A DNA stretch of 64,000 bases from Thermodesulfobacteriota bacterium (GCA_963675595.2 CAXXLZ010000002.1:3072001-3136000); one strand, 5' to 3'; positions 1-64,000 are shown, numbered from the stretch's first letter. Notes: generated from the letters alone by a model not told the origin. Numbers and translations are program-made.

Positions 1-408
1 ACCATCCTCTTTGGCTTCCTTGATCAAATTGTCGGCAGGGGGTCCCTGTCTGAGTCTGAGTTTCAGATCCTTGCGTCGCGAACGAATGATTTTCACCTCT
101 TCAAAAGTCCTATCTTTCACCTCCGCCAGATAGAACTCCACCGATTCCTCGAAATATGGAGCATCTGCCGGACAATGGTCCATGAATATCTTCCAATATC
201 GACGCAACATGTCCGCTTCCGCGGGAAAACTTGCCGCCGGGTACAAACGATGGCTGGATATTTCTCCGAGTTGCAGCGCTCCTTCCGGTCGTGACGGGAC
301 CGAGGCCAACATGGTGACGTCCGCCCACACGTTGGAGGCCAATTTGGCGGTTTGCTTGACCGCGAACTCGCTGTAAGTTTGGTCGTCCAAGCCTAGCAGA
401 ATTCTCAT
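1..408 (-). CDS. Universal stress protein (UspA family), truncated by window edge
   Basis: Not in the ORF track. Read manually: AGGAGG RBS, then ATG at 408 giving MRILLGLDDQTYSEFAVKQTAKLASNVWADVTML...LRLRQGPPADNLIKEAKEDG. This is a typical USP beta1/helix pattern with G-x-P-A-x-x-I/L. Confidence 0.75.
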   Translation of the reverse strand, partial: MRILLGLDDQTYSEFAVKQTAKLASNVWADVTMLASVPSRPEGALQLGEISSHRLYPAASFPAEADMLRRYWKIFMDHCPADAPYFEESVEFYLAEVKDRTFEEVKIIRSRRKDLKLRLRQGPPADNLIKEAKEDG

Positions 409-449
409 GTCTACCTCCTACACACCAGATCCAATCCAATTTGTCGTTG

Positions 450-1271
450 TTAATACATGACTATGAGCAACGACACATCCAGAGACGCCGGCAGGCTCAG
501 TCGGCCCGCTTTACCGAGGTGTTTCGGAACGGCCGCAGCTACAAGATCGAACTCGCCGAGAAATCTCTCGCGCATATCGGAATTCTCCTCCGGAATCTCC
601 ACGATTGTGACATCGCAGCGAGATTCCGTCAGCAGATTCCCGGCCCGTTCCAAGTCTTGAACGGCCACCTTTTCAAACCCGTCCGAATCTTGGTCCGTAA
701 CGGGAATCGCCAAATGAAGCGGTGTGGCGCAGTCCGCCCAAAGTCTTTGAAAACAAGCAGCGAGGACGTCAATGCTCGCGGAATCGTGACAAAGAATCAG
801 GACTTTTCGGATTTCGCTTACACCCCGAGCCAAAATCACAGGGCAACGCAAGCGCTGATACAGCCTGGATTGCAGCTTCTTATGAAGCGAAGACGCGTTC
901 CAAGTGAAGTCGACTCCTTCGATGAAGAGATCGTAGGGGGTTTCATCCATGACTCTCAAAAGCTCGGCCTCACGGTCGCCCAGAAGCACTTCGGGAGGTC
1001 GAACCATGGGGCAGAATCCCTCTTCGGAACTCATCAACTCCGCCATTTCCTGTTCGCCTTGGTGCAGAATTTCGCGTTCCCAGGTGTGACGAGCCCACCC
1101 GGAACCCGTGGCCGGCTCGAGAGACAGCGATTCCTTGACGTAAACCGGCTGTATTTCGATATCGATGAGGCTTCCCAATCGGCAAGCGAACCGGATCGCC
1201 CTGCTGGAAGATAGATCCACATAGGTGGCCACAAGCGTCTTAATCACGATTTCCCCTCCTCTTGCTCGCAT
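450..1271 (-). CDS. Tandem-domain universal stress protein-like
   Basis: IKTLVATYVDLSSSRAIRFA, LLGDREAELL, RLRCPVILARG..IRKVLI: two USP-like halves. The true start is probably the downstream GTG. Confidence 0.7.
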   Translation of the reverse strand: MRARGGEIVIKTLVATYVDLSSSRAIRFACRLGSLIDIEIQPVYVKESLSLEPATGSGWARHTWEREILHQGEQEMAELMSSEEGFCPMVRPPEVLLGDREAELLRVMDETPYDLFIEGVDFTWNASSLHKKLQSRLYQRLRCPVILARGVSEIRKVLILCHDSASIDVLAACFQRLWADCATPLHLAIPVTDQDSDGFEKVAVQDLERAGNLLTESRCDVTIVEIPEENSDMRERFLGEFDLVAAAVPKHLGKAGRLSLPASLDVSLLIVMY

Positions 1272-1303
1272 CTTGCCGCAAGGCCCGGTGACATACCTCC
1301 GAA

Positions 1304-1693
1304 TCAGCCCACGGATGACTGCTGTTTCGCAACGACCTTCATTACCGATTGTTGAATTTCGCCTATCTTGAACGGCTTGGCGATGAAGTCGAATACCCCT
1401 TTGCGAAACGCTTCCTTCGCGGTTTCCATAGTGGCAAATCCGGTGATTACGATCACCTCCGTCCTCGACGAACGTTTCTTAACCTCCTCAAGAAACTGCA
1501 TGCCGTCGATTCCCTCCATCTTCAGATCTGTAATGATCAAATCATAGGTCTTCTCTTTGATTCGATTGACCGCTTCCTCACTTTGGGTGAACGTGTCGAC
1601 CTGAAAACCCAGTTTTTCGAGAGCCGGTTTGAGTCTTTTGCAGACGATGGGTTCATCGTCTAGTACCAGGATACTGAGCATGTCCTTATCCAT
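1304..1693 (-). CDS. Single-domain response regulator (REC)
   Basis: ILVLDDE, LIITDLKMEGIDG, VITG, FIAKPF. Start MDKDML at 1693 after GGAGG; overlaps the stop of the upstream dikinase-like gene. Confidence 0.9.
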   Translation of the reverse strand: MDKDMLSILVLDDEPIVCKRLKPALEKLGFQVDTFTQSEEAVNRIKEKTYDLIITDLKMEGIDGMQFLEEVKKRSSRTEVIVITGFATMETAKEAFRKGVFDFIAKPFKIGEIQQSVMKVVAKQQSSVG

Positions 1694-4268
1694 GTATTCC
1701 TCCCTCCTGTGGCAGGACGTCCCCGGAGAGGCCTTGGTGGAAGAAGGCCTCGACAAACTTCGGAACATCACCGTCGGTTCTTAACCGGATGTCCAATTGC
1801 CTTGTGAAGCCGATCAACCGGCCGATGATTTCCAGAGTTCGTTCCGCTTCCTGCTGGGAAATTCCTGACATACGCCCTATGACGAGATCATCTTTGGTGT
1901 TCACTTTGAAGTTGCACCGCGACAGGATTTCGGAGAGCAGTTGGGCTCTTCGAGACCTCCTGACCAGATCGGTTACTCCCCCGATAAATCGAAAATAGAC
2001 GTGATTCCGCTCCGGCTGAGGATCGATCCTGGCATCGATGAGGGTGAAGTGGTAACCGAGAGCAAGATGAACATTCATATAGCCGGCGCCGATAACGGCG
2101 AGATTCACCCCTGTAAGGGAGGTGGAGGAGGGTGATAGGGCGAAGGTTTTCGTCATACTCGACATCATTCCGCCGAAGTCAACGGGCACCGGGTCCGTGT
2201 TCCATACACCGGGACCGGACAGCCCTTTCCACATGGCTTTGAACGGAAGCGACAAAATTCGGTCCTCCGAGACTTCTTTTTGATCCCCTTCGGAATCGAT
2301 GCCTCCGCCGATATCCAGAATCTTCAAGTTCAACGGTACGTTGGATTTCAGATTCCACACCCGGACGCCCTTACCCTTTTTGGTGAATCTGGGAATATCC
2401 ATCAATTCATGAACCGCCTTCTCGTGGATGAAACGGATCATGTCGTGTACCGATTTGCATCCTTGTGATGTGAATTGCGGCGATTCCGGATCCAAAAGGG
2501 ATAAACGGGAAACTCGTTTGAGAATTCTGCGAAGAAGGCGGAACTCGGGGGTTTCTTCAAAAACCGAAGACTCCATGAGCTCAAAGTCGAGCAATTCCTG
2601 AGCCCTGCCTTCATAGATGACTCGTTGATGCGTGTCCAACGTAATCTCTTTCCCAACGGGAAGAATCGAAGCGGCATTCTCTACGTCGAAAAGAGCCGGA
2701 ACCCTGAATTCCCGCGCTATCGTCGCCAAATGTGAGGCGGCCGACCCCATCTCCGTCACTATGGCCGAGGCTTTGGGAAGAAGTCCGGCGAGGGACGGAG
2801 AGGCGAACCTGCTCACGATAATCGCTCCTTCGGGAAAGTCGCCGTGGTCTTCGTCATGCTGAACCACAAACACGGGCCCGGAACCCACCCCCGCATGGAT
2901 GACCACTCCTCGGTCCTTGAGCAGGATGGGATTGCAGGAACAGACTCTTCCGAGCTCCAATTTGGGAGAAGGCCTGTTCCAGGGGATCGTAAGTCGGCGG
3001 CTCTGCAAAATCCATAGTCGCCCATCCTTGCCCGCAGTCCATTCGATTTCCTGAGGGCATTTAAAATAACGCTCCAGCGCCAGAGCCCACTGGGACAGGG
3101 TCTTGATATCGGATTCGGAAAGGTAGGACTGAGGGTCTCCGTCGGCCATCCGAGACCCTGATTCGCCGTCGCCGGCTTTGCCTGCCTTTGCTTGTGACAA
3201 TCGAGTCGCAAAATCCACCGTTATGACTTGATACGGCGCGGCTCGATCGATCACGTATCGGACATGCGGGGAGTCTCCTTCCACCAGGCTGCGACCAAAG
3301 CCTCGGCAGGCGTAGACGGTCATGTGGTCGCTTCCTTCTTCGACGAAGTCCAACGTATGAGTCACTCCGCTGACACGACTGTCGATCATTTCCTGGCACA
3401 ACACCGCCATGGCGGGTTCTTCTCCCAGCAGTCCCATCTTCTTTCGATAAACCAATGCTTCCGGGGAAAACAGGCTGGCGATTACCCTCTTATACGCCTT
3501 TTTCAGTTCATCCTTTGTCACCTGAAGGAAGCTTTCATGCAAACCGGTGAAAGACAGTTCACCGTCCTCTCCGTAAGCACTGCTTCTAAAGGACCAAGAT
3601 GCGGATTTCTCCGCTTTGGCCAGAATTTCCCGACCGACGTTCTGGGGCACCAGACCGGCTAGAACAGCGAACTTGATTTGTCTGGATGTGATGGTCTCGT
3701 CCGTGTCTCCGGCAAGCCAGGATTCCAGCAAACCCAGAATTCGATCTTCCAGCTGATTGAGTTCCAGAAAACGATGATAGGCCTTTGTGGTCACGACAAA
3801 TCCGTTGGGTACCGGAATCTGAAGCTGCTGAGTGATTTCGGCCAGCGTGTTCGCCTTACCCCCGGTGAGTTCGGGAGTATCCAACGGTGCCTCGCTCAGG
3901 GAAGTCACAAAAGGCATTTTGTCCGAAAGAGTCAATCGCCCTCGAAGCTCCGCCAGAAGGGGAAGGAAGACACGGTCCAAGGTTTCGTATAATTCCTTGT
4001 ATTTATTGGATGAAATCAGGTTCAAATCCTTCACCATCTGTAGCAACAGACTTTGAAGCTCCGTGACCGAATCGTTCAAGTACTTTCGATCGAAAATGTA
4101 CTCTCCCCCCGACATTTCTCCCAGAGCCGTGACCAACTCCATGGCACGTTGGTGTTGAGCGAGCAGTCTTTGGAAGTGCTCGAAGATTTCGGGAAAGGAA
4201 ACCTCCTCGGATTGCGGCCGCTGCCTTCCGGTCCAAAGGGATCGCCATTTGTCGATCAAATGTTTCAT
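1686..4268 (-). CDS. PEP/pyruvate-dikinase-like protein (ATP-grasp + phospho-His swivel domain + atypical C-terminal domain)
   Basis: GGKANTL, FRSSAYGEDGELSFTG, QEIEW, ILQSR (ATP-grasp); VTEMGSAASHLATIAREF (His swivel domain). No recognisable PEP-binding TIM barrel. Confidence 0.85.
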   Translation of the reverse strand: MKHLIDKWRSLWTGRQRPQSEEVSFPEIFEHFQRLLAQHQRAMELVTALGEMSGGEYIFDRKYLNDSVTELQSLLLQMVKDLNLISSNKYKELYETLDRVFLPLLAELRGRLTLSDKMPFVTSLSEAPLDTPELTGGKANTLAEITQQLQIPVPNGFVVTTKAYHRFLELNQLEDRILGLLESWLAGDTDETITSRQIKFAVLAGLVPQNVGREILAKAEKSASWSFRSSAYGEDGELSFTGLHESFLQVTKDELKKAYKRVIASLFSPEALVYRKKMGLLGEEPAMAVLCQEMIDSRVSGVTHTLDFVEEGSDHMTVYACRGFGRSLVEGDSPHVRYVIDRAAPYQVITVDFATRLSQAKAGKAGDGESGSRMADGDPQSYLSESDIKTLSQWALALERYFKCPQEIEWTAGKDGRLWILQSRRLTIPWNRPSPKLELGRVCSCNPILLKDRGVVIHAGVGSGPVFVVQHDEDHGDFPEGAIIVSRFASPSLAGLLPKASAIVTEMGSAASHLATIAREFRVPALFDVENAASILPVGKEITLDTHQRVIYEGRAQELLDFELMESSVFEETPEFRLLRRILKRVSRLSLLDPESPQFTSQGCKSVHDMIRFIHEKAVHELMDIPRFTKKGKGVRVWNLKSNVPLNLKILDIGGGIDSEGDQKEVSEDRILSLPFKAMWKGLSGPGVWNTDPVPVDFGGMMSSMTKTFALSPSSTSLTGVNLAVIGAGYMNVHLALGYHFTLIDARIDPQPERNHVYFRFIGGVTDLVRRSRRAQLLSEILSRCNFKVNTKDDLVIGRMSGISQQEAERTLEIIGRLIGFTRQLDIRLRTDGDVPKFVEAFFHQGLSGDVLPQEGGIHG

Positions 4269-4400
4269 GTGGAACAACCCCGAAGGTTCGGGCAAGAAGG
4301 CGATTTTTTTCGGTCCTTAAAAGAACTCCGCCGTATACAATTATGAAATCCTCTTCGCCGCATACGGAATTCCCGTAACTCAAAACCGGCCTTCGACCTG

Positions 4401-5186
4401 TTAATGTGCTCCCCCTTTGCCTTTGAACAAGAATCCCATGGCAAACCCAACAAAGATGGCGATCAATACGGCCACAATTCCGTATACCGCCTCGTGGTGA
4501 AACGCCATGGAATTCATGAGCGCCGGAAAGCCGACCATATCAACCTGTAGAGGAGTGCATTCCTTGTTCAGCAAACGACCGTTTCCCACCACCGACATAC
4601 AGACCGTATAGGCTCCGGGCCGTACCGATCCGGGTAGACGAAAGGAGCATTCAACCGCGGATCCGTCCTCTCCTCCGGGGGAAACCAGAACTTTTTGCGC
4701 GGCTTTAGAATAGAGCTTCTCGCTTTGTTTCAGGTCGATAAACTGTTGGAACAGCTCGGAGGAGTTATCCAAGCCTTGGCCTGTGAAGGAGATGAGGCTC
4801 TGAAGATAACCGTAACCCCAATCTTCGTTTGAGCCCGAAAGTAGTTGATCGTCATCGCTTGCGACAAGGAACAGATCCGGAGCGCCTTCGACTTCCATTT
4901 CCCCTACGTTCATCCAGAGTCCGCCTCGGCGACCCTTGCGCATCAGGCGAATGTCGTGAGTCGGACCGATCACCTCTATGACCGCGTGGGTTTCATTCGG
5001 AATCTTTCCCGTGACCTTGACGTTTGCCCCATCAAAGGTTGTACCGATATGGACAAGGTTGGGAAGCACATGAAGGCCGCCCACGTTCGCCGCCTCCGCA
5101 CTCTTCAACGTGCAGGCGAGAATCAGGCAGCAAAGGATCAAGAACAGCGTTGAGTTCGCCGATCGGTCGCAACTTTCCCTCAACAT
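4401..5186 (-). CDS. TIGR02186-like membrane-anchored protein, partner of TauE
   Basis: Signal peptide, HIGTTFDGANV, RKGRRGGLWMN, C-terminal TM helix (YGIVAVLIAIFVGFAMGFLF). Immediately downstream of the TauE gene. Confidence 0.7.
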   Translation of the reverse strand: MLRESCDRSANSTLFLILCCLILACTLKSAEAANVGGLHVLPNLVHIGTTFDGANVKVTGKIPNETHAVIEVIGPTHDIRLMRKGRRGGLWMNVGEMEVEGAPDLFLVASDDDQLLSGSNEDWGYGYLQSLISFTGQGLDNSSELFQQFIDLKQSEKLYSKAAQKVLVSPGGEDGSAVECSFRLPGSVRPGAYTVCMSVVGNGRLLNKECTPLQVDMVGFPALMNSMAFHHEAVYGIVAVLIAIFVGFAMGFLFKGKGGAH

Positions 5187-5187
5187 C

Positions 5188-6120
5188 TCAATGTCCCCCT
5201 TTATAGGCTATCATGTGATGAGGGGTCAGCATAAGGCCGAAAAGCATCTTAAACATTACGATCAGCACAATGGAAGCCAGGAGAATTTTCAACTGATCGG
5301 CTTTGAGTCTACGACTCATCTTGGCGCCGAATTGGGCTCCCAGAGTCGAACCGAGCAACAAAAGCATAGCAAGAATTAAATCCACGGTGTGATTGGTAAT
5401 TGCCTGCATAAAGGTTACATTGATGCAGGTAAACAGTATCTGAAAAAGGCTCGTTCCGACCACCACATGCATGGGCATCCTCAGCATATAAACCATGACG
5501 GGAACCATTATGAACCCGCCGCCGACACCCATTATTGCCGATAATACACCTACCAATACGCCAAGTACCAGAGGAACCAGCGGTGAAAGTGTGATACCCG
5601 ATTTTTCAAAATGGGTTTGATAAGGAAGCGATTGTATAATCCGGATATATATTGAGCTCTTTGGAGAACTCTCTTTCTTTTTCTGTGTGTATTTATGCTT
5701 CTTCAGTGCCTGGAGGCTTTCTATGAACATGAATGCACCAACCAAGCCAAGCATGACAACATAGGTGATCTTAATGACGAAGTCGGCGCTTCCAAGGCTG
5801 TTCAATATTTTGATCAGCCGGACCCCGGCGGTTCCACCGATCACACCACCGATGAGCAAATATAAACCCATTTTAAAGTCGACATTTCCCAGGCGGTAAT
5901 GGGCGAATGTCCCCGACGTGGATGCGGCGACAATCTGGTTGGAGTCGGAGGCGGCCGCCACCATGGGGGGAATGCCTACCATGATGAGAAGAGGGGTCAT
6001 CAAAAACCCGCCCCCGACACCGAACAGACCTGAAAGGAATCCAACGCCACCCCCAAGTCCGAACAACAGAAGAATATTGGTCGAATGACCTGCGAGTGGG
6101 AGATAAAGATTAAGGAACAT
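5188..6120 (-). CDS. TauE/SafE (sulfite exporter) family permease
   Basis: Two repeats, SGLFGVGGGFLMTP and SAIMGVGGGFIMVP; VVVGTSLFQI; many TM segments. Confidence 0.9.
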   Translation of the reverse strand: MFLNLYLPLAGHSTNILLLFGLGGGVGFLSGLFGVGGGFLMTPLLIMVGIPPMVAAASDSNQIVAASTSGTFAHYRLGNVDFKMGLYLLIGGVIGGTAGVRLIKILNSLGSADFVIKITYVVMLGLVGAFMFIESLQALKKHKYTQKKKESSPKSSIYIRIIQSLPYQTHFEKSGITLSPLVPLVLGVLVGVLSAIMGVGGGFIMVPVMVYMLRMPMHVVVGTSLFQILFTCINVTFMQAITNHTVDLILAMLLLLGSTLGAQFGAKMSRRLKADQLKILLASIVLIVMFKMLFGLMLTPHHMIAYKGGH

Positions 6121-6139
6121 CGTGATTCTCCTTCGGCGG

Positions 6140-6604
6140 CTATTGGATAGTGGATTCCGAGTAACGACGGACGTTGCCTTTTTCTTGAACGATCAGAATT
6201 TCCCCTTCGAACGCGCCCCTGAGATTTTCCAGATTTGAAGAAAACCCGGCATAGCCTGTCTTGCCGGCCACATGCGTTACTCCCAACACAATGAATTGAA
6301 TCCATGGCTGAGAGGTTACGAGACGGATGATCTCATCAAAGAACAGCCCCCTGGACAGGTAGGTTGAAGTGGTCACCCCTGCCGATCGGGAAAGTTCGAT
6401 CATTCCGTCTAATCGAGAACGTTGTTCTTCACTGAGGCCCTCCAGGATGAGTTCTCCCTCCTTGGGACCTCCCCCACCAACCCCGGGGACAACGGCCATC
6501 AAGAGCAGCGCGGACTTGGTACGAGCGGCGAGCTGCAATCCGTACCGAGCGGCCGCGAGGCCGGTCTCCCCTAAATCCAGACTGACAAGAACGGTCTTCT
6601 GCAC
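6140..6604 (-). CDS. Universal stress protein-like
   Basis: GTG start at 6604 after GGAGG (the track ATG at 6646 falls inside the sigma-54 promoter). KTVLVSLDL...AAARYGLQLA...RGLFFDEII. Confidence 0.65.
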   Translation of the reverse strand: MQKTVLVSLDLGETGLAAARYGLQLAARTKSALLLMAVVPGVGGGGPKEGELILEGLSEEQRSRLDGMIELSRSAGVTTSTYLSRGLFFDEIIRLVTSQPWIQFIVLGVTHVAGKTGYAGFSSNLENLRGAFEGEILIVQEKGNVRRYSESTIQ

Positions 6605-6629
6605 ATGACAACCTCCTGCTCTGCCCTTT

Positions 6630-6646
6630 AGCAAGAGCCGTTCCAT
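6630..6646 (-). promoter_or_regulatory. Sigma-54 (-24/-12) promoter of the USP/TauE/dikinase operon
   Basis: Minus strand reads TGGAAC-GGCTC-TTGCT, exact GG-N10-GC spacing, just upstream of the RBS. An NtrC-family activator is encoded next door. Confidence 0.8.
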
Positions 6647-6662
6647 TTGGTTTATTTATTAA

Positions 6663-6786
6663 TTTCAATAGGTTAAATTGGGTGGGTCCCAAAAGGGGGA
6701 AGGGAATTGTTTCAAAATGAAAAAACGTCGAGAGAATCGCGGAAAACACTGAAATGGCAGGCTTGAACGTGTTCCATATTGGAACG
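6663..6786. promoter_or_regulatory. Putative IHF site and enhancer (UAS) palindromes
   Basis: TTTCAAtaggTTA (6663-6675) resembles WATCAA-N4-TTR. Related dyads: TGTTTCAAAATGAAAAA (6708-6724) and TGTTCCATATTGGAACG (6770-6786). Confidence 0.55.
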
Positions 6787-7342
6787 CTTGGGGAAGTCAA
6801 AGTGGAATGGACCGGCCGGAACCGGAAGTATGTGGCCGCTGTTTGCCGCCGATTCGCGCCGGTTCAAGGGGAAGGAAAGGGGCTCTCTTCGCAGGGCACC
6901 GGATTAACAAGCTCCGTAAGTAAACTTTCGGCGTTTTCCGGAAAAAGGATTGTTCAAAGTTTTCCGGGGGAGGTCCGGAGCCGCTGCGAAGCCCACTGCC
7001 GATCTCCGAATATCCTCCACAAGCATGCCTGGCCGAACAGAAGTCCGCTCATTGAATCGGCGTTCCGGTTTCGTCGGGGCGGGCCGTGGGGGCTGTGGAC
7101 TTTACTCAAGGAAGAGCGGGGCACGGAATCCGGGCAACTGAAGATAAATAGGATTGGCCTCGGCCCGTGATTTTCCGGTGAAGACCGTTTCCGCGGCATT
7201 ACCCGCCCATCCTGTGAACGTGCACGGATCTTCGGCCCTTGCGATCGGACTTCCGAACAGGTCGGCAAGAGAGGAGGATGGGAAGCGAGAAGGGCTGTAC
7301 CAAAGGTGAGTCATTCCACCGTTCGACGGGGCGGGAGGCCTG

Positions 7343-8701
7343 TTAGTCTTCAGCGAGGGCCACGCGCTTTTTCGAAAAACCGTACTTCTTCATCTTCCGC
7401 CACAAGGTCGTCCGAGGAAGGCAGAGAATTTCCGAAGCCTTGCCCATGTTGTAGTCCGTTGCGGCCAATACCTTACCGATATATTCGCGCTCGTGATCTT
7501 CGAGTGTGATCCATTCACTAAGGGGAGTTACGGAGTAGGTCCACAGGTCTTCGGGCAGGTCGTCGGTCATGACCATGTCCCTTTCCGCCAAGGCGACGGC
7601 TCGCTCGATGATGTTTTCGAGCTCCCGCACATTTCCGGGATAGGTGTAGTTCAGGAGAATTTCCCGGGCTTGCGGATGAATTCCCGCCAAATTCTTGCGA
7701 AATTTCCCGTTATAACGTGAGAAAAAATAGTTGATGAGGAGAGGAATGTCCTCTTTTCTGTCTCTAAGCCTGGGGAGCTCTATCTTAACCACGTTGAGTC
7801 GGAAATATAAATCCTCCCGGAATCTTCCATCGCCTACCGCCCGTTTCAGGTCTTTGTTGGATGCGGCCAAAAACCTCAGGTCGAGACTGATCGGCCGGCT
7901 CCCACCTACTCGTAGGATTTGTTTTTCCTGAATGACTCGCAGCAGTTTTGCCTGCATGGTCAGCGGCATATCGGCGATTTCATCCATCAACACGGTCCCG
8001 CGATGGGCCGTTTCGAGAATCCCGATCTTCGTCATGGTCGCCCCTGTAAAGGCTCCCCGCTCATACCCGAAAAGCTCGCTGGCAATAAGCTCCTCGGTAA
8101 ATCCGGCACAGTTGAATGCAACAAAAGGACGATCCTTTCGGGCGCTTTGCCTATGGATGGCACGAGCAACCAATTCCTTGCCCGTACCGCTTTCGCCTTG
8201 GATAATAATGCTGCAGTCCAGCGGAGCGACTTTTCGAATCGCCAGGAAGATATCCTTCATCGAATTGCCGCCGCCGACCATTTCCCCCCATCCCTCGATG
8301 GGGTCTAGTTGCGCCTTGAGTTGAGAGTTCTCGCGCAGAACACGCCTGTATTCCAGAGCCTGTCGTGCTAAATGCCGCACGTCCGCAAGCCTGAGAGGTT
8401 TGGACAAATAATAGAAGGCGCCGGCTTTGACGGCCTCGATGGCGGAGTCGATGGACGCGTACCCCGTGATTAGAATAATCTCCGTGTCGGGCGATGATTC
8501 CTTGATCTTGCGAAGCACCTCGGTACCGTTCATACCGGGGAGAACCACATCCAAAACGACCAAATCGAAAAGCTTAGACTCCAGGTCTTCCAGCAAGGCT
8601 TCACCCGTGCCGTAGGTGTCTACGCTTGAACCGTCCTTGGAGAGTTCGGCACTGAGACGTTTTCGAACGATGGGCTCATCGTCGACAACTGCTATACGCA
8701 T
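7343..8701 (-). CDS. Sigma-54-dependent response regulator (REC-AAA+-HTH, NtrC family)
   Basis: Start MRIAVVDDE. GESGTGKE, ELFGYERGAFTGA, LMDEI, FREDLYFRLNV, YPGNVRELEN, HTH ending TLWRKMKKY. Confidence 0.95.
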   Translation of the reverse strand: MRIAVVDDEPIVRKRLSAELSKDGSSVDTYGTGEALLEDLESKLFDLVVLDVVLPGMNGTEVLRKIKESSPDTEIILITGYASIDSAIEAVKAGAFYYLSKPLRLADVRHLARQALEYRRVLRENSQLKAQLDPIEGWGEMVGGGNSMKDIFLAIRKVAPLDCSIIIQGESGTGKELVARAIHRQSARKDRPFVAFNCAGFTEELIASELFGYERGAFTGATMTKIGILETAHRGTVLMDEIADMPLTMQAKLLRVIQEKQILRVGGSRPISLDLRFLAASNKDLKRAVGDGRFREDLYFRLNVVKIELPRLRDRKEDIPLLINYFFSRYNGKFRKNLAGIHPQAREILLNYTYPGNVRELENIIERAVALAERDMVMTDDLPEDLWTYSVTPLSEWITLEDHEREYIGKVLAATDYNMGKASEILCLPRTTLWRKMKKYGFSKKRVALAED

Positions 8702-8708
8702 TCTCTCC

Positions 8709-10172
8709 TCACGATGATGCGGATTTGATCCGGCACACATTGGTGGGAAGAATCACGGTGAAAGTGGATCCTTCGCCTTTTTTGCTCTTCACCTCGAGCC
8801 TGCCGCCGTGTTTCCGCACGATGTTGTAGCTTACCGACAAACCCAATCCCGTGCCTTTGCCCACTTCCTTCGTCGTGTAAAACGGATCGAAAATATTGGG
8901 GAGGTCCCGTGCGTCTATTCCCGCACCGGTATCGGATACGTCCACCATCACCGATTCGCCGTCGGGCGACGACGCGGCGTGGACCGTCAGATCTCCTCCT
9001 TCCGGCATCGCCTGGAAGGCGTTAATGATAAGATTGAGGAAAACCTGCTGCAGGCTCTTGGCTTCACCATAAGTGGGGGGCAGGTCTTCAGGGATTTCGG
9101 TGATGAATCGGACGCGGGAGAAAGCCAGTTGGTTGCGGACCAGTCGGGCCGTGTCTTTGATCAGTGAGTTGATCTCGATGGACTCCAATTCCGGTTTTTC
9201 CGCGCGGGCGAAGTCGAGCAGGTTTTTCACGATCTCCGACGCCCTCTCGGACTGGATGAGGATGTCCTGAAGCATTTCGTGGATGTCTTCTTCTTTCATT
9301 TCATGGAAGTCTTCTTTGATTGCTTCGGTGGTGAGCACGATGTTGTTGATGGGATTATTGAGCTCGTGAGCGACGCCGGAGGTGAGCGTGCCGATGGCGG
9401 CGATCTTTCTGGACTGAACCAACTGCTCCTGCCGATCCTCCAGTTCGCGAATCATTCTGTTGAACGTGGTGAAGACGGCCCTGAATTCCTCGGATCGAAG
9501 GTCGTCTTCCGGTATGAAGGAAAAGTCGCCTTGAGCAATCCTTGTCATGGCGGCTTCGAGCTTGATCAACGGATAGACCAATATTTGTGAAAGATGAAAT
9601 GCGACGGCCACGCCAAGGATCAGAAACACTCCCATGGAAGCGGCAAAAAGTTGAATGGTTTTTTTAAATAGTCGACCTATTTGTTCTCTTTCCTCTTTTC
9701 TCCATTGATGCGCAATATCGAGCATAACCTGTCCAAAGCTGCGTAACCGTCCCTCCAAGCTGGAAATTCCCAAGGGAGTACTTTCCTGTGCGGCTCCGAA
9801 GCTCAAGGACTTTATTTTTTCCAGGGTGACTTTGTAATTCTCCAGTGCATCCCGGAACGATTCCCCGCTATGCGACTCATCTCTGTCTGAAATGGCATCA
9901 CCATACGCTGAGTATAATCCTTCAACGCTGCTGATATAGTATTCGGCTTCATGGATACTGGTCGGCTCGTGGTACAGAAAGTAGTTCTTTTCGAAACGAC
10001 GCGTCTCCAGAATATTGTCCATCAGGTCATCCGCCACTTCCACGAGACGCAGCTTGGTTCCAATCTCTTGGTGAACTTGAAGGCTGATGATTCCGAAGAC
10101 GGCTACGGAAAAAACGCAGAAAAGAAAAGCAAGCAGGATTCTTTTGCGGATTTTAATTGTGGATTTTTCCAT
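8709..10172 (-). CDS. Membrane sensor histidine kinase (HAMP-HisKA-HATPase)
   Basis: Two TM helices, ETRRFEKNYFLY, HAMP, GVAHELNNPI, QQVFLNLIINA, DTGAGI, GKGTGLGL. Confidence 0.95.
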   Translation of the reverse strand: MEKSTIKIRKRILLAFLFCVFSVAVFGIISLQVHQEIGTKLRLVEVADDLMDNILETRRFEKNYFLYHEPTSIHEAEYYISSVEGLYSAYGDAISDRDESHSGESFRDALENYKVTLEKIKSLSFGAAQESTPLGISSLEGRLRSFGQVMLDIAHQWRKEEREQIGRLFKKTIQLFAASMGVFLILGVAVAFHLSQILVYPLIKLEAAMTRIAQGDFSFIPEDDLRSEEFRAVFTTFNRMIRELEDRQEQLVQSRKIAAIGTLTSGVAHELNNPINNIVLTTEAIKEDFHEMKEEDIHEMLQDILIQSERASEIVKNLLDFARAEKPELESIEINSLIKDTARLVRNQLAFSRVRFITEIPEDLPPTYGEAKSLQQVFLNLIINAFQAMPEGGDLTVHAASSPDGESVMVDVSDTGAGIDARDLPNIFDPFYTTKEVGKGTGLGLSVSYNIVRKHGGRLEVKSKKGEGSTFTVILPTNVCRIKSASS

Positions 10173-10642
10173 CCGAAAGGAGGCCTTTAATTCGTCGTGT
10201 ATCGGTCCAGAGATTTGGAACTTAGGATATTCGGAATGATATCAGCAGTCATCGACCAAATCAAATTTAGGGAAATTTTTCCTCATTAGGATGGAGCCGG
10301 CGAAAACATTCGCACCCGTTTCGCAGCCTACCGAGCGTGTCCCGAGACGTGCGACCGGATCGGCGGTATCGGAATTACACGGAAACCTCCGGCAACAGGA
10401 TCGTGTGAGGTGCCGGTGGACGAGGATGAATGGGGGTGTCGGCTTGCGTGCTTGCCGATGAAATGCACCGACGGGAAGCGTCGAGGCCTTCTAAACTGAA
10501 TCGAGGAAAGCCCGTTCACAAGCTTTCCCCGTAGTTCCGTTCGCGTTGATATCCCGCGCGCCGGGCCGGAACCGGTAGACGCGGAGCATTGGGATATTTC
10601 AAGTGGAAGCCGGCCGATTCTCTCCTCTCGCCTTTGTCATTC

Positions 10643-10723
10643 TCACAACATGAACAAGTAGATCACCCAGAGAATGACGATCAGGCTCATGAGCATATTA
10701 CCCCACGCAGATTTGCGGTTCAT
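10643..10723 (-). CDS. Small hydrophobic protein, 26 aa (MNRKSAWGNMLMSLIVILWVIYLFML)
   Basis: AAAGGAGG RBS 7 nt before the ATG; basic N-terminus followed by a single TM-like segment. Below the ORF-track cutoff. Confidence 0.5.
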   Translation of the reverse strand: MNRKSAWGNMLMSLIVILWVIYLFML

Positions 10724-10897
10724 GATACATCCTCCTTTCGCCTCGGAGAACCGGCGACTTCGATATGGACCGTCGCCGGATCTTCCGGCCGGGCTCATTC
10801 CTTGCCCACCTGCTTATATAGACCGTTCAAAGGAGGATGCGGTTAAAGGATTCGCATTCCAGAAAGGAAGCGACACCGAATGCTTCGTAGGCCGTCG

Positions 10898-11314
10898 TCA
10901 GGATTCGGTTTTCAGGTAGGCAATCTCAAGCGGAACGACGTGGAGGCTGTTGGAGAGGATCCGAGTGGGACCCAGTTTCCAGTCCTTGAGCTGCATTTGA
11001 CCGTTCAGCAATTCCTGAACCTCCGACACAAAGCCTTTCACATTGATCACGGGGTGGCGGGTAAATACTTGCGTTAGTCCGAAAGTCAAACTGCAGGCAA
11101 GGCACTTGCCCGGTCTTTGATGAAGTTCGAAGGCGAAGTTCAGCGTCTTCCTGTCAGGGTCCTCACCCAGGAAAGACACCGAAATATCGTAGGCGCCTTC
11201 GGTTGCATCCCCATAAAGCGCTTCGAAAAATTGGTCGGCTTTCCCGGCGGGGAACAGGCTTTCCAGTGTATTCCGGTTCAGAAGTCCTTCCAATTCGGTC
11301 ATATTGACGGTCAT
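10898..11314 (-). CDS. Conserved deltaproteobacterial hypothetical protein with a CxxC motif
   Basis: FFEALYGDATEGAYDI and QRPGKCLACSLTFGL..VFTRHPVIN. I recall this family from sulfate reducers (often mis-named homeobox protein); function unknown. Confidence 0.65.
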   Translation of the reverse strand: MTVNMTELEGLLNRNTLESLFPAGKADQFFEALYGDATEGAYDISVSFLGEDPDRKTLNFAFELHQRPGKCLACSLTFGLTQVFTRHPVINVKGFVSEVQELLNGQMQLKDWKLGPTRILSNSLHVVPLEIAYLKTES

Positions 11315-11582
11315 GCGTTCACCTGTTTAATCGTTTGAGATTATTTTTCACAGCGGTTGGTTCCCTCGCGCTCGATCGCGGTTCGCCCATTGAGCCGTCG
11401 GGCTTCGATCGTTTGGGTTCCGGCAGTTTACCGATTCACCTTATTTCGGTTCAACTTCTTTTCTTCACCATTCTTCGTCCAGGTTTATGATCGCTTGCGC
11501 GTAATGCGAGACCGTGCATAATGGTCGGTTCACCCGGGGGCCGAAAATCCCCCTCCAACGAATTCCGCCGGGAGAAGATCGG

Positions 11583-12497
11583 ATGCTCGGAAAAAGAGAC
11601 TTGATCCTGCTGACCACCGTGTACGCGACCATGGCTGTCGGTATCGCCTTTCCCGGGTCGGGACGCCTTTTCCAGCCCTATCTCACCCTGATGATCATGA
11701 TCTTCCTGTTCCTCAGTTTTCTAAACATACGCATTACCGCGGTGTGGAAGGCCATTCGCTCTTCCTGGTCCTTCGTTCTCTACCTTACCTTTCTCAAAAT
11801 GGTCGTGCTGCCCATTTCCGTCTGGTGGGTCTTCTCCTTATTGCTTCCTGAATACGCATTGTCCGCCCTTTTGCTGGCCGGGGTGTCCACCGGTGTGGTG
11901 GCACCGTTCATTTCCGGCCTGGTTCGCGCCAACAGCCCCCTGGTACTAGTCCTTGTAGTGATTACGTCCCTCATGGCCCCCTTTTCGCTTCCGTTTCTCG
12001 TAAACCTGCTTTCAGGCCAATCTCTGAACATTTCCGTGGGATCCATGATCCGAATGCTGGCCACCGTGGTGCTGGTGCCGTTGGTCATGGTGGAACTCCT
12101 GGACTGGAAATTCTCACGAATGCTCGATCGAATCCGCAACCGTCGGTTTCCACTCACGGTCGGTTTTCTGGCCGTGGTGAACCTTGCGGTATTTTCCAAG
12201 TATTCTCAGTTTTTCAGAAACCAGCCCGCCACCATCCTTACGGCCACGTTGGTGGCATTTCTGCTGGCGGCGCTCTTTCTGGTCTTGGGCTTGGTTACGC
12301 TTTGGAAGGCGGATTTGGAGGATCAGTTGGCGTCCGCCATCGGCATGGCCAACATGAACAACGTGCTGGTGCTGGTCTTCGCGTCCCGGTTTTTCGGGCC
12401 GTTGGAGCCCACGGTTGCCGCGATGTACCTCATACCTTTCTATTTCGTCATTGTTCCGCTGCGGGCGTTCCGAGTCCGGCGGGAGAGAAGCCGATAA
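11583..12497 (+). CDS. Bile acid:sodium symporter (SBF) family transporter
   Basis: About 9-10 TM helices; GVSTGVVAP..GLVRANSPL; MANMNNVLVL. Confidence 0.75.
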   Translation: MLGKRDLILLTTVYATMAVGIAFPGSGRLFQPYLTLMIMIFLFLSFLNIRITAVWKAIRSSWSFVLYLTFLKMVVLPISVWWVFSLLLPEYALSALLLAGVSTGVVAPFISGLVRANSPLVLVLVVITSLMAPFSLPFLVNLLSGQSLNISVGSMIRMLATVVLVPLVMVELLDWKFSRMLDRIRNRRFPLTVGFLAVVNLAVFSKYSQFFRNQPATILTATLVAFLLAALFLVLGLVTLWKADLEDQLASAIGMANMNNVLVLVFASRFFGPLEPTVAAMYLIPFYFVIVPLRAFRVRRERSR

Positions 12498-12655
12498 ATT
12501 CCTTTCGGCGGAAGGAATCTTCGGGTGCGGACCCGGGGAGCAAGGCTCGAGCCGCTCGTGGCCGCGGTACCAATCGCTTTGAAGGTGAGAAAAAAACCGA
12601 GGGAAACGGACAAGCGTTTCCCTCGAGAGTCAACGAAGGTATCGGCAAGCGAGGA

Positions 12656-14494
12656 TCAGGCGCAGTGGGCCAACCGATCCGTGTTGTGGTGCCTCAAAAA
12701 GGCCTCTAAGCCCTCCTTACCCATATATCTCCCCAATATTCTGCGATCCGATTCCCGAAGATCCACGAGAATCAGCGCGTCGAGCACGTCGCTGAAATCC
12801 GGATCCACATTGTAGCCGACAAACTTGCCGCCCAAGTTCACGTAATGTTTAAACAGAATGGGGATTCCCTTGTGGTCTCTTTCAATGTCGGAAACCAATT
12901 CGGAAAGATCCCGAATGTCTTTGAGCAAGCTCACGGCCGTTTTGAGTTCATCTTTCCGAATGATTTTCTTTTTCAAAGGATTACGCGGCTTGACAAGCCT
13001 GGCAAGGTCGGTTCGGTGATTATTCTGTCTGAAGAACGCCACGATGATTTGGCGGGAAAGAGAGTGATACTTGTTGTTCAGACTTACCGGCCCGAACAAC
13101 ATTCGGTATCTGGGGTTCGATGCGACAAAAGAAGCGATGCCTTTCCACAAAAGCATGAAAGGCTCGACATTCCCCTGATATTCCGGTCTCACGAAAAATC
13201 GTCCGAGCTCGATGGCCGGGTCGATTTCCTCTATGAATTTCCACTTATACTGAAACAAGGTGTGGGTGTAGAGACCGGAGAGCCCGTGGGCCCGCTGAAT
13301 CTCGTCGGTGAGTCCCAGACGATAGGCTCCGCAAACCTCATGGGCGGCTTTGTTCCAGACGAAAAGATGAAGATAGTGATCGTCGAAACGGTCGAGGTCC
13401 GTGGATCGACCGGTGCCTTCACCCACTTGGCGGAAGGAGATTTCTCTCAAGCGTCCGATTTCTCTTAATACGCCGGGGATTTGCTGTTTCTTGGCGTAAA
13501 ATACGGCGCACCTTCGGCTTTCGGCGAGAAGCTGGCGGCCGGGCAAGGACCGTACCTCCCGGGCCAAGGCGTCCGAGTTGCCCTGCGGAGCGATCGGTTG
13601 CGGTTCTTTGGACGCCGGCGGCTTGGGAATCAGGGTGGGCCGTTTGAAGCCGGTCGGCTCATGCTTACCCATCACGTAAGTGCGTAACCGGAGGTAGTCC
13701 ACCATCTCCTCACTGGAAGAAAAGCGACTCAGGCGCTCATGGGGGATCAGGTCTCCAATATCTACCTTTACCTTTTTGTTGATCTTTTTGAGTACTTCTC
13801 TGGGCAGCATGCCGGTTCTAAGCCGAGGGTGCACCAATCCCGAAAGATGAAACAGCAGACTGTTGCAGCCGGAAAAGAACATGGGAAGAACCGAAGCCTT
13901 GGTCTTCTTAACGAGTCTCGCTACGGTAGTGTCCCATTGCGGATCGGAAATCCTCCGGCTGCGCAATTGGAGATGGGAAACCTCTCCCGCGGGAAAGACG
14001 CCGAGCATTCCGCCTCGGCGGACCCATTGGATGGTTTCTCTCAAAGGGCCGATGTTGGACCGGATGGAATCCGTCCCGCCGAATGGGTCCACCAGCATGA
14101 ATCGATCTCGAAGCGCCGGGAATATTCCTAATAGGTAGTTGGCCATGACCTTTACGTCGGGGCGAACCGAAAGCAGGATGGAATTCATAATGATGCCGTC
14201 GATGGCCCCGAAAGGATGGTTCGACACAACGATCACCGGACCTTGCACGGGAATCTTCTCACGGTCGGAGTTGGAGAGTTCGTAGCTGATGTTCAGGACA
14301 TCCAGCACTTTGTCGACGAATGAGGCGTCGCCCTCTTTGGTGGATGCCGCGGCGTAAATCTCGTTAAGCTCCCTGAAATGCAGGAAGCGCTCCAAAGCCC
14401 CTCTCGTCAGCATGAACAATCCGTTGAGCAGGGGATTGCCCACGGTGATATCAAGCTTAAGGGGGTTGGAGTCCGAAGGAGCAAAATCGTTCAT
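12656..14494 (-). CDS. Acyltransferase (PlsC-like) - GNAT fusion, possible ornithine/amino-lipid synthase (OlsF-like)
   Basis: NHPFGAIDG (HX4D), VFPAGEV, EIGRLREISFRQVGEGTG, DLDRFD, ELGRFFVRPEYQ, NVDPDFSDVLD. Confidence 0.8.
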   Translation of the reverse strand: MNDFAPSDSNPLKLDITVGNPLLNGLFMLTRGALERFLHFRELNEIYAAASTKEGDASFVDKVLDVLNISYELSNSDREKIPVQGPVIVVSNHPFGAIDGIIMNSILLSVRPDVKVMANYLLGIFPALRDRFMLVDPFGGTDSIRSNIGPLRETIQWVRRGGMLGVFPAGEVSHLQLRSRRISDPQWDTTVARLVKKTKASVLPMFFSGCNSLLFHLSGLVHPRLRTGMLPREVLKKINKKVKVDIGDLIPHERLSRFSSSEEMVDYLRLRTYVMGKHEPTGFKRPTLIPKPPASKEPQPIAPQGNSDALAREVRSLPGRQLLAESRRCAVFYAKKQQIPGVLREIGRLREISFRQVGEGTGRSTDLDRFDDHYLHLFVWNKAAHEVCGAYRLGLTDEIQRAHGLSGLYTHTLFQYKWKFIEEIDPAIELGRFFVRPEYQGNVEPFMLLWKGIASFVASNPRYRMLFGPVSLNNKYHSLSRQIIVAFFRQNNHRTDLARLVKPRNPLKKKIIRKDELKTAVSLLKDIRDLSELVSDIERDHKGIPILFKHYVNLGGKFVGYNVDPDFSDVLDALILVDLRESDRRILGRYMGKEGLEAFLRHHNTDRLAHCA

Positions 14495-14964
14495 CCTTCC
14501 CTCCATTAGTCTTTCGGATTAAATAAATGCCCCTTATTTAATTCCGGTCTCGTTTCTATGAATACAATGTGAATCTTCTGTGAAGTCGGTGGGGTGACTG
14601 ATTTCCGATACAAAATGTACGTCGCCGGGAGGTCCTGCGGAGCTTGAGATGAACTTCTTTTCGAAGGGGACGGCAGTAGGTTCGGGGGCCTGATAACGGG
14701 AAAAGTCCGGGCGGGTACGATCGCTCGTCCGCCGTTTCTCCCCTTATTCTTGACAGGAAAATCCATTCCGTCACAAGTCCATGCGAACGGATTCGCCCTT
14801 TATGGTGCTATGATGATTGCCAAACGATTTCAGTAGGATACCGGGTCAGGGGGAACAGAGAATCGAGGGATGTCGGAGCGGTCTGCAACGGGAACCACGA
14901 AGAACCATGGTCCGCAGTCGGAAGAAGAAGGAGGGAAGGACTTTTCCTTCCCTCCGGGAGACGG

Positions 14965-15588
14965 CTAGCGAATAACGAATTCGTCTCTTCGGTTCTTGGC
15001 CCAAGCTTCTTCGTCGTGACCAGGATCCACGGGGCGTTCTTTTCCGTAAGAAACAGTGTCGATTCTCGCAGCATCGACGCCGATGTTTGCGAGGTAGTTC
15101 CTCGCCGCTTCGGCCCTACGTTGCCCAAGGGCCAAGTTGTATTCAACGCTTCCTCGTTCGTCGCAGTGGCCTTCGATGAGGAGTTTCATATCTTTGTTCA
15201 CGGAAGTCATATAATAGGCCTTCTGCAAAAGAGTCGCTTTGGAGGCGCCGGTAAGAACCGCGGAATCGAAAGCGAAGTAGACCTTATCCTGCTCGAAGCG
15301 CTCCTTTTGTTCCCGGGCGGTCATCGTCGCCATTTCCTGGGCGGTTTGAGCTCTCAAGGCCGCCATTTCCTTTTCCCGTTCGGCCGCCCAATCCTTTTCC
15401 CTTTCGACTTCGGTGGAGATAATTCGGTCTTCCTTGGACAGGTCGGCGTTTTCAGGATAAACCGGGCCCTTCATGCCGGGTTGCTCGGGGGATTCCCGCA
15501 ACCCTTCCTTGGTACATGAAACCAACAAAGCCGTGCTACAAACGAATACCAAAAAAATAAAGCAGACCGTGCGACACCTCTCCCACAT
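14965..15588 (-). CDS. pal: Peptidoglycan-associated lipoprotein
   Basis: Lipobox LVSC; [43 protein letters not shown]. Confidence 0.92.
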
Positions 15589-15988
15589 GCTCGTCTCCTC
15601 CTTGTTCAGGGTACAGGGTACAGGGTACTGGAACCACGGTTTGGATGGCGGATATGATTCGAAGGCCTATATTTCGGCTCGTTCAAGAGTGATGGGTTGT
15701 GAGCGCGACCATGAATCGGTAGTCTCGCACAACAAACCGACCCAATAATAGGGTTCATCCCTAATATCAAGCGCTTTCCGTTTACAGGGAATCCGGGTGC
15801 GTGTCAATGTGTTTTGAAGATTCGGGATACGGACGAAGATTATGGGAATCCGGTTTTCCAGGGTCATCATAGGGAGTCCCGGTAAATCGGTCGCCTGCGG
15901 GGAGAGGTTCGGGAATCCACCCTCAAGTACGAACCGGTCGTCTTCAAGGGCGGATTCAAAAACGCGTCCGGGACGGGATGTCCCGGGG

Positions 15989-16417
15989 CTAAAGCTGGTA
16001 CAGCTCTTCCCCACATAGGTGGAACCAGTTTTCTCCGAGAAGCTCCACGGATTTTTTCACGTCCGGTACTCCAAGAACCGCTATCCGGCTTCCCGTAGCG
16101 GACCATAAGCCATAAACATGAGCCACGTTGACTCCGGCATCGGCCAAGGGCTTGAGCACAGCGTACAGACTCCCCGGGTGGTCGGGGAGGCGGACGGCGA
16201 TCACTTGCTTTTCTTCGACGGTAAATCCTAAGCCTTCCAGAATATTGCGGCTCTTCTCGGGATCGTTGGTCATCAAACGCACCGTGCCTGTTTGGGCGGT
16301 TGTTTCCGCCGACAACCCCAGAACGAAAACCCCATTGTCATGCAGCAAACCGATGATTTCCGCGGCTTTGCCCGGGGCGTTTTCGGTCGTCACCGTTATT
16401 TCTTTCACCGACGCCAT
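15989..16417 (-). CDS. Double ACT-domain protein
   Basis: ENAPGKAAEI and LPDHPGSLYAVL ACT motifs; directly follows the oxidoreductase gamma gene. Confidence 0.85.
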   Translation of the reverse strand: MASVKEITVTTENAPGKAAEIIGLLHDNGVFVLGLSAETTAQTGTVRLMTNDPEKSRNILEGLGFTVEEKQVIAVRLPDHPGSLYAVLKPLADAGVNVAHVYGLWSATGSRIAVLGVPDVKKSVELLGENWFHLCGEELYQL

Positions 16418-16424
16418 GATTTCC

Positions 16425-16967
16425 TCACTTTCCTTCGACGTATTCCATTCCCCGGATCAGAGCCTTCACGTTGCTGTCGAGCACCTTCTCTCCCTTGGCC
16501 GCAAAAATTTCGGCCAATGCCTCTTTGGCGGAGTCGAGGGAGACGGCACCGGTCTTTTTGATCACGGCTCCGAGCATGATCATGTTGAGAGCACGATCGT
16601 TGCCTGTTTCGTGGGCCAGCGTATTGCAGGGCACCTGGATCAACTCGAAGTCTTTTCTTCCGGGCAGTTCCGAAATCAAGTCGGAGTTGAGAAACATCAT
16701 TCCGCCGGATCGCACGGAGCTCTGGAACTTCAGCAAGGAAGGATAATTCATGACGACCGCCGCATCCGGCGACGATGCGACCGGTGAGGCGATTTCGTCG
16801 GAAGACACCACCACGGTGCAGTTGGCGGTACCGCCTCGGACCTCGGCGCCATAAGCCGGCATATAAGTCACGTGGCGGCCTTCCCGCATGGCCGACATGG
16901 CGAAGACGTAACCCATCATCAGTACGCCTTGGCCGCCGAATCCCGCAAAAACCGATCTAACTAACAT
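16425..16967 (-). CDS. 2-oxoacid:ferredoxin oxidoreductase gamma subunit
   Basis: [29 protein letters not shown]. Confidence 0.92.
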
Positions 16968-17694
16968 CGCGGATCACCTTAAGAGGAAAAGTCTGGGTCA
17001 TCACCTCATCCACCCATTTCACGGCTTGGACAGGGGACATTTTCCAGTTCGTGGGGCAGGGACTCAAGATTTCGACCATGGAAAAACCAAGGTCGTCCAT
17101 TTGCGTCTGGAAGGCCTTCTTAATCGCCTTTTTTGCCCGGTTGATATTCTTGGGAGTAGTCACCGCGCATCGCTCGATGTAGGCCGCTCCCTGAGCGACG
17201 GCCAGCATCTCGCTCAGGTTTACCGGATTCCCGTCCCTGAGAGGAGTTCGCCCGCCGGGGGAAGTGGTGGTGGCCTGCCCGACAACCGTGGTGGGCGCCA
17301 TCTGACCGCCGGTCATTCCGTAGACGGCGTTGTTCACGAAGATCGCAGTGATTCGTTCGCCTCGATTGGCCACGTGAATCGATTCCGCCGTACCGATGGC
17401 GGCGATGTCGCCGTCGCCCTGATACGTGAATACGACCCGATCGGGAAGAACCCGCTTGATCCCGGTGGCAACCGCGGTGGCCCTCCCGTGCGGGGCCTCT
17501 CCCATGTCCACGTCGAAATAATTGTAGGCCAGCACGGCACAACCCGCGGGCGGAACACCGATGCAGCGTTCACGGATCCCCAATTCGTCGATCACCTCCG
17601 CCACCAACCGGTGGATGATACTGTGACCGCAGCCGGGGCAGTAGTGAAACACCGCGGGTTTGAGCGATTCAGGCCTCTGGAATATCTTCTTCAA
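16957..17694 (-). CDS. 2-oxoacid (2-oxoisovalerate-type):ferredoxin oxidoreductase beta subunit (TPP-binding)
   Basis: [37 protein letters not shown]. Confidence 0.92.
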
Positions 17695-17833
17695 AGCGGC
17701 CTCTCCTTCGTGGTTCGTTGGGCTGGAGCCGTGATCGAAACCGACCCTTCAAACGGGTCCGGCATCGCGTTCGCCCTGGCAATCAGGCTCCCCAAGGCCG
17801 GAGGCGTCTTTCGTCCGGCCCGACAGACAAATT

Positions 17834-18922
17834 TCAGGCCCCGCATGCCTTCGAGGACCCGGCCGCGTGCAAATGGCTCGACAGCACGTGCGCGATTTCT
17901 TCCGGAGTGGACACGATTCCACCTGGGCGGCCGTAGAATTTCACCTGGGCGGCGTCTCCAAGGCAGAGACGAACGTCTTCCACCATTTGCCCCGTCGACA
18001 TCTCGAAAACGGTGAACACACTCACTCGTCGAGAGAGTTCCTTCAGAGCAACGCAAGGAAACGGCCAAAGGGTGATCGGCCTGAAAAGACCCGCCTTGAT
18101 TCCCTGCTTTCTCAACCGGTTCACGGCACCTTTGGCAATGCGCGCGGCCGTACCATAAGCCGCGACCACGATGTCGGCGTCCTCGGTCAGGTAGGATTCG
18201 GAAGCCTGTTCCTTTTCCGTGATGACCTCGTACTTACGGTACAGCTTCCAGTTATGTTCTTCTTCCCTGCGAGGATCCAAAAGGAGGGAAAGAATGAACC
18301 GGCTGGGACGTCCGGCGGCGCCGGTGAGCGTCCATTGCTTCGGAGGCAGGGATTTCGGATCGATGGGTTCGGGAAAGATCACCGGTTCCATCATTTGTCC
18401 CATGAGCCCGTCTCCGAGGATCATTACGGGGGTTCGATAACAGTCCGCCAAGTCGAAGGCCTTGCGAGTCAAGTCCGCGATTTCCTGGCCCGAGGCGGGT
18501 GCCAAAACGATGGTTCGGTAATCTCCGTGACCGCCGCCGCGGGTGGCCTGGAAATAGTCCGATTGACTGGGCGCGATGTTCCCCAATCCGGGTCCGCCCC
18601 GCATCATGTTGACGATGACCGCCGGCAGCTCCATGGCTGCCAGGTAGGAAATGCCTTCCTGTTTGAGACTGATGCCCGGGCTCGAGGAGGAAGTCATGAC
18701 CCGCCCTCCGGCCATGCTGGCACCCATGACCAGATTAATGGAAGCCAGTTCGCTTTCCGCCTGCACAAAAACGCCGTCGGGCATGGCTGCGAACTGCGTG
18801 GCCATGTATTCGGGCAACTCGTTCTGCGGGGTGATGGGGTAACCGAAATAGTAGCGGCAGCCGGCGCGAATGGCGGCCTCCCCCACTACATGGCTTCCCC
18901 TCATGAGTCTTTTGTCAGTCAC
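17834..18922 (-). CDS. 2-oxoacid (2-oxoisovalerate-type):ferredoxin oxidoreductase alpha subunit
   Basis: GTG start at 18922; FGYPITPQNE, QAESE, TSSSSPGISLKQE, RGGPGLGNI, GGGHGDY. Confidence 0.92.
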   Translation of the reverse strand: MTDKRLMRGSHVVGEAAIRAGCRYYFGYPITPQNELPEYMATQFAAMPDGVFVQAESELASINLVMGASMAGGRVMTSSSSPGISLKQEGISYLAAMELPAVIVNMMRGGPGLGNIAPSQSDYFQATRGGGHGDYRTIVLAPASGQEIADLTRKAFDLADCYRTPVMILGDGLMGQMMEPVIFPEPIDPKSLPPKQWTLTGAAGRPSRFILSLLLDPRREEEHNWKLYRKYEVITEKEQASESYLTEDADIVVAAYGTAARIAKGAVNRLRKQGIKAGLFRPITLWPFPCVALKELSRRVSVFTVFEMSTGQMVEDVRLCLGDAAQVKFYGRPGGIVSTPEEIAHVLSSHLHAAGSSKACGA

Positions 18923-19145
18923 GGTACACCTCGATGGCGATGTCCGGGCAGGTTGTTGCGCACAAGGTACAGGCCGTGCACTGTCTTTGCGATGGATCGG
19001 CGATGTCTTCCTCAACATAACAGGCCGGAAAATATCCCATGCGATTGAGCTGCCCCGAAACCTGGATGACCTGCTTGGGGCATACCTCTACGCAAAGCAG
19101 GCACCCCTTGCACAGTTCCCGGTTGATGACGATGTGTCCTTTCAA
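18915..19145 (-). CDS. 2x[4Fe-4S] ferredoxin-like delta subunit
   Basis: CKGCLLCVEVCP and CTACTLCATTCP. Confidence 0.92.
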   Translation of the reverse strand: MKGHIVINRELCKGCLLCVEVCPKQVIQVSGQLNRMGYFPACYVEEDIADPSQRQCTACTLCATTCPDIAIEVYRD

Positions 19146-19307
19146 AACATGTTCCTCACAATTGGGTTGGGATCAGGCGCACATGAATCCCGGAAAGGAG
19201 CCGACCTTTAGTCGGTCCTTACCTTCCAGAGAATTCAGTCTCGCTATCAGACTGCGGACGCTTGTGTCAACGGATTTTTTTCCAACAGGCCCAAACCCGC
19301 CGTCCCG

Positions 19308-20744
19308 TCAGTCTTCATCGGACAGCAGCAGGAAGACGGGAGTAAACTTCGCGGCATCGTTCGGGGAGGGAGCGGACATCGGCTCAAGACAGGAGGCGAA
19401 CGTCCCCGCAGTCAAGTTTCCAATGTAATCGCGTACCCGCTGGTGAAACTCCATGTCCACGTTTGCGTAACCGCCGCAAAGGTGACAGTAACTCATGATG
19501 GTTCCCCTGGAACACTCCTCGGGTCCGTCGTAACAGGATTCTTCGTTGTAGCAGGTATCGATGGGCGGCGTATAGCAATGGGTGTGCGCGGAGCCGAAGT
19601 TGTGGCCGATTTCGTGGGAAACGGCGAGCAGGTCCCAGACGGTTGCCGGATTGGAGAAGTCGGCATCGCCGTCGATGTTTCCCACGACGCCGTAACACCA
19701 GTAAGTAGAGCAGACGGCGCCGATATAGGCGATGCCTCCTCCCAGTTTGCGTCCGGACAGCATGTGGGCGATGTCTCTTTCCACGCCGGTCATGGAGCCG
19801 TTCCAATAGTTCTGGAATTCCGTCAAAGCGCCGTAACCGCTCGTGGCGCCGTAGGGATCCGTATTTGTCGTCCAAATCCGGAGGTAGGCGAGGCGGAGTC
19901 GAACCCCCAGATCCCGCTCATAAATCGCACTTGCAGCGGCCGTCAAATCGCTCGCATACTCCATCGCTTCGTTTTGGGACGCGAACAAAGAGAAGTACTC
20001 ATAGTCCGTCTCGACGGCCAGATCCGCCACAACGCCCGAAGCCGCGGCTCGGATTCCGCCGGTGATGGACTTCGAATCCGACGGAGTGCGTTCTTCAGGG
20101 TCGGTCCCAACCTGCAGCGTGGAAGGATACTCGTGAGCAAGGCAGAGCGGGCGGGAGGGAAAATAGACCGAAGGGTCCACGTCTTCGAGAGCGAACACCC
20201 GGTGTGAGGACGCCTTATGGGATGACGAATTCCGGCCTATCACGAAAGTCCTTCCGTCCATTCCGACAATGCCGGTGAAGGACTCGGGGCCCACGGCGAA
20301 AAACGCGAAACTGTCGGGTTTGCCCGTCGCATGCCCGGTAAAATAACTACGTGAAGGCGGCGTCAAGGCCTTGGTTCCTTCCGGAGTCACGACAACCAAC
20401 TGAGCACCGGGTTTCAGCACGCTGAACCGAGTCAACTCGAAATCCGCTTCTAAATCTTCGGCCAAAGGGACGTTCTTCAAAGTCAGACGCGCCGTTCGAC
20501 CGGATGCCTTCCGATGTAACAACGACAGGTTCGGGGAGAACTCGACCTGGCTTCGGATGCCGTGCACGTGGGTCGTTTTCACCGAACCTTCCCGAATCCA
20601 GGTTTGAGCGGCGGCGTTCTCGACCGTGTCTCCCAACGATGCGACAAGGAGCGACAACGAAACGACGATCATCATCAAGCCTTGAAAACGAGGGGGGATC
20701 TTGCGATTCATCCAAAATTGCGGAGGCTTGCACTGAGGAGCCAC
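19308..20744 (-). CDS. Secreted M12 (reprolysin-like) zinc metallopeptidase
   Basis: Signal peptide, prodomain with a Cys (PLCLAH), HEIGHNFGSAH, Met-turn TIMSYC. Start uncertain. Confidence 0.85.
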   Translation of the reverse strand: MAPQCKPPQFWMNRKIPPRFQGLMMIVVSLSLLVASLGDTVENAAAQTWIREGSVKTTHVHGIRSQVEFSPNLSLLHRKASGRTARLTLKNVPLAEDLEADFELTRFSVLKPGAQLVVVTPEGTKALTPPSRSYFTGHATGKPDSFAFFAVGPESFTGIVGMDGRTFVIGRNSSSHKASSHRVFALEDVDPSVYFPSRPLCLAHEYPSTLQVGTDPEERTPSDSKSITGGIRAAASGVVADLAVETDYEYFSLFASQNEAMEYASDLTAAASAIYERDLGVRLRLAYLRIWTTNTDPYGATSGYGALTEFQNYWNGSMTGVERDIAHMLSGRKLGGGIAYIGAVCSTYWCYGVVGNIDGDADFSNPATVWDLLAVSHEIGHNFGSAHTHCYTPPIDTCYNEESCYDGPEECSRGTIMSYCHLCGGYANVDMEFHQRVRDYIGNLTAGTFASCLEPMSAPSPNDAAKFTPVFLLLSDED

Positions 20745-20835
20745 AAAGCAGCCTTCATAGAGTAAGATTGGGGAAAATGATCAAGGGAGCCGACAAGGAC
20801 GGTATCATTTCGGTGAGAACGGGATACCCCGTTCC

Positions 20836-21912
20836 TCACCCGATGCCGGCCGGCATGTAAGTGCAAAGGGGTTCTTCTGCCAGGACGTCGCCGGTGGCCT
20901 CATACGCTCTGGCTCGGCAACCGCCGCAGACTTTTCTGTATTCGCAGACGCCGCATTTCCCTTTGTAATCATCGAAGTTCCTGAGCTTGAGGAACAGTTC
21001 GGATCGTTCCCAGATTTCCCGAAAAGGAGTTTGTCTCAAATTGCCGGCGGATAGTTCCAGGTATCCGCAGGGTTGGACCTGTCCCACGTGAGATATGAAA
21101 CAAAAGGAAATTCCCCCCAGGCATCCTCGAGTGACCGCGTCCAGCCCGTGGGACTCGTAGGAAATCTTCTTCCCCTCTTGCCGCGCTCTCTGACGCATGA
21201 TCCGGTAGTAGTGGGGCGCGCAGGTGGCCTTGATGTGAATCGGGGCCTTTTCCCTCTGGTCATACAGCCAATTGAGCACTTTCTCGTACTCCACGGCGTC
21301 GATGGATTGGTCTACCAGGTCTTTGCCCCGACCTGTGGGCACCAAGAGGAAGAAGTGGTGTGCCGCCGCTCCCAGGTGCACCGAAAAGTCCAGCAACGCC
21401 GGAATCTCACTCAAATTCTTACGAGTGATGGTGGTGTTCACCTGGAATTCGACTCCGGCGCGACGGAGTTCCTCAATGCCTCGCAGGGCGCCCTGGAAGG
21501 CACCGTCCACCTGACGAAATTGATCATGGGTTTCACGGGCGGCGCCGTCCAGACTGATACTGACCCGCTTGATTCCCGAATCCTTCATTCGTTTCGCCGC
21601 CTCGGCCGTGACAAGGGTGCCGTTGGGCGCCATGACCATGCGAAGCCCCAACGCCGTTCCTTGAGCGGCAAGTTCGAAAACGTCTTCCCGAAGCAGAGGT
21701 TCGCCCCCGGTGAGAATGATTACCGGTTTGGCCCAGCCGGCGAGGTGATCAAGAAAATCAAGTGCTTCGCGAGTGGACAGTTCTCCCTCGGGAATCTTGT
21801 TGTCCGCGGAGGCCCTGCAATGGATGCAGTTCAGATTGCATCGTCGCGTCACTTCCCAAGCGATCATGCGGGGTGTGTTCGGTTCAAAGACCGTGGTGCC
21901 GGATGAATGCAT
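20836..21912 (-). CDS. ahbD: Radical SAM heme b synthase (Fe-coproporphyrin decarboxylase)
   Basis: AWEVTRRCNLNCIHCRA, KATCAPHYYR, RGCLGG, SPASM motif CGVCEYRKVCGGCRARA; in an operon with hemB and ahbC. Confidence 0.88.
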   Translation of the reverse strand: MHSSGTTVFEPNTPRMIAWEVTRRCNLNCIHCRASADNKIPEGELSTREALDFLDHLAGWAKPVIILTGGEPLLREDVFELAAQGTALGLRMVMAPNGTLVTAEAAKRMKDSGIKRVSISLDGAARETHDQFRQVDGAFQGALRGIEELRRAGVEFQVNTTITRKNLSEIPALLDFSVHLGAAAHHFFLLVPTGRGKDLVDQSIDAVEYEKVLNWLYDQREKAPIHIKATCAPHYYRIMRQRARQEGKKISYESHGLDAVTRGCLGGISFCFISHVGQVQPCGYLELSAGNLRQTPFREIWERSELFLKLRNFDDYKGKCGVCEYRKVCGGCRARAYEATGDVLAEEPLCTYMPAGIG

Positions 21913-22099
21913 AAAAGCGGGTTACCCAGAGGTTGTATTCCGGCATGATGGACCGTGAGCCGTGGAAAGCATTCCATTGTGTCGGTGTGCCGGTTCGCGA
22001 CCAAGGAGCTTTCCGCCGGCGGACAACAGCCGGAAGAGAGTGAATGGCGTCCGCCCGGTCGAATACGGCCGGGAGCGGAGGTATCCGGAGGATCGGGAC

Positions 22100-23077
22100 T
22101 TATGACCCGTTCAACACGCCTGCGGCGTCTTTGGCGAAGTAGGTGATGATCAGATCGGCTCCCGCACGCTTAATGGACAGCAGAGTCTCCATCATCACCC
22201 GGTCCTTGTCCAACCAACCTCGCTCCGCCGCGGCCAGAATCATGCTGTACTCACCGCTCACATTGTAGGCGGCGATGGGCAGGTCGAACTCTTCCCTGGC
22301 GCGACAAATCACATCCAGATAGGCCAGGGCGGGTTTCACCATTACGATGTCGGCTCCTTCTTCCACGTCCTGAGCGATCTCTCGAAGGGCTTCCAGCGCG
22401 TTTCCGGGGTCCATCTGGTACGTTCGACGGTCTCCGAATTGAGGCGCCGAGTCGGCGGCTTCCCTGAAGGGTCCATAATAGGCGGAGGCATATTTCGCCG
22501 AATAGCTCATCAAGGCCGTCATCTCGAAGCCGTTTTCATCCAGAACATCCCTGATTTCCGCCACACGGCCGTCCATCATGTCCGAAGGCGCCACCATATC
22601 GGCCCCGGCCTGAGCATGGGAGAGCGCCGTCTTGGCCAACAACTCGAGGCTCGGGTCGTTCCGGATTTCTCCATTCTCCACAAATCCGCAATGGCCGTGA
22701 TCCGTATACGCGCACAAACAGACGTCGGTGACCACGCACAGGTCGGGGACACGGGATTTGATTTCCCGTATCGCTTTCTGAACAACTCCGTCCTTGTGAT
22801 AAGCCCTGCTTGCCACCGGGTCTTTGGATTCGGGCAGACCGAAGAGCAACACCGCGGGAATGCCCAATTTGAATGCCGCCTCCGCTTCCTCGGCCACTTT
22901 GTCCACGGACCAGTGATACATGCCGGGCATGGCCGCAATGGGCTCTTTGAGCTTCTTGCCCGGCGCCACGAAAAGAGGATAAATGAAATCATCCACCGAG
23001 AGGGCGGTCTCGCGAACCATTCTTCTCAAAGCCGGGCTTCTGCGCAATCGGCGGAGCCGGGATTCAGGAAACATCAT
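22100..23077 (-). CDS. hemB: Porphobilinogen synthase
   Basis: [51 protein letters not shown]. Confidence 0.97.
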
Positions 23078-24257
23078 GATTGTGAATCTCCTCTTCGGTC
23101 AGGTAGCAAGCGGGATCGGGAGCCCAAACGTCTCCATGTACCGCCTCCGCGCGAACTCTGAAATTCCCTGCGCACACGTCCAGCCAGCGGCATTGGGCGC
23201 ATCTTCCCTTCATATACTCCTTCTTGTTCTTGAGTCGAGCCATCAAAGGATGGGACAAATCGGTCCAGATTTCGCTGAAAGGCCGCTCGCGCACGTTGCC
23301 GAAAGACACATGTCGCCAGAATTGGTCCGCGTGAACGGTCCCGTCCCAGCTCACGCAACCGATGCCTCGTCCGGAGCTGTTGCCCTCGTTCATCTTGAGC
23401 AGTTCCAAGACCTCGGGAGCCCTGGGATCTCCTTCCCGGAGCATGCGCAGATAGACGTAGGGGCCGTCGGCGTGGTTGTCCACCGTTAAGACTTCTTTGG
23501 GTTTGCCCCGATCATGCAGGTCCTTGGTCCGATCCATGATCAGGTCCACTACTTGCCGGGTCTGTTCGAGAGAAAGGTCGTCTTGTACCATGGATGACCC
23601 CCTGCCCGCATAGACCAGATGATAGAAGCAGATTCGCGGGATGTCCAGCTCCTCCAACAGGTCGAAGAGAGGGCCCACTTCCTCATAATTCATGCGGTTG
23701 ATGGTGAACCGAAGGCCTACTTTAATGCCTGCGTCACGAGCGTTGCGGATGCCGTCCATGGCGTCGTCGAAGGCCCCGGCCTTGCCCCTGAAAAGGTCGT
23801 TCACGTCCCGCCTGCCGTCCAGGCTGATGCCCACGTAGGACAATCCCACCCGTTTCAGCTCACGGGCCTTTTCCCGCGTAATCAACGTGCCGTTGGTGGA
23901 AATGACGGCCCGCATGCCTTTCCGAACAGCGTAGTCCGCCAACTCCACCAGGTCCTTGCGAAGTAGGGGTTCGCCTCCGGAGAACAAAACCACCGGGGAT
24001 CCAAAAGCGGCCAGATCGTCCAGAAGCGCCTTGCCTTCTTCGGTGGAGAGTTCGCCGCGAAGTTCCTCCTCCGTAGCCTGGGCGTAACAATGAACACATT
24101 TGAGATTACACGCCCGGGTCATGTTCCAGACCACCACGGGCTTCTTGTCCTCGGAGAACTGGAGCAGATGGGAAGGGAGCTTTCCCGAGTGCCGACCGTA
24201 ACGCAACACGTCCGACGGCTCAACAGTGCCGCAATAGAGCTTGGAAATTCCGATCAT
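23064..24257 (-). CDS. ahbC: Radical SAM Fe-coproporphyrin III synthase (12,18-didecarboxysiroheme deacetylase)
   Basis: Start [10 protein letters not shown]; [51 protein letters not shown]. Confidence 0.9.
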
Positions 24258-26077
24258 GATTCGGTCCTGCAGGTTTGGTCGATGCCTTCCCGGATTTCTT
24301 CCTGGGAAAAATACTGCTTTATGAGGTTGCTCAAAAAGGATTCCGGATCGCGCAGCGCCTCGTCGGTAAGATTGAATTCCCTGCAACCGGTGCGTTCTTT
24401 GATGAGCCGGAGTCCGTATTCGAAATCCTTGGCCAGACCGGCGCAGATGTCCGATGCTTCGGTGTCCGACTCCAAGGCGCGGAGCAGAATCAGGTTCACC
24501 GCGTCCTGGGTGAAATGAACCGCGAAGCCGTACCGTTCCTCCAAGGTGGATTCGTATTCCTTCACCTGAGAGTACAAAGAGAAAACTTCCTCCAGTGCGT
24601 GATTGGTGTCAATACCCATTTGCACATGGAATTCGTTGATGAGGTCGATGGTCGCATCATTGAGATCCAGGCCGAATTCATCGATCTGCTTGCTTTTCTT
24701 ACGAATAAGTATCTCTTCGATGGCTTTGCGGTCGTCCTGGACGGCTTTTTCGAACCGTTCGTCTCCCGGGAGCATACCGCCTCGTTCAAGCAGCGCGGCG
24801 AGCTCTTCTCCGGGTTTTTCCACCAGTTCAGGTGTGACGAGCAACGTCTTGATCTGCGTGGACGGCAGTTTCTTTTCGAAGGGGATCAACGCCTTTTCCA
24901 CTACGCTGACCAATCCGCGGGCTCCCGTTTTCTCCAGGGACGCCATTTCCGCCAATCGGTGCAACGCACCGTCCTCGAAGCGAATATCGATCCCATAAGA
25001 TCGGAAGTCCCTCTTTTTGCTGATGATAATGGGATTATTGGGGTTCCGCAGAATCTGATACAGGTCTTCAACTCCGAGCTCTTCAAAAACCGCCGCCACC
25101 GGAAGCCGACCAATGAACTCGGACTCAAAGCCGTATTTAAGAAAATCCTCGGTCTTGATATCTTTTAGAATGGAACCGGGGACTTCTTTGGTCTCCACTT
25201 CTCCTCCGAATCCGATGCGGGCCTTGCTCAACCTTTCGTGAATCATCTTATCAATGCCGGTAAACGCTCCGCTGACGATGAACAGAATGTCTTTGGTGTT
25301 GACGGTCTTTTTCTCGCGCTTACCCGTCTTTCGATAGTTTTCGATGGCCTGGATCTGCGAAATGGGATCATGGGGAACCTTCAGGTCCACTTCGGTTTCT
25401 TCCATGAGTTTCAGCAGAGCCCGCTGGACTCCGCTGCGGGAGACGTCCGGGCCGATCATGCTGTGGCTGGAAGCGATCTTGTCGATTTCGTCGATGTAAA
25501 CGATGCCGTATTGTGCGAGCTCGATATCCTCGTCCGCCTCGTAAACCAGGTCGCGGATCAAGTCCTCCACATCGCCCCCCACATACCCCGTTTCACTGAA
25601 CTTGGTTGCGTCGCCTTTGACAAAGGGAACGCCGATATGGCGGGCGATCAGCTTGATAATATAGGTCTTGCCTACCCCGGTGGGACCCACAAGAATAATG
25701 TTGTTTTTAATGGAACCCACCAGTTCGCGTCTTTTCCTTCGTGCCGAACTTCCCGCGAACTTGATCCGATTGAAATGGGTGCAAATCTTGGTCGCCAGAA
25801 TGGACTTGGCCATATCCTGCCGAATGACGTATTCATCCAGATAGGATTCCATTTCCTCCGGTTTCATGTCGAAATGAATATCTTCCACGGACCGTTTCCC
25901 TGATTCGGAAGCGGATTCATCGGAAGCGGAAGGTTTGGGTATCATAAAAGGAGATACGATCTTAACTCGGTCTCCGTATTTTTTGGACAGGTAGTCACTC
26001 AACTCTTTTTCGAGTTCCTTCTGATCGGGAATCTTGGAATCCTTCACCGCAGAGGACTCGGGCTTGTCTAACGTCAT
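24254..26077 (-). CDS. ClpX-like AAA+ ATPase lacking the N-terminal zinc finger, with a C-terminal extension
   Basis: GPTGVGKT, DATKFSETGYVGGDVE, YIDEIDKI, GVQRALLK, RIGFG loop, EFIGRLP, TGARGL. Confidence 0.88.
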   Translation of the reverse strand: MTLDKPESSAVKDSKIPDQKELEKELSDYLSKKYGDRVKIVSPFMIPKPSASDESASESGKRSVEDIHFDMKPEEMESYLDEYVIRQDMAKSILATKICTHFNRIKFAGSSARRKRRELVGSIKNNIILVGPTGVGKTYIIKLIARHIGVPFVKGDATKFSETGYVGGDVEDLIRDLVYEADEDIELAQYGIVYIDEIDKIASSHSMIGPDVSRSGVQRALLKLMEETEVDLKVPHDPISQIQAIENYRKTGKREKKTVNTKDILFIVSGAFTGIDKMIHERLSKARIGFGGEVETKEVPGSILKDIKTEDFLKYGFESEFIGRLPVAAVFEELGVEDLYQILRNPNNPIIISKKRDFRSYGIDIRFEDGALHRLAEMASLEKTGARGLVSVVEKALIPFEKKLPSTQIKTLLVTPELVEKPGEELAALLERGGMLPGDERFEKAVQDDRKAIEEILIRKKSKQIDEFGLDLNDATIDLINEFHVQMGIDTNHALEEVFSLYSQVKEYESTLEERYGFAVHFTQDAVNLILLRALESDTEASDICAGLAKDFEYGLRLIKERTGCREFNLTDEALRDPESFLSNLIKQYFSQEEIREGIDQTCRTES

Positions 26078-26633
26078 AAATGTTTCCTTCTCTTACGAAA
26101 TTTTGTTTGATTATAGTCATCGACTTGGTGGGGCGCAACCTGGCCGGGGGAAGGGGCGCCGGCGGAGATCAATGTGCCTCCGGAAAGGACCCGGATCCGT
26201 GCGGCATTCAACGAGGCGCCGTTGTGCATCGTTGCCGGGCACATTGAGAAAGCAGAGCCGGCTCGAAATTTGCTTAAATGTGAAAGCTAGAAACGAGTGA
26301 AAATCGACTCGCGAGGTCGCCGGCGGTCCTACTAGAAATGGGCAGGGTAGCGTAAGGCCGCTCTCTTATAAATAATTGTTGAATATTTAAGTTTAATTAT
26401 GCATAATTATAATAATTGTGAATGCCGGGAACATGCATACCGGACTCCGACGCCGGAGCCTGCGAGGCCTACCGGAATGTGGCCGCGGGTTACCCCTGCG
26501 TCGGAGATTTGACAGGAACCATAATATGACTATTATGAAGCGCATGACGGAGGGACGATCCCACGAGATTGTAGACACGAGCCGCCGCGGAGCAAAGTCC
26601 GAAAGGCAACGGATCTGCTACGGGAGCAGTAAC

Positions 26634-27866
26634 ATGGGGCCGGTTACCGGTTTAGATGGAAGCCGTGGAGGCGCCTCACGCCTCATCGTTTGTACGCTGA
26701 TCGGAGTGCTGGTCCTCACTTTGGGGATGAGCGCGGCCTTTGCCGATCCGGAAAAAAGCGTATCGGCACCTTCCGCCCTGGAAAACGATCTTACCTACCT
26801 TTTCTCTTTTTCAGACTCTAAATCCAACGATTTTGATCCGTCACGAGTTCGAACGCTCATCGATTTCGTCTCTGAAGAAAAACGCGAAGATGTCCTGTAC
26901 CGTCCCGCGGACCGCGACGGGATGGAAGGGGCCTACTTCGAAAACGACGTACACGCCGAGCTAGACAAAGTACTGGCCTACAATTATCATCCCGACGTTC
27001 CCGGTTTCCTAATGCGCCCCATGAGCATTCGCTACAGCGGATGGCGTGAAGCTTCCTCGACTCGGGAAGATCTGCTTCGTATTTGTCGGGCCGGGACGGA
27101 AAAGACTCCCCTTGTCGTACGGGGCGTCGAATACCAGGAAAACACTCCGGACAGCTACTCGGGCGGATATTATAACTACGATTCCCATCGCACGCTCATC
27201 AAGTTTGAACTGGACGGTCGGGAGGTGCTGCTGTCCATCTCCAAACAGGTCGCACCCTCGGCGCCGGGAAAGAAAGGCGTGATCATCGGACGGGACGAAG
27301 ACTGGAATTATTTCTATTCCGGCGAAAAAGGCCTTACCAAAGAAGGGTTGGGCTGGGCCTCGACCTACGTTTATGATTCCATGAGCGTGTTTATCTACTG
27401 CGAGAACGACCACAAGAGCGGTGTCACCCGTGCCGGAGGATTCAGTTGGCTCAAAGCCGGCTGGATGTCCATCAACGTGGTGAGCTCCTCTCACATCCGT
27501 TCGGGGCTCGAGCGTTCACTGGAGGGACTGAGACAAGTGGTGGAAGCCGCCTCCCTGCCGGAACCCAAAGAGTTCGCCGAGATCTACGAAGAGGTGCAAT
27601 CCCTGTCCGAGCGCGATCTGCGGGAGCGGATGCGCCCTTATGGCCGCGCCCTCAAGCGTGTGGCGCAAGACGATCCCGTTCTCTCCAGAGACGAATTCGC
27701 CTGCATCATCTCCAAGGACAACTACCTGGAGATGTTGTCCAAGAAAGAACTGGAAAGCCTTTTCCTGGTGGAATACCTTAAACGGCGTCTCGGCAAGACT
27801 TCCCTCATGAGAGACACGGCCATCACCTGGAGAAAGGACAAGGAGCCGGCCGTCAAATCGCGTTAG
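26634..27866 (+). CDS. Exported hypothetical protein
   Basis: Long ORF; signal peptide ending MSAAFA-DP; aromatic-rich motifs ENTPDSYSGGYYNY and DWNYFYSG. Start uncertain (track gives 26418). Confidence 0.65.
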   Translation: MGPVTGLDGSRGGASRLIVCTLIGVLVLTLGMSAAFADPEKSVSAPSALENDLTYLFSFSDSKSNDFDPSRVRTLIDFVSEEKREDVLYRPADRDGMEGAYFENDVHAELDKVLAYNYHPDVPGFLMRPMSIRYSGWREASSTREDLLRICRAGTEKTPLVVRGVEYQENTPDSYSGGYYNYDSHRTLIKFELDGREVLLSISKQVAPSAPGKKGVIIGRDEDWNYFYSGEKGLTKEGLGWASTYVYDSMSVFIYCENDHKSGVTRAGGFSWLKAGWMSINVVSSSHIRSGLERSLEGLRQVVEAASLPEPKEFAEIYEEVQSLSERDLRERMRPYGRALKRVAQDDPVLSRDEFACIISKDNYLEMLSKKELESLFLVEYLKRRLGKTSLMRDTAITWRKDKEPAVKSR

Positions 27867-27974
27867 CGAACCGACTCCCTCGAACTTCACGGTTAACGGC
27901 GTCTCGTTCCGGGACATCGAACCAATCTCCGTCTCCCACGCCTAACGCCGCAGACCGCGTTTTTCCCCGACCTG

Positions 27975-29072
27975 CTAGCCGTTGAATTCCTGGTAGAGCA
28001 ACTCTTCGAGCTCCGTTCCCTTGACGGCCCAAGGGAGAAGTTCCTCATCCGCCGTACCGGCGTTCCAGCAGAACACGAACAGTCCCTTCATATGGAACCA
28101 GCGGGCGATGGCTTCGCGAATGGCCCGAATGGCGTTGAGCTTGCCTTCGGCTTCTCTCGTGGGATCGATGTGATTGCATTCCGTCAGGATGACGTCGCGG
28201 TCGATGAGCATGTCCATTTCAATCAGTTTGGCTTCCGTGGACGCGTCCACGCCGCCGTCCGAGTAGTAGTGGAAGTTGAACTGGTCCGTGTAGTCCTCCA
28301 ACCCGGCGTCCAAAAGGTCCTTGGTAATGGAGTTGTAATAGGATTCCACAATGCTCGTCATGCCTGAATTCAACACCAGGGCATCGGGGTCTTCGGCTTT
28401 GAGAATGGAGCGGACTCGCGCGAGAAACGTCACGTACTCGTCGGCGGTGATCTTCGCCCCCGTGGGTCCCAACATGTACCGATCCGGGTGCCACGCCTCG
28501 TTCCAGACCTGATACGCGTAGGCTCTGCCTTTCGCGTATTGCGCCACGGAACGGATGTAGGGCTCGAACTCATTGACGAACCAGGTTTCGTCCGTGGCCG
28601 CGGCATAGGCGTAATTGGAATTGCGCGTCTGATCCTCCAATCGGATGGTGAGGTAGAGCCCGTTTCCGGCGCAGCGCTCGATGACGTTGCGCATTTCCCG
28701 GGCGTCCTGCGCGTCCTCCCAATATCCCTTCCAGATGTTGCTGATGACGAAGTCCCCGATGCGCTTCATCCGCTGATAATCGTCTTCCGTAGGATAGGCT
28801 TTGGTCAACCCGTCGGCCAAAGGAAGCTGAACGTGCCGGACCCCGAGGCCCGTGGAATAGCTGAAGAAAGGCGCGTCGGGATCCGTGGGCGCGAGGGCCT
28901 TCAGGCTCTTGCCGAGGGCGGATGAACCTGTACTGTTGAGCAGAACCGGGTTCAGGTGAAAACCAAAGGCTTCTCGACCCACGTCGCTTCCACCGGAAGA
29001 ACAGGACGGCAGCATCGTTCCGGCCAGGGCGAGGGAGACCAGTTTGAGAAATTCTCTTCTGGAAGGCGTCAT
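27975..29072 (-). CDS. Tat-exported lipoprotein with a clan GH-A glycoside-hydrolase-like barrel
   Basis: MTPSRREFLK twin-arginine motif, lipobox LPSC, YQVWNEA (acid/base), FNFHYY, VILTECN (nucleophile). Confidence 0.65.
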   Translation of the reverse strand: MTPSRREFLKLVSLALAGTMLPSCSSGGSDVGREAFGFHLNPVLLNSTGSSALGKSLKALAPTDPDAPFFSYSTGLGVRHVQLPLADGLTKAYPTEDDYQRMKRIGDFVISNIWKGYWEDAQDAREMRNVIERCAGNGLYLTIRLEDQTRNSNYAYAAATDETWFVNEFEPYIRSVAQYAKGRAYAYQVWNEAWHPDRYMLGPTGAKITADEYVTFLARVRSILKAEDPDALVLNSGMTSIVESYYNSITKDLLDAGLEDYTDQFNFHYYSDGGVDASTEAKLIEMDMLIDRDVILTECNHIDPTREAEGKLNAIRAIREAIARWFHMKGLFVFCWNAGTADEELLPWAVKGTELEELLYQEFNG

Positions 29073-29506
29073 CTTGGGACTCCTTGCGTTAAGCGGGCTA
29101 AAGGTTCTTTTGCGGGAAAGCCGACCGAGTCCGCCGGATTCGAGAAAAAGAGCACGGTGAAGAAGAAACGGAGAATCCCTTTGGAGCGGTTCCCACAAGT
29201 CGGCGAACCGCAAACGGGTCGGCTGTCGCACCCGGACACGGCATATTCAAAGACTTCCGACGGATCGCACCCTTGTCGCGAAAGAAATAGGCTTCAATGG
29301 GTCCTTCGCCCTCTTCCAAGGTCGATGGGAAAACTCCGGGCCGGGACTATATCAAAGGGAATCAATGAAGAGTACCACGACGACCGCGAAAGCTCAAAGC
29401 CGCGAGACGCTTGAGTCACGAGCGGTTCATAGGAAAGACGATCCCCGGACAGGGGAAGATCGACGAAAAAGGATCAAAATTGAAGAAAAATCCCACCCGA
29501 TTCCCC

Positions 29507-29536
29507 TTGATCCCACCTCGGTCAATGGGTTATAAA
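29507..29536 (+). promoter_or_regulatory. Sigma-70-like promoter for tRNA-Gln
   Basis: TTGATC-N18-TATAAA, ending 16 nt upstream of the tRNA. Confidence 0.55.
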
Positions 29537-29552
29537 AACGTTTCATCTTCAT

Positions 29553-29626
29553 TGGGGGATCGTCTAGCGGCAGGACGGCAGACTCTGGATCTGTCTACCG
29601 AGGTTCGAATCCTCGTCCCCCAGCCA
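29553..29626 (+). tRNA. tRNA-Gln (anticodon CTG)
   Basis: Acceptor stem TGGGGGA/TCCCCCA, anticodon arm GCAGA-CTCTGGA-TCTGT, T-loop GGTTCGAATCC, encoded CCA. Confidence 0.96.
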
Positions 29627-29634
29627 GTAAATTC

Positions 29635-29665
29635 AAGGGGTCAGCGGCTGTCGCTGACCCCTTTT
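29635..29665 (+). terminator. Rho-independent terminator after the tRNA
   Basis: AAGGGGTCAGCG-gctgt-CGCTGACCCCTT followed by T residues. Confidence 0.8.
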
Positions 29666-29669
29666 CCTT

Positions 29670-29967
29670 TTCGTCCCGGCCAAGGTGTGCGGTTTCTTGA
29701 GTCGAGTCCGACGAGAACAGCTCGAATACCTCCATCGCTACCCTTTCGGCACGACCGATGCTGTGGAGATAAATCTCGGTTGTCGAACGATTCTCATGGC
29801 CCAAAATGCGCTGGATGCTTCCGAGACCCACATTGGCGTAATCCAGGACCGAAGACTCAAAATGTCCGAGTGCATAGAATCCGAAGGGCTTCACTCCGGC
29901 CTTCTTGCAGAGGCTCGACATCGTCTTGTTACGATGCAGAAAAGGACCTTCATTTCTTCTTCCGGAT
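29670..29967 (-). pseudogene. C-terminal remnant of a tyrosine recombinase/integrase
   Basis: LCKKAGVKPFGFYALGHF (decayed HxLRH), IQRILGHENRSTTEIY (LGH...Y). The 5' part is missing at the IS boundary; gene converges on the tRNA 3' end. Confidence 0.8.
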
Positions 29968-31523
29968 CTAGAGTTTAGAGTCCGGCGACCCTTTGGTATG
30001 GGAAAACTGCGAATAAATTCAACAAAGTACTCGACATTGCCGCGCGGATGCGCGGCCGCCTTTGGCGGCCCTTTAAGGAAAGAAACCTTTCCTTGGGAGT
30101 CAACCAATGGATTCGACGGCTCAAGTACTTTCGCTCCTATTGCATTGGATTTCCTTTCTATTTCAGGCCGTTCCGCGCAGAATCGCTCCGACTCTTCCGG
30201 CACTCCTGATGGGATGTATGGTCTGCCGCGGCGGCCATATTTCTTCCGCCCTTCCGGCGGTCCGACCCCGGTTGTCATGGACCGCCTATTACAAGGCCGC
30301 CGAAAAGGCCGATTCCAATGGCTTGTACTGGCCCGCCAATGGATGCCCCTGATTCTGAAGCGGATTCCAGACCGATCCATCGAGTTCACTATAGACGACT
30401 TCCCTTTGCCCCGATCGCCCAAGAAAGCTCCCTGCGCCGCTTGGCATTACGATCACGCGCACCGACCCAACCGCCCCAAATTCCTGTGGGGACAGCTTCG
30501 AGTTTCTCTGGCGGTCATCTGCCGCCACAAGGGCCGGGTAGCCGCATTTCCCCTCTTGTTTCGGCTCATCCGCAAGAAAGGGAACACCAGCAAACTGGAC
30601 GCAGCACGGCTTTTGATGTCCGTTCTCTTGAGTTGGCTGCCGGATCGCTTCCTCCTTATTCTGCTGCTCGATGCCTGGTATATGAAAAGCTCCCTGGTGG
30701 TTCCCCTGATTCGCCAAGGTGTGACGGTCATCGGCCAAGTCCGCAAAGATACCGCCCTGTTTTTGCCTCCGGACAATCCGCCTCGGAAGAAACGGGGCAG
30801 ACCCGGAAAGTATGGGCAAAAAATCACCTTGGAAAACATCGAACGATTCTGTCGTCCGGTGGAGAAAACCCTCTTTGCCTGCGGCTCGGAACAGGTTTTC
30901 CAGTTCTACCAAACCAAAGCCAAAGCCAAAGTCCGCTTCCTGGACGGCCGGTTGTGCAAGATCGTGTGGTGCCGGTTTATGTCCGACAACCCCTCTTGGT
31001 CGGATTGGCATCTTCTGATCAGTACCGATCTCGCCATGGACGACGCGAAAGTCATTACACGCCATGCACGGCGGTGGTGGACCGAGCCCATGTTCAACGA
31101 GATCAAGCACCTGTTCGGACTGAAAAATGCTTGGCAGCAGACGCGGCAGACATTGGCTCGATGCAGCATGATCTTGTGCCTGGTCTACGGCTTGCCACGG
31201 CTCTTGGCACTCTGCCCGGGTCCCAACGCGGCCTATACCATGTTTCCTATCCCTTGGAGAAAGAACAGACCCGCCACCGCCGGCTGGATGGCCGCGGCCA
31301 TCGGTCGTCTTTTCGGCAACTTAAACGTTCGAGCCATGTGGAACCGGAAATCCAAAAAATTCCAACCGGATTTGACCGATTCTCCAAGAAACTTCGGGCG
31401 CTCCGCCTGATATCCGTGTTCAGTCAATCATCTCAAAGCCTTACGTCAACGGCATTCAACCCGTCTTGGAGAACTATGCTCTTGTGAACAAAATTGGCTG
31501 GCTCGCACGGCTCTAAACTCTTG
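29968..31523 (+). mobile_element. IS701-like insertion sequence (~1.55 kb)
   Basis: Terminal inverted repeats CtAGAGTTTAGAGtccgGCGA (left) and, on the reverse strand, CaAGAGTTTAGAGccgtGCGA (right) enclose a DDE transposase. No target duplication is visible. Confidence 0.75.
30107..31410 (+). pseudogene. Frameshifted DDE transposase (IS701/IS4 superfamily)
   Basis: The N-terminus MDSTAQVL...AYYKAAEK (ORF 30107) continues in another frame as GRFQW..TIDD..LLDAWY..RRWWTEPMFNEIK. The shift is at GAAAAGGCC near 30302-30310. Confidence 0.8.
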
Positions 31524-31628
31524 TAATATTAAAATGTTGCCTCATTTCATGAAAGTACGGCCGTCGAATGTAGGCTTACGACCATCACCCTTTTGCTCGT
31601 ATTGGCATTGCGTGAACCGGCCTCCCTC

Positions 31629-34600
31629 TCAGGATGTCAACGAGTTGAGTTTGGTCGAAGTTACATCCATGATGGTTCCGATGACTTTGAGCACTCGTTC
31701 GTCCTCCAACACGGCTTCGGCTCGTGTGCGAACACGTTTGGTCCGGCCCGAGAAATCCACGAAATCGCATTCAAGGTCATAAGGCTCGCCGACTTCGCAG
31801 CAGGCCTCAAACGCCTTTTGGACCCGTTCACGATCCCCGGGAACGTAACAATCCAGGCTGTGATCGATATGCTTCTTGGAACCCGGTTGAATCGCCAGGG
31901 GGTCCAGCCCGTGAATGCGATAGACTTCGTCGGACCAGTACATGGTGCTCGTTCCAATGGTCCATTCCCAGCCTCCGATGCGGGCCAGTCGCTGCGCGGT
32001 ATTGAGAAGTTCGGTGATTCGGCGAAGGCTGGTTTCCGTTTGCTTACGTTGAGTGACGTCGATCGCCAATTCGAAACGGACAAGCCGGCCATCGGGCCAT
32101 TGAATAGCGCGATCCGTGATATCGTAATCAGCACGGGTGACCGGATTGTGAAACTCCCACCGGTGAGGCCGTGGGGAATCCTTTCGAATAATCTCGTTTG
32201 TACAGAACTCACAGGGCGAAAGTCTTTTCTGCAACGCCTTGAAACAAACTGCGCCGACGATATCCTTACCGAAAGCATTCTTGGCCGCCTTATTGGCGAA
32301 AAGTACCTCATAATTGTTCATGTCGGAGACGTAAATGATTTCGTCGATGCTGTCGAAAATCGACAGGAGTTGAGCACGCTCCAATCTCAGGCTTTCTTCG
32401 AATCGCTTGAGAGGTCCGACATCCGTAAAGGCGATGACCACGCCGGAAGATTCGCTCTCGCCGATTCGATAAGGCAGTACCCGCATCAGAAGCCAGTGGC
32501 CCGAATCCGTCCGGCATTCCGTTTCAAGGGCCTTACCCGTATCGATGACCTGGCGCGCGGCGGCCACCGGGTCGATGTCGATCAATGTGTGAGACAGATG
32601 AGACAAGGGGCGATTGAGATCACTTTCCTTGATGCGGTAGACGTTGCGCAACTCCGGAGTGAACCGGCGTATATCGAGGTTTTCGTCCAAGAATAAGGTC
32701 GCGATGCGTGTAGTGGACATCAAGTTGTCCAAATCATTGGTGGTTTCCGTAAGTTCAATGATTTTGGATTGATACTCCGCGTTGACCGTGTGCAATTCTT
32801 CATTGACGGACTGTAATTCTTCGTTGGTGCTTTGAAGCTCTTCATTGCCGGCGAGCAGTTCTTCGTTGGTGGCCTGCAGCTCCTCATTGGAGGTTTCCAG
32901 TTCCTCGATCGTGGCCTGCAAATTCTCTTTGGTGAATTGCAGATCTTGCTCCAGGTCGTAGATGCGCTGCTCGGCTTCCTTGCTGAGATCGAATTCGTTC
33001 ACCGACGCGGACGGGGTCACCTTTTGGTGGGGCGTCCCATCCTGAAGAAGGATCATCGCATTGCGTTCTTGTCCCTTTCTGTGAGGAAGCAGGCGAATAC
33101 GTATTTCCACAATTCGGCCGCCCTCGGAGCTTTCCAGGCGGACGTTCTTGTATCGAACCTCGCCGCCTCCGTGGAAGGCCTTTTGAAGCCCCGTGGACAG
33201 AGGAATGGCCAATTCCTTGGACACAACGCGCGTGATCTCGTTCTGCACGCGACCCGGCGGGAAACGGAGCAAACCGTCGGTGTTTCCCACAACATGCAAC
33301 AATTCCAGCCGCTCGTTCACCACCGCCGCAAATATGTTGAAATCGTCGGCCAGCATCTGCAGCAAATTCTCTTGGAGACGTTCCTCCTCACGTTCGCCGA
33401 GAATGCGAGCTCCGGGCTGTAATCGAGAATACGCGGCAGGAGCCACCGACGTTCTGAACGCCGGAAGCCGGACCGCGTCGGTCAAAGGGCGCTTACGCCC
33501 CCTTGCTCTGTATATCTTGAACTTGTGATGCAGGGGCTCGAACAATTCGCCCTGATCGCCGGGGGTTTCGCTTGTTCCCAACAAGAGCAGGCCGCCTGGG
33601 TGCAGGGAAAAGTTTAGGTAATCGATGATTTTTTTCTGAAGTACGGGCTGAAGGTAGATGAGGAGATTGCGGCAGCTTATCAGGTCGATGCTGGTGAACG
33701 GGGGATCTTTGATGAGATTGTGCTGGGCGAACACCACGATTTCTCTTATGGAACGATGAATTTGATAGCCGTCGTCCCGGTGAACGAAATATTTGGTCAA
33801 CAGGCCGCCGGGGAGGTCTGCCGTTATGCTCTCAGGATAGATCCCGTTTCCCGCGTACATTACGGCGTTTCGATCCAAATCCGTGGCGAATATTTTGATA
33901 TTCGGAGGATTCTCCATTCGGCTCTGACATTCTCGGGCCAGGATGGCAAATGTGTATGCCTCTTCTCCCGTTGAACAACCGGGCACCCAAAAACGGGCTT
34001 CGGCGTGGTTCAGCTTATTCAGAAGAGCAGGCAGATAAGTCTTTCCCAGAACCTCGAAAACCTCGCGATCTCTGAAAAAGCTGGTGACGCCGATTAGGAG
34101 CTCTCGATAGAGGGTTGTCAATTCCTCCGGCCGTGCTTCCAACATGCGTACGTATTCGCGAAGGTCCTTGGCCTGGTTCACCGTGATCCTTCGTTCGATG
34201 CGGCGTAATACGGTGCTCGATTTATAAAAGGTGAAATCGACCTTTGTCTGTTCCCTCAAGAGGGCGAATATCCTTGTCAAGCCGTCTTCGTCGGAAAGAA
34301 GCGCCTTGGGCCGATCGGCCGGTGCGCCGGTTCTGCGGACTGCAAAAGATACCAGTCGGCCGGGCATTTCTTCGGGAGGCAACACGATATCGGCAAGCCC
34401 TGTAGATATGGCGGCCCTCGGCATGCCGTCGAACTTGGCGGAGGCCTCGCTTTGCACCATCACCATGCCGCCTGCTTCCTTTACGGCGCGCACTCCGCGC
34501 ACGCCGTCGCTTCCGGTGCCCGATAGAATGACCGCGATGGCCTTGTCCCCCTGGTCCTCGGCCAAGGACATGAGAAATACGTCGATGGGCAGGTTGATTC

Positions 34601-34973
34601 CTTGATTGGGATCGAAATCCCTCAAGAGCAGCTTGCCGTGGAAGACGCTGAGTTGCTTGCGGGGGGGGATGAGATAAACGCTGTTAGGCTCGACGCGGAG
34701 GCCTTCCTCGGCCCGCAGTACGGGCATGGTCGTACGTTTGGAAAGCAGCTCCACCATCAGACTTTTGTAATCCGGAGATAGATGTTGGATGACTACGAAA
34801 GCCATTCCGGAGTCCGGAGGCATATGCGAGAAGAAAACGTCCAACGCTTCGAGACCTCCGGCTGATGCGCCGATGCCCACATAATAGAGGGGCTCGGGAA
34901 GCGATGCCGTGGTTTCAGTCTGCGGGCCTTCCGATTCAAGGCCTTCCGATTCAAGGACTTCCGTTTCGCGCAT
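31629..34973 (-). CDS. CheB methylesterase - CheR methyltransferase - coiled coil - PAS fusion with no kinase/cyclase output
   Basis: GASAGG, IQHL, LSGTGSDG (CheB triad); GCSTGEEAY, FATDLD, CRNLLIY (CheR); NEEL heptad repeats; PAS domains up to the stop. Confidence 0.92.
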   Translation of the reverse strand: MRETEVLESEGLESEGPQTETTASLPEPLYYVGIGASAGGLEALDVFFSHMPPDSGMAFVVIQHLSPDYKSLMVELLSKRTTMPVLRAEEGLRVEPNSVYLIPPRKQLSVFHGKLLLRDFDPNQGINLPIDVFLMSLAEDQGDKAIAVILSGTGSDGVRGVRAVKEAGGMVMVQSEASAKFDGMPRAAISTGLADIVLPPEEMPGRLVSFAVRRTGAPADRPKALLSDEDGLTRIFALLREQTKVDFTFYKSSTVLRRIERRITVNQAKDLREYVRMLEARPEELTTLYRELLIGVTSFFRDREVFEVLGKTYLPALLNKLNHAEARFWVPGCSTGEEAYTFAILARECQSRMENPPNIKIFATDLDRNAVMYAGNGIYPESITADLPGGLLTKYFVHRDDGYQIHRSIREIVVFAQHNLIKDPPFTSIDLISCRNLLIYLQPVLQKKIIDYLNFSLHPGGLLLLGTSETPGDQGELFEPLHHKFKIYRARGRKRPLTDAVRLPAFRTSVAPAAYSRLQPGARILGEREEERLQENLLQMLADDFNIFAAVVNERLELLHVVGNTDGLLRFPPGRVQNEITRVVSKELAIPLSTGLQKAFHGGGEVRYKNVRLESSEGGRIVEIRIRLLPHRKGQERNAMILLQDGTPHQKVTPSASVNEFDLSKEAEQRIYDLEQDLQFTKENLQATIEELETSNEELQATNEELLAGNEELQSTNEELQSVNEELHTVNAEYQSKIIELTETTNDLDNLMSTTRIATLFLDENLDIRRFTPELRNVYRIKESDLNRPLSHLSHTLIDIDPVAAARQVIDTGKALETECRTDSGHWLLMRVLPYRIGESESSGVVIAFTDVGPLKRFEESLRLERAQLLSIFDSIDEIIYVSDMNNYEVLFANKAAKNAFGKDIVGAVCFKALQKRLSPCEFCTNEIIRKDSPRPHRWEFHNPVTRADYDITDRAIQWPDGRLVRFELAIDVTQRKQTETSLRRITELLNTAQRLARIGGWEWTIGTSTMYWSDEVYRIHGLDPLAIQPGSKKHIDHSLDCYVPGDRERVQKAFEACCEVGEPYDLECDFVDFSGRTKRVRTRAEAVLEDERVLKVIGTIMDVTSTKLNSLTS

Positions 34974-35190
34974 GGGTCGGCGCCTTTCGCGTAGAGGCGG
35001 AAAAAGGGCGGTAAACCGGCTCCCGGAAGGGACCGGTTGAGGATATCAAAGGACGATCTTGACCTATCCATTATTTATCACGGGCTTATGGTCAGGGTCT
35101 ACCTGTCTCGATGGACGAAGCGGTATCTGCAATCCGGCCCCTCCGATCGGCCGACCGGGACAACGAATCCACGGTGGGCTCCAGAGAGTC

Positions 35191-35224
35191 TTTCACCCTC
35201 CCGGAGATTTCACCCTCCCGGAGA
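35191..35224. repeat. 17-bp perfect tandem duplication (TTTCACCCTCCCGGAGA x2)
   Basis: Seen directly in the intergenic region upstream of the CheB-CheR gene. Confidence 0.85.
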
Positions 35225-36287
35225 GTCCTGCGGACGTTCGCTCATCGCATGGCCCTCCTTCAATATCCCTCCAGTCTTGGTTCCAATTCTTTGGAGGTCG
35301 TCTGTTGGGTATTCCGTTTTGCCTTTTTGGTCCCATCCGATGGGCACTTGGGAAAAAGCAGGGTGGACGACTTCCGGATCACTCCACAGGAGCCCACACT
35401 CAATTCCATTCCTGAGAGTCCCATCCCCGCATTCTCGATGTCTCATGGACGGCGCACCTGGGGTCCGAAAGCGTGGCGAAGGAACCACCACGGTCGCGCC
35501 GTGCGAAAAAGGGACACAAGGCGATGTGGAAGCAACGCGGAAGGTCGTTCCCGCGAGGATTCTCGGGCCTCCGCCTCTTCCATGGCTTTGGGGAAGAGGT
35601 ACGGGTAAGGACCCTGAAGGCTTCTGGTGCGAAGACCGACACCCCGGCCGGGCGTCCAACAGAAAAGACATGTCCAGATTTCCGGACAGCCCATTTTAAC
35701 GGTTCAGAGCACAAGTAAAATCAGCATGTTGGTCCTAGGTAGAGTCCCGACGTATGGAAAACCGTACACTTTTCGATCCATTGACCGCAAATGGATCGGC
35801 GTCGTCGCTGTCATAAACTTCGTCCATGACAGCGATTTGTATGGACATAGGTAGGTACATAATAAGTATTTCCAGAAGACGGGTTATTGCTCAATCTGGT
35901 CGTAGCAGACTGTGGGCAAGCGATTCTTGACTGCTACCCGGTCTCATCTCGTATCATTCAATAGAAGCTGTCTTCCAGGGCCATAAAACAACTCTTATCC
36001 ATATCCAATCGGGGAACCAGACCCGGCTTTTGCCCGTCGGCGAACCTCCAACAAGGTCATGTGAGAAAGTCCCGGACCTCGGTTAGCTGCTTCTCCACTT
36101 CTTGGTTCAATTATTGCATTACACTGGATAATGGGAAACCCGATTCCATAATCTTTCAAAGACGATTTATTGGGTAAGCACCCCTGGTGGACCGTTACTC
36201 AAAAAATGATCTTTATATTAAGGTAACTAATAAAAGACTTAGGCGGTAGTATTAATACTTAACAAGAGTCATGGGGAGAACAACGCG

Positions 36288-38282
36288 ATGAAGAACATGA
36301 AACTGGCAATGAAGATCGTAGTAGGTTTCGGGTTTCTGATTTTGATCGCCTGTGTTTTGGGCGGCTTGGCCGTTTACAACATGAAGCGTGTAGAGAGTGA
36401 TTCGGTTCGACTGGCCAAAGAGTACGTTCCGGAAGTGGCCATCGCCAATGAGGTGGAGCGGGCTTCTCTGTTGACCATGTTCGAAATGCGCGGTTACGGG
36501 CTGACGGGTGAACAGAAATACCTGGATCGAGGTCGGGAGCACCTAGCAAACGTCAATACCCACATCAAGGCCGCCATGGATCACGCCGCAAAATATCAAG
36601 GACTGGTTAAGCTGAAGGAGAACGCCGGCAATGCCGAGGCGGAGGTTCGCGCCTATACCGAGCTACTCGAACAGACGGTAAATACCTATTTGGTATTGGA
36701 CGAAGCCCGGCATGCCATGGATCGTTCCGCCGGCGCCTACATGGAAAACTGCTCCAGCTTCCTCGAAGCGCAGAACAAATCGCTTGAAGAGGAATTGGCG
36801 TCCGGGGCCGACGAAGGAAAAATCAAGGAACGTGTGGCCAAGATCAATTTGATGAACGACATAATCGACCTGGGCAATGCGGTGCGGGTGGACAACTGGA
36901 AAGCCCAGGCAACCCGCGACCCGAAGGTCATGCAGGGCGCCTTGGCCAATTTTCCTCTCATGGAACGCAAGATGGGGGAAATCAAGGCCATCACACGCCG
37001 AGATGCGAATCTGCAGCAGATATCACAAATCGAGACGGCGGCGGGGGAATACAAAAGAGCCATGAGTCAGTTTTTGGAAAACTGGCTTTCCTTGCAGGAC
37101 CTCAACGACAAACGCGGAAGGACGGCCGAGGAAGTGCTGGCCGCGGCCCAGACCACGGCCAAGGCCGGAATGGAACACACCGGCATTATAGCCGAGGAGG
37201 CGGCAAACGGCCTTTCCCGATCATCCGCCACCATGGTCGTGGGACTGCTGATTGCCGTAATCATTGGTGTCCTTGCCGCGATCTTCATTACGCGCAGCAT
37301 CACCAAGCCCATCAACAGAATCATTGAAGGACTCACCGAGGCCTCGGATCAGGTGGCCTCCGCTTCGGGACAGGTGTCTTCCGCCAGTCAATCCCTGGCC
37401 GAAGGCGCGTCCGAGCAGGCGGCATCCATCGAGGAAACCTCGTCTTCCTTGGAAGAGATGTCTTCCATGACCAAGCGAAACGCGGACAACGCGGATCAGG
37501 CGAAAAGCAGGATGGCGGAAGCCGGTGCCATCGTGGGCAAGGTCGGCAAACACATGGATGATATGGCCAAAGCCATTCAGGAGATCACCAAATCCAGTGA
37601 AGAAACGGGCAAGATCATTAAGACCATCGACGAAATTGCATTTCAGACCAACTTGCTGGCCTTGAATGCGGCGGTGGAGGCTGCGAGAGCGGGTGAGGCG
37701 GGGGCCGGTTTCGCCGTGGTGGCGGACGAAGTCCGGAATCTCGCCATGCGTGCGGCGGACGCCGCCAAGAATACCTCGGATCTTATCGAAAACACCATCA
37801 AATCGGTGAAGATGGGCGCCGAGATCACCACCGCGACACAGGAAGCGTTCAAAGAGAATATGCAGATCGCCCAGAAGGTGGGTGAAGTGGTGGACGAAAT
37901 TGCCGCGGCCTCCAGAGAGCAGGCCCAAGGGATCGAGCAGGTGAACATGGCGGTCACGGACATGGACAAGGTGACTCAGCAAAACGCCGCCAATGCGGAA
38001 GAATCCGCGAGCGCAGCCGAAGAGATGAACGCCCAGGCCGAACAAATGAATGCTTTCGTCGCCGATCTCGTGCGTCTGGTGGGGGGCGCCGGCACAAACG
38101 GACGGCATCAGGGTTCCGCCATCAAGAAATTGACCCAAAGGAAATCGACGACGAACAGAGCCCTCACCGTTCGTTCCGCTCGGACGGGAGAGCCTAAGGC
38201 GCCGGCTTACCGGAAAGCCGGGGAAGTAAGGCCGGAAGACGTGATCCCTCTGGATGACGAAAAGAGCTTTGATTCTTTCTAG
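36288..38282 (+). CDS. Methyl-accepting chemotaxis protein
   Basis: Two TM helices, large helical periplasmic domain, [38 protein letters not shown]-terminal pentapeptide SFDSF. Confidence 0.96.
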
Positions 38283-38653
38283 CGGGACGGAATTCCACGG
38301 GCGGTTTTGCCGTGAATGAAACGCACATGGGGCGTTCGGGATAAGACCCGATAAGGCGGTTATGCAGGGCGCCCCATTCCCATCGGGGGTCCCGAAAAAC
38401 CGAATCGTTGTTCGTCACGGGATGCCGGAAACGCTATGGACCAGATGGGTTGCTTGTCGGCGGAACAGGAAATTAAGGGACCGGCGGCCTATCCCGGCGA
38501 CAATCCAATCCGAGGGCGCCGGTTGATTCCAGGCGGATCCATTAGCAGCAAGAATCCGGTCAAGGGCTCGGCAAAACCGCAGGCACCGGCACCGGCGCAC
38601 GGCGCCGTCAAACGGAAGAATCGCCGAGTCCAACGAACCAAAGAAGGACTTTC

Positions 38654-39115
38654 ATGAGTGATCCGCTTATGGAAAGCCGGGACGCGAAACACGAGTACCC
38701 ACAGGGAATACAGGCTCCGATTTCAGGCGGCAATCAGACCGTCCTCGTCGTGGAAGACGAAGCCCCGCTGCTTATTGTGACCCGGAAGATACTTGAAAGG
38801 CTGGGTTATCGGGTCCTGCCGTGCGGGAGCCCCACTGAGGCCATAAGAGTGGCAGTAGGGCACGCCGGGGAAATCGATCTGCTGATGACCGATGTGGTCA
38901 TGCCGGAAATGAACGGCCGGGAACTGGCCGATCGGATCCTCTCCATTCGGCCCGGGATCAGGACGTTGTTCGTCTCGGGCTACACCGCCGATGTCCTAAA
39001 TGAACAGGGCGTATCGCATGAAGGGTTTAATTTTATGGAGAAACCCTTTTCTCTCAAAAGATTGGCGGCAACGCTGCGGGAAATCCTGCCACATTCCCAA
39101 GACGTCGGTGTTTAG
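38654..39115 (+). CDS. Stand-alone receiver domain of hybrid-kinase type
   Basis: GGNQTVLVVEDE, LLMTDVVMPEMNGRELA, FVSGYTAD, FMEKPF. Confidence 0.88.
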   Translation: MSDPLMESRDAKHEYPQGIQAPISGGNQTVLVVEDEAPLLIVTRKILERLGYRVLPCGSPTEAIRVAVGHAGEIDLLMTDVVMPEMNGRELADRILSIRPGIRTLFVSGYTADVLNEQGVSHEGFNFMEKPFSLKRLAATLREILPHSQDVGV

Positions 39116-39188
39116 AAGAATATACGAAAATCATCGTTCAACCTCGCTTCTCGCTTCCGAAATCCGCAGCCAAATCAGGGAGACGGAC

Positions 39189-40349
39189 TTGAGCAGGAAT
39201 AAAACCAAGGTCCTCGTGGTGGACGATCACCTCAAAATGCGTCTGACCATCAGTCATATGCTGAAAACGGCCGGTTATGACGATGTGGTGGGCGCGGGCG
39301 ACGGAGACGAGGCTCTCAGAAAAATCGAGGCGGGGGGTGTCGATTTTGTCATCTGTGACTGGAACATGCCCGGAATGAAAGGGGTTGAGCTGCTTCAGGC
39401 CTTGAGGGAGAGAGACGAATTCAAGGCATTGCCTTTCCTCATGGTGACCGCCGAAGTGAACGGGCCCACCGTAATGCAGGCTCTGGAAACCGAAGTGGAC
39501 GGCTACATCGTCAAGCCTTTCAGAGGTTCCACCCTTCTCGACAAGATGGCTTCCATCCTGAAAAGACGAAGCAATCCGTCGCCCATCGACCTGCTATTGA
39601 AATCCGCAAAGAGAAAACTCTCGCGCGGTGATGTGGAAGGCGCTGCGGAAGACTACCGTCGTGCGTTTAAGGAAGACCAAAACAGCCCCCGTGTTCATTT
39701 CGGCCTTTCGGAAGTGTTCTCGGCTCAGGGACAAAAAGAGGAGGCGTTGAAAGAGCTCAAACGATCCTTGGAATTGGCTCCCGAATATGTAAAGGCCTGC
39801 GACGCCATAGCGGCTCTTCTCATCGAAAGGGGAGAAAAGATTGATGCGGCCAAAATGCTCGAGCAAGCAGTGAGGAAAAGTCCTCTGAACGTCAAGCGAC
39901 AGGCTGCCTATGGCTCGACGCTGATTGAAATCGGAGAAACGGAAAAGGCGCGGGAGGTTTTCCAAGAGGCCCGTAAATACTTTCCCGACAATGCCGAGTT
40001 TGAAAGCCTTGTCGGCGAGGCCTACTTGAGAGCGGGGCTGCACCGGGAAGCTGAAATCGCCTTGGAAGCCGCTTCGGCGTTAAATCCGGATTTGTCGAAT
40101 GTCTACAATCAGCTGGGAATTGCGTATAGAAAACAGGGGAAGTATGAAGCTGCGATAGCGAATTACCGAAAAGCCCTCATATCCGCACCAAATGATGCAA
40201 ATCTCTATTACAATATGGCCATAGCCCAACTGGAAGCCAAGGAAGCGGACGCTTCCATAAAGAGCTTGAAAAAGGCGTTGGAGATCGATCCGGACTTCAG
40301 AGAAGCCGATGATCTATTGCATAAAGTAGAATCATTGATGAGGCGGTGA
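39189..40349 (+). CDS. CheY-like receiver + TPR repeat protein
   Basis: TTG start after GGGAG; VLVVDD, ICDWNMPGM, MVTAE, YIVKPF; TPRs (YNQLGIAYRKQGKYEAAIANYRKAL). Confidence 0.9.
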   Translation: MSRNKTKVLVVDDHLKMRLTISHMLKTAGYDDVVGAGDGDEALRKIEAGGVDFVICDWNMPGMKGVELLQALRERDEFKALPFLMVTAEVNGPTVMQALETEVDGYIVKPFRGSTLLDKMASILKRRSNPSPIDLLLKSAKRKLSRGDVEGAAEDYRRAFKEDQNSPRVHFGLSEVFSAQGQKEEALKELKRSLELAPEYVKACDAIAALLIERGEKIDAAKMLEQAVRKSPLNVKRQAAYGSTLIEIGETEKAREVFQEARKYFPDNAEFESLVGEAYLRAGLHREAEIALEAASALNPDLSNVYNQLGIAYRKQGKYEAAIANYRKALISAPNDANLYYNMAIAQLEAKEADASIKSLKKALEIDPDFREADDLLHKVESLMRR

Positions 40350-40439
40350 TACCGAACAGGAATAAACGGCATACATGAATAATAGAAACGACAAAAACTC
40401 CATAAAAGTTTTTCTTACCATATTATTATGAGATAATTC

Positions 40440-41261
40440 ATGAAGCAGAAAAACTTCGTATCAAACTTTACCAAGATACATGACTATAATAACTCTACCA
40501 CATGTGTATCAAGCAAAAAACCTGGGATATATCGATTCACCATACCCTCTTTCATTGGCACGGGAGATACCAAAAAGAAAAGCCTCCATGTTATAGATTA
40601 CTATATAAAGAACTTTGATCCGGACGAAAATGGAGAAATCAATGGGCAAGTCATTGATTATGCCGGCCGGCTTTTGAATTTAAGAGATCGTTTAGAAGTG
40701 AGTCGATTGAGCAAGAGCAAGCTGATTTGCGAGACGCCGGCCGAATATGCCGGCCTGGTGTCGAAGCTCAACATACTCAGCGTACATATAAAAGCGGGTA
40801 ATACTCATTTTGAAAAGGAAGAGTATTACAGCGCGGAATACGAATATGACGGCGCATTGAAAATCGAACCAACGAACGTGGAAGCGAATCTTGGAAAAGG
40901 AAAAACCCTTTCCAAACTGAATCGATACGAAGAGGCTCGAGTCATATTCGATGAACTATCGAACAATCCGGAACTATACATAGAAGAACACAAACATTTG
41001 TTCAACGATTTCGGAATCAACCTCAGAAAAATGCAAATGTATGCGAAGGCTATTGAATCCTACCAAAGGGCTATTCGAGTTAATGCCTTCGACCCCCATC
41101 TTTATTACAATCTCGCGGTGGTTTATACGGAACTGAAAGAGATTGAAAATGCCGTCAGGCTGCTCAACTCGGCCATACAACTCAAGAGGAAGCTGGTCAA
41201 GGCGAGCTTTCAGGAAGCCGAATGCCTGCTAAGGTCGTTGAAGGAGAAATTACAACTTTGA
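40440..41261 (+). CDS. TPR repeat protein
   Basis: HKHLFNDFGINLRKMQMYAKAIESYQRAI...DPHLYYNLA; N-terminal IGTGDT motif; AT-rich gene. Confidence 0.8.
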   Translation: MKQKNFVSNFTKIHDYNNSTTCVSSKKPGIYRFTIPSFIGTGDTKKKSLHVIDYYIKNFDPDENGEINGQVIDYAGRLLNLRDRLEVSRLSKSKLICETPAEYAGLVSKLNILSVHIKAGNTHFEKEEYYSAEYEYDGALKIEPTNVEANLGKGKTLSKLNRYEEARVIFDELSNNPELYIEEHKHLFNDFGINLRKMQMYAKAIESYQRAIRVNAFDPHLYYNLAVVYTELKEIENAVRLLNSAIQLKRKLVKASFQEAECLLRSLKEKLQL

Positions 41262-41283
41262 GCCACAGCACAAGGGTGATGCA

Positions 41284-42219
41284 ATGAGTAATGGTGATAT
41301 CCTTTTGGATTCCGGCACGAACGAAATGGAAATGCTGACCGTAGTTGTGGGAGATCAGCAATTTGGAGTCAATGTAGCCAAGGTTGTATCCATTGAACAG
41401 TATGATACTGATTTGGTTACCGGCTTGCCCGTCAATCAGCCGGGACTCGAAGGAATGTTTTTCCATAGAGGCAAAACCATTCCATTACTGAATTTATCAG
41501 ATATTTTAGATATCGAGATCAGGAGTCAAGTTGATCGGGAGATCGTTATCGTAACGGAATTCAATAATTCAAAAAACAGCTTTAGAGTTCAAGGAGTCAC
41601 AAGGATTTATAGATTGTCATGGAATGACTTTGTCCCGTTGGACGGTGTTGTTGGAAATAGTCCTTGTTTTACCGGATCAATTAATATCGAGGGATCACAA
41701 ATATTGGTGCTTGATCTTGAACATATATTGGGACGTATTTTTCCAGATCAAATTATTCAATCTATCGATCAAACAAACATATCAAATAATGAAAAGTATG
41801 ACAGAAAAAATATAGATATTCTATTCGCCGAAGACTCAAAAACAATGCGAAAGGCTGTGGTATCCGCTTTAAATAAATCAGGATTCACAAATATCATTGA
41901 ATTCAGCAATGGAAAGTCGGCACTTGAATATATAGAGAGGGATTATTCCGGTCAAAATACACAAGCGAACAGAACCCCTGTTTTAATATCCGACATTGAA
42001 ATGCCTAAAATGGACGGGTTGACTCTATGTCGTGAGATAAAACGAAATCCAAAGCTAAATAATACCTATGTCATCATGTTTTCAAGCCTGATTAACGAAC
42101 AGATGGTATCTAAATGTAAGAGTGTAAAAGCTGATAACTATGTGAATAAGCCTGATACGAACCGGCTCATTTCCATTTTAGACAAGCAGTGCGGCAAACA
42201 AGGTTTTTTAACCTCTTGA
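41284..42219 (+). CDS. cheV: Chemotaxis coupling protein CheV (CheW + REC)
   Basis: ILLDSGTNEMEML, FGVNVAKV, IVTEFN, then AEDS, ISDIEMPKMDG, FSSL, NKP. Confidence 0.9.
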   Translation: MSNGDILLDSGTNEMEMLTVVVGDQQFGVNVAKVVSIEQYDTDLVTGLPVNQPGLEGMFFHRGKTIPLLNLSDILDIEIRSQVDREIVIVTEFNNSKNSFRVQGVTRIYRLSWNDFVPLDGVVGNSPCFTGSINIEGSQILVLDLEHILGRIFPDQIIQSIDQTNISNNEKYDRKNIDILFAEDSKTMRKAVVSALNKSGFTNIIEFSNGKSALEYIERDYSGQNTQANRTPVLISDIEMPKMDGLTLCREIKRNPKLNNTYVIMFSSLINEQMVSKCKSVKADNYVNKPDTNRLISILDKQCGKQGFLTS

Positions 42220-42222
42220 TTG

Positions 42223-42260
42223 GCTCCTCAGAGCCATCCACCCATCGGCTGGAGCTTTTT
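42223..42260 (+). terminator. Possible bulged rho-independent terminator after cheV
   Basis: GCTCC..AGCC-loop-GGCT-GGAGC followed by TTTTT. Confidence 0.4.
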
Positions 42261-42415
42261 GCTGTTTGATTTCGCATTTCATTTTCACCGGGTGCACTGG
42301 AATTGAAAGCCTGCCGAAGTCAACGGAGCTTTCCGGGAATTATAGGGCCATCTGTCTGAAAAAGCGACAGATGGCTCACGCGAAGTGAAGCTTACTGCTA
42401 TTTTGTCATAGAGAG

Positions 42416-45400
42416 ATGAATATGCATGATGAGACAGAGTCTTCTTCCGGAATTCGTCGTCCTGCGGAACAGGAACGTTCGGACGACGCCGCCGGTTGCA
42501 GATCGGAAGCCGAGGAGCAGGATTCCAATAAGTTGATGGAAGAGCTTCGGGTTCACCAGGCTGAACTGGAAATGCAAAACGAAGAACTGCGCTGCGCCCA
42601 GGAAGCGTTGGCGAGATCGCGAGACCGGTTCTACTCGCTTTTCCACCAAGCTCCCGTGGGTTATGTGGCGCTCGATGCTTCGGGCATGATCCAGGAAGCC
42701 AACGAGGCTTTCCTTCGAATGGCTGGAGCACCGCGGGAAGCGGTAATGGGGGCTTATTTCCATTCACTTCTGGAACAATCCCATGCCTCGGTGTTCAGAG
42801 GCCGGTTCAAGGCCCTCTTGAAGAAGCCTTTAGGCAAGGAGATGGAAGTCCGCCTTTTACGGCAAGGCAAACCTCTGTGGATCAGGATCGAAGCCTCCGA
42901 CGGCCAAGCCGTGGATCATCCGGCCGGTGGTGAGCCGCCGGCGTTGCTCCTGATACTCAGCGATATTACCGAGGAGAAGCTTGCGGAAGAAGCGCGTCGA
43001 GAGGAACAACGCAGGCTTAATTTCGTCATAGAAGGTTCGGGACTAGGGACATGGGAATGGAATCTCCAAACCAATGAAACCGTATTCAATGAAACCTGGG
43101 CGGAGATCATAGGATACGCCCTGGACGAGCTGACCCCCTACAATCTTGAGACCTGGGAACGACTGACGCACCCCGAGGACCTGGCACGCGCCCGGAAAGC
43201 GCTCGCAAGCTGCATTGCGGAGGAAACGTCGGACTACGAATGCGAACTGCGCATGAGGCACAAAGCCGGTCACTGGGTATGGATCCTGGACCGCGGTCGG
43301 GTCATGACATGGGACGACCACGGCAGGCCTCTCCTCATGTTCGGCACTCACAGCGACATCACTCCGCGCAAGCTCATGGAAGAGGGGCGCGAGCGACTGT
43401 TGGAGCGTGTGACGCAGGAAAAGAGGGCGCAGGAAACTCTTTTCGAAGCCGCCAAGACCGTGCTGGAAGGCGGCGATTTCGCCTCCACCGCGCGACGTAT
43501 CTTCGATGCCGCACGGACCCTTACCGGAGCCCAATCGGGTTACGTGGCCCTGCTCAGCGACGACGGCGAGGAAAATGAACTATTGTTCCTCGAAGCGGGA
43601 GGTTTGCCCTGCTTGGTGAACCCGGATTTGCCCATGCCTATCCGGGGTCTTCGCGCCGAAGCCTACAAAACGGGAAGAGTCGTGTCGGACAACGACTTCA
43701 TGCACTCCCGGTGGGCTTCCTTTATGCCTCCCGGGCACGTCGACCTTTGGAATGTGATGTTCGCCCCCTTGAACATCGAGGGGAAGACCGTCGGCATTAT
43801 GGGTCTGGCGAACAAGCCGGAGGATTTCAACGAGGACGACGTGGTTGCGGCCCGGGCATTCGGGCAATTGGCCGCCATCGCGCTGCAGAAGAACCGAAAT
43901 CTGGAGGCCTTGCGGGTCAGTGAACAGCGATTCCGCTCCTTTGTGGAAAACGCCAATGATATCGAGTACGCCCTTTCTCCGGAAGGTCTGTTCACCTACC
44001 TGTCCCCCAACTGGATCCACTTCGTGGGGGAACCGGCGGAAGCGGCTCTCGGCAGGTCCTTCGAGCCCTACGTGCATCCGGAAGACGTTCATCTGTGCAG
44101 GGAGTTTCTGCAGGAGGTTCTTTGCTCCGGAGAAAAGCAAAGCGGCGTCGTTTATCGCGTGCAACGAAGGGACGGCACTTGGCGGTGGCACTTTTCCAAC
44201 GGTTCGCCCTTATTCGATTCCCAAGGAACATTAACCGGTTATCTGGGGATCGCCCGCGACATCACGGAGATCAGACAGGCGGAGGAAACCCTCAAGGAGC
44301 GGGAAAGATTCCTGCGGGCCGTGTTGGAGACCACGGCCGACGGTTTCTTCGTCCTGGACAACCAAGGGCGGATCACGGAAGCCAACAGCGCCTACTGCTC
44401 CATGACGGGATACCGGCACGATGAAATCGTCGGCGGACGCCTGAGGGATATCGACGCGGATGAGTCCCCCGAAGAAACGGCGGATCGAATCAAGCGTGTT
44501 GCGTCAAGGGGCTCGGAAATCTTCGAGACCCGTCATCGACGCAAAGACGGAACGGTTTTTCCCGTGGAGATTTCCACCTCTTTTGTCCCGACTCATGGGG
44601 GAAGATTCGTATGTTTCTGTCGGGACCTGACCGAGCGCAAGGAAAACGAGCGCATCCTGAGACGACACAGCCACCTGCTGGAGAATTCCCCCAACGCGGT
44701 CTACGTCTCGGACGAGCAAGGCCGACTCGTTTACGCCAATACGTCGGCGGCCCGCCAAACCGGCTTTGCTTTTTCGGAGATCGTGGGTAAACATGTCTGG
44801 GACATCGATGCCTCGTTTACCGAATCCGAATATGTCCGGTTCCTCTCGCGAATGTCCTCCATGAACCCCGTGCGATTGAAAACCAAGCATCGTCGTCGGG
44901 ATGGAAGCTCGTTTCCCGTGGAAATCTCCATTTCCAAGCTGGTGCAGGAAGGATCGAACCTGCTTTGCGGAATCGCCGTGGACATCACGGAACGGGAGGC
45001 GCGCGAGGCGTCGCTGAGGCGCACCCAGTTCACGGTGGACCACGCGCCCATCGGCGTCTTCTGGGTCTCGCCGGAGGGAGAAATCATCTACGCCAACAAC
45101 AAGGCGGCCGATAGTCTCGGGTATGCGAAAAAAGAGCTGAGGGGGATGGAGTTTGAATGCATAGACCCGAACTTTCCCCTTCCCGAGAGCGAATCTCCCT
45201 GGAAGCTTCGCGAAAGGGAGGCTCTAATGGAATTCGAATCCATTCACCGCCGGAAGGACGGCACCGTTTTCCCGGTTTACGTGCACAGCCACCGCATCAG
45301 CTTCATGGGCGAGGAAATGCATGTCGTGGAAGTGCAGGACATCACGGAACGGAAAGAGCGAGAGGAACGCATCGCCGTGCAAGGCCGAATGCTCGACGAA

Positions 45401-46891
45401 GCACCCGCGTCCATCACCATTCACGGCGTTGACGGTCGATTTTTTTATGCCAACCAGGCGAGCTGTACGCTCCACGGTTACGAGAGTGAGCAGGAATTCC
45501 TGGCCGTCAATTTGCACAAGTTGGACGTGCCCGAGAGCGAGGCTTTGCTGGCTGAGCGCTTTCGTCTCATCATGGAAGAAGGGGAGGCGCGTTTCGAAGT
45601 CTGCCATTATCGCAAAGACGGATCGAGTTTTCCTTTGGAGGTATTGGCCAGAGCGATCCAATGGGAGGGCAAGCCGGCCGTACTCAGCATCGCCTCGGAC
45701 ATTTCGGACCGCAAAGCAGCCGAAGACGAGAGGGACAGGTTGCAGACCCAACTGATCCAGGCGCAGAAAATGGAATCCGTAGGCCGCTTGGCCGGCGGAG
45801 TGGCCCACGATTTCAACAACATGCTCGGCGTCATCCTGGGCCATACGGAAATGGCGTTGGATGAGACGGGGCCTGAGGAACCGATCTTTTCCGACCTGCA
45901 GGAAATCCACAAGGCCGCTCGGCGTTCCTCGGATCTGACGCGGCAGCTCCTGGCCTTTGCACGCAAACAGGTCATCAGTCCCAGAGTCCTCGACTTGAAC
46001 GAGACCGTGGAAGGCATGCTCAAGATGCTCAGGCGGCTCATCGGCGAGGACATCGAATTGGCCTGGCTGCCGGGAGGTCGCTTATGGAAAGTCAAGATGG
46101 ATCCTTCCCAGGTGGATCAAATACTGGCCAATCTGTGCGTCAATGCCAGGGACGCCATTGCGGGGCACGGCCGGGTCACCATCGAAACCATGAATATTAC
46201 GTTGGACGAGGCGCAATATGAGGGACGGGAGGGCCTTTTGCCCGGCGAATACGTTCTTCTGAGTGTGAGCGACAACGGATGCGGCATGGATCGGAATACC
46301 CTGTCCCATCTATTTGAACCCTTTTTCACCACCAAAGGGGTCGGTCAGGGCACAGGGCTGGGACTGGCCACGATCTACGGCATCGTCAAACAGAACGGAG
46401 GATACATCGACGTCGAAAGCGAGCAGGGCAAAGGAACAAGATTCTCCATCCATCTGCCGAGACACCTATCTCAGGCGGAAGCCGACTCCCATGGAAAGAT
46501 CAAGACTGCGGTGGAGCGCGGCAGTGAAACCATTCTATTGGTGGAGGACGAGGACGCCATGCTGAAGATGGCGGAGACCATGCTGAAAAGGCTAGGATAC
46601 CGCGTTTTGGCCTGCAGGGCGGCGATCGAAGCCGAGCGACTGGCGCTGGAACACATCGGCGCAATCCATCTGCTCATGACCGACGTGATCATGCCGGAAA
46701 TGAACGGCAGGGAACTGGCCGAACGGCTGACGTCTCGGTATCCGAACCTCCGATGCCTGTTTACGTCCGGGTACACGGCGGATGTCATCGGCCACCATGG
46801 AGTGCTTAACGAAGGCGTGCACTTCATACAGAAGCCGTTCTCCAGAAAGGACCTGGCGGCCAAGGTGCGGGAAGTCTTGGACCAAAAGTGA
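42416..46891 (+). CDS. Cytoplasmic hybrid histidine kinase (coil-PAS-PAS-GAF-multi-PAS-HisKA-HATPase-REC)
   Basis: ELEMQNEELR helix, repeated DITER PAS ends, GGVAHDFNNML, NLCVNARDA, GTGLGL, LMTDVIMP. No TM segments. Confidence 0.95.
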   Translation: MNMHDETESSSGIRRPAEQERSDDAAGCRSEAEEQDSNKLMEELRVHQAELEMQNEELRCAQEALARSRDRFYSLFHQAPVGYVALDASGMIQEANEAFLRMAGAPREAVMGAYFHSLLEQSHASVFRGRFKALLKKPLGKEMEVRLLRQGKPLWIRIEASDGQAVDHPAGGEPPALLLILSDITEEKLAEEARREEQRRLNFVIEGSGLGTWEWNLQTNETVFNETWAEIIGYALDELTPYNLETWERLTHPEDLARARKALASCIAEETSDYECELRMRHKAGHWVWILDRGRVMTWDDHGRPLLMFGTHSDITPRKLMEEGRERLLERVTQEKRAQETLFEAAKTVLEGGDFASTARRIFDAARTLTGAQSGYVALLSDDGEENELLFLEAGGLPCLVNPDLPMPIRGLRAEAYKTGRVVSDNDFMHSRWASFMPPGHVDLWNVMFAPLNIEGKTVGIMGLANKPEDFNEDDVVAARAFGQLAAIALQKNRNLEALRVSEQRFRSFVENANDIEYALSPEGLFTYLSPNWIHFVGEPAEAALGRSFEPYVHPEDVHLCREFLQEVLCSGEKQSGVVYRVQRRDGTWRWHFSNGSPLFDSQGTLTGYLGIARDITEIRQAEETLKERERFLRAVLETTADGFFVLDNQGRITEANSAYCSMTGYRHDEIVGGRLRDIDADESPEETADRIKRVASRGSEIFETRHRRKDGTVFPVEISTSFVPTHGGRFVCFCRDLTERKENERILRRHSHLLENSPNAVYVSDEQGRLVYANTSAARQTGFAFSEIVGKHVWDIDASFTESEYVRFLSRMSSMNPVRLKTKHRRRDGSSFPVEISISKLVQEGSNLLCGIAVDITEREAREASLRRTQFTVDHAPIGVFWVSPEGEIIYANNKAADSLGYAKKELRGMEFECIDPNFPLPESESPWKLREREALMEFESIHRRKDGTVFPVYVHSHRISFMGEEMHVVEVQDITERKEREERIAVQGRMLDEAPASITIHGVDGRFFYANQASCTLHGYESEQEFLAVNLHKLDVPESEALLAERFRLIMEEGEARFEVCHYRKDGSSFPLEVLARAIQWEGKPAVLSIASDISDRKAAEDERDRLQTQLIQAQKMESVGRLAGGVAHDFNNMLGVILGHTEMALDETGPEEPIFSDLQEIHKAARRSSDLTRQLLAFARKQVISPRVLDLNETVEGMLKMLRRLIGEDIELAWLPGGRLWKVKMDPSQVDQILANLCVNARDAIAGHGRVTIETMNITLDEAQYEGREGLLPGEYVLLSVSDNGCGMDRNTLSHLFEPFFTTKGVGQGTGLGLATIYGIVKQNGGYIDVESEQGKGTRFSIHLPRHLSQAEADSHGKIKTAVERGSETILLVEDEDAMLKMAETMLKRLGYRVLACRAAIEAERLALEHIGAIHLLMTDVIMPEMNGRELAERLTSRYPNLRCLFTSGYTADVIGHHGVLNEGVHFIQKPFSRKDLAAKVREVLDQK

Positions 46892-47002
46892 TGAAATCGT
46901 TTGTAAGTGTGTGCGCCGATAACCAGCCGCCTTCAAAGACACCTCGCAATCCCCGATCATGTTCGGCTTTTGCTCGTAGTTGACAACAGGAGAAACAACA
47001 AG

Positions 47003-47629
47003 ATGCGTGTGCCTGCAACCCAATTTCTCGATGCTCTGCTGTCCGTTGACCGTGTGAGGGCAAGACAAGTTTTGTCGGATTTGGAAAGCCACATTACACC
47101 ATTGGAACAAATAGATGGAATTATCGTGCCTTCACTGGATCGCTTGGGGCTGATGTGGGAAAAGGGCACGGCGGCGCTATCTCAAGTATATATGGCGGGA
47201 CGGATTTGCGAGGAACTGGTGGAGGAAATGCTGCCCCCCATGAGCCCGGACCGAAAAAGCCGGCCCAGAATGGCTGTCTCGGTATTGCACGACCATCATG
47301 GTTTGGGAAAACGGATCGTCTATTCCCTTGTCCGCGCCGGTGGATATGAGATTCTGGACTATGGACGAAGAACCGTGGATGAGCTTATTGAAATGATTGA
47401 AAGAGATCACATCGAAATTCTTCTTGTGTCGGTCCTGATGCTCCCGTCCGCCTTGAAGATCAGGGAGTTGAAACAACGCCTTGCCCGGAACCTGTCTTCA
47501 CAAACGCTCATTGTGGTTGGGGGTGCGCCTTTCAGGCTCGATCCCGATTTGGCTGCGGAGGTGGGTGCGGATGCAGTGGGTCGAGACGCATCCGACATCA
47601 TGGAGATCGCCCGGAAATTGGCCGACTAA
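47003..47629 (+). CDS. Cobalamin (corrinoid)-binding protein
   Basis: N-terminal cap helix (PSLDRLGLMWEKG), DHHGLG (DxHxxG), SVL, VGGAP: the full B12 base-off motif. RBS AGGAGA before ATG 47003. Confidence 0.9.
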   Translation: MRVPATQFLDALLSVDRVRARQVLSDLESHITPLEQIDGIIVPSLDRLGLMWEKGTAALSQVYMAGRICEELVEEMLPPMSPDRKSRPRMAVSVLHDHHGLGKRIVYSLVRAGGYEILDYGRRTVDELIEMIERDHIEILLVSVLMLPSALKIRELKQRLARNLSSQTLIVVGGAPFRLDPDLAAEVGADAVGRDASDIMEIARKLAD

Positions 47630-47649
47630 TCAGCGAGGACCGTATTGAG

Positions 47650-48693
47650 ATGACGTCATTGCAGCGCTTATTGACTGCTTTGCAGCATAGAGAGCCGGAT
47701 CGTGCGCCCTATATGATGCTTGTAACCATGCACGGCGCCAAGGCGTTGGGTATGCCTATCAGAGAATATTTTTCCAAGGCGGAGCATGTGGTTGAAGGAC
47801 AACTCCTGTTACGCCGGAAGTTCCGACACGATGCGATTTACGCCTTCTTCTATGCTGCATTGGAAATCGAGCCATGGGGCGGGGAGGTGGTATTTACGGA
47901 TGACGGTCCTCCAAACTCCGGAAGGCCCTTCCTGGAGAGTCCCGGGGAGATTAGAGGACTCAAACCTCCGCGCGTGAGCGACTCCGAAAGTTTGAACAAG
48001 GTCTTGAGGGCGATTACACTGCTCAAGCAATCGGTGGGGGAGGACGCACCCATTTTCGGCGTGGTGATGAGCCCGTTTTCCCTCCCCGTGATGCAGATGG
48101 GCTTCGAGAACTACCTGAACCTGATGTATGAGGACCGGTCGTCCTTTCATCATCTTATGGAAGCCAATCAGGAATTTTGCGCATCCTGGGCAAATGCGCA
48201 ATTGGAGGCCGGAGCTGCGGGAATCGTCTATTTCGACCCTGTCTCGTCCCCTCAAATGATTCCCCGAAGCCTGTACCCGGAACTTGCTCATCCCATCGCC
48301 AAAAGAATGATCGCCGAGATCAAAGGACCCGTGGCCACGCACTTCGCTTCGGGAAGTTGTCTACCCATTCTGGAAGACGTTATCACCACAGGGACCATTG
48401 GTGTGGGGGTCAGTGCGGAAGAAGACCTGGGTTCTTTGAAATCCGTGTCTCGAGGAAAAATCACTCTCATCGGCAATCTGAACGGATTGGAAATGCGTCG
48501 TTGGACTCCTCAGGAAGCGGAGATCAAAGTGAAGAACGCTATCGCCAAGGCGGCGCGCGGCGGCGGTTTCATTCTGGCCGACAATCATGGCGAGATTCCC
48601 TATCAAGTTCCGGACGAGACACTGTCCGCCATAGCCGATGCGGTTGATAAATGGGGTCACTACCCTTTGGAGTGGGTCGCAGTTGAAAAATAG
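47650..48693 (+). CDS. UroD/MtaA-CmuA-fold protein (methylcobamide methyltransferase-like)
   Basis: MTSLQRLLTAL..REPDRAP, VMSPFSL, AQLEAGA, YFDPVSS, LIGNL, GGFIL. Lacks the HemE RQAGR motif. Confidence 0.85.
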   Translation: MTSLQRLLTALQHREPDRAPYMMLVTMHGAKALGMPIREYFSKAEHVVEGQLLLRRKFRHDAIYAFFYAALEIEPWGGEVVFTDDGPPNSGRPFLESPGEIRGLKPPRVSDSESLNKVLRAITLLKQSVGEDAPIFGVVMSPFSLPVMQMGFENYLNLMYEDRSSFHHLMEANQEFCASWANAQLEAGAAGIVYFDPVSSPQMIPRSLYPELAHPIAKRMIAEIKGPVATHFASGSCLPILEDVITTGTIGVGVSAEEDLGSLKSVSRGKITLIGNLNGLEMRRWTPQEAEIKVKNAIAKAARGGGFILADNHGEIPYQVPDETLSAIADAVDKWGHYPLEWVAVEK

Positions 48694-51600
48694 TCGGTGC
48701 GGTATCCTCATTTGCAGGAGTTTACGCCGAGAGATTGAGGCGGTCCTTGCTGCGACTGGCTTGGACGGCGTCGAAGTGCTCACCTGTCCGTGCGATTGCA
48801 GTCGTCCCAACCGGGAGAAGGGACTTTTCGACGAAATACTGCAAACCATTCCGATTCGTTTCGATCATGTGCTCACTTTGTCGACTCCTTGTGAAAAATG
48901 TACGCGGGAAGAATCAAACACTCTCGTCCGAAATCATGTGGTCGGCATGCCCTGTTTTTTCGAGTTATTTCTTCCAGGCGGACTGGTGAGCAAGTACTTG
49001 TCGGAAGGAGCCTTGTTGCTCATTCCGGGTCTGGTTGAGAATTGGACCGACAACGGCGGATGCTCGGGACTTGAGCATGCTCGCGGCCGGAAGTTCTTCG
49101 CAGGGACGATTACACGCCTGGTGCTTCTGGACACCGGTACGGAGGAACAAAGCCAAAGGCGGCTGATCGAGCTTGCCGCCGCCATGGGTCTTCCGTGGGA
49201 AATTGTGCCGGTGGGTTTGGATATGCTCCGCTTGAGAATTGAACGGCAGATTGAAGCATGGCGCCTGCAAGACCTTGAGTCGGCGGCGCGGGCGACGGCA
49301 TCCAGGGAGCAGCGCCACGACTATGCCATGATCTTTGACATGATGAGTCGTTTTGCCGGTCTCACCAGCGAGGAACAATTGATACGGTCCGTTCTTGACC
49401 TGCTTGAAGCTCTTTTCGCACCCGGACTGTTGGCCTACATGCCGTTTCATGACGGAAGGCCGGGATCGGCGCTCACGCATCCTCTCGATGCCCATTGTTC
49501 GCCCGCTTGGATCGAGCAGGCGGCGAAGCTGCATGGAAGTTACTCCTGGTCCGATTCCGGGGCCGGATTCATTGTGCGCTTGGGCAGGGAGAACGAGACC
49601 TTGGGCATCCTGCTGGTGGAGCAGCTCGCTCTGCCCGACTACCGGGAAGATTATCTTAACTTGACCTTGACGATTCTCCCCGCGCTTGTCCTGGGCGTGC
49701 TGAACTCACGGCATATCGAGCAGCTGAGGCGTTCTCAGACCATGCTTCAGGAGTCGGAACGTCTGGCATATGCTACGCTGCACTCCATCGGCGAGGGTGT
49801 GATCAGCACGGACAGTTTAGGGCGCCTGACAAATCTGAACCCTTCGGCTGTAAAACTCACGGGATGGAGCGCCGGCGAGGCGCTGGGAAGACCTGTCAAC
49901 GAAATCCTGCATATCGTCAACGCTGAAACACGAGCCGGAACGGAAGACCCGGTGGAGAGAGCGTTGAACCTGGGTCTCACCCTTGGTCCGGCCGAACACA
50001 CGTTGCTCATCACGCGGGACGGAACGGAGCGACGGATATCATACAGTTGTGCACCCATCGAAGACCTGGACGGCAATATTGTCGGGTCCGTGCTTGTCTT
50101 CCGGGATATGACTTCGGAGATTGAGACGAAGAATGCCCTCAAAGCGAGCGAGGCTCAATTTCGCCTTCTGGCTGAGAACATGGTTGATGTCATTTGGACC
50201 CTGGATACATCCGGGCGATTCACCTACGTCAGTCCCTCCGTGGAGAAGCTGCGCGGCTACACGCCTCGGGAGGTGTTGTCCCAATCCATCGCAGAGGCGC
50301 TGACCCCCGCTTCGTTCAAAAAAGTGGAGGAAGCCTTGGCCGCAGTCATGTCGCAGTTGTCGAACGGGTCAAATCCCTCCGTACTCGACTTCGGCGCCTA
50401 CCAATTGGAACAGCCCCGCAAGGATGGATCCACTGTTTGGACTGAAGCGCTGGTGCGGCCGCTTTTTGATAAGCACGGCGACTTCAGCGGTTTCTTGGGC
50501 GTCAGCCGTGATATCACCGAACGCAAACGAGTTGAAGAGGAGCGTAACAAACTCCAGGCCGACCTCGAGCAAGCTCGGAAGCTCGAAGCAGTGGGTCGTC
50601 TGGCGGGCGGTATTGCACATGATTTCAATAACATGCTCGGAGTGATACTGGGAAATACGGAGCTGGCCTTCGACCAGGCGGAACCCGGAGAACCGCTGTT
50701 TTCCGATTTGCGCGAAATTCAAAAGGCTGCCCAGCGCTCCGCGGATCTCACACGGCAACTCCTGGCCTTCGCCCGAAAGCAGACCGTTACTCCCAAGGCG
50801 CTGGATTTGAATGAAGCCTTGGAAGGCATGCTCAAGATGCTCAGGCGACTCATCGGCGAGGACATCGACTTGGCTTGGCTGCCGGGGAATCGTTTGTGGA
50901 AAGTTAAAATGGATCCGGCTCAACTGGATCAAGTCCTGGCCAATCTGTGCGTCAATGCCAGGGACGCCATTTCCGGGCCCGGCCGGATCACCATCGAAAC
51001 CATGAATATTACGTTGGACGAGGCCCGATATGAAGGACGGGCGGGCGTTTTGCCCGGCGAATACGTTCTCTTGAGTGTGAGCGACAACGGATGCGGCATG
51101 GATCGGCAGACCCTGGCCCATTTGTTTGAACCGTTTTTCACCACCAAAGGGGTCGGCCGGGGTACTGGTCTTGGATTGGCCACGATCTACGGCATCGTCA
51201 GACAGAACGGCGGATTCATCGACGTCGAGAGCAAGCCTGGCGGAGGAGCAACGTTTTCCATTTATTTTCCGAGACACGAACCTCGGGCGGAAGAATCCTC
51301 CCATGCCGAAACCGGGAGTCCGACGGAGCGCGGCAACGAGACCATTCTGCTGGTGGAGGACGAAGAAGCCATGCGGAACATGGCCAAGACCATGCTGGAA
51401 AGGCTGGGATACCGCGTCTTGCCCTGCAGAACGTCCGTGGAAGCGGAGCGATCGGCGCTGGAACACGCCGACGAAATCCATCTGCTCATGACCGACGTGG
51501 TCATGCCGGACATGAGCGGCAGGGAACTGGCCGAACGGCTGACGTCTCGCCATCCGAACATGAGAAGCCTTTTCACATCCGGGTACACGGCGGATGTCAT

Positions 51601-51727
51601 CGGTCGCCATGGGGTGCTTAACGAAGGCGTGCACTTCATACAGAAACCGTTCTCCAAAAGGGACCTGGCGGCCAAGGTGCGGGAAGCCCTTTCGGCAAGA
51701 GCCGGTACGGGCCGACGAGACGATTAA
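48683..51727 (+). CDS. Hybrid histidine kinase with an N-terminal Cys-rich DUF1638-like domain, GAF-like region, 2 PAS, HisKA, HATPase and REC
   Basis: TTG start overlapping the upstream stop; ILICRSLRREI, CPCDC, CFFELF, LLIPGLVENW, RLVLLDTG, WEIVPVGLD (DUF1638-like); AHDFNNML; C-terminal REC. Confidence 0.88.
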   Translation: MKNSRCGILICRSLRREIEAVLAATGLDGVEVLTCPCDCSRPNREKGLFDEILQTIPIRFDHVLTLSTPCEKCTREESNTLVRNHVVGMPCFFELFLPGGLVSKYLSEGALLLIPGLVENWTDNGGCSGLEHARGRKFFAGTITRLVLLDTGTEEQSQRRLIELAAAMGLPWEIVPVGLDMLRLRIERQIEAWRLQDLESAARATASREQRHDYAMIFDMMSRFAGLTSEEQLIRSVLDLLEALFAPGLLAYMPFHDGRPGSALTHPLDAHCSPAWIEQAAKLHGSYSWSDSGAGFIVRLGRENETLGILLVEQLALPDYREDYLNLTLTILPALVLGVLNSRHIEQLRRSQTMLQESERLAYATLHSIGEGVISTDSLGRLTNLNPSAVKLTGWSAGEALGRPVNEILHIVNAETRAGTEDPVERALNLGLTLGPAEHTLLITRDGTERRISYSCAPIEDLDGNIVGSVLVFRDMTSEIETKNALKASEAQFRLLAENMVDVIWTLDTSGRFTYVSPSVEKLRGYTPREVLSQSIAEALTPASFKKVEEALAAVMSQLSNGSNPSVLDFGAYQLEQPRKDGSTVWTEALVRPLFDKHGDFSGFLGVSRDITERKRVEEERNKLQADLEQARKLEAVGRLAGGIAHDFNNMLGVILGNTELAFDQAEPGEPLFSDLREIQKAAQRSADLTRQLLAFARKQTVTPKALDLNEALEGMLKMLRRLIGEDIDLAWLPGNRLWKVKMDPAQLDQVLANLCVNARDAISGPGRITIETMNITLDEARYEGRAGVLPGEYVLLSVSDNGCGMDRQTLAHLFEPFFTTKGVGRGTGLGLATIYGIVRQNGGFIDVESKPGGGATFSIYFPRHEPRAEESSHAETGSPTERGNETILLVEDEEAMRNMAKTMLERLGYRVLPCRTSVEAERSALEHADEIHLLMTDVVMPDMSGRELAERLTSRHPNMRSLFTSGYTADVIGRHGVLNEGVHFIQKPFSKRDLAAKVREALSARAGTGRRDD

Positions 51728-51874
51728 AGGTCTTGAGCAGAGTTTGAATTCCCAACAAGTGCCGTGTTGAGCGCACCAATCTTAAAAATTGCCGATGCCG
51801 AAGGCGCATGAAGCAACGAAAAACCGTGATTGCAAGCCAAGTTAGATCGCAGGTGTCACGTTGAGGATTCGATC

Positions 51875-54800
51875 ATGAAGGAAACCAAGCCCGGAGAAGA
51901 GAAACCCGTTAACGCCGGGCAGACGGGGATCAGTGAAACGTCGACCTCGGGAACCGGCCGGCGTCTTTCGGATGACTCGGATGAACGCCTCCACGAACTT
52001 CGCGTTTACCAGGCTGAACTGGAAATGCAAAACGAAGAGCTGCGCGCCGCGCAGGAAGCTCTTGCCGAGTCCCGAGACCGGTTCTCCACCCTGTTTCACC
52101 GAGCCCCGGTAGGATACGTGGTGCTCGATGAGGTCGGTCTGATTCTGGAGGCCAACGAGACTTTCGCCCGGATGGTCCATTGTCCCATGGATCGCATAAG
52201 AGGGCGAGCCTTCGCCGCATTCCTGGAGGAAGAGCACTCCAGGACCTTTCAGTCCCGCTTCAGGGCGTTGTTCCGAAACCCCAAGGGCAAACGCATGGAG
52301 GTGGAACTCCGTTCAGTAGAACGGTCACTTTCCGTGCAACTGGACGCCTCTTATGCTGATTCGATCAAGGCGCCTAGTTCGAGCAAGGCTTCCGCCCTGC
52401 TCCTCACCGTCAGCGACATATCGGATCGTAAACGGGCCGAAGAGGATCGGCGGCATTCCCTTTCCTTGCTGGAGGCCGCGTTGGAGTCCACCGCCGACGG
52501 CATCCTTATCGTGGCCTCCGACGGAACATGGTCCGGTTTCAATCAAAAGTTCATCGACATGTGGCGGATTCCGGAGCCGGTCCTCAAGTCCGGGGATGAT
52601 CGCAGGGCCTTGGAACATGTGCTCGACGTTGTGGCGGATCCCGACGGATTCCTGGACACGGTGAAGGAAATCCATGGGGACTCCCATCGGGTATCGTTGG
52701 ACACGGTCACCATGAAAGACGGCCGCATTCTTGAGCGATACTCCCAACCACATCGCGTGGGTGATGAAACCGTTGGTCGGGTCTGGAGTTTCAGGGACAC
52801 CACAGACCACAAAAGAGACCGAAAGCGGCTGGAAGAAGCCTTGAGAGAGGCCAGACGGCATCAGCGGGAAACACAAGGCCTCCTGGACGCCTCGCACGCC
52901 GTCCTGGAATGTCGCAGTTTCGAGGAATCCGCCCGCCGGATCTTTGATGCCTGCCGCGAAGCCACGGGAGCCCCTTCCGGGTACATAGCGTTATTGAGTG
53001 AAGACGGGGAGGAAAACGAACTGGTGTTCCTGGAATCCGGAGGCCTGCCCTGCGCCGTGGATCCGGCGCTTCCCATGCCGGTGCGAGGCCTTCGGGCCGA
53101 GGCGTATAACCGCGCTGAAGTCGTGTACGACAACGACTTCATGAACAGCAAATGGGTTCGCTACATGCCCCCCGGCCATATGAACATGCGGAACGTACTC
53201 TTCGCGCCCATCGTCGGCGACGGAAAAGCCGTGGGAGTCATCGGGCTGGCCAACAAGCCCGATGACTTCACCCCGGAAGACGTACGCATCGCGCGGGCTT
53301 TGGGCGACATGGCGGCCATAGCGCTGCGCCGAAGCGAACAGTTGATGGAGACGATCCTCGACACCATTCCGGCACCGGTATTCTACAAAGACCTTCAAGG
53401 CGTCTATCTGGGGTGTAATCGGGCTTTCCAGAAGCTGTTCGGCCTGAGCAAGGATGACATCGTGGGTCGCACCGCCTTGGATATTGCTCCCCCCGAACTC
53501 GCTCGGCGCTACCACCAAGCAGATCTGGCATTGATGGAACACGGTGAAATCCAGGTTTACGAAACGGAAGCCGAGAATGCCCTTGGAGAGAGGCGACAGG
53601 TGGTCTTCCACAAGGCCCCCTTTCGTGGACCGGGCGGCGCCGTCATGGGCATCGTCGGCGCCATGCTGGACATAACCGAGCGACAACAGGCCGAGCGCCG
53701 GCTCAAGAACGCCCATGAACAAACCACGGCCCTCATGGATTCGGTGCAGGCCGGAATCGTTCTGGTTCAGTCTGAAGACCGGGTCATCGTGGAAGCCAAT
53801 CCCGCCGCCGCCCGACTGATGAACGTCCCGATGGAAGAGCTGATCGGAAATAACGCCAAGAAGTACTTATGCCCGAGAGAAGTGGACGAATGCCCGGTTT
53901 TGGATTTAGGACAGGAACTGGAGGACTCGGAACGAACCCTCTACACACCCGACGGCCGGACCATACCCATTCTCAAGACCGTGACCCGTATTAAGCTCAA
54001 CGGCCAAGAACATCTGCTCGAATCCTTCGTGGATATTTCGAGCCTGAAACAAGCGGAGGAAGAACTGCGGGCGGGCGAAGCACGAATGCGAGCCATCACG
54101 GAATCGGCCCAGGACGGGATCGTGATGATGAATCCCGACGGGAATATCTCTTTCTGGAACACCGCGGCGGAGCGAATATTTGGCTATGGCCGAGATGAAG
54201 TGGTGGGAGTCGACCTGCATAGTCTTCTGGCGCCGAGGCGTTACCTTTCCAAACATCGGAAGGGCTTCTCTCGTTTTCGGGCGACCGGCCTCGGCTCCGC
54301 CGTGGGAAAGACCCTGGAATTGCAGGCCCGGCACAAACACGGGCAGGAAGTGTCCGTGGAACTGTCCCTCTCGGCGATCCGGCAGACCGACGGCTGGCAT
54401 GCGGTGGGCGTCATAAGGGATATCACCGAGCGTAAACGGGCCGAAGAGGAACTCTTGGAAATCAACCGGCAACTCGAAGACGCCACCGCACGCGCCAACG
54501 CAATGGCCCTCCAGGCCGAAATGGCCAATATCGCCAAGAGCGAATTTTTGGCCAACATGAGTCACGAAATTCGCACCCCCATGAACGGGGTGATCGGCAT
54601 GACGGGTTTGTTGCTGGATACCGGGCTGACGGAGGAACAGCGCAGATATGCCGAAATCGTGAAATCCAGCGGGGAGTCCCTGCTGTCCATCATCAACGAC
54701 ATCCTGGATTTTTCGAAAATCGAAGCCGGCAAGCTGGACCTGGAAGTGTTGGATTTTGATCTAAGGGAACTCTTGGACGATTTCTCCGCGACCATGGCTT

Positions 54801-56488
54801 TGCGTGCCCATGAGAAGGGGTTGGAATGGCTTTGTAGCGCCGATCCGGAGGTTCCTTCGGCACTGCGGGGCGACCCCGGGCGTCTCAGACAGATTCTGAC
54901 CAACTTGGCGGGCAACGCGGTCAAGTTCACCCAAACCGGCGAGGTGGCCGTACGGGTGTCGTTGGAATCGGAAACAGCGGACGATACGGTACTCAAGATT
55001 TCGGTACGCGATACGGGTATCGGCATACCTGAAAAGAAGCTGACGCGGCTGTTCGGCAAGTTTTTCCAAGTGGACGCCTCCACGACCCGGCGATTCGGCG
55101 GCACGGGTCTGGGCCTGGCCATCTCGAAACAACTGGCCGAAATGATGGGCGGGGAGGTCGGAGTCGACAGTCGAGAGGGACAAGGGTCCGAGTTCAGGTT
55201 CACCGTTCGTCTGGGCAAACAGCCTCCGAGGGAATGCCCGGAGTCGGGCTCGACGCAACATTTTGAAGACGTGCGCGTGCTGGTTGTGGACGACAACGCG
55301 ACCAACAGGGAGGTGTTGTCCAAGCGTCTTTCCTTCTGGGGAATGCGCCCGCAGGAGGCCCAAGACGGTCCGTCGGCCCTCGAGGCCCTGTCGCGAGGGA
55401 CGGATGAGGACGACCCCTTTCGGGTGGCGGTGATCGACATGCAGATGCCGGGCATGGACGGCGAGGATTTGGCCCGAGCAGTCAAAGGCGACCCGCGAAT
55501 TTCCGCAACCCCCATGGTGATGTTGACGTCCTTGGGCGTTCGTTCGGACGGCTTCCGTCCGGCCGAAACGGGCATCGTGGCGTGCCTGAACAAACCCACG
55601 CGAGATCGGGAGCTTTTCGGCGTGCTCTCCAAAATTCTTGCAGGTCGGGATCCGGATGGCGCTCTGGAGGACGAAGCCGCGGGGACCACTTCAAAAAGGG
55701 AAGCGAGTATCCCATTTTCCTTTTCAAATAAGCGCGTTCTGCTCGCCGAGGACAACCTCACCAATCAGCAGGTGGCTCTCGCGGTACTCAAAAAGTTCGG
55801 AATTCAAGCCGACGTCGTGTCGAACGGCGCAGAGGCTGTTCGAGCACTGGGAAAAACCGCCTACGACCTGGTCCTCATGGACGTGCAGATGCCTGTGATG
55901 GACGGGTTGGAAGCCGCTCGCAGGATCCGAAAACCGCGCTCCGCGGTTCTCAATCATGAGATTCCCATTATCGCAATGACGGCTCGCGCCTTGAAAGGCG
56001 ATCGTGAGAAATGCCTGGAATCCGGCATGAACGACTACCTCCCCAAACCGATCGAGATCGAGGGCCTGGCCGAAGTACTTCACAGGTGGCTGGGCATGGA
56101 AGAGGAAGCTCGGGAGAAGCGGGAACCGGAAGAAGACAAGGCGCTTGAACAGGATCACGAAGTGTTCGATCGAAAGGCTTTGTTGCAGCGACTGATGAAT
56201 GATGAAGAGCTGATGAAGACGATAGTGGGTGTATTTCTATCGGATATGCCTGTTCAGATGGCATTGTTGAAGGCTTCTTTGGACCGAGGCGATCCTTCAG
56301 AGTGTGAACGCTTGGCCCACAGCATCAAGGGGGCATCCGCCGGCGTCGGAGGGGAGGGATTTCGAGCAGCGGCTCTTCAAATGGAGCAAGCCTCCAGATC
56401 GGGAAATCTAAACGAGGTAAAGGCGCTTTATCCCGAGCTGGAGATGCGGTTCGAGCAGCTGAAGGCGGCAATGGAACATGCGGAATAA
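51875..56488 (+). CDS. Unorthodox hybrid kinase (coil-PAS-PAS-GAF-PAS x3-HisKA-HATPase-REC-REC-HPt)
   Basis: ELEMQNEELR, FLANMSHEIRTPMNG, GDPGRLRQIL, FGGTGLGL, two REC domains, HPt motif LAHSIKGAS. Confidence 0.95.
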   Translation: MKETKPGEEKPVNAGQTGISETSTSGTGRRLSDDSDERLHELRVYQAELEMQNEELRAAQEALAESRDRFSTLFHRAPVGYVVLDEVGLILEANETFARMVHCPMDRIRGRAFAAFLEEEHSRTFQSRFRALFRNPKGKRMEVELRSVERSLSVQLDASYADSIKAPSSSKASALLLTVSDISDRKRAEEDRRHSLSLLEAALESTADGILIVASDGTWSGFNQKFIDMWRIPEPVLKSGDDRRALEHVLDVVADPDGFLDTVKEIHGDSHRVSLDTVTMKDGRILERYSQPHRVGDETVGRVWSFRDTTDHKRDRKRLEEALREARRHQRETQGLLDASHAVLECRSFEESARRIFDACREATGAPSGYIALLSEDGEENELVFLESGGLPCAVDPALPMPVRGLRAEAYNRAEVVYDNDFMNSKWVRYMPPGHMNMRNVLFAPIVGDGKAVGVIGLANKPDDFTPEDVRIARALGDMAAIALRRSEQLMETILDTIPAPVFYKDLQGVYLGCNRAFQKLFGLSKDDIVGRTALDIAPPELARRYHQADLALMEHGEIQVYETEAENALGERRQVVFHKAPFRGPGGAVMGIVGAMLDITERQQAERRLKNAHEQTTALMDSVQAGIVLVQSEDRVIVEANPAAARLMNVPMEELIGNNAKKYLCPREVDECPVLDLGQELEDSERTLYTPDGRTIPILKTVTRIKLNGQEHLLESFVDISSLKQAEEELRAGEARMRAITESAQDGIVMMNPDGNISFWNTAAERIFGYGRDEVVGVDLHSLLAPRRYLSKHRKGFSRFRATGLGSAVGKTLELQARHKHGQEVSVELSLSAIRQTDGWHAVGVIRDITERKRAEEELLEINRQLEDATARANAMALQAEMANIAKSEFLANMSHEIRTPMNGVIGMTGLLLDTGLTEEQRRYAEIVKSSGESLLSIINDILDFSKIEAGKLDLEVLDFDLRELLDDFSATMALRAHEKGLEWLCSADPEVPSALRGDPGRLRQILTNLAGNAVKFTQTGEVAVRVSLESETADDTVLKISVRDTGIGIPEKKLTRLFGKFFQVDASTTRRFGGTGLGLAISKQLAEMMGGEVGVDSREGQGSEFRFTVRLGKQPPRECPESGSTQHFEDVRVLVVDDNATNREVLSKRLSFWGMRPQEAQDGPSALEALSRGTDEDDPFRVAVIDMQMPGMDGEDLARAVKGDPRISATPMVMLTSLGVRSDGFRPAETGIVACLNKPTRDRELFGVLSKILAGRDPDGALEDEAAGTTSKREASIPFSFSNKRVLLAEDNLTNQQVALAVLKKFGIQADVVSNGAEAVRALGKTAYDLVLMDVQMPVMDGLEAARRIRKPRSAVLNHEIPIIAMTARALKGDREKCLESGMNDYLPKPIEIEGLAEVLHRWLGMEEEAREKREPEEDKALEQDHEVFDRKALLQRLMNDEELMKTIVGVFLSDMPVQMALLKASLDRGDPSECERLAHSIKGASAGVGGEGFRAAALQMEQASRSGNLNEVKALYPELEMRFEQLKAAMEHAE

Positions 56489-56515
56489 CGCAGTGAAAAC
56501 CTCACGAGGATTATC

Positions 56516-57442
56516 GTGAAAATACTGATTGCCGAAGACGACGCCACCACTCGTTTGATGTTGGCCGCCCTGTTGCGCAAGGGGGGATACGACGTGGTGG
56601 AAACGACCAACGGTGCGGAAGCCTGGGACGTCCTACAGAAACCGGATGCGCCCAAGATGGCCGTTCTGGATTGGATGATGCCGGTGATGGACGGCGTGGA
56701 CGTTTGCCGTCGCCTTCGAGCGATGCCTACCACGGACCCGCCGTACCTGATCCTGCTGACTTCGCGGGATGATGAAAACAGCATTGTGGAGGGGCTTGAC
56801 GCAGGCGCAAATGATTATCTGACCAAACCGTTCCGGAGCGAGGAACTGCGAGCCCGTCTCGGGGTAGGCGGGCGGATGCTGCAACTGCAGGCCGACCTGA
56901 ACGGAGCGAAAGCCGCGCTAGCCCACGAGGCCATGCACGATGCGTTGACCGGTGTCTTCAACCGCCGAGCGATTCTCGAAGGGCTTTCCAGAGAACACTC
57001 GCGCGCGGAGAGACGGGGTTCAACCTTGAGCATCGGCCTTTGCGATATCGATCATTTCAAGCAGGTCAACGACTGCTACGGACACCTGGTGGGGGACGAA
57101 GTGCTGAAGATTGTGGCGGGGGTTATTCGGTCCAACCTCCGAAGGTACGATCTGCTCGGCAGGTACGGCGGGGAGGAATTCCTGGTTGTGGTGCCCTATT
57201 CCAGTGGTACGGCCGACGAATCAATCTATGAACGGTTGAGAAAGGCGGTGGCTCAGACGCAGATCGCCGTGGGAGAGGACGGTTTGCGTGTTGCCGTCAG
57301 CGTGGGCGTAGCTGGAGGTACTGGCGGAACCTCGCCCGATCAGCTGCTGGCGGAAGCGGATTCAGCACTGTATCGAGCCAAAAACGCGGGACGGAACCGC
57401 GTCGTTTACGCGGACCCGAAGAACCGTCCACCGAATTCGTGA
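56516..57442 (+). CDS. REC-GGDEF diguanylate cyclase
   Basis: LIAEDD, LDWMMP, DALTGVFNRR, DIDHFKQVND, I-site RRYD, GGEEF. Confidence 0.95.
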   Translation: MKILIAEDDATTRLMLAALLRKGGYDVVETTNGAEAWDVLQKPDAPKMAVLDWMMPVMDGVDVCRRLRAMPTTDPPYLILLTSRDDENSIVEGLDAGANDYLTKPFRSEELRARLGVGGRMLQLQADLNGAKAALAHEAMHDALTGVFNRRAILEGLSREHSRAERRGSTLSIGLCDIDHFKQVNDCYGHLVGDEVLKIVAGVIRSNLRRYDLLGRYGGEEFLVVVPYSSGTADESIYERLRKAVAQTQIAVGEDGLRVAVSVGVAGGTGGTSPDQLLAEADSALYRAKNAGRNRVVYADPKNRPPNS

Positions 57443-57607
57443 CGGGCGATGGGTTGGGGCGTCCGTTTTCCTTCCGGGTACGGAGTTGGGGCCCTCTGGA
57501 AATGAGGCGCCGAACAGGCGATCGGTGGGACCTGACCCGATTATATACGGGGGCTCGGCAAATTCTCGGGTATTCGTATTAAAAATTTCCACTTGAGCCG
57601 CAAAAAC

Positions 57608-60600
57608 ATGAAAGAAGGACTCGTGAATCAAGAAGAGAGCGCGCCCCGAGGGGCATTTGCGGTCGTGGTCAATGACGACGCCACGCAGCTGAACCTGCTT
57701 TCTCTGTTGCTGCGCAAAGCCGGTCTGGAGACCCGCATGTTCTCCGATGGGGAGGCCGCCCTGGCCGCCGTGTCCGCCTGGGAGCGGGCATCCGGTGATG
57801 ATTCGGACGCAGTGCCGGCTCTCATCGTGACCGATCTCCATATGCCGGGCATTGATGGATGGCGTCTTTGCCGCCTGCTGCGTTCTCCCGACTATGCCGC
57901 GTTCAACCGGGTCCCCATCCTGGTGGTATCCGCGACCTATGGCGGTGAGGAAGCTTCCCTGATCGCAGCCGATCTGGGCGCCGACGGCTTCATGTCTTCT
58001 CAGGTGGACGGCGCACGGTTCATTGAGAAGGTTCAATCGCTCCTTCGCGGCGAACACGTCCGGGAACGCCTCCGCGTTCTCATTGTGGAGGACGGCAAAG
58101 CCTTGTCCGATGTGCTCAAAGAAACGTTTGAAAAGGGCGGGTATCATCCTGAAACGGCAGCGACGGTGGAAGAGGCGATAACCAAGTTTGGTCGATCGAG
58201 TTACGACTTGGCCGTGATCGACTACCGTCTGCCCGACGGGAACGGAGGGCGGTTGCTGGATTTGTTTCGAAGAGAGCGGCCGGGCTGCACGTGCCTCATG
58301 ATGACCGCGGACCCGGATCCTAGATTGGCCCTGGATTGGATGAAACGCGGCGCCGCCGCTTTTCTGAGGAAGCCTTTCGATCCGGAGTATCTCATCGAGG
58401 TTTGCGAAAAAGCTCGGAGGGAGAGAACCCTTTTGGGAGTTCAGGATCGGCTCGAGGAACGGACCCGGGAACTTCGGCGGAGCGAGGAACGTTTGCGGCT
58501 GGCCCTTGCGGGAGCGAATCTCGGCACATGGGACCGGCACGTTCCTAGCGGGGCGGTGATCGTCAACGAACGATGGGCGGAAATGTTGGGCTGTTCCTTG
58601 GACGAAATCGAGCCCCACGTCCGGGCCTGGGAGTCCCTGCTCCATCCGGAAGACAGGCCTCGAGTGATGAAGATCCTGCAGTCTCACTTGGACGGCCTTT
58701 CGTACGCCTATGAGTCGGAACACCGCCTGCGCCACAAGTCCGGCGACTGGGTTTGGGTGCTGGACAAAGGCCGAGTGATCGAACGGGATGCGCAAGAGAA
58801 TCCCGTGCGCATGTGCGGGACGCACATGGACATCACCGAACTCAAGCGCACGGACGAAGCCCGACGAAACAGTGAACGGCAGTTCGAATCTCTCTTCCTG
58901 GAATCGCCGGTTTCCATCATCATTCACGATAAGGATACCGGGGAAATCCTCGATGCGAATCCTTCGGCCGTCGCAGCCTACGGGTTTTCGTCCATTGAGG
59001 AGCTCAAAGCGAATGATTTTTGGGCGGATCCTCCCTACTCCGCCGAAGAGGCTTTGGGTTGGATTCGCAAGACGGCCCTGGAAGGGCCGCAGCGATTCGA
59101 ATGGCTCAACCGAAAAAGGACCGGTGAGCTCCTCTCGGAGCAGGTTCGGCTGGTTCCGGTGAGCATCGGAGGCGTGGATCGAATTCTGGCCACGGGTATC
59201 GACATTACCGCAAGGCGACGGGCCGAGGAGGCGCTAAGAGCGAGTGAAGCCCGATATGAGGAGGTCATCTCCAACATCTCCGACATTGTTTGGCGCTATG
59301 AGGTGGATGATCACGGCAAGTGTGTGGACAGTTACATTTCCACGGTTGCGGACCGGATTCTGGGTTTGTCCGAGGGAACCGTGGGAGACAGCTTCGAAGC
59401 ATTCCTCTCTCACGTGCATCCGGAGGATGTACCGGCGGTTTGGAAGGCGATGAAAGAGGGTTTGGCGTCGCGCACGCGGGATGCGAGTATCGAGTATCGG
59501 CTGTGCAGAGGCGACGGCGCCGTGGTGTGGGTGCGCTCCCACGGATCCGCGTACCTGCAACCGAACGGCCATGTGGTCGCTTTCGGCACCACGGCGGATA
59601 TCACCGAGCTTAAGCGGGCCGGAAGCAGATTGAAGGAAAGCGAGACCAACTTCCGCAACTTTTTCGAGACCATGACCGACATGATCATGGTGGCGACTCC
59701 GGAAGGTCGGATTCTCCACTGCAACGCCGCAACCGAAAGAAGACTGGGATATAGTGCGGAAGAATTGACCGCCATGCACGTGGCCGACGTTCATCCTAAA
59801 GAGGAGAGACCGGAGGCCGAGAGGGTGTTCGCGGCCGTACTTCGAGGGGAACGGGACGCTTGTCCATTGCCCCTGGTCGCCAGAGGAGGCGAGATCATTC
59901 CGGTGGAGACCCGTCTGTGGTCCGGCAAGTGGAACGAGCGGGACTGCATCTTCTGCATGAGCAAGGACCTGACCGCGGAACGGGAAGCGCAACAGCGGTT
60001 CGAAAGTCTATTTCGGAACAATCCCACTCCCATGGCGCTGTCCGACCTGCCGGACCGTTGTTTTGTGGATGTCAACGACGCTTTTCTGGAGACCCTGGGC
60101 TATGATGTTTCGGAGGTCATCGGAAAAAGCACCGAGGAACTCGGGCTGTTCCCGGACCCGAAGCAACAGGCGTTGACAGCGGACAAACTGGAACATGAAG
60201 GACGAGTCAACGGCATCGAACTCCAGGTGCGGCGCAAAGACGGAAAGATATTGGACGGTCTGTTTTCGGGAGAGGTCCTCAGCGCTCAAGGTCGGCAATA
60301 CCTACTGACGGTCATGGTCGATGTGACGGAGCGCAAACAGATGGAGAAGGCGCTCCGGGCGGCGGAAGAAACCTACAGAAACATCTTTCTCAATTCTCAG
60401 ATCGGACTTTTCAGGACCCATATGGACTCCGGGATGCTCCTGGAGGCGAACAACGCGCACGCCGTGTTTCTGGGGTATCCGGACAGGGCTTCGTTGTTCG
60501 CCGAACCTTTCAGTATTGCCGAACAATATGTGAATCCCGCGGATCGGATGGAGATGATTCGGGTCTTGAAGGCCCGCGGGGAACTCCGAAATTATGAAGC

Positions 60601-63004
60601 ACGCTTCAAGAGAAGAGACGGTTCCACCTTTTGGATGCGCTATTCCGCCAGACTCGTACCGGACAAGGGCTGGATCGAAGGAGTCTCGGAAGACGTTACC
60701 GATTTCAAACGTTCAGAGGAGATGCTGAGAGAAAGCGAGAATCGTTTCCAGGCGATCTTCGATCATGCGGCGATAGGAATCGCCCAAGTGGATTCCGGCT
60801 CCGGGCGGTTCACCAAGGTCAATAGAAGATTCTGCGAAATTACCGGCTTTAGTGCTGAGGAACTTTCGGGGATGGGATTTGCGGACATCACGCATCCTGA
60901 TGACTTGAGCGCCGACCTCGGCAATCTTTCTCGTCTGGCTTCCGGAGACCTTCACAGCTACGTGCTGGATAAGAGATACATCCGAAAGGACGGCTCCGTC
61001 TTATGGGTGAGAGTAACAGTATCCCATCTGAGAGGGGACCGAGGGCGGTCCGGTTTTCATATCACGGTAGTTGAAGATATCGATGAGCTCAAACAGGTCG
61101 GAGAAGCCCTCGAAAAAGCAAAAGTATTCCTGGATAACATGTCGGATATCGCCTACCGGACAGACGACCGGGGAAATCTGGTCTGGGTCAATTCATCCGT
61201 GGAGCGGGTAACAGGCTTATTGCCTGAGGAAGTCATCGGGAAATCATTCACGCCTTTATTCATCGAGAGTGACCATGCGTCCATTAGAGACGTATATAAA
61301 AGAACATTAATGGGGGAATCGCTGGAAAACACGCTCACCTTCAAATCAGGGCTTACTTGTCATTTTACCAGCTTGCCCATGCGTAACGACAAGGGAGAGA
61401 TAATCGGAACATTTGGCGTCGGCCGGGATATTACCGATCGTATCATCGCGGAAAATGCACTCAAAGAAAGCGAAAAACGCTTAGAAAAGGCCCAGGTGGT
61501 GGCCAAGATAGGTAGTTGGGAATATGACCTTTCTACCGGTAAAGTATGGGGGTCTGAAGAAGCTTTTAGAATCTATGATATAAAAAGAGAATCCGAGTTT
61601 CTTCCCCTTGATGAAGTTGAAAGCCACATTATGGATGCAAAAAGGGTCAATCAGGCTTTGGTTGATCTGATAACCAAGGGCGATGATTATGACATTGAAT
61701 TTCAGATCATCAAGCACGGTAGTCAAAGCCTGGCAACCATTCATTCAATAGCAGAGTTGGTTAAGGATGATCAGGGAAATCCGGTAAAGGTAGTAGGCGT
61801 CATCCAAGACATCACGGACAAGAAAGCTAGGGAGGAAGAGAACAGCAAACTACTTGCCCAGTTGCAGCAGGCTCAGAAAATGGAGTCGGTAGGTCGCCTC
61901 GCCGGCGGTGTGGCCCACGACTTCAACAACATGTTGGGGGTGATTCTGGGGCACATCGAAATGGCGATGGACGAGGTAATTCCGTCTCAAGCGATCTATT
62001 CCGACCTCCTGGAAATCCAAAAAGCGGCCAAGCGCTCAGCGGATCTGACCCAGCAGCTTCTGACCTTTGCCCGCAAGCAGACCGTGAGTCCTGAAGTGTT
62101 GAACCTGAATGATGTCGTGGAGGATATGCTCAGAATGCTGAAGCGTCTGATCGGTGAAGATATCGAAATGGGCTGGAATCCGGGTGGTGGACTGTGGCCC
62201 GTCAAAATGGACCGTTCCCAGATCCATCAGATGCTCGCCAATTTGTGTGTCAACGGGCGGGATGCCATCTCGGGAACGGGCAAGATCGTCATGGCGACCC
62301 AAAATGCCGTCTTTGACGAGGGGTCCGTTCCCTGCCGGGAAGGATCGAGGCACGACGAATTCGTGATGATCTCCGTGAGCGATGATGGATGCGGCATGGA
62401 TGAGGAGACGGTTCGCAAGCTTTTCGAGCCGTTCTTCACCACCAAAGGGATAGGAAAAGGAACGGGTTTAGGGTTGTCCACTGTGGACGGGATCGTCAAA
62501 CAGAACGAAGGCTTCATTGATGTATTCAGCAAACCGGGGCATGGAACCAGATTTGAGATCTATCTACCAAGGTACGTTGGAGAATCAGCATCGGTACAGA
62601 GCGGAGCAGAGAAGGAATCCGTGCCCCGGGGCGGGGAGAACGTCCTATTGGTGGAAGACGAGGAAGCCATGCGCGAAACGGCAAAGCGGGTTCTCGAAAG
62701 GTTGGGATATCGGGTGATTGAAGCGGACACCCCGGGTAAGGCTCTAAAATTGGCGGAAGAACATGCGGGTGAAATAGATTTGCTGTTAACCGACCTGGTC
62801 ATGCCGGAAATGAACGGGAAACAACTCTCGGAACGTCTTCTTTCACATTACCCGCAGCTGAAAGTCTTGTTTACTTCGGGTTACACGGCCGATGTTATCG
62901 GTCACCACGTGGGTCTCGACCGAGGAGTGCCTTTTCTAAGGAAGCCGTTTTCCATACAGGAGTTGGCGGGCAAGGTGCGCGAAGTCTTGGACCAAGGGGA
63001 ATGA
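57608..63004 (+). CDS. Hybrid histidine kinase (REC-REC-multi-PAS-HisKA-HATPase-REC)
   Basis: Two N-terminal receivers, about 9 PAS repeats, GGVAHDFNNML, GKGTGLGL, C-terminal REC. Start uncertain (57593-57623). Confidence 0.93.
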   Translation: MKEGLVNQEESAPRGAFAVVVNDDATQLNLLSLLLRKAGLETRMFSDGEAALAAVSAWERASGDDSDAVPALIVTDLHMPGIDGWRLCRLLRSPDYAAFNRVPILVVSATYGGEEASLIAADLGADGFMSSQVDGARFIEKVQSLLRGEHVRERLRVLIVEDGKALSDVLKETFEKGGYHPETAATVEEAITKFGRSSYDLAVIDYRLPDGNGGRLLDLFRRERPGCTCLMMTADPDPRLALDWMKRGAAAFLRKPFDPEYLIEVCEKARRERTLLGVQDRLEERTRELRRSEERLRLALAGANLGTWDRHVPSGAVIVNERWAEMLGCSLDEIEPHVRAWESLLHPEDRPRVMKILQSHLDGLSYAYESEHRLRHKSGDWVWVLDKGRVIERDAQENPVRMCGTHMDITELKRTDEARRNSERQFESLFLESPVSIIIHDKDTGEILDANPSAVAAYGFSSIEELKANDFWADPPYSAEEALGWIRKTALEGPQRFEWLNRKRTGELLSEQVRLVPVSIGGVDRILATGIDITARRRAEEALRASEARYEEVISNISDIVWRYEVDDHGKCVDSYISTVADRILGLSEGTVGDSFEAFLSHVHPEDVPAVWKAMKEGLASRTRDASIEYRLCRGDGAVVWVRSHGSAYLQPNGHVVAFGTTADITELKRAGSRLKESETNFRNFFETMTDMIMVATPEGRILHCNAATERRLGYSAEELTAMHVADVHPKEERPEAERVFAAVLRGERDACPLPLVARGGEIIPVETRLWSGKWNERDCIFCMSKDLTAEREAQQRFESLFRNNPTPMALSDLPDRCFVDVNDAFLETLGYDVSEVIGKSTEELGLFPDPKQQALTADKLEHEGRVNGIELQVRRKDGKILDGLFSGEVLSAQGRQYLLTVMVDVTERKQMEKALRAAEETYRNIFLNSQIGLFRTHMDSGMLLEANNAHAVFLGYPDRASLFAEPFSIAEQYVNPADRMEMIRVLKARGELRNYEARFKRRDGSTFWMRYSARLVPDKGWIEGVSEDVTDFKRSEEMLRESENRFQAIFDHAAIGIAQVDSGSGRFTKVNRRFCEITGFSAEELSGMGFADITHPDDLSADLGNLSRLASGDLHSYVLDKRYIRKDGSVLWVRVTVSHLRGDRGRSGFHITVVEDIDELKQVGEALEKAKVFLDNMSDIAYRTDDRGNLVWVNSSVERVTGLLPEEVIGKSFTPLFIESDHASIRDVYKRTLMGESLENTLTFKSGLTCHFTSLPMRNDKGEIIGTFGVGRDITDRIIAENALKESEKRLEKAQVVAKIGSWEYDLSTGKVWGSEEAFRIYDIKRESEFLPLDEVESHIMDAKRVNQALVDLITKGDDYDIEFQIIKHGSQSLATIHSIAELVKDDQGNPVKVVGVIQDITDKKAREEENSKLLAQLQQAQKMESVGRLAGGVAHDFNNMLGVILGHIEMAMDEVIPSQAIYSDLLEIQKAAKRSADLTQQLLTFARKQTVSPEVLNLNDVVEDMLRMLKRLIGEDIEMGWNPGGGLWPVKMDRSQIHQMLANLCVNGRDAISGTGKIVMATQNAVFDEGSVPCREGSRHDEFVMISVSDDGCGMDEETVRKLFEPFFTTKGIGKGTGLGLSTVDGIVKQNEGFIDVFSKPGHGTRFEIYLPRYVGESASVQSGAEKESVPRGGENVLLVEDEEAMRETAKRVLERLGYRVIEADTPGKALKLAEEHAGEIDLLLTDLVMPEMNGKQLSERLLSHYPQLKVLFTSGYTADVIGHHVGLDRGVPFLRKPFSIQELAGKVREVLDQGE

Positions 63005-63270
63005 AATCGTTTGAAATCGCGACGGGCCGAGTCCCCGGGAAGGGTGAGGAGGTTTCATGAATGCAGAGATTGGAAACGACGGATGCCCCGGATTTCTCCT
63101 CAGGACGGCGCCAAGCGAATCCAAAGAGGCACGATGGGGAGTGCCGTTGTTTCGCGACGTATCCAAAACGAAGTATGGCCTAACGGGATTTCGACGATCC
63201 CCACACTGATCGTTTCCCATGGACTTGATACATACATCGACGCGAATTTCCCTTCGACTGGAATCAAGAG

Positions 63271-64000
63271 ATGAGCGACGGAAGAGAACGAGATGGTGAG
63301 TTCCTGAAGAACCTGGGTGATGGAGATGTCCCGGCGACGGCCTCCCGCGACGAAAGAACGGCCGCAACAGGTCCGGATAGGCTTCTGGAGGAACTTCGCG
63401 TCCATCAAGCGGAGCTGGAAATGCAGAATGAAGAGCTTCGGGCCGCCCGGGAGTCCATGGAGGTATCATGGGACCGGTTTTCAGCTCTTTTTCATCGCAC
63501 TCCCGTGGGGTATGTGCTTCTCGACGAGAGGGGCATGATCCTGGAAGTGAACGAAACTTTTCTCCGGATGGTCGGGCGTACGAAGGATCGTGTAAGAAAC
63601 GGGGCCTTTTTCGCATTCATCGGGGAAGGAGACAGATCGGTATTTCAAGGGCATTACGAGGCGCTTTTTAACAACCCGGCGGGTAAGTCGGCGGAATTCG
63701 AGCTTCTCACGGAAGGCGAATCCGTTTGGGTTCGGATGGACGCCTCCAGGATCGGTGGCTTCGAGGATTCCCCGATGGAAGAAAAGTCCTTGCTGTTCCT
63801 GACCCTGGGCGATATTTCGGAACGCAAACGGGCGGAAGAACGCGAGAGCCACATCAAGCGGGTGCTGATGGCGGTGCGCAACGTGAACCAATTGATCGTC
63901 CAGGAAACCGATCCTCTGAGACTGATTGACACGGCCTGCAAGAATCTTACGGAAACGTTGGGCTACTTTCAGGCCTGGATCGCCCTGTTGGATGAGACGG
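63271..64000 (+). CDS. PAS/GAF signalling protein, probably another hybrid kinase, truncated by window edge
   Basis: Not in the track. Read manually: MSDGRERDGEF...LLEELRVHQAELEMQNEELRAARESMEVSWDRFSALFHRTPVGYV...LGDISERKRAEE, then the start of a GAF-like domain. The frame is open to the end of the window. Confidence 0.85.
   Translation, partial: MSDGRERDGEFLKNLGDGDVPATASRDERTAATGPDRLLEELRVHQAELEMQNEELRAARESMEVSWDRFSALFHRTPVGYVLLDERGMILEVNETFLRMVGRTKDRVRNGAFFAFIGEGDRSVFQGHYEALFNNPAGKSAEFELLTEGESVWVRMDASRIGGFEDSPMEEKSLLFLTLGDISERKRAEERESHIKRVLMAVRNVNQLIVQETDPLRLIDTACKNLTETLGYFQAWIALLDET

Follow-up and report, generated by a model that had tools for sequence, protein, structure and literature searches.

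The stretch of DNA analysed here (the window: 64,000 nucleotides from a Thermodesulfobacteriota bacterium, GCA_963675595.2 CAXXLZ010000002.1:3072001-3136000) carries, between positions 47003 and 51727, three tightly packed genes: cor, encoding a corrinoid protein; uro, encoding a protein of the URO-D/MtaA fold; and the gene for a hybrid sensor histidine kinase. These genes, the domains of the kinase and the adjoining genes are as follows:

42416..46891, + strand: upstream PAS/GAF hybrid histidine kinase (context), ending 111 nt before the corrinoid gene
47003..47629, + strand: corrinoid (cobamide-binding) protein gene, 208 aa (Pfam; ATG start and ribosome-binding site read)
47650..48693, + strand: URO-D/MtaA-fold protein gene, 347 aa, of a distinct, cassette-specific lineage (Pfam URO-D)
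48683..51727, + strand: hybrid sensor histidine kinase gene, 1014 aa, from TTG 48683 (Pfam; database copy)
48683..49282, + strand: DUF1638 domain, kinase residues 1-200 (sub-threshold in Pfam; homologues pass)
49325..49717, + strand: GAF-like domain, about residues 215-345, then a long helix (model and Foldseek)
49778..50530, + strand: two PAS domains (Pfam PAS_8 at 381-435 and PAS/PAS_4/PAS_9 at 507-631 of P0003)
50594..51682, + strand: transmitter HisKA and HATPase_c, and receiver (REC) (Pfam)
51830..57442, + strand: downstream GAF/PAS hybrid kinase with two REC domains and an Hpt, then a REC-GGDEF response regulator (context)

The corrinoid gene opens at ATG 47003, 11 nt downstream of an AGGAG, and closes with the stop codon 47627-47629; after a gap of 20 nt the URO-D gene extends from ATG 47650 to a TAG at 48691-48693, and its end is overlapped by 11 nt by the kinase gene, whose TTG start (48683) has a GGAG upstream and is the one also chosen in the database copy (P0004, 1014 aa). 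This reading of starts, stops and ribosome-binding sites bears out the spacing given in a preliminary description of the locus, and Pfam recovers the corrinoid, URO-D and hybrid-kinase assignments made there. The downstream hybrid kinase/Hpt and REC-GGDEF regulator are likely to belong to the same phosphorelay as the cassette kinase. From 31.6 to 64 kb the window contains signalling genes only, and among its open reading frames of at least 200 aa with a Pfam match (several others match no Pfam family) there is no substrate methyltransferase, RACo/RamA activase or C1-pathway family; within that scope, the claim of purely signalling surroundings holds. The genome as a whole is rich in corrinoid systems, with 18 URO-D matches (about 15 genes), five to RACo and four to MttB, one of the last carrying an in-frame TAG.

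The corrinoid protein has a B12-binding_2 cap (Pfam E 2.4e-9) followed by a B12-binding Rossmann domain (5.1e-15). The complete DxHxxG/SxL/GG motif already noticed in it is invariant in the cassette corrinoid proteins (26/26), and a cap-domain cysteine, C69, is kept in at least 90% of the cassette homologues. This cap-plus-Rossmann architecture with DxHxxG/SxL/GG is that of the TIGR02370-type (MtaC/MtbC/MttC) proteins; the TIGR02370 score itself, 69.6 bits, lies below the curated threshold of 215.3, the MtbC, MtgC and MtaC models all score far under their own cut-offs, and the NCBIfam CarH model reaches 29.2 bits against a cut-off of 400. Its closest solved structures are 1y80, 7xcn (the TMA corrinoid protein) and 3ezx (MtmC), and the photocobilin 8j2y is also among the matches.

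The second protein is a clear member of Pfam URO-D (3.4e-58), and its scores against the specific models are far lower than their cut-offs: 103.2 bits vs 235.4 for mtaA_cmuA (NCBIfam TIGR01463), 93 vs 400 for MtaA, 73 vs 600 for MtbA and 61.5 vs 302.95 for hemE (TIGR01464). A HemE identity was rejected on this last score, HemE structures matching only at E 5e-9 or weaker. The top PDB match is MtaA 4ay7 (E 9.8e-16, residues 5-334), and the MtaA-type motifs FDPVSSP and GNL are retained; in the 4ay7 alignment, however, 'HI-CG' of MtaA falls on 'HFASG' and its 'GCG' on 'NHG', so that the two cysteines of MtaA are absent. The His-x-Cys ... Cys of MtaA is the zinc site that activates the thiol; given the loss of both cysteines, the chemistry of the cassette protein cannot be assumed from that of MtaA. 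The positions concerned (His, Ala-Ser-Gly, Asp-Asn-His-Gly-Glu) are kept in at least 90% of 32 cassette URO-D proteins, and the cysteine that lies near them in the window copy is not conserved among these 32. With 52-63% identity to 31 cassette orthologues, vs 19-25% to 12 paralogues from its own genome, the protein is part of a distinct, old and highly conserved lineage, and the approximately 130 positions conserved in at least 90% of the 32 sequences have the look of enzyme-like constraint.

The kinase has the domain order DUF1638, GAF-like, PAS, PAS, HisKA, HATPase_c, REC, and its Pfam matches (HisKA 8.5e-7, HATPase_c 1.5e-21, Response_reg 8.7e-16) are those of a hybrid two-component kinase. 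The DUF1638 assignment of its N-terminus, proposed beforehand, is sub-threshold for the window protein itself (PF07796, E 1.7e-3, 18.7 bits vs a cut-off of 27, over profile positions 78-158 only; 21.7 bits when the genome is searched with the profile) and is upheld by homologues and by a paralogue alignment. PF07796 is present in 11/11 homologues found with kinase residues 1-360 and scores at least 27 bits in 26 of the 30 full-length module proteins; moreover, the genome has four stand-alone DUF1638 proteins with which the domain can be aligned. A C / C-or-H / C / C pattern, TPGW and LLDTG are shared, the second conserved position being Cys in the kinase and His in the stand-alone proteins. 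As a family assignment, DUF1638 is confirmed through these relatives. The motifs first picked out by eye (CGILIC, CPCDC, CEKC, PCFF and LLDTG) are all found in the translation; C11, C39 and C70 fall on the conserved Cys columns of the family and C91 is one residue short of the fourth. This shift, together with leucines in place of the near-invariant Y111 and W117, suggests that the window copy may have drifted. In an AlphaFold model of the domain (pLDDT 84.4, pTM 0.82), whose fold matches are generic two-lobed Rossmann-like ones only, the four conserved positions sit at or just past strand ends.

For the following domain (residues 215-345), no Pfam GAF family is reported; its model (pLDDT 74.6) was matched by Foldseek to the KdpD GAF domain 4y2f (TM 0.68 on the target, rmsd 3.6, 139 columns) and to other GAF domains (3cit, 5w10 and those of phosphodiesterases), and it has conserved FAP, SGxGF and YLN motifs. 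In the 150 best of 1083 representatives, the match starts at the protein N-terminus. The C-terminal 500 aa of the kinase are 66% identical to the C-terminus of the 42416-46891 kinase and 45% identical to that of the 57593-63004 kinase: judged by these identities, its transmitter half and those of its neighbours are local paralogues, a different input having been placed on a shared output.

It had been set beforehand as a test that the triad be conserved with interchangeable outputs, and this is what other genomes reveal. The order cor, uro, module is conserved across distant phyla, the input remaining constant while the output varies. In loci seeded with the DUF1638-GAF module and de-duplicated at 90% identity, uro lies directly upstream on the same strand in 33 of the 39 that could be assessed (gaps of -43 to +188 nt, plus one of 564 nt), and cor precedes uro in all 30 loci having at least 1.7 kb of upstream sequence; named hosts are Desulfatitalea alkaliphila, an Aminicenantes MAG and a Dongiaceae MAG. 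The module proteins (n=38) comprise 25 with HATPase_c, carrying HisKA or HisKA_2/HWE with or without REC and Hpt, seven with GGDEF, and six that are truncated or lack an output domain; the outputs thus include histidine kinases, hybrid kinases and diguanylate cyclases. Reverse seeding over 400 other genomes of the phylum found the uro lineage in four, of which two are full triads. In one genome (L073) what comes after cor-uro is not the module but a multihaem cytochrome and another cor; the module lacks an adjoining uro in 6/39 assessable loci, one of which keeps cor only. Seven de-duplicated loci have cor and uro before a signalling protein with only the GAF-like half, which implies that DUF1638 is not an indispensable reader in cis and weakens the earlier suggestion that a methyl group is transferred onto its cysteines.

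Two complete genomes of 2.6-2.7 Mb contain, besides the cassette uro, a single other URO-D-family member (Pfam URO-D E 1e-127 or better), which from its score we assume to be a true decarboxylase; uro is then their sole MtaA-like gene and does not belong, in these genomes, to any broader methylotrophic set. No activase occurs in the cassette or in the flanks of the loci scanned, and RACo/RamA homologues are present in 5/5 other cassette-bearing genomes tested. A Co(I) cycle would be costly for a sensor, a point that we have counted against the cassette model alongside the missing local activase.

Our preferred reading, to which we give roughly an even chance (about 0.5), is that the three genes form a dedicated sensory input cassette that passes the state of a protein-bound cobamide on to the DUF1638-GAF module. 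The corrinoid protein would hold the cobamide, with the His of DxHxxG as lower ligand, and the URO-D/MtaA-fold protein would act on it, most likely by methyl transfer to or from the cobalt, with a small molecule as the other partner. The state of the cobalt (methyl-Co(III), Co(I) or Co(II)) would then report a chemical or redox condition to the N-terminal DUF1638 and GAF-like module of the kinase, DUF1638 being the part that touches the corrinoid protein and the GAF-like domain and long helix relaying the signal to the output, here PAS-PAS-HisKA-HATPase-REC and, through it, the surrounding array of multiple kinases, Hpt and REC-GGDEF proteins. Oxidised cobalt would be re-reduced in trans by a RACo/RamA-type activase of the same genome. 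We infer all the physical steps of this scheme: that the proteins bind, that a methyl group moves and in which direction, what the signal is and how it acts on the kinase. The receptor role of the corrinoid/URO-D pair is well supported by comparative genomics; the preliminary description had gone further and considered the pair 'repurposed', which does not fit a uro that belongs to an old, separate lineage and did not arise as a recent duplicate of a metabolic MtaA.

An independent tie between DUF1638 and a B12-domain protein, and thus support for the sensory cassette, comes from Phaeobacter inhibens, where, in the sections of the study available, a DUF1638 gene lies beside that for the B12-binding piece of a split methionine synthase and is needed for methionine synthesis, and where DUF1638 is described as co-occurring with a RamA-like activase (PMC5764234). 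Since the cassette recurs across phyla before differing outputs, it is probably an undescribed route from B12 chemistry to a cellular signal. A bolder version, which we advance tentatively and at somewhat worse than even odds, is that a new class of signal input has protein-bound cobamide as its primary receptor, a methyl or redox state being written onto the corrinoid protein by an MtaA-like enzyme free of the zinc cysteines, and that DUF1638 is a general reader of this state which, fused to a special GAF domain, acts across many anaerobe phyla as the driver of histidine kinases or diguanylate cyclases. If so, this reader role would explain why the split methionine synthase needs a stand-alone DUF1638.

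Other readings of the same genes must be weighed against this one. That the corrinoid/URO-D pair merely serves a metabolic methyltransferase encoded elsewhere is disfavoured, and we regard it as barely tenable: the genome is indeed rich in such systems and L073 has the pair without the module, but the order is kept in 33/39 loci across phyla with overlaps or few-nt gaps, uro is only distantly related to the metabolic paralogues, and it is the sole MtaA-like gene in the two small complete genomes. Enzyme-coupled ligand sensing, though unlikely, deserves more serious attention; here cor and uro would make or consume a small molecule bound by the GAF-like domain, and DUF1638 would be a maintenance factor for the corrinoid protein only, a role already proposed for it with the split methionine synthase. 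GAF domains are a classic small-molecule pocket, and the GAF-like domain, recognised as such by its fold, is the one constant of the signalling protein, present without DUF1638 behind cor and uro in the seven loci; the enzyme-like conservation of uro and, as far as the available part of PMC5764234 goes, the DUF1638 phenotype in methionine synthesis also suit this scheme. It nevertheless leaves the DUF1638-GAF fusion of most members unexplained, and a candidate ligand is lacking.

The Ada protein signals by cysteine methylation, and an analogous relay, in which uro moves a methyl group from methylated cor to a Cys of a metal-thiolate site in DUF1638 so that S-methylation switches the kinase, would have the protein substrate supply the metal site that uro has lost. 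The absence of the MtaA-aligned cysteines from uro and the position of the C / C-or-H / C / C residues at strand ends would suit such a site; however, the GAF-only variants keep cor and uro without DUF1638, the stand-alone DUF1638 proteins share the Cys/His pattern without a signalling role, making a structural or general cofactor site more likely, and S-methylation is irreversible without a demethylase, of which the cassette has none. We consider the relay decidedly improbable. A sensor of cobamide supply, reporting apo vs holo corrinoid protein with uro and DUF1638 as loading or handling factors and not methyltransferases, seems quite unlikely: the B12 ligand motifs are invariant, the MtaA cysteines are lost and the cassette has no methyl-donor enzyme, but uro retains FDPVSSP, GNL and a very high conservation, as expected of a catalyst, and B12 supply is normally sensed by riboswitches. 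The part that DUF1638 plays in B12-dependent methionine synthesis, undefined in the available sections of PMC5764234, would also be compatible with supply sensing. Least attractive after the chance neighbourhood is a light sensor, in which light would break down a bound alkyl-cobamide and the module would detect the result, in the manner of CarH, AerR and the photocobilins; B12-binding domains do serve as photoreceptors, GGDEF-fused in photocobilins, and the published light signature is GxxW, EH, GxxH and GxxxP (PMC11796333, sections available), with 8j2y among the cor matches. The GxxW element is invariant in the corrinoid protein (G49, W52), but 'EH' is replaced by V/I/L-Y in 26/26, positions being read by eye with the CarH spacing. 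Together with the very low CarH score, a conserved URO-D partner for which there would be no need, and named hosts belonging to anaerobe lineages, this makes light a very improbable signal.

Literature searches gave no published description of a cor-uro-DUF1638-GAF sensory cassette, consistent with the initial statement that no characterised system has such an architecture. The methylotrophic systems (MtaC/MtaA, MtbC/MtbA, MttC; OdmA/OdmB/VdmB) similarly encode a small cap-plus-Rossmann DxHxxG corrinoid protein beside a member of the URO-D superfamily, which also includes the O-demethylases OdmB and VdmB (PMC10418091, in part). The cassette, in contrast, has no substrate-specific methyltransferase, folate/CoM methyltransferase or activase, scores far under the NCBIfam cut-offs, has the two cysteines of MtaA replaced, and encodes a signalling protein as its third gene. 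The type 1 mlp clusters of Kountz and Balskus (PMC10418091) resemble it in combining MtaA-like proteins and a corrinoid protein without a folate methyltransferase and in being widespread in anaerobes; their proposed substrates are methyl-sulfur or methyl-selenium compounds and, in the portions available, they differ in having two or three Mlps and a Ram/RACE activase and no signalling protein. The term 'histidine kinase' has 0 occurrences in the text of that paper, which was also not among the results of a literature search on DUF1638. In the mec cassette for anaerobic dichloromethane catabolism, corrinoid and MtaA/CmuA-type genes do lie beside a histidine kinase, MecA, but according to the part of the report available (10.1101/2021.08.30.458270) this kinase has a PocR input and no DUF1638-GAF module, and regulates a ten-gene catabolic cassette with its own activase. 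CarH, AerR and the photocobilins, some of the last GGDEF-fused, likewise use a cobalamin-binding domain in signalling; unlike in the cassette, that domain is inside the regulator, light is the signal, and there is no methyltransferase-like partner; the 'EH' element of the light signature is absent here. Finally, the stand-alone DUF1638 proteins (PF07796; PGA1_c13340 of Phaeobacter inhibens and SPO2162 of Ruegeria pomeroyi), which the accessible parts of two studies describe as needed for split B12-dependent methionine synthase and co-distributed with a RamA-like activase (PMC5764234; PMC12478193), share with the cassette the domain family, the link to a B12-binding protein and the Cys/His pattern; in the cassette the domain is instead fused to a GAF-like domain and a kinase, with Cys, not His, at the second conserved position.

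The three genes follow one another on the forward strand where the preliminary description had placed them, and the spacing that it gave is recovered from their starts and stops:

47003 (ATG) to 47629, + strand: gene for the corrinoid protein (cor), with AGGAG 11 nt upstream of the start
47650 to 48693, + strand: URO-D-family gene (uro), after a 20-nt gap behind the cor gene
48683 (TTG start), + strand: gene for the hybrid histidine kinase, with GGAG upstream and an 11-nt overlap with the URO-D-family gene

The kinase start is the same as that of the 1014-aa database copy of this protein (P0004) and is consistent with the N-termini of the family (M-x-x-K-L-C...). Pfam recognises B12-binding_2 and B12-binding in cor, URO-D in uro (3.4e-58) and two PAS regions, HisKA, HATPase_c and REC in the kinase. 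The same assignments bear out the pure signalling setting that had been described: the 31.6 kb to the window end are signalling throughout, with a CheB-CheR-PAS fusion, an MCP, REC-TPR and CheW-REC proteins, three more giant PAS/GAF hybrid kinases and one REC-GGDEF. As also claimed, no methyltransferase, activase or C1 enzyme was found in the rest of the window among ORFs of at least 200 aa with a Pfam match. A promoter and terminator scan of positions 38000-57600 gave counts no higher than the shuffled expectation, and no operon boundary could be drawn. Within the array the G+C content falls to 0.41 at 40001-42000, against about 0.55 on both sides; this stretch spans a TPR protein and the CheW-REC gene and may be an acquired insert. 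Further upstream, a DDE-family transposase-like ORF (29905-31410) adjoins the 1114-aa CheB-CheR fusion with its PAS domains (31629-34973).

The arrangement of the three genes is well conserved. Seeding with the N-terminal DUF1638 and GAF-like half of the kinase (the module) yielded 3 loci from species-representative genomes (Desulfatitalea alkaliphila, an Aminicenantes MAG and a Dongiaceae MAG), 44 from metagenomes and 1 from a genome of the same class; all six frames were searched with HMMs of cor, uro and module built from the window and two loci. De-duplication at 90% identity left 41 clusters, two of them cut at the 5' end. The uro gene lies directly upstream on the same strand in 33 of the 39 assessable clusters, and cor precedes uro in every one of the 30 that have at least 1.7 kb of upstream sequence; at most junctions the genes overlap or stand a few nucleotides apart. 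The triad is thus conserved across de-duplicated clusters, the point that the preliminary description had singled out for checking. Of the six exceptions, most are surrounded by other kinase and receiver genes, and one keeps only cor. In seven clusters the protein behind cor and uro lacks DUF1638 and begins at the GAF-like half; PAS-GGDEF proteins account for two of the seven, and two more are short (about 230 aa) and without a recognised output. At one metagenomic locus (L055:1147-6669) a MEDS-domain protein, a PAS hybrid kinase and then cor, uro and a GAF-only protein all lie on one strand.

The second point singled out, the interchange of outputs, is equally evident. HATPase_c is present in 25 of the 38 module proteins, paired with either HisKA or HisKA_2/HWE; REC and Hpt, and likewise extra PAS/GAF domains, accompany it in some of them. 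Another seven carry GGDEF, and the remaining six are truncated or lack an output domain. In the window itself, the PAS-HisKA-HATPase-REC end of the cassette kinase (50156-51727) shares 66% identity with the corresponding end of the 1491-aa kinase upstream (45434-46891) and 45% with that of the 1803-aa kinase at 57593-63004 (61103-63004). The three ends are locally duplicated copies of one transmitter with different inputs, so that in the cassette kinase a cassette-specific input has such a duplicated output behind it. Taken over all clusters, the comparison of gene orders shows cor, uro and the GAF-like domain as the constant parts of a functional unit, with DUF1638 usually fused to it and the output exchangeable.

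The DUF1638-like character that had been recognised by eye in the kinase N-terminus holds up well. The Pfam match in the window copy is weak (E 1.7e-3; 18.7 bits, where the gathering score is 27) because this copy has diverged: Leu takes the place of two near-invariant residues, Y111 and W117, and the fourth Cys (C91) stands one residue ahead of the family column. A search with residues 1-360 nevertheless found 11 homologues at 31-40% identity, all with PF07796 and with differing C-termini. Residues 1-200, the DUF1638 half, can be aligned to four stand-alone DUF1638 proteins of the same genome, with which they share the TPGW and LLDTG motifs and Cys columns after strand 1, after strand 3 and before the next helix; at the position after strand 2 the kinase has Cys and the four stand-alone proteins have His. 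The structure of this half is predicted with confidence (pLDDT 84.4, pTM 0.82). Foldseek and a wide VIA-align search brought up only generic two-lobed Rossmann-like matches (LacI/periplasmic binding proteins, glutamate racemase, and creatinine amidohydrolase at Z 8.7), so that no specific structural relative was accepted, and a profile search of PDB sequences returned nothing meaningful. Residues of about 215-345, in which Pfam detects no domain, are modelled as a GAF-like fold that leads into a long helix. The closest domain match is 4y2f, the GAF domain of KdpD (TM 0.68 on the target).

Between the window's cor and the other cassette cor proteins, identity is 40-52%. Their DxHxxG, SxL and GG motifs are invariant, in keeping with the complete motif noted earlier. 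A Cys of the cap domain (C69 in 'GRICEEL', window 47207 region) is conserved in at least 90% of 26 cassette cor proteins, whereas the aligned sequence of 1y80 has nothing equivalent; this residue may act as an upper-face ligand or be redox-active.

The best-conserved part of the cassette is uro. Its identity is 52-63% with 31 cassette orthologues but only 19-25% with 12 of 13 paralogues from its own genome, the remaining one giving no match, and about 130 of its positions are conserved in at least 90% of 32 sequences. It is closer to MtaA than to HemE, every curated cut-off lying far above its scores, and it keeps MtaA-like motifs such as FDPVSSP. At the 'HxC' and 'GCG' positions of MtaA, whose residues we take to be zinc ligands, uro has 'HFASG' and 'NHG', conserved as such. 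In the sources the family is named only 'uroporphyrinogen decarboxylase (family protein)' or, automatically, MtbA. In two small complete genomes with the triad, the URO-D family consists of the cassette uro and one further member (E <=1e-127, Pfam URO-D), which we assume from its score to be a true decarboxylase.

Both families are large: at E <=1e-60 uro comprises 3860 clusters at 90% identity, with MAG labels from Aminicenantes, Planctomycetes, Chloroflexi, Anaerolineae and Thermodesulfovibrio, and the module profile gathers 1083 representatives at 50% identity (E <=1e-30). Among the best 150 of these 1083, proteins of 359-1403 aa, nearly all match from the first few residues. The module occurs in only one of 60 sampled relatives of the same family, order or class; its distribution is therefore patchy, and vertical conservation cannot be used as an argument. 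Seeding with uro found its lineage in four of 400 other genomes of the phylum. Two of these have full triads; the third (L073:3992-7465) has a cassette-type cor-uro pair, behind it a small multihaem cytochrome c and a second cor, and no DUF1638-GAF protein; and the fourth, at 47% identity, stands alone.

The preliminary description had proposed that the corrinoid/MtaA-type pair acts as a B12-dependent receptor for the kinase. The receptor role is supported by the conservation and the output swapping, and we consider a dedicated sensory function of some sort very probable for this cassette (roughly 0.85); the specific mechanism stays a proposal. Experimentally, DUF1638 has a single lead, from Phaeobacter inhibens, where its gene lies beside the B12-binding piece of a split methionine synthase and is needed for methionine synthesis; in the passages of that study available, it tracks a RamA-like activase and is given no specific function by the authors (PMC5764234). 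An excerpt from a later paper assigns DUF1638, by prediction, to reductive recharging (PMC12478193). This lead, together with the constant cor, uro and GAF-like parts, brings us to a sensor of the corrinoid state, in which uro would determine the state of the cor-bound cobalt, to be read by the DUF1638-GAF module; we give this reading an even chance.

The strongest alternative has a small-molecule product binding to the GAF-like domain, with DUF1638 serving only to maintain cor. Complex prediction for the DUF1638-GAF module (alignment A4) with cor (alignment A3) scored 0.13 and 0.15, against a mark of 0.32, and counts neither for nor against contact between the two. Homologues of the RACo/RamA activases occur in all five other cassette genomes tested and give five matches in the window's genome, and none lies within the cassettes or their scanned flanks. 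Methylation of the DUF1638 cysteines and sensing of cobamide supply both rank lower, as does chance adjacency. Light sensing also ranks lower, and here the published signature lacks its 'EH' element in the cassette cor proteins.

All parts of the cassette are members of known superfamilies. We know of no characterised sensor in which a methyl-cobalt or cobalt-redox state is the first signalling step, and the B12 photoreceptors are a different system. In the literature searched on corrinoid proteins, kinases, GAF, GGDEF, O-demethylases and URO-D, we found no description of the cor-uro-kinase assembly; the mec cassette and, from the part of its description available, the mlp clusters (PMC10418091) were considered and rejected as precedents, their architecture being different. 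In the passages considered, the sparse writing on DUF1638/PF07796 describes no sensor. If the corrinoid-state reading is true, organometallic B12 chemistry would be the first step of two-component and c-di-GMP signalling, DUF1638, which has a known mutant phenotype and no known role, would gain a testable function, and a compact modular input, already exchanged among outputs in nature, would be at hand. Carriers of the cassette are anaerobes of sediments and the subsurface, settings in which methylated compounds and changes in redox conditions are important.

The window also holds a delta-aminolevulinate dehydratase gene between two radical-SAM genes, one with a SPASM domain (20836-24386); these tetrapyrrole-related genes lie about 23 kb from the cassette. 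The window's genome (G000) has 18 URO-D and five RACo matches in all. In one cluster outside the window (L008, C2:115627-118962, continuing to C2:130451) an MttB-family gene with one in-frame TAG adjoins a corrinoid protein, a URO-D-family gene and a RACo activase, and looks like a pyrrolysine-type trimethylamine methyltransferase cluster. Elsewhere (L017:8922-10854, C2:2492921-2494853) a stand-alone DUF1638 gene directly adjoins another URO-D-family paralogue, 19% identical to the cassette uro and without an adjoining corrinoid gene; this pair is a second link between DUF1638 and URO-D in the same genome.
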